A DNA stretch of 63,983 nt, counting the filler, from Dimargaris cristalligena (taxonomy: Eukaryota), in NCBI GenBank assembly GCA_003614675.1. It is 24 parts of 24 records of this genome, joined end to end, with 100 filler letters (N's around TTAATTAATTAA, not from the genome) between each part and the next. Parts side by side here need not be neighbours in the genome. Positions count along the whole stretch, not along the records: positions 37,852 to 40,441 come from ML004164.1; 23 more parts are not named here. One strand, 5' to 3'. This document shows positions 1-63,983 of the stretch, in pieces. Numbering within the stretch: position 1 is the stretch's first letter; each line of letters begins with the position of its first letter. The translations under genes were made by a program, and so were the position numbers. Under the pieces are notes generated by a model. That model was not told where the DNA came from and did no database searches. It saw only the letters and a program-made list of their open reading frames with translations.

Positions 1-2233
1 TCTAAATTTGTGCCACTTATGGCGTCGTATATTAGCGAACGGGATGCCCACGTTCGGACGGCGTCGCTTAATGCCCTGGTTCAGGTATTCCTGCAAATGG
101 GGGAGCCGATCTATAGCCTAATTGGTCGGCTTAATGATAAAGATCGAACCCTGCTGGAGGAGAAATTCAAGCGGACTAAGCTGCCGCCCGGTCTAGCCCC
201 ACCCCCTTCCACTTCGGCCCCGGTTGCTTCCCGACGACTGGCGACACCGGGCGAGAGCCGCCTAGCGCGTGCCCCACCTAGTCGAGCCTCGGGGCTTCCG
301 GCCCCTGGATCCATGGGGGACCGCCCGTCTTCCCGGATCGGACAGCTGCGCACCCGCCCCCAATCGATCCACTTGGGGTCTCTCCCCGGGGGCCCGGAAG
401 CCCGACTATCCCATCCCGAAGTGCACCCCCCCAATTCGGCCACTCTTCCTTCCGGGCGTTCCTACTCCGGCTCGGCCGCGGGACCCGATGACCATCCAGG
501 TCTCCTGAACCGCCGCAAGGATTTTAGCTTAGACCTGGACCAATTGAACCTCCCTAAAATTGCGACCTTGCCTCAGCGGGGCGCCCGTGCCCCTCTCGAA
601 AGCGGCGGCAGTCTTACCCACCGCACCCGCCCGGCCAGTGTCTATGCGGACTCCGCCACCGGGCCTTCAGCGCCGCCCACCGGTGGTAGCCAGACGTATA
701 TGCTTGACGTGATACTAGCCCAGATCACCAGTCCCGACGTGGACGAGAGTATCGAGGCACTCAAGTACTTGGAACGGCAATGCACCCCACAGGCCATCCA
801 TGAACTACTCCCCCAAATCAACTCGTTCGTCAATGCCCTTGCCCTGCAGTTAGGGCTCGCTTTTACGTTACCCCCCGCTATGCCCCCCACGTTTGACGCC
901 ATGCCGACGGCAGCGGCGGCGGCCTACTCCACATCTAAATCCAACTTCTCCATTTCCCAGTTCCGCCTTTGCAAGCGAGTCATTCACTGTTGCATGCAGC
1001 TCTTCCAGATGTCCGACGTGGGCAAGGTTGTGGAAACGGCCTCCCTCGAGACCCTTCTGTTCCAAATCCTGAAGCGCTTGCTTGACCCCCGCCTATCGGC
1101 CGGGGAGGACAACAAACACCTCACCCGGGCCATGAACGTCCTGGTGATGCACATCCTGGATAATGGCGACCGTAACCGGGTCTATAACGCACTCTTCTCC
1201 ATTTTGGGCAAGGCCTGCGCCGACCTCCCCGTTGACAGCGATCCACGGGCCGAGGAACACGGCATGTTCGCCGACCTGACCATGAAATGCGTCTGGAAAT
1301 TGTCCAAGCGGCTGCGTGAGGATTTGGGCAAAGACCTGATCCGGTTCGACGAGTTTCTAGCCACTGTGAACGACTTCTTTGTCCGTTGGCCCGAGGCCTT
1401 CTGGCAGCAGCGCACTCTGGACAAAATACTATTTACCGATATGCCCTACCGAACGGTTAAATCGATTCTGTACGACCTGGCTTCCGTTCGAGGCACCGAT
1501 CTTCTTAACCACCTTGGACGCATTGAAAACCACGAGCACTCCCCACTGTATCGCTACCTGCAATCCATTCTCCAGTTGCCCGACCCGTCGGCCCGCCCAA
1601 AGCCCCTTAGTCCACACTCCAATCCCAGCAGCGGGGGTCTTTCCCTCCCCGTTGGCCTAACCGGACCCGTGGCCCCCGTCTCCATGCCCTCGGTAAGCGA
1701 CAGTCTGGGCCACCTCCGAACCCGGTTACAAATGGCGGTCCAGGATGCCAATAGCAATTCCACTCAACTAGGTGGCTCGCATAATACGGGAACCCTCGAT
1801 CGATCACGCCCGACGTCCATGTATGCGGATTCCCAGCGTAGTGCCCCCGACGATAGCGCGGAGCTGGCGCGGGCCCGCTCGCCTGAGGCGTATAAGCGAA
1901 ACCTGCAGCAATGGCAGGAGCGTCTCGGTTACCGGTCCAACCACCCCACTCTGGGCGCCCCCCCACGCCTCAACCACCCTTCCACCCTCGGTTGCCCATT
2001 TGACCGAGTCTTCACGACCCTTTTCGATGGCTTTATCGCCTGTTATCCAAGCCAGCTTAACCCCGCTGCCGGAATCGGTAATTTCCGTGGCATCCATGGC
2101 TCCGCGGCCAGCGGAATCCAGCCCATTGGTCCCCCAGTTACGACCCATGTCGCATGTCCAGGGCCATACCGTGGAGGATCTTCGGGCCCGCCTCGCCAAA
2201 ATGAAAAGCACGTTAGGGAACCGTCAATTTTAA
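1..2233 (+). CDS. XMAP215/ch-TOG/Stu2-family microtubule polymerase, C-terminal part (5' truncated; apparent frameshift near 1960)
   Basis: TOG HEAT-like segment (ISERDAHVRTASLNALVQ...LLEEKFKR); cryptic TOG6-like region (LLDPRL..LTRAMNVLVMHILDN..FADLTMKCVWKL); ch-TOG-type tail VEDLRARLAKMKS in the +1 frame ending at 2233. Confidence 0.85.
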
Positions 2234-2744
2234 ATGTGGCCCAGCGCTCCTTCCTTCTTGTCTAGTTTAGGTCGACAACAGCCACCCTCTCCCTCTCAGC
2301 TTCGCTATTCATCAATCCAAACGGGCCTAAGGGATGAGCCATTACTAGCGCTTCACTGCCAACTAAAAACCAACCACGATATTCCCACACCCTTCATCAT
2401 CCGAACCCCAGCGCTCCCCTCGTACATTTCGTGTACTTTTTACCATATTTTATATACGAACCCTAAAATTATGTTACCATCCTTACGGACCACCCCTTTG
2501 CACCTATTACATTTATATCCTCGTATTTCTNNNNNNNNNNNNNNNNNNNNNNNNNNNNNNNNNNNNNNNNNNNNTTAATTAATTAANNNNNNNNNNNNNN
2601 NNNNNNNNNNNNNNNNNNNNNNNNNNNNNNTCATTTATCTATATCTATAACCCACCATTTTAACACATTTCCCGTTTTCGGACGCAATTGGCACAACACT
2701 TTGGTAGTGATGCTACGTTTTTTCTTTTTGAGCCGTAATTAACC

Positions 2745-3983
2745 ATGGACACCGACCCCTCCCAGGCTAATCTTCAGCAGGGCCTGTTGAACCTTCAACA
2801 ACAACTCGACCAACAGAAACAGCAAAACGAACAGTACCAGCAACAGTTTACCGCGGTTTTGCAACAGAATGAGGTTATGGTGGCAAAATTATCCCAGCTA
2901 CTTGACCAGAACATTACCAGTACTGTAATGACGCAGGAAACAGCGCAGGGAGCCCGTCAGATGGCTCAGAAGGCGGATTCAACGGCTCGGAAGGCTGGTA
3001 AACGAGCGGAGGACGCGGGGGAAACAGCTATTCGAGCTGGCCAAACTGCGGAATTAGCGGGTAGCACTACCCAGAGAGCGGGAACTACTGCTGCCCAAGC
3101 CAGCGCCACTGCGCAACAGGCGGGTACCCTTGCCCAGCAGGCGGGCACTACAGTGACTCAGGTGCAATCAGCTATGGCGGATACTGGCAGGGGCGAGATT
3201 TTGGAAACCTATGGCCATCCCAAACCGGAGCGTGTGGATGCTTTTACTGGCGGTATCCACGAAAATGTCCAGATGTGGTTAGAAAAGGCCCGAAATCAAT
3301 CGAAGGGCCTATTTCCCACTGAGGCGAAACAAATCGAGCATGTATCCCGCTCCTTGGATCACCGTGCTCTACGCTGGTTCAATGATGAGGAGAGTGGCGG
3401 GCATTACTTTACCCAGTGGCAGGACTTCCAGGACTCCATTATGGAGGCGTTCTATGACCCTACCATTACTCGTCGCTTGCGGTCCAAGTTAAAGCAGATT
3501 CATTTCCGAGGCAACATTGAGCGCTTTACTAGTGAGTTTTCTAAACTGGCTGATCAAATCCCGGATATGTCTCCGGCTGAAGTAGTTCCTTTATTCTTGG
3601 AGAAATTACCAGCCTATACTCAGGTTGTGGTGGCCACCATATACCCAACCAATCTACGTCAAGCCATTAATTTGGCTAGCCAAGTCCATCCTGTGTATGC
3701 TGATGGCCCTGGAATGGGGATTCGTAACTATCGCGGGCCTCGAGGAAATTGTGGGTATAGTGGAGGTAATGGTCCTAGTCCCATGGAGTTGGACACTTTG
3801 TTACCCTTAACCAATGAAGAGCGTAACTACCTTCAAGCCAGTGGATCTTGTTTTGCCTGTCGTCAAAAGGGGCATATAGCTTGCAACTGTCCTAAATCCA
3901 GACGGCATAATCCATCGACTGGGCCCCAGTCCAACACACTGGATCAGGCCCAGACAAAAAACTCCCAAACCTTGGAGGCTTAG
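2745..3983 (+). CDS. gag: Retrotransposon Gag (coiled-coil N-terminus, capsid-like domain, CCHC zinc knuckle)
   Basis: ALRWF..W.DF capsid-like segment, GPSPMELD motif, CFACRQKGHIACNC knuckle. Confidence 0.92.
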   Translation: MDTDPSQANLQQGLLNLQQQLDQQKQQNEQYQQQFTAVLQQNEVMVAKLSQLLDQNITSTVMTQETAQGARQMAQKADSTARKAGKRAEDAGETAIRAGQTAELAGSTTQRAGTTAAQASATAQQAGTLAQQAGTTVTQVQSAMADTGRGEILETYGHPKPERVDAFTGGIHENVQMWLEKARNQSKGLFPTEAKQIEHVSRSLDHRALRWFNDEESGGHYFTQWQDFQDSIMEAFYDPTITRRLRSKLKQIHFRGNIERFTSEFSKLADQIPDMSPAEVVPLFLEKLPAYTQVVVATIYPTNLRQAINLASQVHPVYADGPGMGIRNYRGPRGNCGYSGGNGPSPMELDTLLPLTNEERNYLQASGSCFACRQKGHIACNCPKSRRHNPSTGPQSNTLDQAQTKNSQTLEA

Positions 3984-5197
3984 CCGGGCCCGACCAAGGT
4001 TCCCTATCTTCATTATCCTTAGGCCATTCTGCCCACATTACTTCAATCAATACTACTAGTTCTTTCCCTTTGCAACCACCTTTAACCCTTACTTATAAAA
4101 AACTTTTTCCTTGGGTTGCTGATTTATTATTAGGGTCTGAACAAGCGGTAGCATTTGATTTATCTAGTATGGAGAACAAGATTTTAAAGCCCGGCCAATG
4201 TGAAAAAATCAATACTGGTGTCTGTGTAATGCCCCCACCGGGATAATATGTCCAACTGGCCCTCCGATCCAGTACTGTCATATCCGGATACACTTTGGAT
4301 GCTGGAGTTATTGACCCTGACTATCGGGGTCCCATTTATGCGGTTCTTTCTAATTACACTAACCATGATTTGGCCATTCATCAGGGGGATCGCTTAGTCC
4401 AAGGGGTTTTACTACCCCATACCAGTTGCCAGTTTAAACTGGTAGAATCCCTGCCATCCACCCAGCGTCAGGACCATGGTTTTGGTTCTAGTAATTATAC
4501 CATTAACCAGGAAAGTTATGAGGGGCCTAGGGGTCAGCCATTATTACTCATAGATGGCCAGGTCCAGGGCCTCTCTGTTACAGCTATGGTTGATACCGGT
4601 GCCTCCAATAATTTTATTACCAAGGCTACTGCTAAACAAGTGGGCCTTGAGTTACTACCTTGCCATCAACCTTATACTGTTAGTCTTGGTAACCTTCAAC
4701 GCCAGGAATTAACCCATTTTATTCATGGCCCACTTTTTTTACCCCCTTGGCATAGTTCCATTAGCGCCTTGGTTCTTGAAAAAGCTCCATATGATCTTAT
4801 CCTGGGCCAGCCATGGCTTATGGAGCATCAACCTACTGTTCACTAGCAGGACTATCAACTAAAATTACCTTATTGTAAACTTAGTATCCAGGGACACCCA
4901 AGTCTTAGTCCTGAGATTCACTGCCAACCAGTTCAGTTAGTCTCTATTAACCAAGTTATTAATGAAATGGATACTGAGCCGGTTTTTATGGTCATGGTGC
5001 AACCACCTCCTGAGGCTTCCCCGGCTATTCCAGCCAATTATGAAGCCATTCTTCAACCATTTCGTAACACTATTTTAGGACCATTACCCCCGGGTTTACC
5101 ACCTCCACGACCTATTGACCATCAAATTGATACTGGTGACTCTGTACCAGTCTACCGGCATCCTTACAAACTAACTCAGGCTGATTTACAGGAATTG
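3959..5197 (+). pseudogene. pol in the -1 frame: dUTPase, aspartic protease and RT N-terminus, with premature stops at 4244 (TAA) and 4844 (TAG)
   Basis: dUTPase motifs AFDL, RSS, AGVIDPDYRG, GDRLVQ, RQDHGFGSS; protease MVDTGASNNF and DLILGQPWL; GLPPPRPIDHQIDT typical of a gypsy RT start. Confidence 0.9.
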
Positions 5198-5266
5198 TGT
5201 GGTGAACTTACCACATTTTTTACCTACTTTTATTTTTTATCTATTTTTCGCACTTATCGGAAGTAT
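5198..5266 (+). mobile_element. Terminus of LTR-like family B (TGTGGTGAACTTACCACA...) inserted into the RT; other copies on the minus strand at about 5645-5728 and 24382-24471
   Basis: Near-identical sequence in three contigs, beginning TG; abruptly ends RT homology. Confidence 0.75.
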
Positions 5267-5421
5267 NNNNNNNNNNNNNNNNNNNNNNNNNNNNNNNNNN
5301 NNNNNNNNNNTTAATTAATTAANNNNNNNNNNNNNNNNNNNNNNNNNNNNNNNNNNNNNNNNNNNNATATACAGGGATAACTTTAGAGGGAGGTCCCAAG
5401 GGGAGGATATTACTAAGACTA

Positions 5422-5644
5422 TGTTGAAGAATATGTTCCTACGTGTTCTTTATTCTATCCTATTTATACCCAATTACATTAGTTTATTCTACTACCATGA
5501 GATCATTCATGTTAGCTAATTATATTTCACCCCACAGAAATTACAATTCAATAAAACTAACCACCTAGAGGTACCTACCATCCTCTAGTTGCTTTCTTCC
5601 CTTACTTCCAGTTTTATTTCCTTTAAGTCCTTAGTATTCCAAAA
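5422..5644 (+). mobile_element. Short (~220 bp) TGTTG...CAACA-type LTR; second copy at 26422-26637
   Basis: Two alignable copies (shared CAATAAAACTAACCACCT.GAGG core) with internal AATAAA; the 26422 copy has intact inverted termini, this one ends TCCAAAA. Confidence 0.6.
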
Positions 5645-5729
5645 ATTTACTCATCAGGGTGTACTTCCAATAAGTGCAAGAAATAGATAAAAAATAAAAG
5701 TAGGTAAAAATGTGGTAAGTTCACCATAC

Positions 5730-7983
5730 CCCGGTTACCTAGTTGTCCCTGTCTAAAGATCAAATAAGAATCATTCCCACTAAGTGTGTATTTTCCTATA
5801 GTTGGCTAGTTTTACTACTGGGCTATTACTGCTCCAGCTGGTCCTGATAAGGTCATCAGGTTATATTATCTTATGGTATTAAGTATGACCACAACACCTG
5901 GTAGTTTTTGCTGGCTGTTTAGGATTAGCTGTAAAAATAACCTCAAATTCTTGAACTACCATGTCTACTGTCTTCAACAGCCTTCCCTAGACAAGTTAAT
6001 ACCTGGGTGTCCAGTCAGAGGGTGTACCTTGACCTCAATGACACACCCATCATCTCCTCAAATTGTCTATAGATCCTGTGCTGGTAGGATCATCTCAATG
6101 TGATGTTTAATCCAGTTAGTCCCCAAGATAATATCAAATGGGCTGGAAGTTACTAACCAAAATGATGTTGTGACTTGGATATCTCTGAATGGTAGTACTA
6201 CTACTACCCATTCCCCATGTTTCTTGTCAACCTGCACATCCACCATCATCATCAGGAGATGTTCCGCTGCGTCCCTATAGTGCCTCGCAGCCATGATAGC
6301 ATACCTAGTGACCATGTTTAGTGATGAGCCCATATCAAATAGTATAGTAACTTGCCGGTCACCCTAGAAAACATCAGTCACAAATAAATTTGTTTCTGAC
6401 ATTTCCCTCCCACTAACAACTCATTCATCTAGGCACAACTTGGCGGGTCCTAGTTGTACCTGTCCATGTTTCCCAAATTGGTGTCCTCACCGTCAGACAG
6501 GGCAATCTGCGCATTCTGGTGAGACCAATTACACTTCCCCTTCTTGTCCTTTGAGTTCAGTCCGTTTTTCTTGTTCTGACAATGCTTCCGCAGGTGTCCC
6601 AGCTCACCACAAGCATAGCAACGCGGTTTACGGTTACCACTCTTAGAATTAGTGCCACCTTTTGAAACTCCACGCGTAATTTAGACATTTGCCACTGCAT
6701 ACTGCTCCTCAGATATATACCACGGGCCCGGCCTTGCCAATTGATCACAAACCGCACACATCTGTGACAGGGAAAGGCCCGGCATCACCAAGACCTGGTT
6801 AGCCAATTGACGATTTGGAGCCTGCATCCAAAACCATTTGCGCTGAAAACCAATATCCATTTGGCCTTCCCAGGCCATCCGGCAATATAGTTCAAATTTT
6901 GCTCGCCATACCCACATAGTTTCATTTGGATCCAGTTTCAATTTGAGGACCCGGATAACCGCATAGGATTGCACTGTTTCATAGCCTGCATGACGGACGA
7001 ATTCCGAAAAAAGTTCTTCCATGGTGGGGGTGGCTGTATGGTGCTTCAGATCAGCATTGAACCACGCCTGTCCGTTCAAGGAGAGGCGGGTATAGAAAAA
7101 CTAAATTTTCTCAAGGCGAGTTTGTGCTTTAGCATCCAAGCACGCCGAATTAAACTCCACAAACCAAAGGTAAGGATCATCCTTGGTTGGGTCGAACTTT
7201 GCATGGGACCCCGCTCTCTCTGCGACTGGGGACATAATGATGTCGTCACCCCATACCTCGATGTTGGGAATCCGACGAACTGGAATATTGACCCTCTCAA
7301 CTGGCACTGCAGGCTGCAGTCCTGGGTTAGGTGTCGATACTTAGTCCGTCATACTGTACGATTCTGAGCACGGAAAAGAGCAAAAGGACTCGAGAGATGA
7401 AGAGAGGGGTGAGTCAGAATCGGGAGGTAACCAATAACGCATACAAGTGTTGGCATAAAATATAATTAAAAAAAACCCGTGCACCGGTACCAAAATAAAT
7501 GATTAATACGGAAATAACAGGCACTGAACGTCAATAAGACCGTCCCCTGTCTAAAAAAAACCCCCCGGGATCACACAAAAAGTAGGGAGAGATAAGATAT
7601 TGCACTAGGACCGTAGAAACTGGCCCTCCACCAAATGTTATGTGTAAAGCGATAAGAGATAGTTGATAGATAATAATAATTATGAGCAAGAGAAAAGGAA
7701 ACCTCCTGGAATTATTAGATGGAGCAGAGGTGCTAGTATATAGTAAAAACGGTATCCCCAGGATGTTGCCGTTAGGGATATTGGCTTATTCATCATGATA
7801 CCGAAAAGGAATGATTTGCACTTTATAATGTACTCAGTGAAGGCTATGCCATTTATATTCCCCTCCCGGCTATTTCGAGACTTGATAATATTGTGAAGGG
7901 GCAGAAAGTTTATATTGTTCGACGTGTAACGGGCCAATCGGCCCATAGTGGGCTAAACAGCCAATAGAATAGTTAGTGTAACA
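5730..7983 (-). mobile_element. Decayed Ty3/gypsy element: 5' LTR 7636-7983, PBS, frameshifted gag and protease
   Basis: TGTTA...TAACA LTR; PBS TGGTGGAGG (tRNA-Ala-like) at 7633; CYACGELGHLRKHC knuckle at about 6580-6620; protease LFD(M)GS and FDIILGTNWI. Confidence 0.8.
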
Positions 7984-8101
7984 TCCAGCAGAACGGGAGG
8001 ANNNNNNNNNNNNNNNNNNNNNNNNNNNNNNNNNNNNNNNNNNNNTTAATTAATTAANNNNNNNNNNNNNNNNNNNNNNNNNNNNNNNNNNNNNNNNNNN
8101 N

Positions 8102-10723
8102 GACTTTGAGTAAGGTTTTCTGGGGGTGGCCAGGCCATGATCTTGTTGATTTTCTCACGGCTAGGACGTCTGCCATCCTTATTACAGATGAAACCAACGA
8201 TTTTGATACTGGGAGTCCCAAATAAAGACTTTTCCCCACTTATTGTAAGGCCAGCATCTTCAAGGGTTGCCAAAATATTGCTATTGTCTTGAATATGGTC
8301 CCAGACGAATTTTCTGACACCAGGTTTTACAAAACCTTTGTCCATGATTTGATTTTCTCGAACACCAATGTCATCCATAAAAACTGCGACTTTTTGTGGA
8401 ATAAATTTGTACAAAACATTGATCATAGTACGCTGGAATACAGCTACAGAATTGGTAGCACCTTGGGATAGTCTAGTCATTCGTAGCAGGCCAAAGGGGG
8501 TTGGCAGTGCAAACATATCCCTGCACCGAGTATCCAGAGGGATTTGATCATACCCTGAATACATGTCAAATGATGAATAAATACTGCAGTTTGAAAAGTT
8601 TTCAGTAAATTCATCAATGACTGGGGGAATCCCTGCATCCTTGATGGTGACAGCATTGCCAGGACGCATATCTTGAAGGAACCTGAGCTTCCCTGACTTT
8701 TTCTTTTGGACAAACCAACGATTTGCATAAGGGCCAAAGCTTGGTTCCAGAATTCCCAGGCGTACCTTCTCTTGGAGCATTACTATTACTTGGGAGAGTA
8801 TGGCCTTTGTAATTGGAAAGGGCTTATAGCTCCAGGGAATGTGTGGGACCATGGGTATAAATACTGGGGGCGCTATATGGGGTTTCAATAGGCCCATTTC
8901 AGAGTCCTGGTAGCAGAATGCCCGCTCATGTTGTTTGAGCATTTCCTTAAAGGCGGTTCTTTCAGTAGCCAATAAAAACCCAGAATTTTCTACCAGCTGT
9001 TCTAGTCGCTGGTCAGTTAGTCTAGGGGTATCCACCCCCTCAAATGGAGCTTGGGGGAGGGCGGATGGACAGTTCCCATCAGGTAGAGGGGCTAAAACTG
9101 GACGAATTTTTTCTTTAACTGATTTGTATTTAGTACGTGCAATTGCCACTTGTTCCTGGGGTCCTATCAGGTCGCTGGGTATGCCAAATTGCTCCAGGGC
9201 AAGCTTATTTACTTGGACAATTGTTTGCTGGTTCCCTATGGCCCGTCTGACCCGAGTTTTATTATGGACATCTTTTCCAGTGGCCGCCAAAAATTGTACA
9301 CGAGTGGGGGATGTTTGGCATTGGATCCTATACCACACAGAGCCATCAGGAAGGCATTTCCTATCTGCTCTGGCTGCATGTTCCCAGGGTCGGCCTAAAA
9401 GGACTTCATAATCAGCGTCACCAGTGATGAAAGTGGGTACTTGAGTTTCTACACCTGAAATTGAAATTGAGCATTGGTGGCATACTCCCCGCAGTTTCTT
9501 TAGGCCTTGGTTAGCATCCTTCATATGCCAGTTGATATCAGTATCCAGGGTAAGTTGTTTGAGGTCATTCAGACGTTTGGCCATAGCCAGGGACATTACA
9601 CAGATTTCTGAACCAGGATCGATCTCTAGAACAGTGTCCACACCATTGATTTTGCCTTGTACGCTTGCAGTTGCCATAGAATAGAAGGGAATGGGTGCTT
9701 CTTCAGTTGTATTTTCCAGGGTGTCGGGCTGGAAGTAGGCAATTTCATTGACCTGGGGTATGTTGGTTGTTTGGCCACGCCTAGGCTTTACAGCCATATC
9801 AATTTCCTTTCTAATGGCCGGGGATAACAGCAGTAAGTCCCTGATAGAAACCTTGATATCAGTTTCCAGAATTTTGTAGGCAATTTTGGGGGGGTCGGGG
9901 ATCTTTTGGTCAGTAGGTACAGAGCCTAAGAATGTCTCAGTAGTCGTGGGTCTTTTGTCTGGGGTAGGTGTCACTTGGTTGAGCACCCCCTTGTCTGGTT
10001 TTCCCGTGGTTGTAGCTCCCAGAGTGCTATTTTTCAAGCCCGAATTTTTTGATAAGGTATTTTCAGTTTTCCTTGGGGTATTGGTAGGGCCGCTGCTGTA
10101 CTCTACTGGAGGTGTAGGGTTACTAAAAGGGGTAGTATCTCCCATAAAAGTAGCTGGGGGTCCTTGAAAGGGTCGTCCCAGCTCTTGTGCAAGCTGTGCT
10201 GGTGATAGAGGTTTTAGAATTTTCCTAGCCTCTCTCTCAGGGTCGCTGTTTGACCTGAATCTCTTTCCTAGGTATGCCAAGGGATTGTGAAACACAGGGC
10301 AGTCCCACCCAGTGGTTTCCTGGATGATAGCATCCTCTTCTATGTCGCTGGTAAATTCCTTGTTATTTTGGGCTTCCAGGGCAATAGCCCGATTTCTCAC
10401 AATAAATTCGTCATCAATAAAATCATTACTGATAATATCAACCTTCCTGGTAGCCGTAGAATTTCCTTGGTTTCTTGATAGGATAATTTGTTTGATACCT
10501 CCTTGGCCAAAGTTGGTTGAAATCTGATTTCCTTGATGGTCCAAGATAAATCCACACTGGTCCAAGTTTACCTAATGATTTTGGATAGCTTCCTGGAGGT
10601 CTTGACACTCACGTTTTTGATGGTCAGAGGAATCACAGTAAATACACCTGGATAATCTGGTGGGTGCTGTATACGCTGGTTTTTGGTGAGCAGGGAATCC
10701 AGCCGATTGGAAACCTTTACTGG
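8102..10723 (-). mobile_element. Ty3/gypsy gag-pol internal fragment (zinc knuckle, protease, RT) with an in-frame TAG at 10572-10574
   Basis: CIYCDSSDHQKREC knuckle; LEIDPGSE protease; RT motifs KKKSGKLRF, FDMYSGYDQIPL, QGATNS, FMDDI. Confidence 0.93.
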
Positions 10724-10823
10724 NNNNNNNNNNNNNNNNNNNNNNNNNNNNNNNNNNNNNNNNNNNNTTAATTAATTAANNNNNNNNNNNNNNNNNNNNN
10801 NNNNNNNNNNNNNNNNNNNNNNN

Positions 10824-10937
10824 CTCCCCCTTGCTACCACCTCTTGGAACAGCAAGTCTATCATCACCTTTCCCTTTTTATCACCTATCTTTTTAAATAA
10901 AGTTCAGTTTTCAAAAATTTAAGTTCAGTTCTTTACA
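10824..10937 (+). mobile_element. 3' end of LTR-like family C (...CTTTACA); reverse copy at 21466-21576
   Basis: Two alignable ~110-nt copies with AATAAA; this copy ends CA, the other shows the CA->TA change. Confidence 0.6.
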
Positions 10938-10949
10938 GTTCCTCCTTTC

Positions 10950-11335
10950 TCCTTTAGAGTCTTCCAGATACAAGCCCCTAGTTGAGACTCCAACCCTTGC
11001 CTCTTCTTTAGTCATCCCATTGCTCTTAAGGATACCTCATTATGAGCAGTCCCCGCATATAAATAACCAGGCCCCTCTGGGACTGGTTCAGTTCCTTAGC
11101 TTATTTCTTACCCTTAGAGTTACCTCAATAAACTCCTTATATGCTCACCCATTGTATTAGCCAGTAAGTGTGTCCACTGCACATCCCTTGTATTAGCCTG
11201 CACTCATTCTTTATTGGTTAGTACTGATCCCTCCCTAATACTAGTAGCCCACTTGGCTGAGCCTAATCCCTGCCTACCATTAGAAGGCTATCTTTGGGAC
11301 TCTTAATAGACTAAGAGTGGTTAACCCAGGTGACA
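10950..11335 (+). mobile_element. LTR family A fragment (3' part)
   Basis: Aligns to 36953-37516; ends GGTGACA. Confidence 0.8.
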
Positions 11336-14088
11336 GTACCTTTCCAGATTCAATTTTGGCCTTAGTTTTGGCTACCAATACTTCAGAAGGAGTGAGTATC
11401 TGACTGGAATTGTTGTCTTAGCTCTTGTCATATTGCTTAGCAATCAATTTACCACTACTATGGCTAGCTTTTTTCAACTTCCTGGATTTTTTACTTTTTC
11501 TATAAGTGGTGGAGCAAGGGGCTATAAAGATGTATAGATGGGACACAATTAGTATATGCAGGAGTTAGGTGAGTTACTTCAATGGGGTATGTCAAGTCTG
11601 AGGGATTAGTGTAGTCCCAGTTTCAATGTAAAATGGGTTTGCCTAATGTAATACTGAGGCAGGAGGTAGAAACTACCTGGTACTTCATTGGAATGTATGT
11701 AAATAAATCACCCTGGGATGGAGGTAGAACTTACTTGGTACTCTCCCGCCTTTTCCTTTCAACTTAAGGGAACCCCCAATGAGATTGTTGTAGGCACTCA
11801 TAAGGCCCAATGAATCAGACAATGTGGTATAACAAAAATAAATAAATTACAAATTCAAGTGATGAGACTGTTGAATTAAGCAAGTAAGATACATGTTTTA
11901 TTAGGGAAATATAGCAAAGGAGATGCAATAAAGGAATATATTAGTAGTAGGAATGCTAATAAACTGAAGAGCATCTATGGAGCAGCCGTAACATCTATTA
12001 TATAGCCAGTCCTAATTCTTATGAAGTATGACTACCAGTACTCACTAGATATGTGGTCACTCCCATCAATAGTAGAGTTTTTGGGAGAGAGCCAGTGGAC
12101 AAGAGGGGGCCGTGATAGCATCCTATCCTGTCTGCTTCAGGTGATGAGTGCCTTGGAAGTTGGGTTATTGACATGGTGGACTGGAGTCATTCTTCACCAA
12201 GGACCGGGGCTTCTATTTGTCTAACACCCTGGTCATTGTGGGTTTGAGGCATGTTATCATCAGACAAGGGTGGTATTGCATTGGTATCATTAGGATTGTG
12301 GTCAGTCCTTGGTAAGGATGTAACAAGACAATTGGGTGGTACTGAAGGTGAGGAGGGAGGGGGAAAACAAATACAGGCTAATTGTGCTTCCATCTCCTTA
12401 CCGAGATTTTGAACTAAGGTCAAATAAAGGGATCTAAAAATGGAGATAGTTGAATAGAAAGAGCTATGCTTAACTAAGTCATGCAAGAAAAGTTACTATC
12501 CTAAAGCCCTTTGGTATGCAGTTGGCATGTTAACCACAATAGGAAAATTGGCAGGTCTTAACACAGTGATTGCAGAAGCACAGGCAAATCACAGGGTGTG
12601 AGGGATACACGTCACTGTAATCACTACTATTTGAACCCAACTTAGTACATAGGCTTGCTACAAGACACCTTCATGCTCTAGCAGGTAATGTCGCTATTAT
12701 TGATAAGAAGTTATAGAATGAGTTGATTTATTATTTAATATTAAAACCAAGATGTGATAGTACCAGGTTAGGCACAGTGTATAGTGAACCTTGGAGAATT
12801 CCATACCTGTATGTCATTTTACCAATTTGTTATTCCAAATAGTAAAAAGGGGAGTGAATGGGGAACAATGGTAGGTAGTGTAGGAGATATTACCCAGAGT
12901 GGTGGCACGGGGGTGGCGATTGACAGTTAGTCAATGGTAATGGCAGATGCTGGTTAGAGGTATTGTTTGAAAGTGGATTATGTTGCTGGGAGAGGAAATG
13001 AGGCAAAACAATGGCCGGCCAAAATAGAATAGATGACTGATAGAACACAATAAATGAATCCCCAGGGAACAGTTGGTGATGGCATCCATGTCCAGGGGGA
13101 AAGGACTAGGAAATTGTGACCAGTAGGGCCATATGTTATGGGGCTTCATAGCCCATTTGACGCAGTATGGGCGAGGCAGAGAGGTGAGGGGGGGAATCAG
13201 GGCTGCACTATAGGGCCGGTTACTTTCTAGACCTAAATACGTTTTTAATCTGTATAGGGGGGATAAGGTAGTATAATAAAATAGATTTAGCAACATTAGT
13301 TAGAATCAATTATGTATCTGAAAGAGGCCATTGTATATATACTTCTAACGCACTGGGAATATAGAATTGGCCGTGGTGGCAAAGGAGACAAGGTTCATTA
13401 TAACTCCTTGGAAACAAGCAGCCACCGCCCCAATTATCCCCNNNNNNNNNNNNNNNNNNNNNNNNNNNNNNNNNNNNNNNNNNNNTTAATTAATTAANNN
13501 NNNNNNNNNNNNNNNNNNNNNNNNNNNNNNNNNNNNNNNNNTTTTGGTCATCATTAGCAGTGCACTCCTTGGTATCTTCTTTGATGCCCTAGTCTACAAT
13601 AACCCACAGGTTCTTGGTAATAAGAGTATACCAGATGTTCATAGCCCATATTTCATAGTTATCGGAGCCACACAAGAGGTGGGTAATATTAATCTTGAAT
13701 ATGGACATGGTGGGAGTAGGAAGGGTAACAGTGAGAAGAGTAAATGGAGAGCAATAGTTAAGTTAGAGGTAAAGTCATCAGTCTCATAATCTGTCTTAAA
13801 ATTGTTGATATTCAGCGGATCTGCTGTTCCCCAGAGGAGAACTTTATTTAGTTTATATATGTGAATATTGAATTAATGATTCCATTCATCTAAGAGGAAT
13901 AAAAAATTTTATGAAAATAATAACTCACGTGAGTAGTATAGCAGCCTTATAATTGGCCTGCCATAACCGGGAAAGATCTACGGTGATCTACAGTGATCTA
14001 CATTGCTTTTATTGGCGGGTAGTAGATGTCCCATATTGGACAGAAATCCCTTTAGCACCATGGCCATTAATCACAATTCCCTTTTAAT

Positions 14089-15950
14089 ATGGTTGTCTCA
14101 CTTCATATGTTTTTGGTCAGCCAGACTGGTGGCAGCTTGTTATACCTTGATAAAAGCAGACTTCTAGTCCACCAACTGTCAGTACAGAAGGATGCCCCTT
14201 TATTTTACACCCTTCGATTTATGCCTCTCCCCACCCTTCCCCAACCCACCATAGCATCACATTGGCTTGACTCCTGCCCATGCATAATTTGGACTAGAAA
14301 CCTACCTCGACCCACTAGGTGGATATCAGCCTCACTAGAGGACAGTATTGAGAGGTAACCTAAATATCTGGTAGAAGGGATGCATGCAATCAAACTAAAT
14401 ACATAGCCTGTGTGTGTCCCAAAGCCTCGGTCTAATAGGCACATGACTGAGGATTTGGTGGTCTTTTTTTGGCACTGCTGCAGGAGGAACCCGAGGCAAT
14501 ACAACTGGAGGGACCATTGACACTAACTCTGGTAAGAGTTAGTACAGTTCCAAGAAATTATGGTTAATAGTGAGACCATGTTCGAGTATATGTGCATAGA
14601 TTAAAGTAGATACATGCCGTAGACACTGATGGGCCTGATGATGGGTCGAATATTATATATAATGTATATTAAAATATGTTCATGTGCATGTGTTTTGGAG
14701 GTCACTTTGGCGAGTTTACCGTTGGTGGCCGATGCTGTGGCGGGCCTATATTATTTGAAACCCATTTTCTTCATCCCACAAATTTTATAACTCAGAGGCC
14801 GGCAAATCTCCCACAATAGCTACCCTCAATTTCTGCTATCTGTGATATGATGTTATCGTAAGCCACAAATAGCAGCTGGCAACAGCCATCACCACCACTG
14901 GCTAAATCACCAGATCAATCCCTCTAGAGAAAACCAGACATTATATAATCTACTCCAGTCATGCATTAAATGGCCAATGGCTCTACTGCTTTTGAAGTTC
15001 GCGAAATAAAACCCCCCATCGCGATACCAAAGTAGCCTGCCCCCTTGTATCAACTGGGGTCAGGTTGAGGTATTGAAACTCAGTTATGTGCTGGAAATCA
15101 CTTTGCATCGTTTTTGGAATTGGTTAAGGGGCTCAAATAACCACACAGGAACTATAGCAACCCCCCAAACTGGCCATCCGAGCCCACTGTTCAGCCACAT
15201 TTTTTTATTGAAACAGCTCAGCTTACAGTAAATGCTTCAATTTAATTTGACTTGATATTGTCATTATACTAGATTTTCTGCCTATGATCAGTTGGCAATG
15301 TTACATCTATCCCGGCGGCTGAGGTAAACATGAGTTCCCCACCGGTGGCTGACACTAGCCTTACCAATTATGACAAGGTAGTATCCTCGCTAAAGGATAA
15401 CTTAGCCATGAATACAATTAACCAGGGGGCTGACCAGTCAGATACCCCAGTCATCAAAGAATGATGAACTCAGCTGCATTTGGTAGAGAACTAATTATAT
15501 GCAGTCCTCCGGGTTACAAGGCTAGCATCTCAACCTCTACGAGATAGACTTTATCCAACTATATAATGGGTACTCAGTTAGGAAACTGATATCCTCTTAG
15601 TTTACTAGCGTTCATACCGCTTAGATCTTCCATTACTTATTCCATGCTATACATCTCTAATAAAACCGCTCCTTTCATCAGCTAATCTAACAGCAACACG
15701 GATACCATTTGCCGATGACTAAAAGCCACATATAATTTTTTAAAACTAAAATTTATTGGTAATATTGATATTGACCTCTGGCTGCAGATTAACTTACCCT
15801 ATTGAAGCCAGCATAATTGCCTTCATTGCTACCCAATTGGGTATGTGTTTATTATGGGAATCATATACCAGTCTTCCCAGTTAACACTTGAAGCTCTACT
15901 CTACCCACCTTCGCTACTGGTCCGAGATTCTCTTAGATCACACCGGGGTC
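14089..15950 (+). pseudogene. Possible heavily decayed paralogue of the NTPase-nuclease ORF at 16768
   Basis: Patchy similarity judged by eye (HQLS..PLFY, SIER* where GIGKS is expected, MTEDLV), many stops; boundaries approximate. Confidence 0.3.
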
Positions 15951-16767
15951 TTCTGAACTCATTTAAATGATGCTAATGAATGAGTCAGTAAATGAATAAA
16001 CTAATAATAAATAATATGTATCTAATGTGATGTTTCACTGAAGCATACAAAAATAGGGAATAGTATGTATGTAGCAATTGGGCAAATAGTAGTAAGCCAG
16101 TAAGATCATAGTCATCTAGGGCCACTAGAATGTCAACTAGCCCTTCCGTTTATAGTAANNNNNNNNNNNNNNNNNNNNNNNNNNNNNNNNNNNNNNNNNN
16201 NNTTAATTAATTAANNNNNNNNNNNNNNNNNNNNNNNNNNNNNNNNNNNNNNNNNNNNGAAAATTCGCGTTTAGCTATTATTATACATAAAGTCGAGCAT
16301 GGAAAAGGGAGTGAATAGTTAAAAATAATGGTCAACCCGGTGGCTATTTTGGGATGAAATTGCTCCACATATGTTATTAGTGTAGGCAAGCCCTGAAAAG
16401 GTGGCTTACCGCCCGGTGGGTCTGGCATTACATTTGATGAATCAGTTGATCGTCACCCATATCTACATATAGTATTCCTGTGGTGAGAAACTTAGTTTAC
16501 TAGGGCCGAGCTGTCCAGTTGACCGCCATTAGTGCAATAGGTATGATATTTACCCCGGCTTACGTTATTAGATATAAATGGCTGGGCCCCAGACCGCCAA
16601 TATTCCTACAACCAATAACCCTACATTTTTTACCAGAACTATCACATAAATAATGTGTTCGCCGACTTTCTTCTATACCACCATCACCCCTATGCCCGAA
16701 ACGCGGACTAACACATATTTAATAGAGCCAAATCCACCAACCCCATAGCAGCACTATACTTGCCATA

Positions 16768-18849
16768 ATGGTCAAAATCACCATCCCCCATGAAGTGGGC
16801 CAAACCATCGATGAAGGCCTAGCGGTCATCACCTGGCCCGACCCAAGCGGCCCCCAGTTCCTACCCCAAATCACAATCCATCCATTACCGGTCGAGTTCC
16901 ACCAACTCCAGTACCAGGGATATGCCGTGGTGCCATTGCTATATCGCCCCCAATTAGTTAAACCCCTTTTGAAGTTCATGGATCAATATTTGGAAGCACC
17001 GCCAGTGACTGTAAATGACACGCATGTATCTGCTGGGTCTGACGATGAGTTGGCGGCTAAACTCCAATACCTAACCCTACTCTCTAGCCGAAAACTAGGC
17101 GCCGCTTTAAAACAGAGGCCGCAAAATAAAATTCGTCCAGCTGCCACCAACAACAGGAACCCGCACTACCCTAGCCCAGCAGTTATAGGGGTATTCGGCC
17201 CGACTGGTATCGGCAAAAGCCATCTCATGTACATGGCCGCTGCCCAAATCCGGCGACGGTATCCCCACTCGCGAGTCGTTTACTCCCCCCACAACATCAC
17301 CCCAAGTCAGCCCACCGAAGATCTCATCCGGTGGGTAGATGAAATCGAAGCGACCTTCCATCTGGATCTCCCGATAGTCCGGCATTGTATGAGGCTGCGA
17401 CGATTGGTAGGTCTGGGTTCCCAAGGCGACCTGCTGTACGAGTGTCTGGGTGAGTTTTTGGAGGCCATTGTCACGTATAGCCAAACGAAGCGCCTAGTGC
17501 CCGTTTGGGTTTATGATCAGTGTGACCAATGGCCAATTGGTCTAGGCGAATACCGACGGTTCGCCCTCCAGTACTTGGCCAGGACACTCGGCGGGGGTGT
17601 GACTATAGTCGCTGGACATCAGGAGCCAGTCGAAACATTATCTTGCTCCGTCCAGTATGATATCCCCGAGGCGGACTATGGCTTTACTCTGGCTGAGGCC
17701 AGGCTGTGGTGGCAAATGTACCGGACCACCCTCGCAGTCCACTGGGCCGGCTTTGGACCCACGCGTGAGCAATGGCAGTTGATGGAGGACAGGGTTAGGC
17801 TAGTGCCGGGTGAGATTACACGGATATTACAGCATCTAGAGATGGCGGGCTCGGCAGCACCCGCCGATGCTGGGGGGTCCAATGTGGCAAATACCATCAT
17901 AACAGCAACAACAATTAAAAGCCATGGACAATTTACCGCATGGCTGGACCAATACTTCAAACGCCACACCCAAGCGCTAATCCAAAAGCACGGTGCCCAT
18001 ACCAGATGTTTATCGGAAGAGGAGCGACTCCAATTGCGAGCCCTAATCCTGGAAGAACCCTACAATTGGATAACTCCACTCTCTGGTCGGATATTGAACC
18101 TCGGCTTAATGTATATGGCTGGCGACCGAAAGTCTCCTTTGACCACCCTGTCCGAGCGCCCACCTACGCTGCGCTACCTCCATCCCCTAGCCAAACGGGC
18201 CATTGGCCAGGCGGAGCGGTCCCACAAGCATGCCGGGTTGGCTGAAGTGGCCCTCCAAGTGATGAAACACGACTTTCTTACCACCACCAAGGGCACCGTG
18301 TCCGAAAAATACGTTCTGGCACGCCTAAGGGAAACGCGGGCGTATGACTTGATGTGCATACAACTGCTGGGTAGTAGTGGGTTTATGGGTCGCCAAAGCA
18401 CGGTATTTGCTGCCACTGACTGCGATATTCGTACTTTGAACGGTCCGGAGGACCTGCATCTCTCTGACCCAGCCCGGCCATCTAAAGTATCTCGGACTGG
18501 ATCGATTATTTACCTGCCGCAAAGGGCCAACTTCCCCAAATTCGACTGGGTGATTTGGCACCAGCCGACGCGGCAGCTCCTACTGTGCCAAATGAAGGCC
18601 GGCAAGGAAGTGGCGCGGTACATCAACACTTTGGTCCACGCTGACCTGGAACCGTGGGCAACAGCGGCTGGTTTGAAAGTGAGCCAGGTGGTGGTGGTGT
18701 GGGTGGTGGCCCGCGACGTGTACTCGGCCTTGCGGTGTCGGCGATTCCACTTTAAATCCGAACGGGTCCCGCTCGAGCAGCAGTGGGTGATGTCGTTTCA
18801 AGATAACCCTCACTGGCCGGGGTTGCGGAGTTTTGATCGATTTGAATAA
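16768..18849 (+). CDS. P-loop NTPase fused to a C-terminal PD-(D/E)xK-like nuclease (Crinkler/RHS-type effector architecture)
   Basis: Intact 693-aa ORF; Walker A GPTGIGKS (17197-17220); Walker B-like VWVYDQ; EKYVL...YLPQRANFPKFD...LLLCQMK nuclease signature; AATAAA overlapping the stop. Confidence 0.78.
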   Translation: MVKITIPHEVGQTIDEGLAVITWPDPSGPQFLPQITIHPLPVEFHQLQYQGYAVVPLLYRPQLVKPLLKFMDQYLEAPPVTVNDTHVSAGSDDELAAKLQYLTLLSSRKLGAALKQRPQNKIRPAATNNRNPHYPSPAVIGVFGPTGIGKSHLMYMAAAQIRRRYPHSRVVYSPHNITPSQPTEDLIRWVDEIEATFHLDLPIVRHCMRLRRLVGLGSQGDLLYECLGEFLEAIVTYSQTKRLVPVWVYDQCDQWPIGLGEYRRFALQYLARTLGGGVTIVAGHQEPVETLSCSVQYDIPEADYGFTLAEARLWWQMYRTTLAVHWAGFGPTREQWQLMEDRVRLVPGEITRILQHLEMAGSAAPADAGGSNVANTIITATTIKSHGQFTAWLDQYFKRHTQALIQKHGAHTRCLSEEERLQLRALILEEPYNWITPLSGRILNLGLMYMAGDRKSPLTTLSERPPTLRYLHPLAKRAIGQAERSHKHAGLAEVALQVMKHDFLTTTKGTVSEKYVLARLRETRAYDLMCIQLLGSSGFMGRQSTVFAATDCDIRTLNGPEDLHLSDPARPSKVSRTGSIIYLPQRANFPKFDWVIWHQPTRQLLLCQMKAGKEVARYINTLVHADLEPWATAAGLKVSQVVVVWVVARDVYSALRCRRFHFKSERVPLEQQWVMSFQDNPHWPGLRSFDRFE

Positions 18850-19519
18850 ACATTTCATTATTTTCAGTTNNNNNNNNNNNNNNNNNNNNNNNNNNNNNNN
18901 NNNNNNNNNNNNNTTAATTAATTAANNNNNNNNNNNNNNNNNNNNNNNNNNNNNNNNNNNNNNNNNNNNGAGTGCTGTCATCGATTGTTAAAAAATAGCA
19001 CTGATTAAAAGTGAAAGTAAAATGTATAAAGAAGCCTTAGAAGATCAGCTGAATACTATTTATAAGGAGCTATTTTAGACAAAGTAATTCAGATACGAAA
19101 TAAATCAGTACAAAGTATTTATGAATGACCTTTAAGTCTGCGATTACACATCAATGATGAATGGTTGAGATTTGGAAAATTGCGATATATAGTCATTATG
19201 ACCTCACACAGCAGGTTACTGCCAGTTAAAGTAAGTGAAGTAACCTTGGGCCAAGGTTGGACAAAGAGAATCAGCACATTTATCCGACAGCTATTCCCAG
19301 GCCATATTGGCCAAGAGTAAACTGGATTTCTAGGTTTTTTAAGTGAGGAAAGCTGATCACTGCTATATTGGCCAAAGCTGCATTAGCGCCACCACACTAA
19401 TTACAACTGAATTTAAACAACACTAACTGACTCAGATTCACCTGATTAGTAGAAATAAGGTGGGGAATATCACAGGTCCCAGAGATTACGGATAAATGGG
19501 TTAGACGAGGCAAACTATT

Positions 19520-20206
19520 CAAGCTCATTTAAAATATATCACGATTGGCTTGAGAAAAGTTCAAACCAAGTTACTGTATACCAGTAAATGGAGTAAGAAA
19601 CCATATAATGGATTCAGCATCAAAGGTTGGAGTAAGCAAATGTAGATTCAGGGACTTGATTTGACTTAATGCAACTGTGGTCTCAGACGATAGGTCAAGG
19701 GTTTGAAAGTAATTCCGACAATATTGCCATGAACAGGCTCAACTAATATGGACCGGCGCTTTCCTGAGTGGAGTGGCAAAGATGGGGAGGCAGTCCGTGA
19801 GGAGTTTCCAGTGATACAAATGCTCTAGGTCAAGCTCAAGGTGGGTTGGCGTAAAAATGGTTTAGAACATAAAGCAGGCACCAAGTATCCAAAGCGAGGA
19901 TGTCTCAGCCATGGTATTAATATAGAGATATTGAACTCTGGGGTGGTGGTACTCGAGGAATTGGTAAAGACAATTATCTCATATAATATTGCTTGGGATC
20001 TTAAGCAAAAGGTCGTAGGTCAGTGTGATGAGAGGGCCGAGAGTATGACATACACCGGCCAGGTTGAATTGGTCCCGGTTGTCGAGGCACTGAATGATTA
20101 GCTTGCCGAGGTGTTGCTGAGAGGGGTGGAGAATCCAGACCAGGAATTCCCGTCCACTCAGGTTAGAATGGGGTGCAGGGTCAGCATTGTTCGTCGGGTA
20201 TGCCAT
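19520..20206 (-). pseudogene. Decayed F-box-like (possibly F-box/LRR) gene
   Basis: IIQCLDNRDQFNLAGVCHTL resembles an F-box; Leu-rich continuation with in-frame stops. Confidence 0.35.
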
Positions 20207-20370
20207 GTGTCATAACTCGAATATGTGTACAAGGAGCTCTCTAAAGCAACAGCAGTAAATATCCCAGGGTGAGAAGATATATATTAGATGCACGTGAAGT
20301 AAGGAGGCAATATATTGCTGATGGCCCAAGTATTGGTAAATAGAATCACTATGCAAGATGCTGGTGGGTA

Positions 20371-21163
20371 TATAGTGGCTCCAAAAAGTATATCAATAAT
20401 TTGCACTTTTGGATTTGAATAGCGATTTCTCAGCACCTAGGGAAGATATAAATAAATAAATACTACTGCGAAAAGCCCTGTTTCTAGTATACCCGTTTAA
20501 AACTATAAGTTTATTGCTTTATTTTACGGCAAGATATGGGATTTAATAAAGATTGGTGCATAGATAAACTTTTTGGGGTTGCCATAAAAAAATAAAAAAA
20601 ATTCAAAAATGATGGCTAATAGTCTATCCAGTAACCCTTATTGGCAATAAACTGTTTGCAACACTCGGCCATGGTACTAATGACCCTTTGGTACTCCTCT
20701 TTGATAACTGCAGGCCAAGTTTCTTAAATCCTTTCCCAGTGTTCAAGTATCCCCTTAGGAGGCCATTTGAAGTTATGGTAGAGACAATTTTTGGGAAGGA
20801 CCCACATGTTTCCAAAGGGGTTAAGGTCCAGGGACTGTGCAGGCCACTCTATAACCTCAAATCTCTGCTTGGCAAGACATTTTTAGGCAGATTTGGCTAT
20901 ATATTTGGGGTTATTATCCTGTTATAAGATCATTTTATTAATGCTAATTTGATAATTTTCAACTATGGAGAGCAGATACTCCTTAAGGACACTCTTATAG
21001 AGGTGCTGGTCAAGTATTTAGTCAATTTTAGCCATACAGCCAATACCACTGGATGTAATATAGCTTTAAAGCTTAATACCCCCACTTCAATATTTGACAG
21101 TTTTATCTATATGGTGTGGTTAGACCTTCTTAGTAATATATTTTTATATATGTTAGTCCCCAT
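20371..21163 (-). mobile_element. Decayed Tc1 (DD34E-spaced) transposon, 3' part, truncated by an LTR-A insertion
   Basis: Minus-strand TVKY*SGGI, *QDNNPKY and WPAQSLDLNP motifs; TA + (C>T)AGTGGCTCCAAAAAGTAT terminal inverted repeat-like end at 20371. Confidence 0.85.
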
Positions 21164-21465
21164 TATTGGATCATCTAATCCACCCTAATCCAGCTAACTT
21201 GATGTCTGATTATATTAGGCCTTATAGCACTATATTAGCTTTCCCATAGTCACACTTAGTACCATGGGATCACCATTTATTATATAACCTCCCCCTGGCC
21301 AGACTGTGCCTTATTGCACTAATCACTCAATTGCTAATCTATTAGACTCTTCTGGTTACTATTAGAGTCTTCTAGATACTAATAGGCATCTGGTTGGCCT
21401 ATTTACCTATCCATTAGTCTTTGTAGTATCCTCTCCTTGGGACCTCCCTCTGGAGTCATTTGCAT
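21164..21465 (+). mobile_element. LTR family A, 5' half
   Basis: Aligns to 28409-28710; interrupted by LTR family C. Confidence 0.75.
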
Positions 21466-21679
21466 TATAAAGAACTGAAATTAAATCCTTAAAGACTGAA
21501 CTTTATTTGAAAAAATAGATGATAAGAAGGGAAAGGTGATGATGGACTTACTGTTCCAAGAGATGGTAGTAAGTGGNNNNNNNNNNNNNNNNNNNNNNNN
21601 NNNNNNNNNNNNNNNNNNNNTTAATTAATTAANNNNNNNNNNNNNNNNNNNNNNNNNNNNNNNNNNNNNNNNNNNNTAT

Positions 21680-21752
21680 GGGGGGTTGGCGCAATTGGCA
21701 GCGCGTGCGTCTCCAAAGCGCGAGGTTGGGTGTTCGAGTCACTCATTCCCCA
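21680..21752 (+). tRNA. tRNA-Trp(CCA)
   Basis: Cloverleaf: acceptor GGGGGGT/ATTCCCC, D arm GCGC/GCGC, anticodon loop CTCCAAA, T arm GGGTG-TTCGAGT-CACTC; TTTTT terminator just downstream. Confidence 0.93.
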
Positions 21753-22774
21753 TATTTTTCATAATTCTTTTATAATGTTGGAGCCACCTGTCCCTCTACA
21801 GCTGCATGAATTTATAATCCTCCATTAGATCATTTTCTTTGTTTAGGGGATGGAGTAGTATCTAAATCTAAATTAACACAGGTTCATTATTTACAATTTG
21901 GACTAAACTAATTTATTCTTCATCATTTTAGATTCGAAACCCATATAGCCGATTTTATATCTCACCGGGTGGATGACTGTAAACGCTGTTTAATGGGTTG
22001 ACGGATCAATCAGCCTATTGCAACCTAGAACGTAGCAAGGAATGACTGTGGGTGGAATCCGATGAATAGAACGAGTTGGGGATCACACGCAGCAATTCCT
22101 GTTTTGGGGGATATATACGTCAAGTTATTTGACAGGATATTTAGTATCTTAGTAATTATTGTCTAGTGAAAGCCGGTGCAATTCCTCAATCTACTATAAC
22201 CCCTGACAGCCAACAACATGAGTGGAGTCTAAAATTATTTGTGGTTGCTGGTAGTACTGAACTTCATTTAATGACATTGCCCTGATATTTACTTCTTTGA
22301 ATATTAACTGTATTCGAATATTTGGTCAAACACACGAGCACTGTCCCCCTTTAACGCTAAACTGACTGTAAGGCGGAAAAAACAAAAAAAGCGCTGACTT
22401 CGGCCTCGGCTTTTGCATTGGTCCTTGCTTCAGATTGATCCGGGAGAATCCAAACGCTCCTTCCTCCATTTAACCTAGTAGTTTGGGGACAGTTCGCCGC
22501 TATCCAACCTTCTTCTCTACCCTACTTCCCATTTGAATTTAGATTCCCTAGATAATATAGTGCTGCCCTTCGACTTCCTCCTAGGTCGGATTGCCATAAC
22601 CGCTTGGTATTAACTCCGCGATCGTGACTCTCCGTGGGGGTTTAGTCCCCACTCTTTTTATGCGGTACTTGATCCCTTATTCTCCCGATGCTGATATTCG
22701 ACTCTTTAAATACATTTGCCTTTCCCTTATAATATATATTTTTTGCCGTACCTCTTTGTGGCTGCTCATTTGCC

Positions 22775-24281
22775 ATGCGTTCGACCGGATGCTATTGTCG
22801 GTCCCGACGATCGAATCCTAAGCTCCTAAGCTGGATTCAACCTCGACCACCTACCCGTGTTGCTCCGATGTACCAGATCGCCCGGTTTATGACCACCCTA
22901 CCACCCCATCGGTCCTGTCCCTGCGAGCACCGGCTATCCCTAGAACTACTGCCCCAGGCTCGGTTATTTCCGTTTCGGACGGTGCCCGCGATACCACTAC
23001 TTAGCCACCCCCGGTTCGGCCAACCATCTCCACGATCCTCCCTAGCCAATTACCCCACCATTTTACCCCACCGAGTCCGAGGTACTTCAGTGTATTTGAC
23101 TCGACATGTGGCCTATTACCATACTTCGTCCGACGATCCCCCCGGACGCTATAGCGACGTGGCCAGTTTCTTTGATGCATTGATCAAGGACCTTCCGAAG
23201 GCCCATATATCCGATCCCGCCAAAATTGCCGAAGTATGGGATGATTTCTTGTCTTTTTCCGCGATCCATTGGCAGGCCTACCAGAATTTCATTGATCCCG
23301 AAATTCAGCAGGCCCACTTTGGTGCGTTGATCTGCAGTCAAAAACGGGCGGCCCCCGCTGAAGCCCGTACCCATATCATGCGGATACTCTATCTCATGCG
23401 CGACCTGGGAGTACCCTTGACCAAATCCCATTACTCGGCCCTGCTCTACACCATTTGTCGAATGGGCCTAATGGCCGACGCCTTGGCACTCTTCCGAGAA
23501 CTCCGGGTCGATGCGTCGGACAACGAGTTGCTGGGCTTCTACCATATTTTGCTGTACGGATTCGGCCTAAATCGAAATTTCAACGGGCTCATGGATACGT
23601 ACTTTCAAGTCCTGCGCGACGGTCTGACCCCCCAGGCTCTCACTTACCACATTATGATCCGGTCATTTCAGTCCGAGCAAGACACTTTTCGGACGATTAG
23701 GATATTCAATAGTATGATGAACTTGGGCATTCCCGCTAACCTGCTGATGGCCCGCAATATGGTATTTTTTCTGGTGGCTCAGCAAAAATACCAGGAGGCC
23801 CTCATTGTTTTTGACTACTTTGCCCAGTACGAAACGGCATCAGCCGCGGCCACGACTGCAGTACCCGAACCTATCCCCCCTCCTGCTCCATCATCAGCTG
23901 AGTCGGATACTTCATCGGAGCTGGGTCCCCGCCGCGATATCTACCTATTGACCGCCCTGCTCTACTGTACTCTCAAGACCCGCGATATTGAGCGGGCACG
24001 TCAGCTGTTTGCTCAAATTCAGATCCTGGCCCGGTCCAATCCAACCAACGCATCCTCTTCCTCAAATTCGACACTTTCTTCATTAGCATCTTCATCTCTA
24101 TCGCCATCGTCAAAGTCATCACCGCCCCCGCCTCCACCTCCACCACGGCAGTCCAAACTCGAGTCCCTATCATTTAACGAATTCATTTCTTTATACATTT
24201 CCCGGGGCGAGACCGATCTAGCCCAGGAGTTATTCGCCGCTCTCACTGCGGAGGGCAAGCACCCCGATGCCCTCGCCTTGC
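22775..24281 (+). CDS. Pentatricopeptide-repeat protein, probably mitochondrial (3' truncated)
   Basis: PPR motifs HYSALLYTICRMGLMADALALF and GLTPQALTYHIMIRSF; Arg/Ser-rich presequence-like N-terminus. Confidence 0.88.
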
Positions 24282-24960
24282 NNNNNNNNNNNNNNNNNNN
24301 NNNNNNNNNNNNNNNNNNNNNNNNNTTAATTAATTAANNNNNNNNNNNNNNNNNNNNNNNNNNNNNNNNNNNNNNNNNNNNGCTCATTCACTCGTCAGGG
24401 GCATACTTCCGATAAGTGCGAAAAATAGATAAAAAATAAAAGTAGGTAAAAAATGTGGTAAGTTCACCACAGCATGTACCAATCACTTGCATGAGTGTGA
24501 TAATTGACTGTATATATGACCCAATCACCTGCATCAATAGTACATATTATTACCTAAAAAATGCTAAGACTTTTGGTTCTATAGTAAAAAAATGCTAAGC
24601 CATTTTTCTGTATAGGACAGAGAATTATAATAAGCCAATAAGCCTGCAGTGAACCTGCATTACCAATTATAGGGGGAAAGAGAATTCATAGAGTAGAACT
24701 AATAAAATAAAGGATAAGAATAAACTAAAGAGCCACTAATAATCATGCATGAATATGCATACCTAATTATATGAAAAGGGTGGATTAGCCAATAGGAATA
24801 TATAAAAATCAAAGGGAAAATTCATGTAGAAAGAATGGGTTAAAGGGGAAGGGAAAAAAACTGGTTATACCAGAAAAAAAAGCTGCTTTATACCCTGCAT
24901 AATATTAATAATAATAATAAAATAAGTGTGGCTATAGGGGGACAGTCCACCTTGCCATAC

Positions 24961-25215
24961 CAGTTAGATTCCTTAGCTTATTCTCACCCCTCTAGTTTAC
25001 TCCAATAAACTCTATATATACTCACCCCCTTATACTGACCCATAAGTGTGCCCTTTGCACATCCCTTGCATATACCTACACTTTGCATTTATTAGTTAGT
25101 ACTATGCCCTGTACTTAATACTAGTAGCCCACTTGGCCAAGTCTAAGCCCCACCCACTATTAGAAGCCTATCCTCAGGACTCTTGATAGACTAAGAGTGG
25201 TAAACCTGGGTGATA
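24961..25215 (+). mobile_element. LTR family A, 3' fragment
   Basis: Aligns to other LTR-A copies; ends GGGTGATA. Confidence 0.8.
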
Positions 25216-25491
25216 CCCATATATTATTAATGAGATAGGACTGTAAATATAACTCAAAAACAAATAAACAGTCAGCTTAGATCCCCTTATATGTTGTGGA
25301 AGACAATATATTGTACCTATCTATTATAGATTATTTGGGAATTATAAATTGAATAGTAATCACAGTGCCATTCTAATGTGACTTAAAATAATATTAAAAG
25401 TGAAAGAAAAGTATAATTTATATAGCTAGATAATGACAGTTGGTTTTATCAAGCTAGATTGAGGGAGTACCTAAGATAAATTAATGTCCTA

Positions 25492-26075
25492 TGTTACTTG
25501 GGTTAGCCACTCTTAGTCCATCAAGAGTCCCGAGGATAAGCTTCTAATAGTGGGTGGGGCTTAAACTTTGCCAAGTGGGCTACTAGTATTAGATTCAGGA
25601 TATAGTATTAACTAATAAAGGCTACAGAAGGTATATGTAAGGGGCATACAGTGGGTACACTTATTAGTCAGTATAAGGGGGAGTGAGTGTATATAGAGTT
25701 TATTGGGTAAACTAAGGGGTGGGAATAAGCTAAGGAATCTAACTGGTCCCAATGGGCCCCAGTTATATATATGTAGAGATAACTCTAGAGGGAGGTCCCA
25801 AGGGTAAGATACTACTAAGAATATAGGATAGGGAAATAGGTTGACCAGATAGTTATTGGTATCCAGAAGACTCTGATGGTAACTGGAAGAGTCTTTGGAT
25901 CAGCACTTTAGTAATTAGTATGAAAAAGCAGAGTCTAGGTAGGGGAAATGTAATATAGTAAAGGATAATCCCATAGTACAGGGTATAATTATGGGAAGGT
26001 AAATATGGTACTATAAGGCCTAATATAGTTAGGTATCTAAGCTGGCTAGATTAAGGTAGATTAGATGGTTTGACA
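25492..26075 (-). mobile_element. Solo LTR, family A
   Basis: TG...CA termini; 5-bp target duplication TCCTA/CCCTA. Confidence 0.85.
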
Positions 26076-26827
26076 CCCTAAATATGAGGTAATAATACTA
26101 GTGATATAAAATTAGTAGGACATAGGTTGTAAATTTCTAATAATTAATGATAGTATACTAACCCATAGCTAACCTTTGCTAAGCTATATATATATATATA
26201 TTATTATAAACTCTGCAAAACTTAGTACACTTTCTATTTTGGGGGAAATGCCAACTCCTTGCTCAGTTTTAGTATATCTCCAGCTTTTTAGTGACACCAT
26301 AGTTAATATCCCATGATTTAGAGACCAATATCCATTATTAACACTCCAATGTCGAAATACATATAAAGTATAGTTTAATATCTCAAGTTTTTATCACATT
26401 AAGTTTATTAGGAGGTTCTATTGTTGATATATATGTCCAGATGGGTGTTTTATCCTATCCTGTTTCCACCAATTACATTAATTTATTTAGTCATTTTGTG
26501 ACCATTTATTTTAACCACTTATATTTTTCCCACTGAATATACAGTTCAATAAAACTAACCACCTGGAGGCACCTGCCATCCTCGAGCTGCTTTCTTTCTT
26601 TACTTCCAGTTTTATTATTTTCTTTAGTATTCCAACAGTTCTATGGGTAAAATCCAACATGTCTGAATAGGGGTTTAAATGATGTATACCGGATAATAGT
26701 GCTAAAATTTATTTAAAATCTGTCACATCCATCGGATTTTGAGTTACGCAGTTTAGCTATGCGGTCACTCAATTCTTTCAGGTATCCTCTCAATTCCTGT
26801 TTCGAATTTTGAATGGCAATGTGGAGT

Positions 26828-26980
26828 TGTCGCCCCTCCTAATCCGTCCTAATCCAACCGATATGACCGCCGTCATATCAGGCCGTATAGTGCCATACTG
26901 TACCCCCCGGCCCTAATAAGGCCGAGCATCATTGATATCCCCTTACCGGCCAGGCCTCCCGGAGTTCGCACTAATCACTC
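26828..26980 (+). mobile_element. LTR family A, 5' end, CpG-rich little-mutated copy at the contig end
   Basis: Starts TGTCGCCC, the perfect inverse of GGGCGACA at 30012-30019. Confidence 0.85.
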
Positions 26981-27158
26981 NNNNNNNNNNNNNNNNNNNN
27001 NNNNNNNNNNNNNNNNNNNNNNNNTTAATTAATTAANNNNNNNNNNNNNNNNNNNNNNNNNNNNNNNNNNNNNNNNNNNNGTGGTTTCAATAAAAGAGGA
27101 AAAATAATTAAGACAATGTCCAATACTACTATAGCTATTTGTCTATATCACAATATTA

Positions 27159-28408
27159 TGTTGCGGCCAGACTGGGATGACCCTAGTGGCCCTATCAATA
27201 CAACAACTAAACTTTCTCTAGTCTCGGACCTTCCCTCCAAAAGAGGACAAGCCCCGAAAGTTTTACCATTTCTTTAACTTTCAAACCTATATTTCTACTA
27301 TTCATTCTCTAACTAGGATTACAAACTTTATGACTACATACCTTGGGTATACCGTAGTCCTTTATTAATATAACTATACAATTGCAGTTATAATAATCCA
27401 TATATATAATCATATTGTTCCCCACAGGGTGAATGAGGATTCCTTTCCGGACCTCAATTTTTCCTATATCTTCTAAAACAATTACTATCAGTGGTCATAC
27501 TGGAATTAACCTGCGACTATTACTATTACTATTACTTAGAATAAATCTAATTATTGCTATTACTATATTAAGTTATCAGCAGCACAACAATTATTTGTTG
27601 TAGTGTAGCAGAGTGAGTATAAAATAACAGGCGTGAATGCCTTATAATCAAAATCAAAGAGACAGTAAAGTTGAACCTTTAAAATAACTAAGACAACTGT
27701 AGGCAAAACTGCTGGTACAGTTGATAAGAAATGAAAAAAGAGATGTTTTATTAAGAGCTGCGATTCCTGAAGGTATTTATACTTAGGAAGTGGTTGAAGT
27801 CCCACCTATGTAGTATTGCTGCTTTAATTGATTAATACTAAGGAGTTTACGAATATATCTGGCTAATGATGATATCAAATATAAATGCAAGTGATATTTG
27901 ATGTATCTCTCACTTGCTATGATATTACAAGGCTATAAAATAATAAATCATGACTTCACTAATAAAAGGATATAACAATGGGAACTGATTAATAAAGGAA
28001 TACTATGGTTGACTAAGTGGTCTCAGGTCCTACCACAACAGTTGTGGCTAGACTGGGACAACCCTAGTGGCCCAATCAATGTAGTAACTAAACTTTCTCT
28101 AGTCCTGGATCTTCCCTCCAAAAGAGGATAAGCCCCAAGAGTTTCACCATTCCTTTAGCATTCAAACCTTTATTTTCTGTATATTTTTACTATTCATTTT
28201 CTGGCCAGGATTGTAAACTTTATGACTACATACCTCAGGTATACAGTAGTTATTTATTAATATAATCATATAATTATAGTAGTAATAATCCATATATATA
28301 ACTGTGCCATTCTCTATAGGGTGAATAGGGATTCCTCTCCTAACCTCAATTTTTCCTATATCTTTTGTAATCACTATTAGCAGTTATACTGGTATTAACT
28401 TGTGGCTA
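27159..28408. repeat. Two diverged direct copies of a ~360-bp LTR-like repeat (about 27159-27520 and 28041-28408) flanking another LTR-like unit (family E, about 27596-28040)
   Basis: Alignable copies; family E 3' end also present at 32470-32548. Confidence 0.7.
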
Positions 28409-28992
28409 TGTTAGACCATCTAATCTACCCTAATCTAGACATATTAGTAACTATCCCTATTAGGCCTTATAATACTATATTAACCTTCCTATGGTCCCCC
28501 TGGTACTATGGGATCACCCTATATCATATAACCATTCCCCTTCTGGACCCTGCCTCTTTGCACTAATCACTCAAGTATTGATCCAAAGACTCTTCTAGTT
28601 ACCACCTGAGTCTTCCAGATCCTCACAGCTGTCCAGTTAGCCTATTTCACCATACCTTAGTCTTAGTAATATTTTCCCCCCAGGGCCTCCCTCTGGAGTT
28701 ATCCCCATGTATATATAACCAGGTCCCATTGGGACTAGTTAGATTCTTCAGCTTATTCTTACCACCCTAGTTTACCCCTAATAAACCTTATATTTACTCA
28801 CTGCCCTTATACTAACTAGTAAGTGTACTGCTACACATCCCTTACCTATACCTGTATTTGAAGCCTTTATTAGTTAGTACTGTATCTATACCTAATACTA
28901 GCAACTCACTTAGCTGAGCCTAAGCCCTACCTACCATTAGAAGCCTATCCTAGGGACTCTTGATGGACTAAGAGTAGTTAACCTGGGTGATA
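28409..28992 (+). mobile_element. Full-length LTR family A copy, strongly mutated
   Basis: Collinear with 36953-37516; no matching target duplication. Confidence 0.85.
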
Positions 28993-29776
28993 ACAAGTAA
29001 TGAAGTTGTAAATAGCCTATTAGGAAGAAATATGGATATATATATATATATATATCAAAATAAAATAGGTGATACTTTAATTTAAGCTCATTTATGTGAT
29101 TTGGGGGTTGCATTGTACAGTATATTACTAGTATAAGTGCACTAAGTTAAAACCTAACCAAACAGTTACTAAAACCAAAGACCATATTGCAAGTACAGTT
29201 AGTGCTAAGTACAGAAGTATTATCTTTTACTTTGTGGCATATTGCAATGGGTGGTATGGGGAAGAAGTCCAGGGGCATCCCTAAATAGCATACATGACTG
29301 TATTAAGCTCACTGTCATCATCTAGACCTGTCTTATTGAGACATTCCTCAGTAAAAATAGCTGGTTAACTTGTATACAAATTACCCAAGGCAAAATCACT
29401 ATCAATCAGACTACAATAATTTGTATAGTATTAAGTAATGCATGGTAATTCAAATAAAGTGTGAGTTCATATAGGACTGCTTCATATTATTCAAGTAATC
29501 CATTAGTTATACTATCTAGTTTTACAAAAGCATTATAGTTAATTAATTATTAAAAAATATGCCTTGTTTTGGTCCATGTCGGCCTGTTATGATGGGCTAT
29601 AAGTAAGACCAGGTACCATAAGATGGACAGGACTTTGAAGGATGGAAAATAGGTTTATTAGACTAGATATCAAAAANNNNNNNNNNNNNNNNNNNNNNNN
29701 NNNNNNNNNNNNNNNNNNNNTTAATTAATTAANNNNNNNNNNNNNNNNNNNNNNNNNNNNNNNNNNNNNNNNNNNN

Positions 29777-30019
29777 AGCTTATTCTTACCCCCGTAGTTT
29801 ACCTCAATAAACTCTATATACGCTCACCCCCTAGTACTGACCAGTAAGTGTGCATCTAGTGCACGGACCTCGCCTACGTCCTACGCTTGCTTTATTCGGT
29901 TAGCCTTGTCACCGCCCCTAACACTAGTAGCCCGCTTGGCCGTGTCCAACACCCCACCTACCGTTAGAAGCTTATCCCCGAGACTCTTGACGGACTAAGA
30001 GTGGTTAACTCGGGCGACA
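29777..30019 (+). mobile_element. LTR family A, 3' end, little-mutated copy inserted into an ABC transporter gene
   Basis: Ends GGGCGACA directly against ABC coding sequence. Confidence 0.85.
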
Positions 30020-32071
30020 CTCATTGTAGCCGAAATGAACGTCCTTGAACTCGATGGCGCCGTCTGTAATATCCCAATCACAGGGTGCGTCATCGGGGTC
30101 ATGGATTTCATTGTTGATATCGATAAGCCGTAACAGATATTGGCATCCTTCAATCTCTTTCTTGACCCATCGCACTAGTTTGCATGCGTATGTAATTGGT
30201 CGGTAGGTTCTTTCAAAATAAGTCGCGAAACATATGATATGAGTAGACCTCATTTGGCCGCGTGAAAGTAGGCGGAGGCACATCATCATGCCAATGATTT
30301 GGGGCAGTTTTTCAACTATCCACCCCACATCCTTGAGGTTATTTCGATAATCTTTACCAGATTTGAGCGAAGCCTCATTTCCCATTTGGTCTTCATATTG
30401 GCCAATCTCGTAGTTCTCCGTCGCAAATTGCTTGATTAATCCGGAGACTTTGGTGGTATGTTTACCCACGCCACGTGGTTTATAAGGGGGGGGTATAGTC
30501 GATATTTCTTCGAGTAGGCCCAATAATGTTTTCCCTAATTAGATGCCACATACACATAGCCAAAGAAAGGGGCATAAAGTACGAATCGTAAAGCAATCGA
30601 AAGTGATATACAGAGAGTAGTACACCTACTAAATCCGATCCTAAGCCGATGAGAAAATATGATACAGTACGGACCAAATTGTCAATGGCATGTCGATGGC
30701 CGTTAATCGGGTTTCGCTTGGATGTGTCTAAACGAAGGCGTATCGACTTGGCCTGTATGATTGAATAAACAAATGGTTTACATCGTGATTTTAGGTGCTC
30801 TAATGCGGAGGAAGACGGGTCACCCGAACCCACATTTGCTGTAGAAATCAGCCGACTAACCACTAGGGACAATACGTATTGGATTAGAGGAGGGAAACTC
30901 GATGCGGGGCTGGCCAACGAGTCGAGAAATTCCTTATGGTACCACGGCTGAAAGGTCTGTACCCATTGGTTAATATATTTGAATATTGTACGTTGTACTA
31001 ACGAATATGCCACGCTTATGTTCATCGGAAACATCAGGTCATAGATAATGCGGGAGATACGGGTAATGATAATCCATGTAGGGTACTTAGAATATAGCCC
31101 ATTCTGGTTTTTTGTCATCTCGTCAGCTGGTGCAGGCGCAATCTGGGGAGACGCAAACGAAGAAAAAATACCAACGGTATAGTACCACATGATGTAGAGC
31201 GGAATAGCCAAGGTGAGGATAGTGAGCAGCAGTTTGGTGACCGCTATGCCAAGGGTAAGACGGCGTGCAAATAGCCCCACGGCAGGGGGGCCATCTTCAG
31301 GGAGCCAGTTACTTAGCAGATTCTGGATGAGCTCCCAGGTGTGGATAACCAACGCCACGGCCCAAAGCTGAAGCCAGTGGGGAATTATTATCGGATGGAT
31401 TTCGGCGATGGATTGGGCGTCGGCTTCGGAGTAAAGAAAATAATAAACCCCTACTGTGAAGGCCACCATGGCCTGTTGGAACATCGCCGAGATGAGCCAA
31501 GGGTGCCAGCTGGTTGGTATGTCGGGGTCGATGTAGACAGCGAACTGGGTCACCCCGACCTCGGCGTACATTAGTCCGAATATCACCCACATAGTAGTAT
31601 GGGCGGTGCGTAGCCACAGTTGGCCCAACTCAACTCTTCGGTTTGGACAATCATTTCTTATCCTGCGGGGCCCTATGTGAAGGGATATGGAGTGGATCAT
31701 AACATTCAACACAATATATATATACATATTAGAATACATTTTCAAATGAAGATTCGGAAGTCAATCAGGTTAAACTGAGGTGGGCTCTTCGTAATATAAT
31801 ATGACTTAGCGCAATCTGTAGTGGACGTACTCTTATCAAGTTGATGTTCAGTTAAATGGTGACCCAGGCGGTAGCGGCGTAAAATCAGGATGGCAATGGC
31901 CGTGAGGTATGCCAGTGTTGGTACGGCAGGGGGCAGGTAGAAACAATCCGGAGGCGAAAACCGGGACAGTAGGACCAAACCGGTTATCAAGACCGTTCCC
32001 TCCCACAAAAAGTTGACCGGTTTCAAGGTAACTGTCATGGTCACTGGGACATGTGCGGAGGTTATCTTCAT
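30020..32071 (-). pseudogene. Divergent half-size ABC transporter (HMT1/ABCB6-like), frameshifted and interrupted at the start of the nucleotide-binding domain
   Basis: Many transmembrane segments; LIKQFATENYE and DPDDAP...GAIEFKDVHFGY linker; frame change near the G8 run at 30486-30493. Confidence 0.7.
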
Positions 32072-32469
32072 GGTTTACACGTATAAAATTAATACCAGAA
32101 TGCGTGGTCCGATAGGGGGGTATACAGGAAATCCAAATATATATTCTGAGACAGAGAGAAACTGTGTTCATGTAAGATTAGGTAGATACTCAAAATGACG
32201 CGCAGGCTTAACAGTCCCTAATAAAAGCTACAAATAGTTCGGCCCCTTTAGAAAACGGGAAAATTAGGTGATGATCAATAAATGGGTAGTGTTGTGGCCG
32301 GGCCTGCTTAAACTCTAATAGCATATCCCGGCCAAACTATTTTTAGTTTAGAAAAGATGAAGAACATCANNNNNNNNNNNNNNNNNNNNNNNNNNNNNNN
32401 NNNNNNNNNNNNNTTAATTAATTAANNNNNNNNNNNNNNNNNNNNNNNNNNNNNNNNNNNNNNNNNNNN

Positions 32470-32548
32470 ATAAAAGGATATAGTAATGGGAACTGATTAA
32501 TAAAGAAATACTGCGGTTAACTAACTAGTCTCAGGTCCTACCACAACA
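32470..32548 (+). mobile_element. 3' end of LTR-like family E (...CTACCACAACA)
   Basis: Matches 27962-28040; AATAAA and CA terminus. Confidence 0.7.
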
Positions 32549-32558
32549 CAATAGAGAA

Positions 32559-32630
32559 TCTTCAATAGTATAGTGGTAAGTATCTCCGCCTGTCACGCGG
32601 AAGACCAGGGTTCAATTCCCTGTTGGAGAG
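32559..32630 (+). tRNA. tRNA-Asp(GTC)
   Basis: Acceptor TCTTCAA/TTGGAGA, anticodon arm TCCGC-CTGTCAC-GCGGA, T arm CAGGG-TTCAATT-CCCTG, oligo-T terminator. Confidence 0.92.
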
Positions 32631-33420
32631 TTCTATTTTTTTCTCTTCTTCCTCTTTAATTACTTTTAACCGATTTCAAGATGCTATATAATCATCCTGC
32701 ACCTGGTAACTACCAAGAAGGCTCAGTCAAATGGCTTGAAACATTGTAATGTAGATTAATTTAAGCACCACTATTGATAATACCTTTTAGAAATATACCT
32801 CTTCTCAATACTTTATACAAAAGTAAATCAATTTAATCTTCATTTTGTGAAATAATTTAGGTATTTAATTATACCATATAGTACTTGGTATCCCAAGTGA
32901 ACCTTTACAGAAGGTCAAGATAGGTCAGAACTACAATAGGTAACATGGGTATGTGTGTTAGCATGGCAAAATCAGTAAGGTACTGGGGAGAGGGATAGTA
33001 ACAGTGAGTAAGGGGTAATGAAACATTCTTACTTTACTTAGTAGGGTAAAGGAGCATAATGGGTTTATTGGGCTATAATTAAATGTAACTAAGCTGAGGA
33101 ATTAAGAAATTGGGGTGGTTCCCTTTATATATACTGAGGCACTTCCTTTAGGAGAGTGTCTTATATATAGATAATTTGGGATAAGGTATTAGTCTGGTAG
33201 TTATTAAAGATATAACAGGTAGATAAGTAGGTAAATGGTTAATGTATATATACAGGAGGGTAGATTAGTCAGGTAGATTATTTCTTTTAAAAGAGTTAAA
33301 GTTTTAGAAGATACTTATAATTGTCTGGTAAGTGTACAGGCAGAATTCAGTTACCTGTTGGCAATGCTATATGAGGTAATCTTAGACATGTAGGTGTGAC
33401 CCTGAGAAAAATAGTATAGT

Positions 33421-34004
33421 CATTACCTGGCTTAACCACTCTTAGTCTGTTAAGAGTCCCAAGGATAGGCTTCTGACAGTAGGTAGGGCTTAGGCTTGGC
33501 CAAGTGGGCTACTAGTATTAGGTGTGGGGTATAGTACTAGCTAAAAAAGGCTGAGTGTAGGTATAGGCAAGGGATATACAATGGGCCCACTTACTAATCA
33601 GTATAAGGGGGAGTAAGTATATATAGAGTTTATTGGATAAACTAGGGGTAAGAATAAGCTAAGGAATTATAACTAGTCCCAATGGGGGCCCAGTTATATA
33701 TATGCAGGGATAACTCCAGAGGGAGGCCCTAAGGGAAGGATGCTACTAAGACTAAGGTATAGATAAACAAGCCAACTAGATGGTTGTAGGTATCTGGAAG
33801 ACTCTAATGGTAACTGGAAGAGTCTTTGGATCAGTACTTGAGTGATTAATGTGAAGAGGTAGAGTCTGGAGGGGGAAGGGTTATATGATATAGGATAATC
33901 CCATAGTACCTGGGGTGACCATGGGAAGGTTAATATGGTGCTATAAGGCCTAATATGGTCAGACACTAAGCCAGCTAGATTAAGGTAGATTAGGTAGGCT
34001 CATA
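33421..34004 (-). mobile_element. Full-length LTR family A copy, mutated
   Basis: Collinear with 25492-26075. Confidence 0.82.
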
Positions 34005-35160
34005 AGGGTAATAAATATATTTAATAATTAATCAGATTAAGGCTAACCCATCTTTAGGAACTAGGTATTATCATCATTGAGTTAAATCAATAGGGCAGAG
34101 TTGCTTAATTACTATAAGGGCATATCCCCCTTCAACTATCCCTACCCTCCCATTGTAGGTTCCAGTTAGAAATTCATTTCCTGCATCCTACTAATTCTAT
34201 ATCTCTAATTATACTGTCCCATACTCAGACATTATTTTTATCTTAATTACTGCTTTAATCTAACTCAGTAAAACTAACTACAGGCATTTGGCTTGGCCTC
34301 CTGTGGTTCTTTCTGTATTCTATAATTTATTTAAGTTGTATTAGAAATTACTTGTGCTTACCCTTCAAATTTATCATTATAATATCTCATACTATCATCT
34401 AATATATGCCATAGTATAATCCATACATCTCATAGCTTTTTTATGAGCTCATTTTAGTTAAATCCAGTTCTATACTTGCCCTAAGTCTTTAATATATTTC
34501 TATACTATGTAATAATACACAATTGGTATAACATCTTGGGGTATAATCAAAATGAGCCAACTGCAATACTGTTCTGAAAAGTACACAGTAAAGATTGGAA
34601 TTTTGTTATTGAACAAATATAGAACTCAATAGTAAACTATGAAAACAACATTACGATTTTGAATCAAATCACCATATAATCCTGCTAAATGACCATGCCA
34701 ATTATAAAGAGCATAAGTAAAGGTGGCTGTGCTTAACATATACAATACATACATGGGTTTAGGTGTATGTATTTATATTTACATTGGCATTGGCATTAGG
34801 AGGAGCTGTTAGAAACATTGGTGGATGATAACAAAGGAAACAAAATGCTAGGAGGAATAGGACAGGCCAAGATAAGCATGGGCCTAACAGACCCTAAAGA
34901 AGGAAAATCAGATGGACAGATGGGAAAGCAAAGGATCACAATTGCCCTGTGATCAGGTTAAATATACACTATAAAAGTGCTAGACCCACAATGTTTGGGA
35001 CATCATGGGTTGGGAGTATAGGAATGATACAGTACTAGGGGAGGGGGTATAAATAGATATNNNNNNNNNNNNNNNNNNNNNNNNNNNNNNNNNNNNNNNN
35101 NNNNTTAATTAATTAANNNNNNNNNNNNNNNNNNNNNNNNNNNNNNNNNNNNNNNNNNNN

Positions 35161-35434
35161 CCTGTGAGCGTGGGATACGGTACTGGGCTGGTGGAGGAGG
35201 AACATCTTCTACAGCTCTCTTAACTTCGGCTTCAGTCTTTTTACTTGTCAATACCAGACTTTCATGGACATAACTGGCAGAGTTTTCAAGTGAATAATCG
35301 TAAAGGATTTCAAGTTTCATTCCTTCCACATAGGAGCCGGTTACGTGAAACAACGTCCCTTTTTTCTTATCGCTACTCCAAAACAGCGCTGTGTGGTTGC
35401 GAGGAATCCCGACAAACATCACCTTATACAACAT
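35161..35434 (-). CDS. Small fungal protein, DUF6540-like (3' truncated)
   Basis: GIPRNHTALF...GTLFHVTG...GM..E...VPPP pattern; family assignment from memory. Confidence 0.55.
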
Positions 35435-36143
35435 GGTCAGAATACACCGCGTTGAGCTGGGCAGAAAAACGAAAGCTCAGCGCCGTAATGTCCGAATACT
35501 CGCGCAGCTATATCAAACCAGCGGCTAACCCAGCGTTCGCACGATAGGCTTTTGACGTATTCCTAAAAGTCGGGAGTTGTGATCGTAATTATTACCACAA
35601 GGTAATATTACCTGATAACCGTATCCGGTCCGGCTAGAGAAGTGACGGCCTTGTGGTAAAATTAGATGACTTTGAGAAATCGCGCACTCGGCGGGGACAA
35701 TTATTGTCTGACTTTCAGACAGGGGCAACCAGGGATCACACAGGGGTTCTTCTAATGTGCGGCGGATAGGGAACAATGAATGGGCTCCGGCAAAATGATG
35801 ACACGGATAAGACAATACTGGGGATTGAATGAATAACTAATAGTAAACTATACTGGTGTATAGCTGTTTGACTTTTTTGAGAGAATAACCGACAGTTATT
35901 TATATAAAACTGAGTTAATATTAATGAAATATAAAGTAGCGACCTACTAGTGCTACTATAATAGTGAAATACCTAATGGGTGTTTGTGAATACTTACTAT
36001 AGCCAACTGTAATGGTAGATAAAATTATGAAGGCCGCCAATGTTGGCGGCTTGGAAATACAAAGGTAGGGGATACGCCCCAGTATTCTATAACTGAGAAT
36101 ATTCAATAAGGAATGCAAAATAATAAATAATGGATAGCGGAAT

Positions 36144-36176
36144 GTGGAAAGTGGAAAGTGGAAAGTGGAAAGTGGA
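36144..36176 (+). repeat. (GTGGAAA)n short tandem repeat, about 4.5 units
   Basis: Directly visible. Confidence 0.9.
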
Positions 36177-36857
36177 GAGAAGTGGCCTAATTTGTTGAAT
36201 GGCCCATATTAGTGGGAAAATATGAAGACTTACCTTTGGTGATATTCTTTATCTTTTTTAAACTAATAGTAGTTTAGCCATGATATCATTTGGGTTAACC
36301 TCTCTTAGGCTATTAAGAGTTCTGGGAATAAGCGTCTAACAGTTGGCAGGGCTTAGTCTCAGCCAAGTGTACTACTGTGGAAATCCATGATGATGACAGG
36401 GCTAGGCAATTCCTTTGATAACGGTCGAAATGTGCACTCAGGCTTCGATGCTTGTTGATGACGAGTCTTCGATGACAAAGAATTTTTATCATAGATATCT
36501 AAAAACTTTGATATGACGAAATATCGGTTATTCCTAGTAAAGCCATCTAAGGAAATATGAGGAAATAATGAATATAAAAACCCACCGATTTTCTGCCTCT
36601 AAACAAGCAAGTCTTCCTCTTTTCCTCCTTTTTTTTTCTTTGAATTATAGCGTACCAAATATATATTTATTTTACTACCAAGTCTCTCTCCGACAATTGT
36701 TAATTGAATGATATCACCCTTGGGGAACCCTTGACACCCGCGCTCGGTGACAAGGAAGGTGAAATTTGTCTGCACAAAGAAGGCACTAAACTATCCCCCA
36801 CCGACCCCAACACAAGCAGGCTATAAGTATCAGGCACAGGGTATAGTACTAACTAAT

Positions 36858-37751
36858 ATGTCCTTTTTCAATAATTATATTGCGTGGAGATAAGTCACCA
36901 TGTGAGAATACAATAGGCCGATTTTTAGGGAGCAGTTGTTTGACAAACCCGCTGTTGCCCCTCCTAATCCGTCCTAATCCAACTGATATGATTGCCGTCA
37001 TATCAAGCAGTATAGCACCATATTATACCCCTGGCCCTAACAAGGCCGAGCATTATTGATATCCCCTTACTGGCCGGACCTCCCAGAGTTTGCACTAATC
37101 ACTCATAGGTGATCTTAGTACCTTCCAATTCCCATAGAAGCCCCGCTCAACCGAGGACCAGCTGGTCCATCTTATTGTTAGCCATTATGTAGTTTCCCTC
37201 AGGACCTCCCCTTTGGAGTAGTCCTCGGTGTATATATAACCAGGCCCCCTTTGGGACAGGTTAGTACTTCAGCTTATTCTTACCCCCAGTTTACCCCAAT
37301 AAACTCTATATATGCTCAACCCCTCTTGTTACTGACTAGTAAGTGTGCATTCGTGCACGTCCCCTGCATACATAGTGACACTTGCTTTATTTAGTTAGTA
37401 CCATCCCACCGCCCCTAATGCTAGTAGCCCGCTTGGCCATGTCCAACACCCCGCCTACCGTTAGAAGCCTACCCCCAAGACTCTTGACGGACTAAGAGTA
37501 GTTAACCCGGGTTACACCTGCGGTAATGGTTACCTATTAGTGCCAGGGGTTTTGTGATAGTGTGGTTAAATTCAATTAGCGTACATTCTTTTCCACTGAA
37601 AAACATATCACGGAACTGGGTGGACCCAATTCCATGGATCATTGTGTCATGTAAACCACGCATTTGGGACACATATCCATGTAATTCTGCTACCAACCCA
37701 TCCAGAACGGACTCATCTATAGTAGGCAACAGTTCGGCCAAGGATGTGCCA
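36858..37751 (-). pseudogene. APH/choline-kinase-like phosphotransferase gene split by a solo LTR
   Basis: Removing 36953-37516 and one target copy restores ...GNHYRGFVKQLLPKNRPIVFSHGDLSPRNIIIEKG, with an HGDLxxxN catalytic loop. Confidence 0.8.
36953..37516 (+). mobile_element. Solo LTR, family A (564 bp)
   Basis: TGTTGCCC...GGGTTACA termini; target duplication CCCGC/CCTGC; internal TATATA and AATAAA. Confidence 0.92.
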
Positions 37752-37851
37752 NNNNNNNNNNNNNNNNNNNNNNNNNNNNNNNNNNNNNNNNNNNNTTAAT
37801 TAATTAANNNNNNNNNNNNNNNNNNNNNNNNNNNNNNNNNNNNNNNNNNNN

Positions 37852-40441
37852 GATCCCATTCCAATAACAAAATAACAAAATTATTATCATCATTAGAAGG
37901 TCAGTGGAGTGGGATTAGGGATTCAATGTTGATGGGGTGGATTACTTATACATTGAGGCTGCCTCGTTGGTTAGTTGACCTGTTTATTTAAGAAGTGCAG
38001 CGGAGTTGGGTGAGGGTTGACCCTGCATTTATAGGGATGGTCATTCACGATTCGTGTTGCAGGATTATTTTCGATTGGGTGGATCCTTCAGGGTTCGACG
38101 TCGTTTAAGTGACCCCTTTAATAATTGAGGCTGCATGGTTGAGTATGATCTAGAGGTTGCTTCGCTTACGATATCCAGTGGATAGAGCCGCCTGTGGCCG
38201 TCTCGGGTAGTATTATAAGTTCACGCTGCACGGTGGAATGCGCAAGGAGTCACCTCGACTACCATGATGAATATGACTAGGGTGATGACGGTGACTGATT
38301 GGTATGCACGCTTCGTTCAGAGTTGAAGGTAGGGAGCCACCTCGTGGGTGTCTCGTGTTGGTTATCGACTCTGCTTGTAGGGTGTTGACGAATGGTCCTG
38401 ATAATAGTTGAAGGAGTCACCTAGTGGATGGTTATAAACCAGGGTTGCACGGTTGAATGATCATGAGGTTGCTTCGCTTAGGAATACCGCTCCATTGAGC
38501 CGCCTATGGCCGTCTCAGGTTGACAATTAACTCTAGACTAACCTGAGACAGCCACAAGCTGGCTCCCTATGCTGAATCCTGGTAGTTGAATCACATGGAC
38601 CCCTGCTTATAGCTTACGGTTGCACGGTGTCACAGGTCCTGCTACTAAGTCTTAGTATTGCAGGTCGAGCCGCCTGTGGCCGTCTCAGGTCCATTTAAAT
38701 CTGTTGCACGGTTGGGTAACTTAAGCTGCACGAGTCGCTACGCTTATCGACACTGCGGAGTTGTTGAGACGGCCACAGACGGCTCCCTTCAATCGGGGTG
38801 TCGTTCCCAGTAATGGCCTTCCATCAGTGGAGTAGCTGGTGACATTTATGACGCCCTTTCCTTCTATAGTCTCCTTCAGGTTATTGTTGCTTGAGACAGC
38901 CACAGCGGGCTTCTATGGAGACGATGCTTTATCTGACGAGTTGCTTCGCTCACCATCATCACAGGTTTATTATAAACCATCGCTGCAGGTGGTGTTATAG
39001 CCGAGTCGCTTCGCCTGCCAAGATTCGATCAAAGGAGCCGCCCACAGGCGGCTCGGTAGATCAACTTAAATCATAGTTGCACGGTCATTGTGCACGATGT
39101 CGCTTCGCTTACTAACCACCCCACGATTGAGCCACCTCGTGGGTGTCTCAGATGAACTACCAATTATTGCTGCAGGGTGTCATGTCATGTATTATCCTAC
39201 GGAATGGGAGCCAGCTGTGGCTGTCTCAGGTGATGAATAACGAATTGATGCTGCTCGAATGGGAGCCAGCTGTGGCTGTCTCAGGTGATGAATAACGAAT
39301 TGATGCTGCTCCTTCGTTAATCCTGGACTGATCATCACGAGGCGCCCTTTTAATTCTGGAATCGTATTAATATGGAGCCGCCTGTGGCCGTCTCAGGTAG
39401 CTAACTAAAATACTGTGGCTAGAGACAGCCCCAGCTGGCTCCCATTGCGGAGGGAAGTCAGTATGGCAATACACGGTACAGCAACGATTGATACCTGAGA
39501 CAGCCACAGCTGGCTCTATACGACGAAGTTCTATAAGCGAAGCGACCTCGAAGGTGAGCCGCCTGTGGCCGTCTCGAGCAATTACCTTAATTTAGGGAGT
39601 TACCCGAGACAGCCACAGCTGGCTCCCTGCAACGAGGATCAATAAGCGAAGCGACCTAGATGTCAATGAGTTAATCAACCATGCAGCATCGATTTAAATG
39701 AGCTCTGAGACGGCCACAGGCGGCTCATTCCACACATCATGGACTAATCACCTGCAGCCTTGGTCAATCATTAACCCACCGTGTAACATCAATGTTAATC
39801 CACCTTAGGTGGTATTGTTAAGCGGAGCGACCTCATGATTAACCGGAGTCACCATCTTCAGATAGCGAAGCGACTCGTGCAGCATCAATCAACCTGCAGC
39901 CTGAATTGTTAATGAGACCACCAGCGGTGGTTCATAAGTGACCATCACCACCTTTTAAATGAACAACACCATAACCGTCATCAATAAGCGAAGCGACATC
40001 GTTATCAGAATCGTCATTATCAACTGCAACCTGAATTAGTAATCCACCCGAGACGGCCATAGTCGGCTCAACACTATGAAGACTGATAAAGGAAGCGACC
40101 CTTCAACATGAGACAGCAACAAGCTGGCTCCTTCAGCAATAATTGATAAGCGAAGCGACCTCGTACAGTTCAAGCAGCAGAACCGTCAACACCCTCACCA
40201 TAAACCTGAAACCCCGATTATCAATCATCTACCCTAGATGTACACAGCCGGCTCCACCAATGAACTACGACCCTCAACACGATCAAGCAATAACTAGGAA
40301 GAGGTCCAGCCATAGGAGCCAGCTGTGGCTGTCTCAAGCAACCATAATTAGGACTATGTTAGTCTCCTGAGACGGCCACAGGCGGCTCAACCGTAAAGAT
40401 GCTCATCTAAACGAACTACCGAGACGGCCATGAGTCGGCTC
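37852..40441. repeat. Non-coding array of three interspersed motifs (A: GAGCCGCCTGTGGCCGTCTC and variants, about 23 copies; B: GT[CT]GCTTCGCTT; C: G[CT]TGCACGG) with divergent spacers
   Basis: Counted by eye on both strands; includes an exact 55-bp tandem duplication at 39202-39311; no long ORF. Confidence 0.92.
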
Positions 40442-40857
40442 NNNNNNNNNNNNNNNNNNNNNNNNNNNNNNNNNNNNNNNNNNNNTTAATTAATTAANNN
40501 NNNNNNNNNNNNNNNNNNNNNNNNNNNNNNNNNNNNNNNNNTTACCTGGGAGCCGACCAGTACCCTCCGCCCCTTTCCATTTGCGATGGAAATCCCCCCA
40601 ATCCACACACACGCACCATAGTCCAGTTTGTTTAGTAGCTAGCTACAGTGCAGAAATTATCCACATAACCAACCCCTTTTATTTGTAAAATTATATGGCA
40701 GGGAAAAGAGTACGGTAAAGAGCTGTGATGTGCTACAGTTTAAATGCCATAGAGGATTTGGCCCTCATCTCTGTTCATTTAGGATAACATATCTCTAACC
40801 GCCCACCGTTTATGACGCTAACCAATACCTCACTCCCCCTTTCTATGCACCTATTAG

Positions 40858-43074
40858 GATTTTGCCACACCCACTCTATTATCCACCGGGACCTTAAACT
40901 CGAGAATATAATGATCGATCGACACACCAAAATGGTCAAACTCATCGATTTCGGCCTCGCGAATTTCTACGACCCCCAGTCCCTGCTCGCCACAGCATGC
41001 GGCTCAATCCCCTACACGGCCCCCGAAATCCTTCGTGGCGAAAAATACGTCGGTCCTGAAGTGGATGTATGGTCCCTCGGGGTTCTATTATATGTCATGA
41101 CCACGGGGATGTTACCTTTCGGTGATCCGTCGGTGGCCAAGAATTTCGAGAATATTACGGCGGGTAATTTTTGGATCCCCAACGGTATGAGTGAACCGCT
41201 GCAGAATTTATTGATTCGAATGCTGGATCCGGATGTCAAGCGGAGAATTTCGTTGAAGGGAGTCGTGAATCATACGTGGTTGACCATACATGGCCGGTGG
41301 CCGGTGTCAGCGAATGGGTCCCCTAGTCGGGGGATTGCCACCACCACAACTACCAATACACCTGCAACTGCGGCGAATACCTATCAGCCCTTGGCGGGGG
41401 ACCGCCCATCGCGGGGAAGCCCCGGCGGTACTTCCGATCGGGACCGAGTCATACTCCCCTTGACTATTGACCCCGCAGTCGTCACTGAGGTGGCCCTTTG
41501 TCTCTTTCGCGAAGAAGCGCCTGTCCAACAACAATTGGAGGAAATCATCAATCAGGGCAATTATATCATGGCCCCCAACCATTCGGCCCACGTATCATTG
41601 TCGTCGTCCTCGTCGCTGTCCTCGGCAGTTCCTCGACTAGCCCCCGGTTATCCGGCTGGTCTAGAGGACGACCGTAAAACTTGGGTAGAAGTGCGGAACT
41701 GTCCAGTCGCATCTCTGTACCAACTAATTGCCCAGCAACTGGAAAAGCAACAATGGTTGATGACTCCCCCTTCCCCGCAACTCACTTCGTCGTCATCAGT
41801 GGTGGGAGGACCCCCCACACTTCCCCAGCTGCCGTCCCACCTGTCCCGGCATTCCTTATTTGAAGGCGCGCGGGACTCCCTGTTAGGCGCGGCCGTGGGG
41901 CTGGACTCGCCTACTTTGTCGCGCTCGATAATGCAAAATCTATCCTTGGATATCGACGACTCCCTGTTATTAACCCGCACTAACGCCGCGGCCGCTTTTG
42001 CGGCATCTTCTGGTATGCCAACCGGGACCCCATCAACCCTCGGCGGTGGCACCGGTGGGCCAGGAACCCCCGGCAACGACAGTGAAGGGACCTTTTACCT
42101 GGGAGCCGACCAGTACCCTCCGCCCCTATCCCTATGCGAACTAAAGCCCGCCGATTCGGGTTCGGCCTTGCAACGGTTTTCGTCATCTATTCTCCGGAGT
42201 CTCAATTTCCGTCGCGTCGAAAAACCGTCGCCCTCCCGGCAGCGCCAGCCTACTGATATGTCCTTACAAAGCCCTTTCCCTATGCCGGGCCTGCGGATGG
42301 TCGAAACCCACCCAGCCCAGTACCAACCATTGTACCAATCCAGTCCAAGGGGAGGGGCGTCCCTCGATCCCCGGTTCGGCCAACCGGATGCTTCGCCCGC
42401 TCCGCCCGTTTGGCCCTGGCGGTCCGACACGCCTGGCCATGATCAAAGGCCTTTACTGTCCGATGCCCGCCCCCTCCGTACTCCCATGGCCCACCCCATC
42501 ACTACCATTCGGCTGTCCACTAACCACCGCGGCTATTACACTTCGCTAACCCACGGCGGTTTCCGCCATTCCGACCCTGGACCACCCCCGCAGCCGCCAG
42601 TTATTCCTGTCGACCCAATGGGCCCACGTAGCATCGGGGCCTTTGAGCACTGGTCCGACCGTATCTCGCTTCCCCGGCGCTGTATGAATTTAACCCCTCA
42701 ACAAGTCTTGGCTGAATTAATCACCATCCTGGATCAAAACAGTATGGTGCACCGGTTCGTGACAACTAAGGAAATGCCACGCACGGAATCCAGCTCTGCA
42801 GCTGACAAGGGGGGAGCGGAGGGTAAGGGCCACTGCACCCTCGCTATCGGTGGTAATGCCCCACATGAGCCCATGTCACTGACCCTTAAACTACAGCGGG
42901 CCCTCAAGGAATACTTTAACTCGTATCGGACCCAACCAGCCCCGAATACCCCGGCCATGTCGAGTCCCCAGCCTCGCGACCAACCCCGGGCGGGCGCCAA
43001 TGACCGCTCCTCTAAACCCTCCCCCACCCAGACGGGACTCCAAGTAGAGGAAGACCCTCTCATTAAGCAGGCCA
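40858..43074 (+). CDS. CAMK-group Ser/Thr kinase (KIN1/MARK-like), internal exon; both ends missing
   Basis: HRDLKLEN, DFG, CGSIPYTAPE, YVGPEVDVWSLG; branch point GCTAAC at 40817 and acceptor TAG at 40857. Confidence 0.9.
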
Positions 43075-43229
43075 CGGCGTTAGTGCGGGTTAATAACAGG
43101 GAGTCGTCGATATCCAAGGATAGACATAGNNNNNNNNNNNNNNNNNNNNNNNNNNNNNNNNNNNNNNNNNNNNTTAATTAATTAANNNNNNNNNNNNNNN
43201 NNNNNNNNNNNNNNNNNNNNNNNNNNNNN

Positions 43230-45090
43230 CCTGCTCCAGCCCTCTACCTGCGAATGGCTCAAGCGGATTTGCAGCGTCTATGAAGACGTCTTGGCCGGGT
43301 CTGAGATGAACGGCGCCATGTCCATTCCGACCACCACCGGCCCTGTTGTTGGGCTAGACGACTCCGCCGGCGCCCATGGGGTAGAATCCAGCTTTGGTAG
43401 CACACCCAGCGGAGTGGTGGATTTCGTCCTGACGACCTCATGCCTGCTGTTCCATGAGCTATTCCGCTCGCAGAACCATGCGCCCACCATCAGTTCCGTG
43501 GTGATTCTCCAGCAGCACCATATGTTCGCCTTCTTCGCCTACCAACTCACCCGCCCGCGTACCACGGGGGTCGTGCAGAATCTGATCGTTACCCTGTGGT
43601 CCCTCACCAACACCCGACATGCCGTCGAGCAACTGGTATCGCAACAGATTCTCCCTGCGCTGGAAAAATGCCCCCTGTGGTCGACCATGACCCCGCTGGA
43701 CCGACCCGGTGAGTCGATTCCCCGGGTGGTCCACACCTTGGTCCTGTTGGTACTGTCCATCCTGACTAATGTGGTTCGCACGCTGGGTCAACATAGCATG
43801 GTACAGATGCAAGTACTCGCAGTGCTCGAAAGCTTGTCACCCTATTTGGACCGGGTAATGGTTCAGCTCCAACAGGTGGAAACCATCCGTGGACCACCCC
43901 AGCCCTGGGATATCCACCAACTGGCCACCATCGAGAGTCTCGTTAAATTGGCCAATGCCGTAGCGGCCCATGGTCAGCAGTGGTCCCGGACCCTGTTGCC
44001 AACGATCGTGACCCCCATTCTGCTGCGGTACGTGTATTGGTTTTGCCGGCCCTCGCAATTGCGTATGGCCGACCCGTGGAATACCGGTGAGGTTGGCTTA
44101 ACCGCCCCCGCAGCAGAACCCACCGAAGAGAATTCGGTCCAACCAGCGACCCAGACCCCGGCGGCGACTCCTCTGATGTCAAATCTCGCACCAACCATCT
44201 ACTGCGACCCCTCCCGCACACCTGTTTCCCTGGTTACCCTGTGCCTAACGGGGAGCGGCGACCCGGCTGCGGCCGTCGTCCTGGAACCGTACATGTCAGC
44301 AAGTGCTACCTCCCCCCTCCATACCCCCGGCCCCGCGCAGCTTCAAACCTGCCTGGTTGGGCACGTACTCGATGTCATCCGGGGCACTTTATTCGCCCTG
44401 TTCGGGTTTACCCCCACCCTTCCCGACGTCGCCAATTTGCTAGCTGGGCGTGACCCTAATATCGGTCTGGAGGATACGTTCGGGCACCAGCTGCCGTGGT
44501 TGGAGCTCTCCATGAGCGTATCTAATACACACCTAACGCTGGGTACCCTCTTGGACCTGGTGTCGGAAATCCTCGCCACCCTAGAAAATACGACGGGTAG
44601 CAATAGTAACGCCCCGCCGAACCCCGCCCTAAGTACGGTAGGGGTTGCCAATCTCTTTGGCAAACTTAAGTCGAACGCTTCGACGGGTGGTCCAGGTGCC
44701 TCCGCTTCGTCCGACTCTAAATCTGGCCAATCGCTACCCGCCCTTATGACGGATGTGCTGCAGCATGAACTCCTCTACATTTTGGCCCAAGTGACCCTCC
44801 AGGCCAAACTGCCAAGTTCGGTCCGGTCCGCCCTCGCCAACGGAAACTACCACCATGCCGCGCCGTCCCATTTCCGCGATAACATCCTACCGTCCATCTC
44901 CCGCGAAATCAGTCACTCGATCCGGCGTCTCGAAAAGGCCCTCGAACCCCAAGTGCAAGTTTTACCCAAAGCTACCGACAACTCATCGGCGGGTGTCCAG
45001 GCCCGTTCCCGTGCCGAATCATCCCTAGCGGGTTTGGCTAAACTATGTCAGCTATACCCCGATTTACTGCAAACTATAATTCGGAGTTAA
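43230..45090 (+). CDS. Large alpha-solenoid protein C-terminus, Nup188-like (Nup188/Nup205 family), 5' truncated
   Basis: Long helical ORF; AVEQLVSQQIL, LTLGTLL, ELLYILAQ and ISREIS segments resemble a Nup188 tail. Confidence 0.5.
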
Positions 45091-45807
45091 TACGGAGAGG
45101 GGTGGGGGAGATGCCTTTCTTAGACCATGTACTCTGTAGCGGCGGAATTCCAGTGGCTTGCTAGTAGGACAATGTTAAAGTGCTACCGAAACAAGACTTT
45201 AGCCATTGTATGACCGTCCACACTATTCACCCGTTTTTTTCAAGCAAACTACTCTAAGTATTCATTATTACACCCCATCAAATAACTAGGTATATTTTGC
45301 ATCTACTTGGTTTACATATTTATTTACCTTTGCTATTATATTACACACTCGATCTTCCAGGGTTTCCCAGAATATTTTCAAATATATTATAATCGAGAAA
45401 TCTATTTTCCGTTTAATGAAAGCACAATGCTTGTGGAGGAAAATGGTGTGAGTGGGATGGTATGATTGCGAAACAGGGCCTGTGTCCGGCGTCTTGATCC
45501 GATCTTTCCGTAAATCGGTCTCGTAAATGGATACATTCGGCCATCGGTGTTCTAGTAATCACCACAGAAAGCAGGTTGTAGTTGGATATTACTGCAAAGT
45601 GTGGAAAGGCGAAACACTCACCAATACTACTGACCTACTCCTCCCCATTTCCCAAGTGATAAAAACCGACAATCCTTATTTTGCCAACCATTCAGTTACG
45701 TTACAGANNNNNNNNNNNNNNNNNNNNNNNNNNNNNNNNNNNNNNNNNNNNTTAATTAATTAANNNNNNNNNNNNNNNNNNNNNNNNNNNNNNNNNNNNN
45801 NNNNNNN

Positions 45808-48200
45808 AGCGACAAGTCCCATAACCACGGAAAGGAAACGGAACCACGGGATGCGACCGGTCGCATTACCACGGAAACAAAAGGACAGCATCTGAAACGG
45901 AACCATGGGAAGCGACAAGCCCCATAACCGTGGTAAAGAAACGGAACCACGGTACGCAACTGGTCACATTACCACGTCTAGCTGCCTGATTATAGTTGGC
46001 ATATGGCAGATGAATGGGCAGATGAATGGGGAGACGAATTGGCGTCTCGACAGAAACATATTTTGTCTTTTTTAGTACAACCATTCCATACAGTCGAGTG
46101 AAGATTTTCTTGAATTGATGGAAATTTTTTTGGGCAGACGAAAGGGAGACGAAAAACCCCCTACACGTGGGAAAATTTTCTAAATTTGTGTAATTTTATT
46201 TCCATGTTTTCGAGTGTCCCAAGTGTAAAAAAAAGTAGGGAGATGAGGAGATGAAAAAACCAGATAGTAGCAGTTGTACACATTTACGGGTAAAAGTATA
46301 AATCTGACAAAAATCAAGAAACACAAAAAAAACATGAAAAAAAAACTCATAAAAAAAATAAGTTTCAACTTTTTCATCTCCTTATCTGCCTAAAATATTT
46401 TTAATATTGAAATCTCGAAAGCGTGGTTACAATTTTTGATATAATTTAAAAAAAAAATTCAATAGGTTTTTTTCATCTCCCTGTCATCTGCCTAACACAA
46501 AAAATGAAGAAAAAAAGCGAGAATGAAAATTACAGCTCGAGCTTTGTGGTGTTGTAATAATTTTTTTCTATAAAAATAGTTATCGAAACAATATTTCATC
46601 TCCCCAGTCATGTGCCTAAGTTTTTATTTGAAATAAAAACTGGTGTGTTGTATTTATTGAAGACTGTGGAGAGGGCATCGTACGCAAATTCACACTCATA
46701 AATTGGGATCTTGTTCAAGAATATTGAACATGCTGATGAAATTCCTGGACCGCTGATGGAATTTCAGAAATGCTGATGAATGTGCTGATGGAATTTCTCT
46801 TCATGTTTTTTTTGGTTTGTTTTTGTTTTTTTATGGTGTCATTTCTCGAGTCTATGTGAACTCAATAACTTATGAAAAAACAAGCGGCTGATGAAAAATC
46901 TCTAGAAGAATTATATTTTCATATTGGACAAATATAGTACTCGGGATTGTCGAGTTTCTGTTTACAAAAAAAACAGCCGCTGACGAGCTGATGAAAAAAG
47001 TGGAGACTCAGTACATCTCATAAGTTGGTAATGTAAAAAAATGGGAAAATCAAAGAGAAAAAAATGTAAAAAAAATTCTGTCTGAAAAATCTCATGTCGG
47101 GAAATTTATCAGCTCATCAGCACTTGCAAAAAACAAGATTTATATAAAAGATATAGGATCAAAATATATAGACAAGTTATTTCATTTTTTCAAAAGTTAA
47201 AAACATGTAGAGGCGAATTCATCAGCATTTAGGCGATTTTCATCAGCGCCAACGGCATTTTCATCAGCACTAAACGGATTTCATCAGCACCCAGAATTGA
47301 CAAAAAAAGTAGTTTATTGACTGACCTTTGGTCGGCCCAAAAAGATTCGTAATGTAAAAGAGCCGAAATGACCCACCTGCGTGCTAGAAGTTGAATGTTG
47401 AAGAGAATGTTGAAGAACCGAAATGTCCCACCTTCGCAGTGGGGTGCCCTGCGGAAGCGGCTAGAAGTTGAATGTCCCACCTGCGGTGGGGTGCCCTGCG
47501 GGCACGCCGCAAAGCGGCTAAAAGTAGCTTATCGATAGAGAAGATTCGTAATGCAGAAGAACGGAAATGTCCCACCTGCGGTGGGGTGCGCTGCGGGCAC
47601 GCCGCTAAGCGGATAGAAGTTGAAAGTTGAAAAAGTAGTTTATCGATAGAGAAGATTCGTAATGTAGAAGAACCGAAATGTTGAAGAAGTTGAATATTGA
47701 AAAAGTAGTTTATCGATAGAGAAGATTCGTAATGTAGAAGAACCGAAATGTTGAAGAAGTTGAATATTGAAAAAGTAGTTTATCGATAGAGAAGATTCGT
47801 AATGTAGAAGAACCGAAATGTTGAAGAAGTTGAATATTGAAAAAATAGTTTATCGATAGAGAAGATTCGTAATGTAGAAGAACCGAAATGTTGAAGAAGT
47901 TGAATATTGAAAAAGTAGTTTATCGATAGAGAAGATTCGTAATGTAGAAGAATCGAAATGTCCCACCTGCGGTGGGGTGCCCTGCGGGCACGCCGCGAAG
48001 CGGCTAGAAGTTGAATGTTGAAAAAGGAGTTTATCGAAAGAGAAGATTTGTAATGTAAATTAACCGAAAGGTCTCACCTGCGGGCACCCCGAGAAGCGGC
48101 TAGAAGTTGATCGTTGAAGAAGTTAAACGTTGAAGAAGGAGTTTAAGAAGTTCAATGTTGACGAAGTTGAATTTTGATCTCGAGAAGCGGTGACTGGGAA
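45808..48200. repeat. AT-rich complex repeat region: ~103-bp duplication, inverted clusters of GG(C/G)AGA(T/C)G and GCTGATGA motifs, 70-bp tandem array, GC-rich triple hairpins
   Basis: Directly visible motif clusters. Confidence 0.85.
47631..47960 (+). repeat. 70-bp tandem repeat, about 4.7 near-identical units
   Basis: Units start at 47631, 47701, 47771, 47841 and 47911. Confidence 0.95.
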
Positions 48201-48785
48201 AGATGTGTGGATGGGGAAGATAAGTATGATGAAAGAAGGGGGGTGGAATAGTTCAATTACAGTAAGTAACCCTTCCCAGTTTCGTTTACCTTTCTCATTT
48301 TGTTTATTTCTTTACTTCTCCTTTCTTTTTAGACACAAAAAACATGTCTCCGAAGATGAATATCGCACTGCCAACGTACAGNNNNNNNNNNNNNNNNNNN
48401 NNNNNNNNNNNNNNNNNNNNNNNNNTTAATTAATTAANNNNNNNNNNNNNNNNNNNNNNNNNNNNNNNNNNNNNNNNNNNNCATTATAATAGCAGCCCCC
48501 TCAGCTGAAAGCCCTAAGAGCGGCTGGCAAATGTGAATGGGCTAGTCCACCTTTGGCTAAAAAAACATATATATAGCAGGTGCTATCACCCCTTCATTGA
48601 CTCACCAAGCCACTCGCCTTTTAATTCTCTTACCCTCTCTACCCCTTCCCCTCCCTTGCCTTTAAACCCCCCTCCCCCTCTTTATTCCATAGACAATCTT
48701 GTGGATCCTCTCCTATTCCCTTGCCCAAATTTTAGCCCCCACTCCCCCCGCCTGCCTGTTTCCCTCCCACTCCCGTTAATCTACC

Positions 48786-49434
48786 ATGGTGCCCCTACGT
48801 ATGAACGTTCTTGGTCTGGCCGTTCTGGGCCTTTCGCTTAGTCTTCAGTCTCAACATGCCATGGCCGGGTATTTCGGACTCTACAACAATTCCACTCAGT
48901 TGAGCCAGGCCAGTGAATCGACCAGAGCTGTACGTGGTAACCCCGCCATTGGAGAGCGCGGGCCCCAGGGCATTTGGGTTGACGGCAGATTGATCACAAA
49001 TAGTTTCAATGTAAGTACATTTAGATCCTATGAGCCGCATTCTGGAGTATAGTCCCCACTATTACATAATCCCGGGGCCCATATTCAAGGGTGCTGTCCT
49101 TGCTAGAATAGTATATTATTTCGATTGATGATTTTAGTCAAAGTGAATCCCGTACTTAACTCCTACTCTTCTATTTGAATAGCCCATTAAGTCCATCAGC
49201 CTAACATCGTATTACTAAGGGATTTTCGGCACTTTTAATTTATTCATTAGAAAGGTATACTCTAACTGTCAAATTCACGACCAATTAATGTTGTCACTAT
49301 ATTTATAATCAACTCCATAGGCTCAAGATGCGGACAGGGAAATTACCAGGAACATGTCCCCTCAAGAAAAGGAAAGATATTACCAAAGCGCTCAATGGGA
49401 AAAGGACTACCTGAATAAGCAATTTTCCGCTTAA
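48786..49434 (+). CDS. Small secreted protein, multi-exon (internal exons uncertain)
   Basis: Signal-peptide-like MVPLRMNVLGLAVLGLSLSLQSQHAMA; GTAAGT donor at 49011; acceptor at 49320; last exon AQDADRE...KQFSA*; AATAAA downstream. Confidence 0.6.
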
Positions 49435-51168
49435 TATTACCCACCTCCATTTCGGGTGATTTTTCTCTCAAAATCTTTCATTTAGTCAATTTGGTTTTAA
49501 TGTACATGTGTAAATAAAATTGACTTTCAGGGACCTCACATTGGGGACCTGTTGACATTCTTAAATTTATCGCAATATTGTATGTATTTTATTAGATACT
49601 GCATTCCCGGAAATGTCAGTTAAGCTACAATATATTAATTGATCATACGAACGTATGTGGTAGTGGGGCAACGGCAAGATTTATCACTTTGTGAATTAGC
49701 TTGACTACTAGCCCCCGCAATTAGGGTGATGGTCGGTATTATCCCAGGTGCGGCAAATGGTAATTTATAATGGGCATGCGAGGTTTATCTCAGTTTTTTT
49801 ATGCGGATAAGGAAGTAATTGGCGAGGGGTTGGAATATACTTTAAGATGCGTGTATATGAAGTCGCTGGCTATGGCCTCTTGGAATTGGTACGCGTGCCA
49901 TGCTTGAGGGATGCGATATCGTAATATAGTAGTCCGAGAGTTGCTTCTCTTATTTAATTATGGCAATGGCCCAAGGTGGGGAGATTCCATTCCGATCCAT
50001 AGCTTTGCAATGCTAAATCGAAATTCTGAATCATAGTTTTAGCGTAATCAAGTTATCCAATTGTTGTAATGCCAGGTCCTCTGAGGCTATGAGAGTTTGG
50101 TATGGTCCTGTCGGATTAAGGGGAACCGGACCTGGTCGGGGGGACCAACCCAAGTAGCCTGTCCACGGGTGATATAAGTTGGTAATTTCACCGATGATGT
50201 CTTATTCGTAGAGACGGGGTGGGGAAGGGAAGAATGGAACATAATAATTTAACGAGTAATACTATATTTTTAAGGAATTTGAATATACCTCAAAAACCAA
50301 ATAGAAAATGACGTACTCAAGCAATTATGGTTGCTTTTAATGACTTCCTAGCCTATTGCTTCCCTTAACTGCAACTGGATTGATGCATTAAACAGCTATA
50401 TGTGAAAGAAATTTTATATTTCACTTCGATGGAATACTCGGGAACAGATGATGGCGACCAGAAAGAAACGGATTATGCACTCGGGTGACGGGCTCAAGAT
50501 CAGAATCAGGGCTACGCGCCCCATTGTTGAGGTCAATATCAATAGGGTTAAATGCGCCGCACTTCAAAACTAGGATACATAATTCTGGAGGTGACCACAC
50601 TGCCACTAGGGAAGGGTTCTTCGTCATTAAAGTTTTCTGTAATCGAACAGAATTTCAATCCGGTGGTTGGATTTCCACTCACGGTTTCCGAGGTGACGAT
50701 GGAGTCCTTTGTTGGGGCCGATGTTAACGCCTATGTCGCATCAATATAAATAGTCTCGGAAATGTTCGTAGCTAATATGATCAGTAAGAACTTTGGCTTG
50801 TCCCGACTCTCCACTTTGCAGCAATTTATGTCGATTGACGGAGGAGGTTAATTAATTATAAATGAAAGAACAATCATCCTTGATTTCCTCTAACCCTTCC
50901 AGTGGGCATTACACAGCTGTTGCCGGGTTTTTCCTGACTACGCTATAATGTATGGTTCAGTGGCTACTATTTCCAGGGTTGAATACCCAAGTTGGAAGGT
51001 TTGATCTTTATGTTGTTGGAAATATGAATTCAATAGTAAACGCAAGTGCCTTCAGATGCAACTAAAAANNNNNNNNNNNNNNNNNNNNNNNNNNNNNNNN
51101 NNNNNNNNNNNNTTAATTAATTAANNNNNNNNNNNNNNNNNNNNNNNNNNNNNNNNNNNNNNNNNNNN

Positions 51169-52228
51169 GGTCACTCAGGTCGGGTAACGGCGGGCGCGGG
51201 CTAGGGGGTACCGAGGATCGGCCCGCACCTGGGGGGCGGCGCAGCTTATATAATGCATGGATGGCCGGACGAAGGAACAGATCCAGAGTCTCGAGCTGAG
51301 TGTCCCACCGCAGGTTTTGCATGCGAATACGGGGATCGAAAGCGATATCGGCGGAGATGGTGATAGTACCATTACCCCGAAATTGGCTGACAATACTGCG
51401 TCGTTTACGAGCCTTCGAGGGCACCAGAGCGGAGTCCAGATCGCTCAAGCTAAGATTGGTAACGTAGCGTAGCGTGTTGGCGCTGTCGGCATCCCCGAAG
51501 GAATTATGGGTCGTCAAAGGCTCGGTGGGGCGCATTTGTTGCTGGCGCTGTTGTTCTTCGGGGTTACTCAAGTCAAAGACACTGGAGAAGAGCATGGCCA
51601 TGCCCAAGGCTATTTGGACTTGGTCGTCTATGATCACCTCGGCTTCGGTGATGGTGAGGCAGACATTCTCCACGATATTACGCGCAAACTTGACCAGAAA
51701 ATTGTTTTTGCTAATATTCAAGACGCCCGATAGTATGGATTCATGGAGGGGACCCGCGGGGTTGGAGGCGGTGGTCGAGTCGTGGTCGTCATTACCGCCC
51801 TTGCGCTGCGAGCGGTTCTTCGGGGTGGGTGCCTTGCGCCTTGGGTTCGACTCGGACTGGGCTAAGTCCGCGGGGCCGGCGGCGGTGGTCTTTGGCTTAC
51901 GGGGGGTTGGTGGACGGAAGACTTTGACGGTAATGTCCTTGAGGTAGAATTCGATGGGCTTTACATAGGTCAGACCGAAGGGGCGCCGCCAGCGGTGGAA
52001 CCGTAAGCCGATGCGGCCCACGGTTAGGTGGACAATGGGGGTGGAAGGGTCCCGCTTACCCGTTTCGGGGAGGTTGAGGGACAGGTTACATAATGACAAG
52101 AAGCGAATTTTCTCCAGACGGATATTGTATTTGGACAGAGCCGAGTGAATAATATGGCTGATAAAAAGGTACACCGCGGTTAGCAGTATGGCCAATGCAG
52201 TACCGAAGCCCAGTAGATAGTAGGCCAT
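51169..52228 (-). CDS. FMP27/Hobbit (bridge-like lipid transfer protein)-like N-terminus, 3' truncated
   Basis: N-terminal transmembrane anchor followed by IRLEKIRFLSLCNLSL and VGRIGLRFHR beta-rich segments. Confidence 0.6.
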
Positions 52229-54858
52229 GGCTCCACCGGAGGGAGATGGTGATTGGTGCAGAGGAAATGAGAATAAGTAGCAGAGTAAAAAGAAGGAGCA
52301 GTAGGGGGAATAGAAAGGCAATGAGGGAGTCGGAGTTAGAATCCCCTTTTTATGATACTAGACGACGTGAAGGGAAAATAAATAGACAACTATGGTGGAA
52401 TGCCGTAGAGAATACGAAGAGACGAGTTGAATGCAGGGCGGGGTTAGAGTGAAGGCTCGACTATCGAGTGGGCAGAGTTTTCGACAGGACCAGCGCCTGG
52501 CCAAGCTTATAGCAGGACTAGGCTGCAGATATTAGGAGACGAGAAGAGGAAACTAGACAGGAGGGATTGTTGGGCCGTATAAGTTTAGTGTCTGGCGAAA
52601 TAAGCCTTTGCGCGCAGGCTCTCTCCCTGAAATCAAGCATCATCACCGAACCAATTGCCTGATTCTGTTTAATCAGCCTACTGAATTAAAATGGTACCTA
52701 ACCCAAGTATTGGGACGCTTCCCCTGTTCTATCCATGCCTTCCATTTGGCCTGGAAGACTGTCCAATTGGCTGTGGTGCCAGCCTATTAACCGCCGCTAT
52801 CATTGACTCTCCATCGGCTGACCACCACCCACACCACACTTGACACGCCATCCCCCTGCCTGGTGTTACAAGGGGAGTCCAGACTCTCAATTCGTGTTTG
52901 CATTGTCACGGCACCACCCCCTGTGGTCGCTATGGGGTACAGCATAGACCTGGGCGAGGGCTGTTATTGTCCAAAAATTGAACTATTGCCCGCGCTTGCT
53001 TAGTTTTTCCTAATCGACCAGCGGGAAATCAGAAACAAACATCGCCGGATGGTCATTAAGCAACCCGTTTTTTTCGCGGGCCAGCACTAGCACTTGCTTA
53101 ATATACGGATGGGGGAGATTTGTTCCTCTCTGAATTCCCAGCCCAACAGTTCTGCCTCTGCCCGCTTGCCCCAACCACTATCCCTCACCGCACATATTGG
53201 AGACACAGTGCAGCAGGAGTGTTGTCCGCCGGTTCACTGCATTTTGAATGGAACGACCTTAACAATTGCCCTGATTAGGTTGTGTGTTGACCACGAATTG
53301 ATTTATTCCCCACTCGAACAAGTACAAGGCACCGCTGGGTTTCCAGTAACCAATGAAAAGGATCAAAAATGAAACAGCCTGGGCTGGCTTGATTAACCAA
53401 GCTGTTTTTTGGGGAAGAAGGGGGGTGATAATCCCCGGCCGATGGCAGATGAGAAACCAAAATGGGATGGAGCGTTCGAGGTTTTTCTACAATCAAGTAT
53501 CGAAAGACTTTTTGATTTAAAGATGGATCGATGAAAGCGATGATTGTCGGATGAAGAGGGCGGATCATTAATGAATCCTGCTTCGTCTCACCGCAACGGA
53601 CGAACCCGCTTGTTCTTTTAAAGAGGCCTTCCGATTTCCGATTTATAAGAGTGGCCGAGAATCAATCCAGTAAATTTAAGCCAAAGCAATGAGACCCGTA
53701 GGGAGAGTCCTGCCCGCTCCTTTTCTGCTGCAATCTGCTTCTCTCATATNNNNNNNNNNNNNNNNNNNNNNNNNNNNNNNNNNNNNNNNNNNNTTAATTA
53801 ATTAANNNNNNNNNNNNNNNNNNNNNNNNNNNNNNNNNNNNNNNNNNNNTCCCATACACATATTGTGTAAAATCTTATACAGTTGGGTTGAAGTTCACCC
53901 ATATTTTGTTCGTAGTTCAGTAAAATTAAGTTATAAATGCAAGCCACAGGAACATTCCTATAGTTGGTGATGTTTGTGCAAAATACCACTAGACTTGGCC
54001 GCTCGAAGTGCCCAACTATCGACTGCGACAATTGGCATTATGGCCCGAAAAGACTTCGAGGCACTCTGCTTATTTGTAACATGTCTTGACCAAACCCGTA
54101 ACGGCCAATGAGTCTTTATGGACTATCAATGATGACAATAAATTTCAAAGAAAGGTGGTTTCATTGAATATAGTCCAAAGCTGCTTTGTCGTATGCCTCA
54201 AACGATTGGATAATTCCTTTCTGATGCAGTAATAAAATAAGTCTTTGAAAATAGGCGTATCCCTTCCCCATTAATAGACTGATGTGACTGTTAGCTAAAC
54301 AAATGCAATAGTCCTAAATGAATGGGCTTGACACCTCAACCATCTACCACTCCAACCGTTTCTATCAAATTAGCCTTAATCCCAAATATCCCCCCTACAC
54401 TAATACAATACACCCCAGAGATACCCCAAACGAATACATAACTGCGCCGAGAGAAGAATTACAATGTGGAATAGACCTTTTATTAAACGGTCACTGATAA
54501 ATCAAGGAGAGCTCCCAAAAACCACCAACCAGGTCCTGGAATCAAGGCGAAATAATCAACCTCAACTCACAAGGCAACCTTCAGCGTAAACTACATACGC
54601 GTATTGGTGGCATTGGTAAATGCCGTGAGAGAATGAAAACTAAAAAGTCCATCAATTGCGAGAGTGCGCGACTTAGAAAAACAAGATGATCAGAAAAATC
54701 CTGATTTCAGAAATGTAAACACTTGCGCTTAAAACAGACCAAATATCCCAAACTACCCGATCGCAACATTGATTCGATAATGACAGTCGGAATCCTGATG
54801 AAAGATTATATAACATCATGGGCTAAAAAGGAAAAGCGGTGGGGGGATGACGGTACAT

Positions 54859-55753
54859 TTAGTACAGACGCTGGGGGGCACCCATGGTGCTCTTGATGTA
54901 GAGCGACTTGACGTTCTGCCAGTTCTTCTTCAGCAGGGAGACGAGGAAGTTGACGGACATCATGACGTTGGACAGAAGCTCATCTTCGTTCATTTCGACG
55001 TGACCGACAGCGACACCGAGGCACAGCACCTTCTTGAGCTGGAACTTGATGGTACCGCGGATCTCATCAGCTCTCTCGACCAGCTTGTCGTTGTGGGACA
55101 CGGGGGTGGGGAACTTACCAGCCTTGTGGAGACCGGGGCCGAGCAGACGGGGAATCTGCTTGATGAGGACTTCGGAAGCGAGGAAAGCATCGTGCTTCTT
55201 GGCCATCTTCTTGATGAGCTTCTTGTTCTTGTTCAGCTTCTTCAGGTCCTCAACGGACATGGAGGGCAGACCGCTCTCAGCGGCTTCGTCGCAATGGTGG
55301 GCGTCACCGAGCACACACACGGACATGTTGGGGCGGGGGATGTTGGGCAGACGGATGGTACCGCTGAAACGCTTGTCACGCTGGGGATCGTAGTTCTTGA
55401 GGCCGATTTGCAGTTCAACGGTCTCGTTGAAGTTGCGCTTCTTCTCGGCGGCCCCCGAAAGGACGAGCTTGACGGAATCTCTCACGGCGGCGACAGTGAT
55501 CTTGCTAATAGGCGTTTAGGAGAATGCGGGAATAAGAAGTAGATTGGATGAGAGTGAGTATATCAAGGTCTGGGAAAATAGGTCGGTTTACATTGATACC
55601 CATTCAAGCTGCGCACTCGAAATACGACTGCATTAAGGCTATGCATTCGAAAATCATCCATCATCGGTACGTCGGTCATAGAAGGATGGTCGAACGGGCG
55701 GATAGATGGATGGATGGATAGGTCGATAAGCGGATGCGAAGGGCTTACCTCAT
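54859..55753 (-). CDS. RPL1: 60S ribosomal protein uL1 (L1/L10a); exons 55753-55749 and 55504-54859
   Basis: Spliced [11 protein letters not shown]...[22 protein letters not shown]...[17 protein letters not shown]...TAG intron. Confidence 0.98.
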
Positions 55754-56528
55754 GGTGACTGATTTATCGGGTAAGGGATAAACTTAGGATAAAACAAAGG
55801 GAAGGAGTCCGGATGGATGCCGCCTTTGCCTTTGAGGTATAGTGTCTTCCCCCCCCCTTCCTGTTCTTCACGCCTGCTCATTTTCCATTCTTCACTTTTA
55901 GATATTTTGCCTACAAGTCTAGCATTTCCTCATGAGGCACACATACTACTTGAATTAGGTTGCTACAACCAATAGTCTGACCATCCCAATTGGCTCACTG
56001 CTCAATGAATATTAATGGGGTCACGTGTATAATTATATTTCACCCAATAGACTTACTCTCTGCCCAAAGCCTAATATACCAACATCGTGCATCATCCACA
56101 GATTTCTATACCATTACAGTTGATCCAATGTAATCCAATGCAGATTATATTAGTCGCTAATTGTGTGCGGCCATGTCGGGTATAACAATCCAGAGTAGGT
56201 TATTCGGGATTATTAGACCAGTGGTCAAGTTTACACTACATAACTTCCTCACGAAGTACCGTACCCAGTTACGCTAGTCGATCTACCACCGGAATACAAT
56301 TTACTATGTCATGGACATAGCATGAGCACTCTTTAGCGGTTAAATACGTGTCATTAATTTACCCGAGTGTGATTATCGTTAATAGATGCCGTCGACGTTT
56401 TGTTATTTATTGGCGATACTTATTTCGCNNNNNNNNNNNNNNNNNNNNNNNNNNNNNNNNNNNNNNNNNNNNTTAATTAATTAANNNNNNNNNNNNNNNN
56501 NNNNNNNNNNNNNNNNNNNNNNNNNNNN

Positions 56529-58722
56529 AGGTTGGTGTGGCACAGAACCATGCCGTAGTTGTTGGTGGCATCAATCACCACCTGGTCCATGACACTGCCA
56601 CTGGGGGCCGCGATGTATGAAACCCCGGACTGGTAGGCCCGGTTGATGTTGTCCGAGAAGGGGAAAAAGGCATCGGAGCTGAGGGCCACGCCCCGCAGCT
56701 GCGCCAGGAAGGCCCGGCGTTCAGCGTCAGTCAGGGGCTCGGGGACCACCTCGAACTGGGCCTCCCACGCCGCGCGCTCGGCTCCGGCGCCGATTTGGTT
56801 GGTAATGTAGAGATCAATGGCGTTGGAGCGGTCGGGGCGCTTGGTCTCCTTCTTAAACTGGAAGCCGAGCACCTTGGGGTGGTGGCGCAACCACCAGTTG
56901 TCGGCCTTGTCACCGGCCAGTCGGGTGCAGTGGATGCGGGACTGCTGACCCGCCCCCAGGCCAATGACCATGCCGTTTTTGGCGTAGCAGACTGAGTTGG
57001 ACTGGGTGTACTTGAGCGCAATCGTGGCCACAATCAGGTCGCGGACGGCCTCGGGGGTAATGTCCCGGTTGGCCGAGACGATGTTTTGGAAGAGGGTCGG
57101 GTCCACCACGGCGTCGTTGCGGCGCTGCTGAAGCTGGACGCCGTAGACTTGGCGGGTCTCGATGGTGGGGGGCACATAGGCGGGGTCCACCTGGATAACG
57201 GTGTACTTGCCCCCCTTCTTCTTCTTGAGGATCGCCAGGGCGTCGGCCTCGAACCCGGGGGCAATAATGCCGTCAGACACTTCCCGGCTGATTAGCTTGG
57301 CCGTGGCCACGTCGCAAATGTCGCTCAGGGCGATCCAGTCGCCAAACGAGGACATGCGATCGGCACCGCGCGCGCGGGCGTAGGCGCAGGCCAGGGGGGA
57401 CAGTTCCATACCGGCCACCATGTACACCTGGGCCTCGACCTCGCTCAAGGGGGCTCCCACCGCGGCACCGGCAGGGGAAACGTGCTTAAACGAGGCGGCC
57501 GCGGGAAGATCCAGGGCCTGCTTCAGCTCCTTTACCAGCGGCCAAGCATTGAGGGCGTCGAGCAGATTGATGTAGCCCGGGGCCCCGGCGAGCACCTGGA
57601 TGGGCAGCTCGCCCTCCTTCATGAAGACCTGCGCGGGCTTCTGGTGGGGGTTGGCCCCGTAGCGCAGGGTAAGCTGGTTGGTGCCTGAGCCGTACTCGCG
57701 ACGGAAATAGTCGGAAATGGCCTCGTCGTAGTCGGCCGTGTGATTGAATGCCTTGATGGCGTAGGCCTGCTTCGAGGCCGCCGAGATTTGGCGGTGGTCG
57801 GCGGCACTGGCCTGGAGCTCGTTGATAAAGAGGGGGTAATCCGAGGGGTCGCAAAGGATCGACACGCGTTCGTGGTTCTTGGCGGCGGCCCGGAGCAGGG
57901 TAACCCCGCCAATGTCGATTTCCTCCACGGCCTGGGCCATGGTCACGCCTTCCTTGGCCACGGTGTTCTTGAAGGGGTACAGATTGCACACGACGAAATC
58001 GATCATGTTAATGTGCTGGGCGGCCAGATCGTTTTGATCGCTTTCGATGGAGCGCGCCAGAATACCGCCGTGCACGGCGGGGTGCAGGGTCTTGACCCGT
58101 CCCCCCAGCATTTCGGGGGCCTGGGTAATCTCCGAGACATCCCTGAGTGGGGCATCGTTAGGGAGGTTATCACCGGGTAGCGGACAGTGTACGAAGCCGG
58201 GGTTAGTTTTCAAGGTGGATATTGGATAACCCTGGGGATTGGGTAAAATGGTCCGCTGATGGGTAGCTGGGCTATTTTGCCCAAAAGGGGTTCTTATCCC
58301 CACCCGCCCTTGGGGCGCGAGGGTCAACTAGATGATACAATCAACTTACCGGACGGGGAGACCGGCTTCGCGAATCAAACGGGCGGTACCACCGGAGGCC
58401 ACCAGCTGGATACCCAGAGCACTGAGGTTCTGGGCCAGTTCCAGCAAACCAGTCTTGTCGTACACGGAGAGAAGAGCTAAAACGGGGAAACGGGGTGGGG
58501 TGAAAAGGTACGTAGACTGCTAGTGAGCCCGGGGGGTTGGGGGATAATTGGGACTGCACCGAGGNNNNNNNNNNNNNNNNNNNNNNNNNNNNNNNNNNNN
58601 NNNNNNNNNNNNNNNNNNNNNNNNNNNNNNNNNNNNNNNNTGCACCGAGGGGGTTGATTAAACGGCCATGCATGGCCTACTGCCGGGGAATTCCGAACGG
58701 TCGACTTACCGAGCTGAGGCAT
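56529..58722 (-). CDS. ADE16: Bifunctional AICAR transformylase / IMP cyclohydrolase; exons 58722-58710, 58476-58350 and 58142-56529 (last codons missing)
   Basis: [63 protein letters not shown] donors. Confidence 0.97.
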
Positions 58723-59206
58723 GGTCGGAGGGTTATTACGGGTAGTGGGTGATAAACGACACGCAACGAGGTTGGTGCAGTAATGGGCAAATGGAAGGAG
58801 AAGGTTAGTGAGGGCTGTGTTCCGCGGGTATCGCACTCGCTTGACTTTTGATGGCGTTGGGGCCCTCCACCACTGGCTTGCCCAGGGCTGGGTGGGTAAG
58901 TATACTGAAAAAAAAAACCCCTCTTATAATATAGAGATTATATATTCTTCCCAGCCAGCCAATCTGAAACACTCCCCGCCCTCCCACATTGGCCCAATTC
59001 ATTTGGAGCCATTCCATGACTGAATCCGGCATTAACCAGCCCCAATGGTAGTGTACCTCGCTCAGGTTTAATCCTCCATTAGGAGAGCGGTACGGGGCAC
59101 CGCCACNNNNNNNNNNNNNNNNNNNNNNNNNNNNNNNNNNNNNNNNNNNNTTAATTAATTAANNNNNNNNNNNNNNNNNNNNNNNNNNNNNNNNNNNNNN
59201 NNNNNN

Positions 59207-61670
59207 CGATATTCGGGCCAACCGGCTCACTTGCCGGCGAGTCTGACCTCCCGGTCGTCCAGCCAAGGCAGTGGCAATCTCCACGAAGCCTTCTATAACC
59301 TCAACTCGGCGAAATTCGAACCCAAACGCTACACCCACTCCCTCCTCATGGACCAGCCCCTCGCCTCCCTCCTCCAGCAAACCAACCGACTAGCCCAAGA
59401 GACCCGCCAATTGGACGGCGAGATGAAAACCCTCGTCTACGAAAACTACAGCAAGTTTATATCCGCCACCGAAACCATCGGGCGGATGAAAACGGACGTA
59501 GACGACATGGACGCCGAGATGACCAAATTGCAGGTGAAGGTCAATGCACTGAGTGCCCAGTCGTCGCTCATTCATGAGGCCTTCCAGGCGGGGAGTGCCA
59601 AGGTTAAACACCTGGGAACCATGCACCAGCATCTGTGTAAATTACAGGTACTGTTCGACTTGCCCGACCAGCTCCAGCAGTGTCTGCGGAACCAACAGTG
59701 GGCGGCAGCGGTCCAGTCGTACTTGGATACGCTGCCCCTCTTTGACCATTATCGCACCTTGGCCGTATTCGCCCAAGTGGAGGCCGACTGCCGGGCTATT
59801 ATGGACGAGGTCACTGCCGCCTTGTGGCGAATTGTCGAACCGGCCGGGTCCACCCCCTCCTCCCCCGAACAGCTACCCGCCGATCTGCTCCCCCAGTTGA
59901 ATGGGACCGGGACTGCCCTGGGCCCGCCGTCGTCGGACATCGCCCCCTGGGCCGCTGCTCGGCACCATGTCGATCGTATCCATCAAGTGGCCTCGGCCGT
60001 CGACCTTCTTATACGTCTTGATGCCCAGGACGTGCATCGACTATGGGAACCGGTCCTGGTACTCTGTTTCCAGGAGCTTTCCGGTCTTTTTCGGTGCCTC
60101 GTCGATGACCTTGAGCGCCATCGGGCCACCGACTGGTCTTTCCTAGCGCCCAAACTATTTAGTGATCCCCCGGTGGATTTTGACGCCCAGCATTCCAACA
60201 TTATGACCACACCCATTGTCACCCACACCCTCAGACACCGTCAGTTGTTTACGGCCCCCTTGCGGGCCGCATTTAACCAGTCGGGCCAGGGGGATAGCGA
60301 GTCCGACTCAAGTGTAGCTAGTTCGGCGTCGGCCAGCCCCGTGCTGTCGGACGATACCCGGTTGCCCGATTCCGAACGCTCTATTTCCGACATTGTTCTT
60401 GAGAAACTGGCCCGGATGGCGCGCCTCAACCACGTCTTTATGGAACTTTTGGCCGAAATCATCGACACCTTCACGCGCTGCTTTCTCGAGCCTCGTAACC
60501 GTTTGGTATCAGGGCAGACCTCGCCAACGGCTCGGTCAATGTTTGACAGCGAACAACAGGAGGCCCTGCTTCTTCAGTTGTCCCGAAATGTGAATATTGC
60601 CAGCGATGAATATACAACATTTGTCAACCGCCTACTGACCATTCCCGTCGCTACCGTGACCCGAAACCCGAGTACCGTTGGCGATGGAGGGCCCGGTTCA
60701 AGAAATGAACCCCGGGCTCCCACCGTCTCCTATAATCTACCGCACGTTCGAATCCAGGCATTGGTGATCCCCGCCCTATTCCACAACCGGTTGCTCCACA
60801 TCATCGACCGCGACGTGCAGCGGTTTGAATCCCTCCGGCTTTTCGCTCATTTGGATACCACCTTCCATCGGCTCATTGAGCAGTGTCTTCATAACTGGGT
60901 AGAGGCGGTATTTGCCCAACCCACTCGCGATTTCAGTACACTGCTAGTGGCCACGCTTGCTACTCCCCTGCCGTCAGCATCTGACCCTGACTCCAACATT
61001 TGGGCACAATTGGCCTACCGTAACCCACGGGTACGGCCACCCCTCAAGCGGCCTACTACCATGGGTCTCCCCTTCAGCATTTCCAATGGCACCGCCGATT
61101 CGGGTCCGAGTCGCGGCGCCCACGGTATTACTACTGGTACTGGTAATTTCTTGGAAGGAGGCGATGCTCCATGGAACGCAGCCGGCCTCTCGATGGATTC
61201 CCGGCTGGCGTCCCTACTAAGCCATACCATGGCGGGTAGCCTAAACCAGGCGGAGGGTCAGGGCGGTAACGACGGCCCCTTGCAGGCTCCATTAACGGGG
61301 CAGCACCTGGTCGACCTCATGGTCGGACTGGGCCGCTGGCTAATCCAGAAGCTCGAATCCGAGGCTTGTCCAGCCTTCCGCGCGCTACTCCAAATGGATT
61401 TGAATTTCCCCTCCCATCCGGAAGGCCGGCCCGCCCTACTCCATCAGTTGGAGGCCGGTCTAGGTCGGTTCATGGAGAGTCTCCCGGCGACCTTGATCGC
61501 AGTATGCGCCACTCCCGAGCTGCCCTTGAATTATCCCGCCGTCCTACTGAGCCTAGGCAAATTATGCCAGGAATTCGAGCAGACTACCATTTCCCAGATT
61601 TACCAGGTATTCTCATTTGCGCTCCTGCCCCAAACGGACCTCGACGCCCCTCCCACGGGCCTGAATATCA
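59207..61670 (+). CDS. VPS51: GARP/EARP complex subunit Vps51 (both ends truncated)
   Basis: LDGEMKTLVYENYSKFISATETIGRMK and KLQVLFDLP signatures. Confidence 0.92.
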
Positions 61671-61770
61671 NNNNNNNNNNNNNNNNNNNNNNNNNNNNNN
61701 NNNNNNNNNNNNNNTTAATTAATTAANNNNNNNNNNNNNNNNNNNNNNNNNNNNNNNNNNNNNNNNNNNN

Positions 61771-63422
61771 CTAACCCGGCACACGATCCCTTCAACAACG
61801 AACAGCGGCCGGGTTCGGCCCAAACTTGCTTCCAAATCGTGGCCGCCTCCCGCCCCGTGGTAGACCTGGGTCCCAAGGCCCTCAACGTTGACCAGTACAA
61901 TTTTGCCCGGGTCGATAAGTACGCGCGTAACGTCAAATACACCAGCACCAGTATCACACCTGACGTTTTGAGTAAAAAGTACCTCACCCGTCCGTTCGAA
62001 ACCAACTTGGAGAAATTGCGGGCCATCTTTATCTGGATTGTGGTGAATATCTCCTGGGACCGCACGCTGGCGGCTTCTCCTGGTGACCCATCCGCAACCA
62101 TCAACCCCGAATCCGAATCGGCCAACGCAGTGCTGCAGCGCCGGACCTGTCGCCAGGAGGGTTTTGCCAACCTTTTCCGGGCCATGGTGGAAGCCATTGA
62201 CGTGGACTCCCCCCTAGTGAGCGGTTATGTCCGGGGACCCCTCGATCAGTACGAAGGGAATTTCTTCCCCGGGGCCAACCAGAGCTGGAATGTCCTGCGC
62301 CTTGAAAGTGGCGAGTACCGGTTTATCGACTGTGGTGCGGCCTCCCTCGCCTTCTTCAAAAGCAACCTGGATTTTAACGGCACGGATCGGTCGCAAGTAC
62401 GCATCGATGATTTTTACTTCCTAACCCGACCCGACCATCTCGTGTTCACCCACTACCCGACCCATTTGGCCCACCAGTTCCTTCAACCTCCGGTGGCCCT
62501 TGCCACTTTTTGGCAGTTACCTTACATTCGCGGTGGCTATTTCCGGCAGAATGTAAAAATCCAGAACTTCATCTCGTCCCGGGTGACGCTCCGGAACGAC
62601 GACGTCTTTATGCTGATTCTGAAACTGGCCCCCGATTCCATGGCCTACGCCGAGGTAGAAATCCCCGATAAGCAGGGCCGAGTAGTGGACCGCATCCCCG
62701 GGTTCACTCAGTGCCTTAACCACAAGCACCGCCGCCTTTGCAAGGTCATGGTGCGTATGCGGGGGGAGAATTTGAATGGTATTCTTAAAGTGTACGTCGG
62801 AAGTGTCCGGGACGCCCTGCCCCCCGAGCCGGTCAACGTCAAGGCTAAGCCCCGGCTACCCCATACGCCCAATGTCATCAAGATTCCCGCTCCGATCAAA
62901 CACCGTGGCAGTAATGCGTCCCTCGGGGGTCCCACTGGAGGGTCAAATCGACGCTCCGATGAGCGACATTCGTCGGTGGGTCCCATCGGCACCGCCAATG
63001 GTTCGCCCTCCCCGCAATCGGCCGCAGCCCTACCCCCCCTCTCCCGCCACACGTTTCCCCTGGCCTTCGCCATTAATCTATACCACGAGGGCACCGATAC
63101 CGCCCGCCCCTTTGCCCGCCTTCATCTAGCCCCGCACGAATTTTACCTCAAAGAACCCATCGTTTACGAATTGCCCTTCGGGCCCCCGGAAGACTTCCAC
63201 GTTCTGGCCCTGAACCCCGACCGGCGCCACATGAAACTACAGCTCGTGTCGCCCTCGCAGGTGCGCACGAAATTCATCTACCAACCCCTCGACCAAAGCT
63301 ACATCCTCACCCAGCCCATCCGGGAATACGGTGAATGGCAGGTGGTGTACCACACGGAAAGTGAAAGTTGGTTGCCTATCGTTTCGTACTATTGTCGGCG
63401 CCCTGCCCCTGTCGCTGAGTAA
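61771..63422 (+). CDS. CYK3: Cytokinesis protein Cyk3-like, transglutaminase-like domain and C-terminus (5' truncated)
   Basis: KLRAIFIWI, EGFANLF..M, VSGYVRGP, SWNVL..YRFID, DFYFLTRP...THYP. Confidence 0.85.
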
Positions 63423-63571
63423 GCAAGGCCCCCCTCGCCGCCCGCCCCAAACGGTGTGTCGTGTGTGCAGAGAGGTGGGAGTTGAGTATTTTCCTCGGAG
63501 GTTTAGTTATCTAACTCGTGTCTTATTCGCTTCCACTTTTGTGTTTATATAACCCATTATCATTCCGTTTC

Positions 63572-63607
<36 letters not shown>
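63572..63607 (+). repeat. (TTA)n microsatellite
   Basis: About 12 perfect units. Confidence 0.95.
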
Positions 63608-63983
63608 TCATTTTGCTTCGTATTGGTCTTCCTCTTTTCCTTCATCGCACTTTGGCATCTCTCATCCACTTCATACCCCACCTTCCTCCCTACGCCTCGC
63701 TTTATTAATTTTTATATTGGTAGTTTCCCCATGGATGGCTCAGTCACTCCTTTATATAGGTCGTTTGTTTTAGGGTTCGTCTAAAGAAGGACACCCCCGG
63801 CGGAACAACGATTCATGCTTGCTTGACTCTCGCGCGTTACTTTTATCTCTAACTTTTGGTTGCGTTGAATTCGTGTTTTCCTCATCAACTGTATTGGAGG
63901 TAGTAGTGGTATTATTGTCATCGTTTTCTTCTATATCCTGATACATCTTTATTTTGATGCTGAATTTTATTTGCCTATGCCTT

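Follow-up and report, generated by a model that had tools for sequence, protein, structure and literature searches.

The element occupies the whole of a single unplaced contig within the window, the 63,983-base stretch of DNA that was analysed. About 50 copies of three short conserved boxes, here called A, B and C, fill this 2.6-kb contig and are arranged in two arms facing opposite ways. An artificial 100-nt linker flanks the complete contig on each side, so what lies next to it in the window has no relevance and the ends of the array are assembly breaks rather than biology. Because the window is a string of unrelated contigs, any interpretation resting on adjacent genes would mislead. Stop-codon linkers of this type are a common convention in the literature. 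The contig and its borders are as follows.

37852-40441, no strand assigned: whole feature, a single unplaced contig of 2590 bp, 48.9% G+C, non-coding
37752-37851, no strand assigned: artificial linker N44-TTAATTAATTAA-N44, joining unrelated contigs, outside the element
40442-40541, no strand assigned: artificial linker N44-TTAATTAATTAA-N44, outside the element
37852-37892, no strand assigned: opening 41 nt of the contig, simple sequence rich in A and T, probably repetitive or a chimeric join

The view of the initial annotation that no credible open reading frame is present stood up, the longest stop-to-stop frame being 75 aa under code 11 and 129 aa under code 4. No gene, tRNA or rRNA lies on the contig, the only two tRNAs of the window sitting on other contigs, and no similarity links it to the window's other 24 contigs, with a longest common word of 14 nt. 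Two other contigs of the same assembly are fungal (Dimargaris, Dimargaritales). Two ORFs on neighbouring contigs had no exact counterpart in the protein collection, an atlas search with a neighbouring ORF led no further than Eukaryota, and the AICARFT contig lies at 56529-58564 of the window.

Box A was scanned over the 63,983-base window with the pattern GAGCCNNCNNNGGNNGTCTC, allowing at most 1 mismatch, with the expectation taken from 100 shuffles. The search returned 18 matches, all 18 within 38185-40388, against 0.00 expected. A looser search combined with reading brought the total to 24 copies (10 on the + strand, 13 on the - strand and one perfect palindrome at 39035), in good agreement with the roughly 23 copies on both strands counted initially. 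The copies are listed below.

38185-38204, +: box A type 1 (GAGCC GCC TGTGGC C GTCTC), by pattern search and reading
38334-38354, +: box A type 3 (21 nt, ACC..T stem)
38497-38516, +: box A type 1, left arm of doublet 1
38545-38565, -: box A type 2 (21 nt), right arm of doublet 1
38667-38686, +: box A type 1
38766-38785, -: box A, type-1-like
38893-38912, -: box A, type-2-like
39035-39054, no strand assigned: box A, perfect palindrome with 8-bp stem, z -4.93
39129-39149, +: box A type 3 (21 nt)
39208-39227, +: box A type 2 (GAGCC AGC TGTGGC T GTCTC)
39263-39282, +: box A type 2, within copy 2 of the 55-bp duplication
39375-39394, +: box A type 1, left arm of doublet 2
39422-39441, -: box A type 2, right arm of doublet 2
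39497-39516, -: box A type 2
39556-39575, +: box A type 1, left arm of doublet 3
39606-39625, -: box A type 2, right arm of doublet 3
39707-39726, -: box A type 1
39914-39933, -: box A, divergent, with another 6-bp stem
40050-40069, -: box A, type-1-like
40110-40130, -: box A, type-2-like (21 nt)
40235-40254, -: box A, degenerate
40316-40335, +: box A type 2, left arm of doublet 4
40369-40388, -: box A type 1, right arm of doublet 4
40421-40441, -: box A, type-1-like (21 nt), at the contig end

The outer 5+5 letters of box A show 96% pairwise identity, and the motif is sharply bounded, with information content at background directly outside GAGCC...GTCTC(AGGT). Its form is an imperfect 20-21-nt hairpin or dyad, in which 88% of cells are paired, compared with 25-60% in slid controls. 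One stem pair co-varies, being G-C in 11 of 22 rows and A-U in 9 of 22; across the 24 copies the two co-varying positions read G/C 12 times and A/T 10 times, and never G/T or A/C. The single hairpin is weak (consensus -2.4 kcal/mol), while four head-to-head doublets of about 70 nt, with inner spacers of 27-33 nt, form long hairpins. Each doublet pairs one type-1 arm with one type-2 arm, and as DNA hairpins the four reach z values of -4.9, -2.3, -4.8 and -4.5.

Box B, scanned over the window with the pattern GTCGCTTCGCTTA at up to 2 mismatches, occurs 13 times in the contig, with 2 stray matches elsewhere in the window, against 0.76 expected. The copies are 87% identical, 6 lying on the + strand at 38156-39111 and 7 on the - strand at 39534-40159. 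In 8 of 8 modules the spacer from B to A measures 16-17 nt, and the B-A modules fold no better than shuffles (z -0.5, -1.0, +0.2). Box C (GYTGCABG) has 15 of its 23 window matches in this contig, which makes up 4% of the window. The individual B copies and the two groups of C copies are given here.

38156-38168, +: box B, 16 nt ahead of box A 38185
38468-38480, +: box B, 16 nt ahead of box A 38497
38734-38746, +: box B
38940-38952, +: box B
39005-39017, +: box B, 17 nt ahead of box A 39035
39099-39111, +: box B, 17 nt ahead of box A 39129
39534-39546, -: box B, 17 nt ahead of box A 39497 (- strand)
39643-39655, -: box B, 17 nt ahead of box A 39606 (- strand)
39819-39831, -: box B, then 6 nt and an unrelated 13-nt hairpin at 39800-39812 (search and reading)
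39862-39874, -: box B
39985-39997, -: box B
40087-40099, -: box B, 17 nt ahead of box A 40050 (- strand)
40147-40159, -: box B, 16 nt ahead of box A 40110 (- strand)
38056-39176, +: ten copies of box C (GYTGCABG), starting at 38056, 38130, 38225, 38444, 38619, 38703, 38725, 38982, 39076 and 39169
39626-39900, -: five copies of box C, starting at 39626, 39680, 39751, 39876 and 39893

The C/B/A triplets cited in the initial annotation were recovered at 38130/38156/38185, 38444/38468/38497 and 39076/39099/39129, and the switch in polarity that it described for B and C is exact, with B forward 6 times on the left and backward 7 times on the right, and C forward 10 times on the left and backward 5 times on the right. 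The strand bias of box A is a majority only. These orientations define the two arms, which are listed with the duplications found in and between them.

38056-39311, +: left arm, 6/6 B and 10/10 C forward; box A 7 on +, 3 on - and 1 palindrome left of 39320
39422-40441, -: right arm, 7/7 B and 5/5 C backward; box A right of 39320 3 on + and 10 on -
39202-39311, +: perfect tandem duplication, 55 bp x 2, a recent local duplication
39095-39227, +: left arm of a central local palindrome, pairing with 39422-39550 (135 nt, 70% identity, axis near 39323)
39422-39550, -: right arm of the central local palindrome, from self-BLAST

The spacers follow the same division. On the top strand they are G- and T-rich in the left arm and C- and A-rich in the right arm, the GC skew with boxes masked being mirrored at +0.17 and -0.20, and their G+C content is 42-45%. 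The distance from one box A to the next lies between 47 and 207 (median 94), so that the 90-100-nt period proposed earlier survives as a median only. Tandem Repeats Finder reported just the perfect 55-bp x 2 repeat and, at the left end, an AT-rich microrepeat of 19 nt. A classical satellite is built of highly similar monomers of regular length set head to tail; here the distances are irregular, both orientations occur and that program returned no array beyond these two repeats.

Self-BLAST gave 21 alignments of at least 35 nt that reach past single boxes (9 direct and 12 inverted), with 69-92% identity. The inverted matches are patchy and lack a single axis, with midpoint sums from 77701 to 79942, and the arms are not colinear mirror images. 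Folding of the central 999 nt gave a z of -12. The spacers between B and A are 40% identical, compared with 28.7 ± 1.9% in shuffles, none of 1000 shuffles being as high. The claim that the spacers are largely unrelated must therefore be abandoned in view of this residual identity and of the self-alignments extending beyond the boxes, while the companion claim that the boxes are kept far better than the spacers is upheld (96% for the outer letters of box A, 87% for box B and 40% for the B-A spacers). Spacers aligning as well as the boxes, the outcome named in advance as contrary to that claim, were not found (40% against 87-96%). The spacers are thus nearly saturated yet homologous, and since they retain this residual homology, the array is best described as a repeat of great age that has decayed and been rearranged, not as a collection of unrelated inserts. 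The 55-bp x 2 repeat, the 9 direct and 12 inverted self-alignments, and the palindrome with arms of about 130 nt show that it grew by duplication and inversion.

Sequencing runs provide a second view of the element. The contig is present in 6 runs from 3 studies, with 52-93% of sampled words recovered; four further runs belonging to the same sample or study contain almost none of its words. No RNA data set was among those listed as containing it, which carries no information on expression. Contigs from runs X1, X3 and X5 match from 37893 rightward and diverge to the left of 37893, and the summed depth is very high in the bin holding the first 41 nt. Other family members in the runs show the same B-16/17 nt-A and A-C order with different spacers, and include A-to-A joints of 19-40 nt.

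Searches for relatives outside the assembly were negative. Plasmid and phage collections (blastn) gave no match and viral contigs 0 matches, while 21 loci in metagenome contigs and 10 in prokaryote genomes each held one chance-level match with no second box (31 of 31). No transposase domain was detected in 14 long ORFs scanned on the window's other contigs. A 74-aa conceptual translation over four A boxes had no relative among proteins of 40-130 aa in a weak search. Inspection by eye disclosed neither pairs of snoRNA C/D boxes with terminal stems nor a hammerhead core, nor splice-site logic consistent across units, nor integron-like attC boxes. A literature search for Dimargaritales repeats or centromeres found nothing.

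Several known classes were rejected on their particulars. Nothing favours the cassette array with recombination sites that had been offered as one option, and this reading is unsupported because the spacers are without ORFs and homologous to one another. A kinetoplast-minicircle or guide-RNA cassette was dismissed because a 12-nt minicircle block is absent from the contig at up to 2 mismatches and the assembly is fungal. MITEs were set aside, the doublets having inverted arms of 20-25 nt and flanks without direct duplication, with the flanks of doublet 2 partly extending the palindrome. Helitron ends carry a 3' hairpin followed by CTRR within about 10-12 nt and a 5' TC; no CTRR stands at a fixed distance after box A, where AGGT, GGGT, GAGC or AAGC is found instead. 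REP/BIME and REPIN elements are imperfect palindromes of the 20-nt class in bacterial chromosomes, with an associated RAYT transposase. They resemble the array in palindrome size, conserved outer letters with compensating inner changes, clusters of alternating orientation and head-to-head doublets with a short, less conserved spacer, but the host here is a eukaryote, the B and C boxes have no counterpart among them and a RAYT-type gene is not known here. The two fungal contigs of the assembly and the 31 of 31 single chance-level matches in the prokaryote and metagenome scans led to their rejection.

The sequence appears undescribed, nothing similar having come up in the phage, plasmid, viral, metagenome and prokaryote collections searched, while its general kind is familiar; the initial annotation was right to name no family. 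We tentatively read the contig as foldback- or CACTA-like subterminal repeat arms of a gene-less element, or as a satellite derived from them, a reading that we regard as quite possible and for which the transposon origin is putative. It may equally be described, with the same reserve, as belonging to a non-coding family of hairpin-motif arrays that is specific to the lineage and resides in the DNA of a Dimargaris fungus or its culture, with a presumed nuclear location. Among the options offered initially, the subterminal or foldback-transposon one fits the anatomy best.

Under this transposon-arm reading, each unit of 60-110 nt would comprise a C box, about 15 nt, a B box, 16-17 nt, an A box and about 20 nt, and the units would be very old, heavily diverged and locally rearranged copies set in two arms of opposite polarity. 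The arms would represent the repeat-filled terminal or subterminal parts of DNA transposons from a family that lacks genes and resembles foldback or CACTA elements, or else a satellite that grew out of such parts. Box A, an imperfect 20-nt dyad or hairpin often set head to head in 70-nt doublets, may bind a protein, with box B at its fixed distance as a second contact, and the array may have grown and been scrambled through local duplication and inversion at the hairpins.

Foldback (FB) transposons of Drosophila and other eukaryotes have long inverted arms of subrepeats at the ends of a bounded, dispersed element with target-site duplications, are non-coding, snap back strongly and are heterogeneous from copy to copy. 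The contig likewise carries two long inverted arms of short subrepeats, with B and C strictly opposite and units 69-92% identical, lacks coding capacity, has snap-back potential and belongs to heterogeneous copies. FB arms, however, are fairly homogeneous tandem subrepeats and mirror images, unlike the near-saturated spacers and the patchy arm match without one axis seen here.

CACTA (En/Spm) elements possess terminal inverted repeats starting with CACTA, produce a 3-bp target-site duplication and encode a transposase in autonomous copies. Their subterminal regions hold short motifs running both ways with stem-loops, as does the contig (24 box A copies; doublets z -2.3 to -4.9). The soybean CACTA element Tgmt*, a close precedent in architecture, has 24 subterminal repeats in 732 bp, direct and inverted, forming 12 stem-loops and built of two sub-motifs thought to bind a TNPA-like protein (PMC2613891). 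The likeness covers many copies of a 12-20-nt motif, direct and inverted, over hundreds of bases, inverted pairs yielding stem-loops, a motif divisible into sub-motifs, element ends opposite in polarity, unconserved spacers, and gene-less deletion derivatives amounting to roughly two ends alone (PMC2613891). The contig differs in its arms above 1 kb, motifs three times sparser and three ordered boxes at fixed spacing in place of one motif.

Within the window, the confinement of box A to the contig, together with 13 of 15 B and 15 of 23 C matches, all far above chance, also counts for the transposon-arm reading. The opposite polarity of B and C in the two arms, the mirrored spacer skew, the sharp borders and hairpin form of box A, the folding doublets, the visible growth by duplication and inversion, and the like order of boxes in other family members favour that reading too. 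Against it stand the contig ends, both inside the array, so that neither a terminus nor a target-site duplication is visible, the lack of a transposase domain in the 14 long ORFs scanned, the non-colinear arms with inverted matches lacking a single axis, and a density of roughly one box A every 94 nt, a third of that in Tgmt*, over arms longer than 1 kb. Three co-ordered boxes, held spacing and near-saturated spacers suggest a stronger constraint than dead transposon ends usually show. The family apparently consists mainly of arrays rather than dispersed solo elements, given the 19-40-nt A-to-A joints and no copy in the window's other 61 kb. The very high depth in X1 and X3 is not predicted by this reading.

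That depth is the chief argument for a high-copy replicon, whose repeats could belong to hairpin-bloated mitochondrial DNA, to a plasmid-like or virus-derived molecule, or to its inverted-repeat ends, an origin we consider rather unlikely. Contigs over unique spacers reach depths of 1,674-2,295 in X1 and 1,247-2,487 in X3 with the same left-to-right rise, and close paralogues in these runs show similar depths, although these values are not copy numbers. The stretch, 0.007% of letters, drew 1,992 of 240,313 records (0.83%) in X1 and 2,470 of 212,529 (1.2%) in X3, so the whole genome cannot be equally deep; hairpin-rich or snap-back DNA may, however, be over-represented through library or amplification bias. 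The depth of only about 3-7 in X5 and X6 and the near-absence from four sibling runs would be in keeping with carry-over of an abundant molecule. Mitochondria of fungi and algae are well known for palindromic hairpin repeats, which favours this origin, and the GC-rich palindromic clusters and double-hairpin elements of fungal mitochondria are short, mobile-looking and sharply bordered, occurring in both orientations in non-coding DNA. The boxes share these hairpin features but are ordered at fixed spacing, the spacers are not AT-rich and the contig carries no mitochondrial gene, nor any other gene, tRNA or rRNA. Its 49% G+C, with 42-45% in the spacers, is high for fungal mitochondrial DNA. According to one study, D. 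cristalligena carries a homologue of a giant-virus capsid (PMC13533422). The contig itself has no match in the viral, phage or plasmid collections.

Selection on a chromosomal function offers another explanation. The contig could be a protein-binding array serving the host as a centromere core, pairing site, origin cluster or boundary, which we judge unlikely; just as unlikely is the specific form in which each unit is a three-box module for sequence-specific proteins, loosely following the CDEI-CDEII-CDEIII logic of point centromeres in reiterated form. Conservation of boxes and spacer lengths against nearly saturated spacer sequence supports such an array. So does the occurrence of the family as arrays instead of dispersed copies, although this distribution is deduced from very little sequence. 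Summed box depths of about 10 to 130 times those of the unique spacers, which are sums and not copy numbers, would fit a modest number of arrays. The CENP-B box of alpha-satellite is a short protein box kept within satellite DNA. Mucor provides a fungal precedent in a centromere-specific 41-bp motif that marks each core centromere (bioRxiv 10.1101/706580), and titles and abstract openings in the literature yielded no centromere description for this phylum. With both systems the contig shares a short motif under selection amid fast-evolving non-coding repeats, but it has no head-to-tail period, its units are more diverged, both orientations occur and it is not AT-rich. Point and mosaic centromeres occupy one locus per chromosome and bind the kinetochore. 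The cores of Mucor and budding yeast are AT-rich with one motif set per centromere (10.1101/706580), whereas the contig has 49% G+C and 24 A boxes in 2.6 kb.

A transcribed small-RNA or hairpin-RNA locus is quite improbable, whether the arms or doublets would supply double-stranded RNA for RNA interference or, no more credibly, the units would act as mini-genes in which C and B serve as promoter elements and the box A hairpin acts in processing or as a terminator. The strong fold-back potential of the doublets and the central 999 nt, the co-variation of hairpin stem positions, and the length-constrained, variable 16-17-nt segment directly 5' of the hairpin count in favour of such a locus. The lone box A hairpin, however, is weak, the B-A modules fold no better than shuffles, and the variable segments are mutually homologous, as expected for decayed copies rather than diverse functional RNAs. 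In Rfam 15 no family reached its gathering score, the sole match with E at or below 1 being a chance-level one to mir-312 (20.3 bits against 55, E 0.5).

It is very improbable that the mirror arrangement is an artefact in which two arrays of real sequence were chimerically joined at a shared box during amplification or assembly. The contig is short and unplaced, its first 41 nt are not continued by run contigs, and short-read assemblers could make a false junction at any box A. Even so, the arms are 69-92% identical in patches only, unlike self-inverted chimeras, all 30 depth bins are covered in the four runs mapped (4/4), and overlapping contigs from different runs span the polarity switch over 39308-39816 with unique sequence in the overlaps (X5/X6 39308-39419, X1 39374-39516, X3 39422-39580, X6 39440-39816). 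A guide-RNA array, holding many different guides beside a shared handle, with each unit a mini-gene, C and B as promoters and the 16-17-nt variable segment 5' of a box A scaffold used by an RNA-guided protein of this fungus, is extremely improbable, the residual homology of the segments and the weakness of the lone hairpin weighing against it.

Dimargaritales are barely studied mycoparasites. The sharply defined 20-nt hairpin motif and the fixed B-17-A module could serve as probes for a protein partner and for the locations of the arrays, and such motif probes could ask whether the arrays mark transposon ends, centromeres or an extrachromosomal molecule.

The array of short boxes A, B and C at 37852-40441 coincides exactly with one contig of 2590 bp and 48.9% G+C. 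The window is a pseudo-molecule, not a chromosome, consisting of 25 contigs of about 2.6 kb each in descending length order, separated by 100-nt linkers of the form N44-TTAATTAATTAA-N44. Because the feature is a single contig between linkers, neighbouring sequence in the window is uninformative about the array, and the array's ends are assembly breaks. G+C across the window contigs ranges from 34% to 62%, and a plain 76-N gap lies within the window at 58565-58640. The first 41 nt of the array contig (37852-37892) are AT-rich and contain a AATAACAA microrepeat. Contigs of three coded sequencing runs (X1, X3 and X5) match from 37893 and then diverge leftward without continuing these 41 nt, over which summed depth is very high. 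Most probably another repeat joins here, or the contig end is chimeric.

Searching the whole window for box A (GAGCCNNCNNNGGNNGTCTC, at most one mismatch) returned 18 matches, with 0 expected, and all 18 fall within the contig. Looser matching raised the count to 24, of which 10 are forward, 13 reverse and one a perfect palindrome, in agreement with the initial annotation, which had counted about 23 on both strands. The contig has 13 copies of box B (GTCGCTTCGCTTA, up to two mismatches), where 0.76 would be expected over the whole window; six are forward, at 38156-39111, and seven reverse, at 39534-40159. Of the window's matches to box C (GYTGCABG), 15 lie in the contig and 8 in the remaining 61 kb; in the contig, the 10 forward copies reach as far as 39176 and the five reverse copies start at 39626. 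The opposite orientation of boxes B and C in the left and right arms, described previously, is exact for both boxes; box A polarity is a majority only (7 forward and 3 reverse left of 39320, 3 forward and 10 reverse to the right). Spacer composition is mirrored too, since with boxes masked the left arm has a GC skew of +0.17 and an AT skew of -0.11, and the right arm -0.20 and +0.14. The longest open reading frames, 75 aa in code 11 and 129 aa in code 4, are likewise in keeping with the earlier statement that the array holds no credible ORF.

Box A has sharp borders. Aligned in one orientation, 21 copies show high information content only over GAGCC to GTCTC plus AGGT; beyond these it drops to background except for a few columns 24-28 nt upstream, which are part of box B. 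The box forms an imperfect hairpin with an outer GAG/CTC, a C-T mismatch, a 3-4-bp inner stem and a TGTG loop. In a 22-copy alignment, 88% of cells are paired; shifting the partners by 1-3 columns lowers this to 25-60%. G-C fills one stem pair in 11 rows and A-U in 9, and a second pair is G-C in 8 rows and C-G in 3. The two co-varying positions are G/C in 12 of all 24 copies and A/T in 10, with no G/T or A/C; the pattern may stem from just two or three subfamilies and not from many independent events. Even so, the hairpin is kept with quite different stems in other copies, for example those at 39035 and 39914 and the 21-nt boxes at 38334 and 39129. In all eight modules where boxes B and A are adjacent, B precedes A by 16 or 17 nt; by reading, the gap is about 15 nt where C precedes B and about 16-21 nt from A to the next C. 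The proposed 90-100-nt period holds only as a median: A-to-A distances range between 47 and 207 (median 94), with no regular period. Four doublets, with 27-33 nt between arms, each pair one arm of box A type 1 with one of type 2.

Doublets of box A in the array, with fold z as single-stranded DNA
38497/38545, forward/reverse, doublet 1, fold z -4.85
39375/39422, forward/reverse, doublet 2, fold z -2.30
39556/39606, forward/reverse, doublet 3, fold z -4.82
40316/40369, forward/reverse, doublet 4, fold z -4.51

The spacers had been called largely unrelated, which holds in that they have diverged almost to saturation and fails in that residual homology persists: spacers between boxes B and A (n=8) share 40% pairwise identity, versus 28.7 ± 1.9% when shuffled, and 0 of 1000 shuffles reach 40%. 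With box A outer letters 96% identical and box B 87% identical, the contrast of conserved boxes and diverged spacers stands. Self-BLAST (E up to 1e-3) yields 25 direct and 35 inverted alignments in the contig; those of at least 35 nt (9 direct and 12 inverted, 69-92% identity) reach past single boxes and include a 312-nt-spaced pair, a 109-nt-spaced pair and, around 39323, a local palindrome with arms of about 130 nt. A perfect duplication (55 bp x2) is also present. Spacer homology and self-alignments beside well-kept boxes mark the array as an old, diverged repeat, whose near-saturated units have been shuffled by duplication and inversion with boxes and spacer lengths held. The mirror symmetry is upheld for B and C polarity and spacer skew but not for the inverted self-matches, which share no single axis and are unlike those of a simple mirror-image foldback.

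Six runs (X1-X6) from three studies, with three coded organism labels, contain 52-93% of the sampled words, and the assembly itself may derive from one of them. Contigs from four of the six, compared with 37852-40441, show almost no differences; at 38412 a fixed difference sets A in the window against T in contigs of X1, X3 and X6 (X5 has no contig there). Run contigs end at boxes, as expected for short-word assemblies. Loose ends and joints in the runs reveal other family members with different spacers and the same box order; in some, for example, box B precedes A by 15-17 nt, a C-like box follows A after about 20 nt, or doublets have 19-36-nt inner spacers. The contig and its close paralogues differ in at least 16 substitution rows (15 sites) and 12 insertion/deletion rows (11 sites); among the differences listed, which are clustered, none lies inside an A or B box, which is only a hint.

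Of the architectures documented, that of the subterminal region in CACTA transposons comes closest. According to PMC2613891, the soybean CACTA element Tgmt* carries 24 direct and inverted repeats in 732 bp beside one end, which form 12 stem-loops, comprise two sub-motifs and are thought to be bound by the element's TNPA-like protein; subterminal motifs vary widely from family to family. On the favoured reading, tentative and at somewhat under even confidence, the array may represent CACTA-like subterminal arms of a gene-less derivative, a foldback-type element, or a satellite grown from such arms. Its opposite-polarity arms full of a hairpin-forming motif resemble such elements. Long arms and sparse motifs weigh against the CACTA or foldback reading. 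The three ordered boxes and a family seemingly confined to arrays also speak against it, as do the termini, target duplications and transposase missing from this single contig.

Depth over unique spacers is uneven across runs, at 1,674-2,295 in X1 and 1,247-2,487 in X3 (contigs), 3.7-7.5 in X5 and 2.8-4.4 in X6, none of these being copy numbers. In X1, 0.83% of records fall on a stretch holding 0.007% of letters, so in that run the depth of the family greatly exceeds that of the bulk genome. Four further runs that share a sample or study with X5 and X6 contain almost none of the sampled words, which is not proof of absence. One possible cause is a high-copy molecule, present elsewhere only in trace; another is over-representation of hairpin-rich DNA by library making. 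The first would suit the repeat region of a high-copy replicon, an unlikely identity for the array, and blastn against plasmids and phages found no match to the contig. An array bound by host proteins, for instance at a centromere, could account for the conserved boxes and is unlikely; the Mucor centromere-specific motif (10.1101/706580) is a precedent but is AT-rich and single-copy per centromere. A small-RNA or hairpin-RNA locus is very improbable: the fold z of about -12 over the central 999 nt of the array would fit it, but modules of boxes B and A fold no better than shuffled sequence, and no Rfam family matched the contig. Some weight goes to none of these readings. Least credible is an assembly or amplification artefact behind the mirror arrangement; run contigs with unique overlaps (39308-39419, 39374-39516, 39422-39580 and 39440-39816) bridge the polarity switch.

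Exact box A is absent from the viral contigs searched. The degenerate 20-mer matches 21 loci in JGI metagenomes and 10 among 185,579 prokaryote species (one genome each), always singly with no second copy, which by rough estimate is about chance expectation; contamination from a represented bacterial species is therefore ruled out. A 74-aa conceptual translation across four A boxes found no relative among predicted proteins of 40-130 aa. Calling the family lineage-specific denotes only its absence from plasmid, phage, viral, JGI metagenome and prokaryote collections. No paper listed for repeats or mitochondria of Dimargaris, centromeres of Zoopagomycota or foldback elements of fungi describes such arrays in its title or abstract opening.

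The ORF at 56529-58327 (-) encodes an intron-free AICARFT/IMP cyclohydrolase (purine synthesis). An NCBI protein named 'Dima...', from a Dimargaris species, matches it at 100% identity, and its counterparts in other Dimargaritales (Dispira, Tieghemiomyces and two more 'Dima...' entries) match at 78-81%. A kinase fragment on the following contig is most closely related, at 38-45% identity, to sequences of Dispira, Tieghemiomyces, Dimargaris verticillata and D. xerosporica. Judged by these relatives, the assembly source is a Dimargaris-type fungus (Dimargaritales, Zoopagomycota). Dimargaritales are mycoparasites cultured on host fungi, so the contig cannot be proven to be the parasite's own DNA. 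Elsewhere in the window are Ty3/gypsy-type retrotransposon pieces at 2739-3983 (+, gag/capsid domains) and 8102-10571 (-, aspartyl protease and reverse transcriptase), and further contigs encode a PPR-like and a Vps51-like protein. Relaxing E to 0.1 still brings no Pfam family for three long open frames: 1-2265 (+, 754 aa), 30480-31760 (-, 426 aa) and 51170-52357 (-, 396 aa). A 707-aa frame at 16726-18849 (+) has weak P-loop NTPase-like matches (E 0.006-0.04, all under Pfam thresholds). PMC13533422 reports a giant-virus major-capsid-protein homologue in Dimargaris cristalligena, the sole non-zoosporic fungus with such a match. Two tRNA genes lie on other window contigs.

21679-21753, + strand, tRNA Trp-CCA
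32559-32630, + strand, tRNA Asp-GTC

The architecture of the array has clear precedents, and one 2.6-kb contig cannot settle its function. The repeat family is real, well built and undescribed, and belongs to a poorly known fungal order; its significance would rise sharply if the arrays proved to lie at centromeres or on an extrachromosomal molecule, or to give rise to discrete small RNAs.
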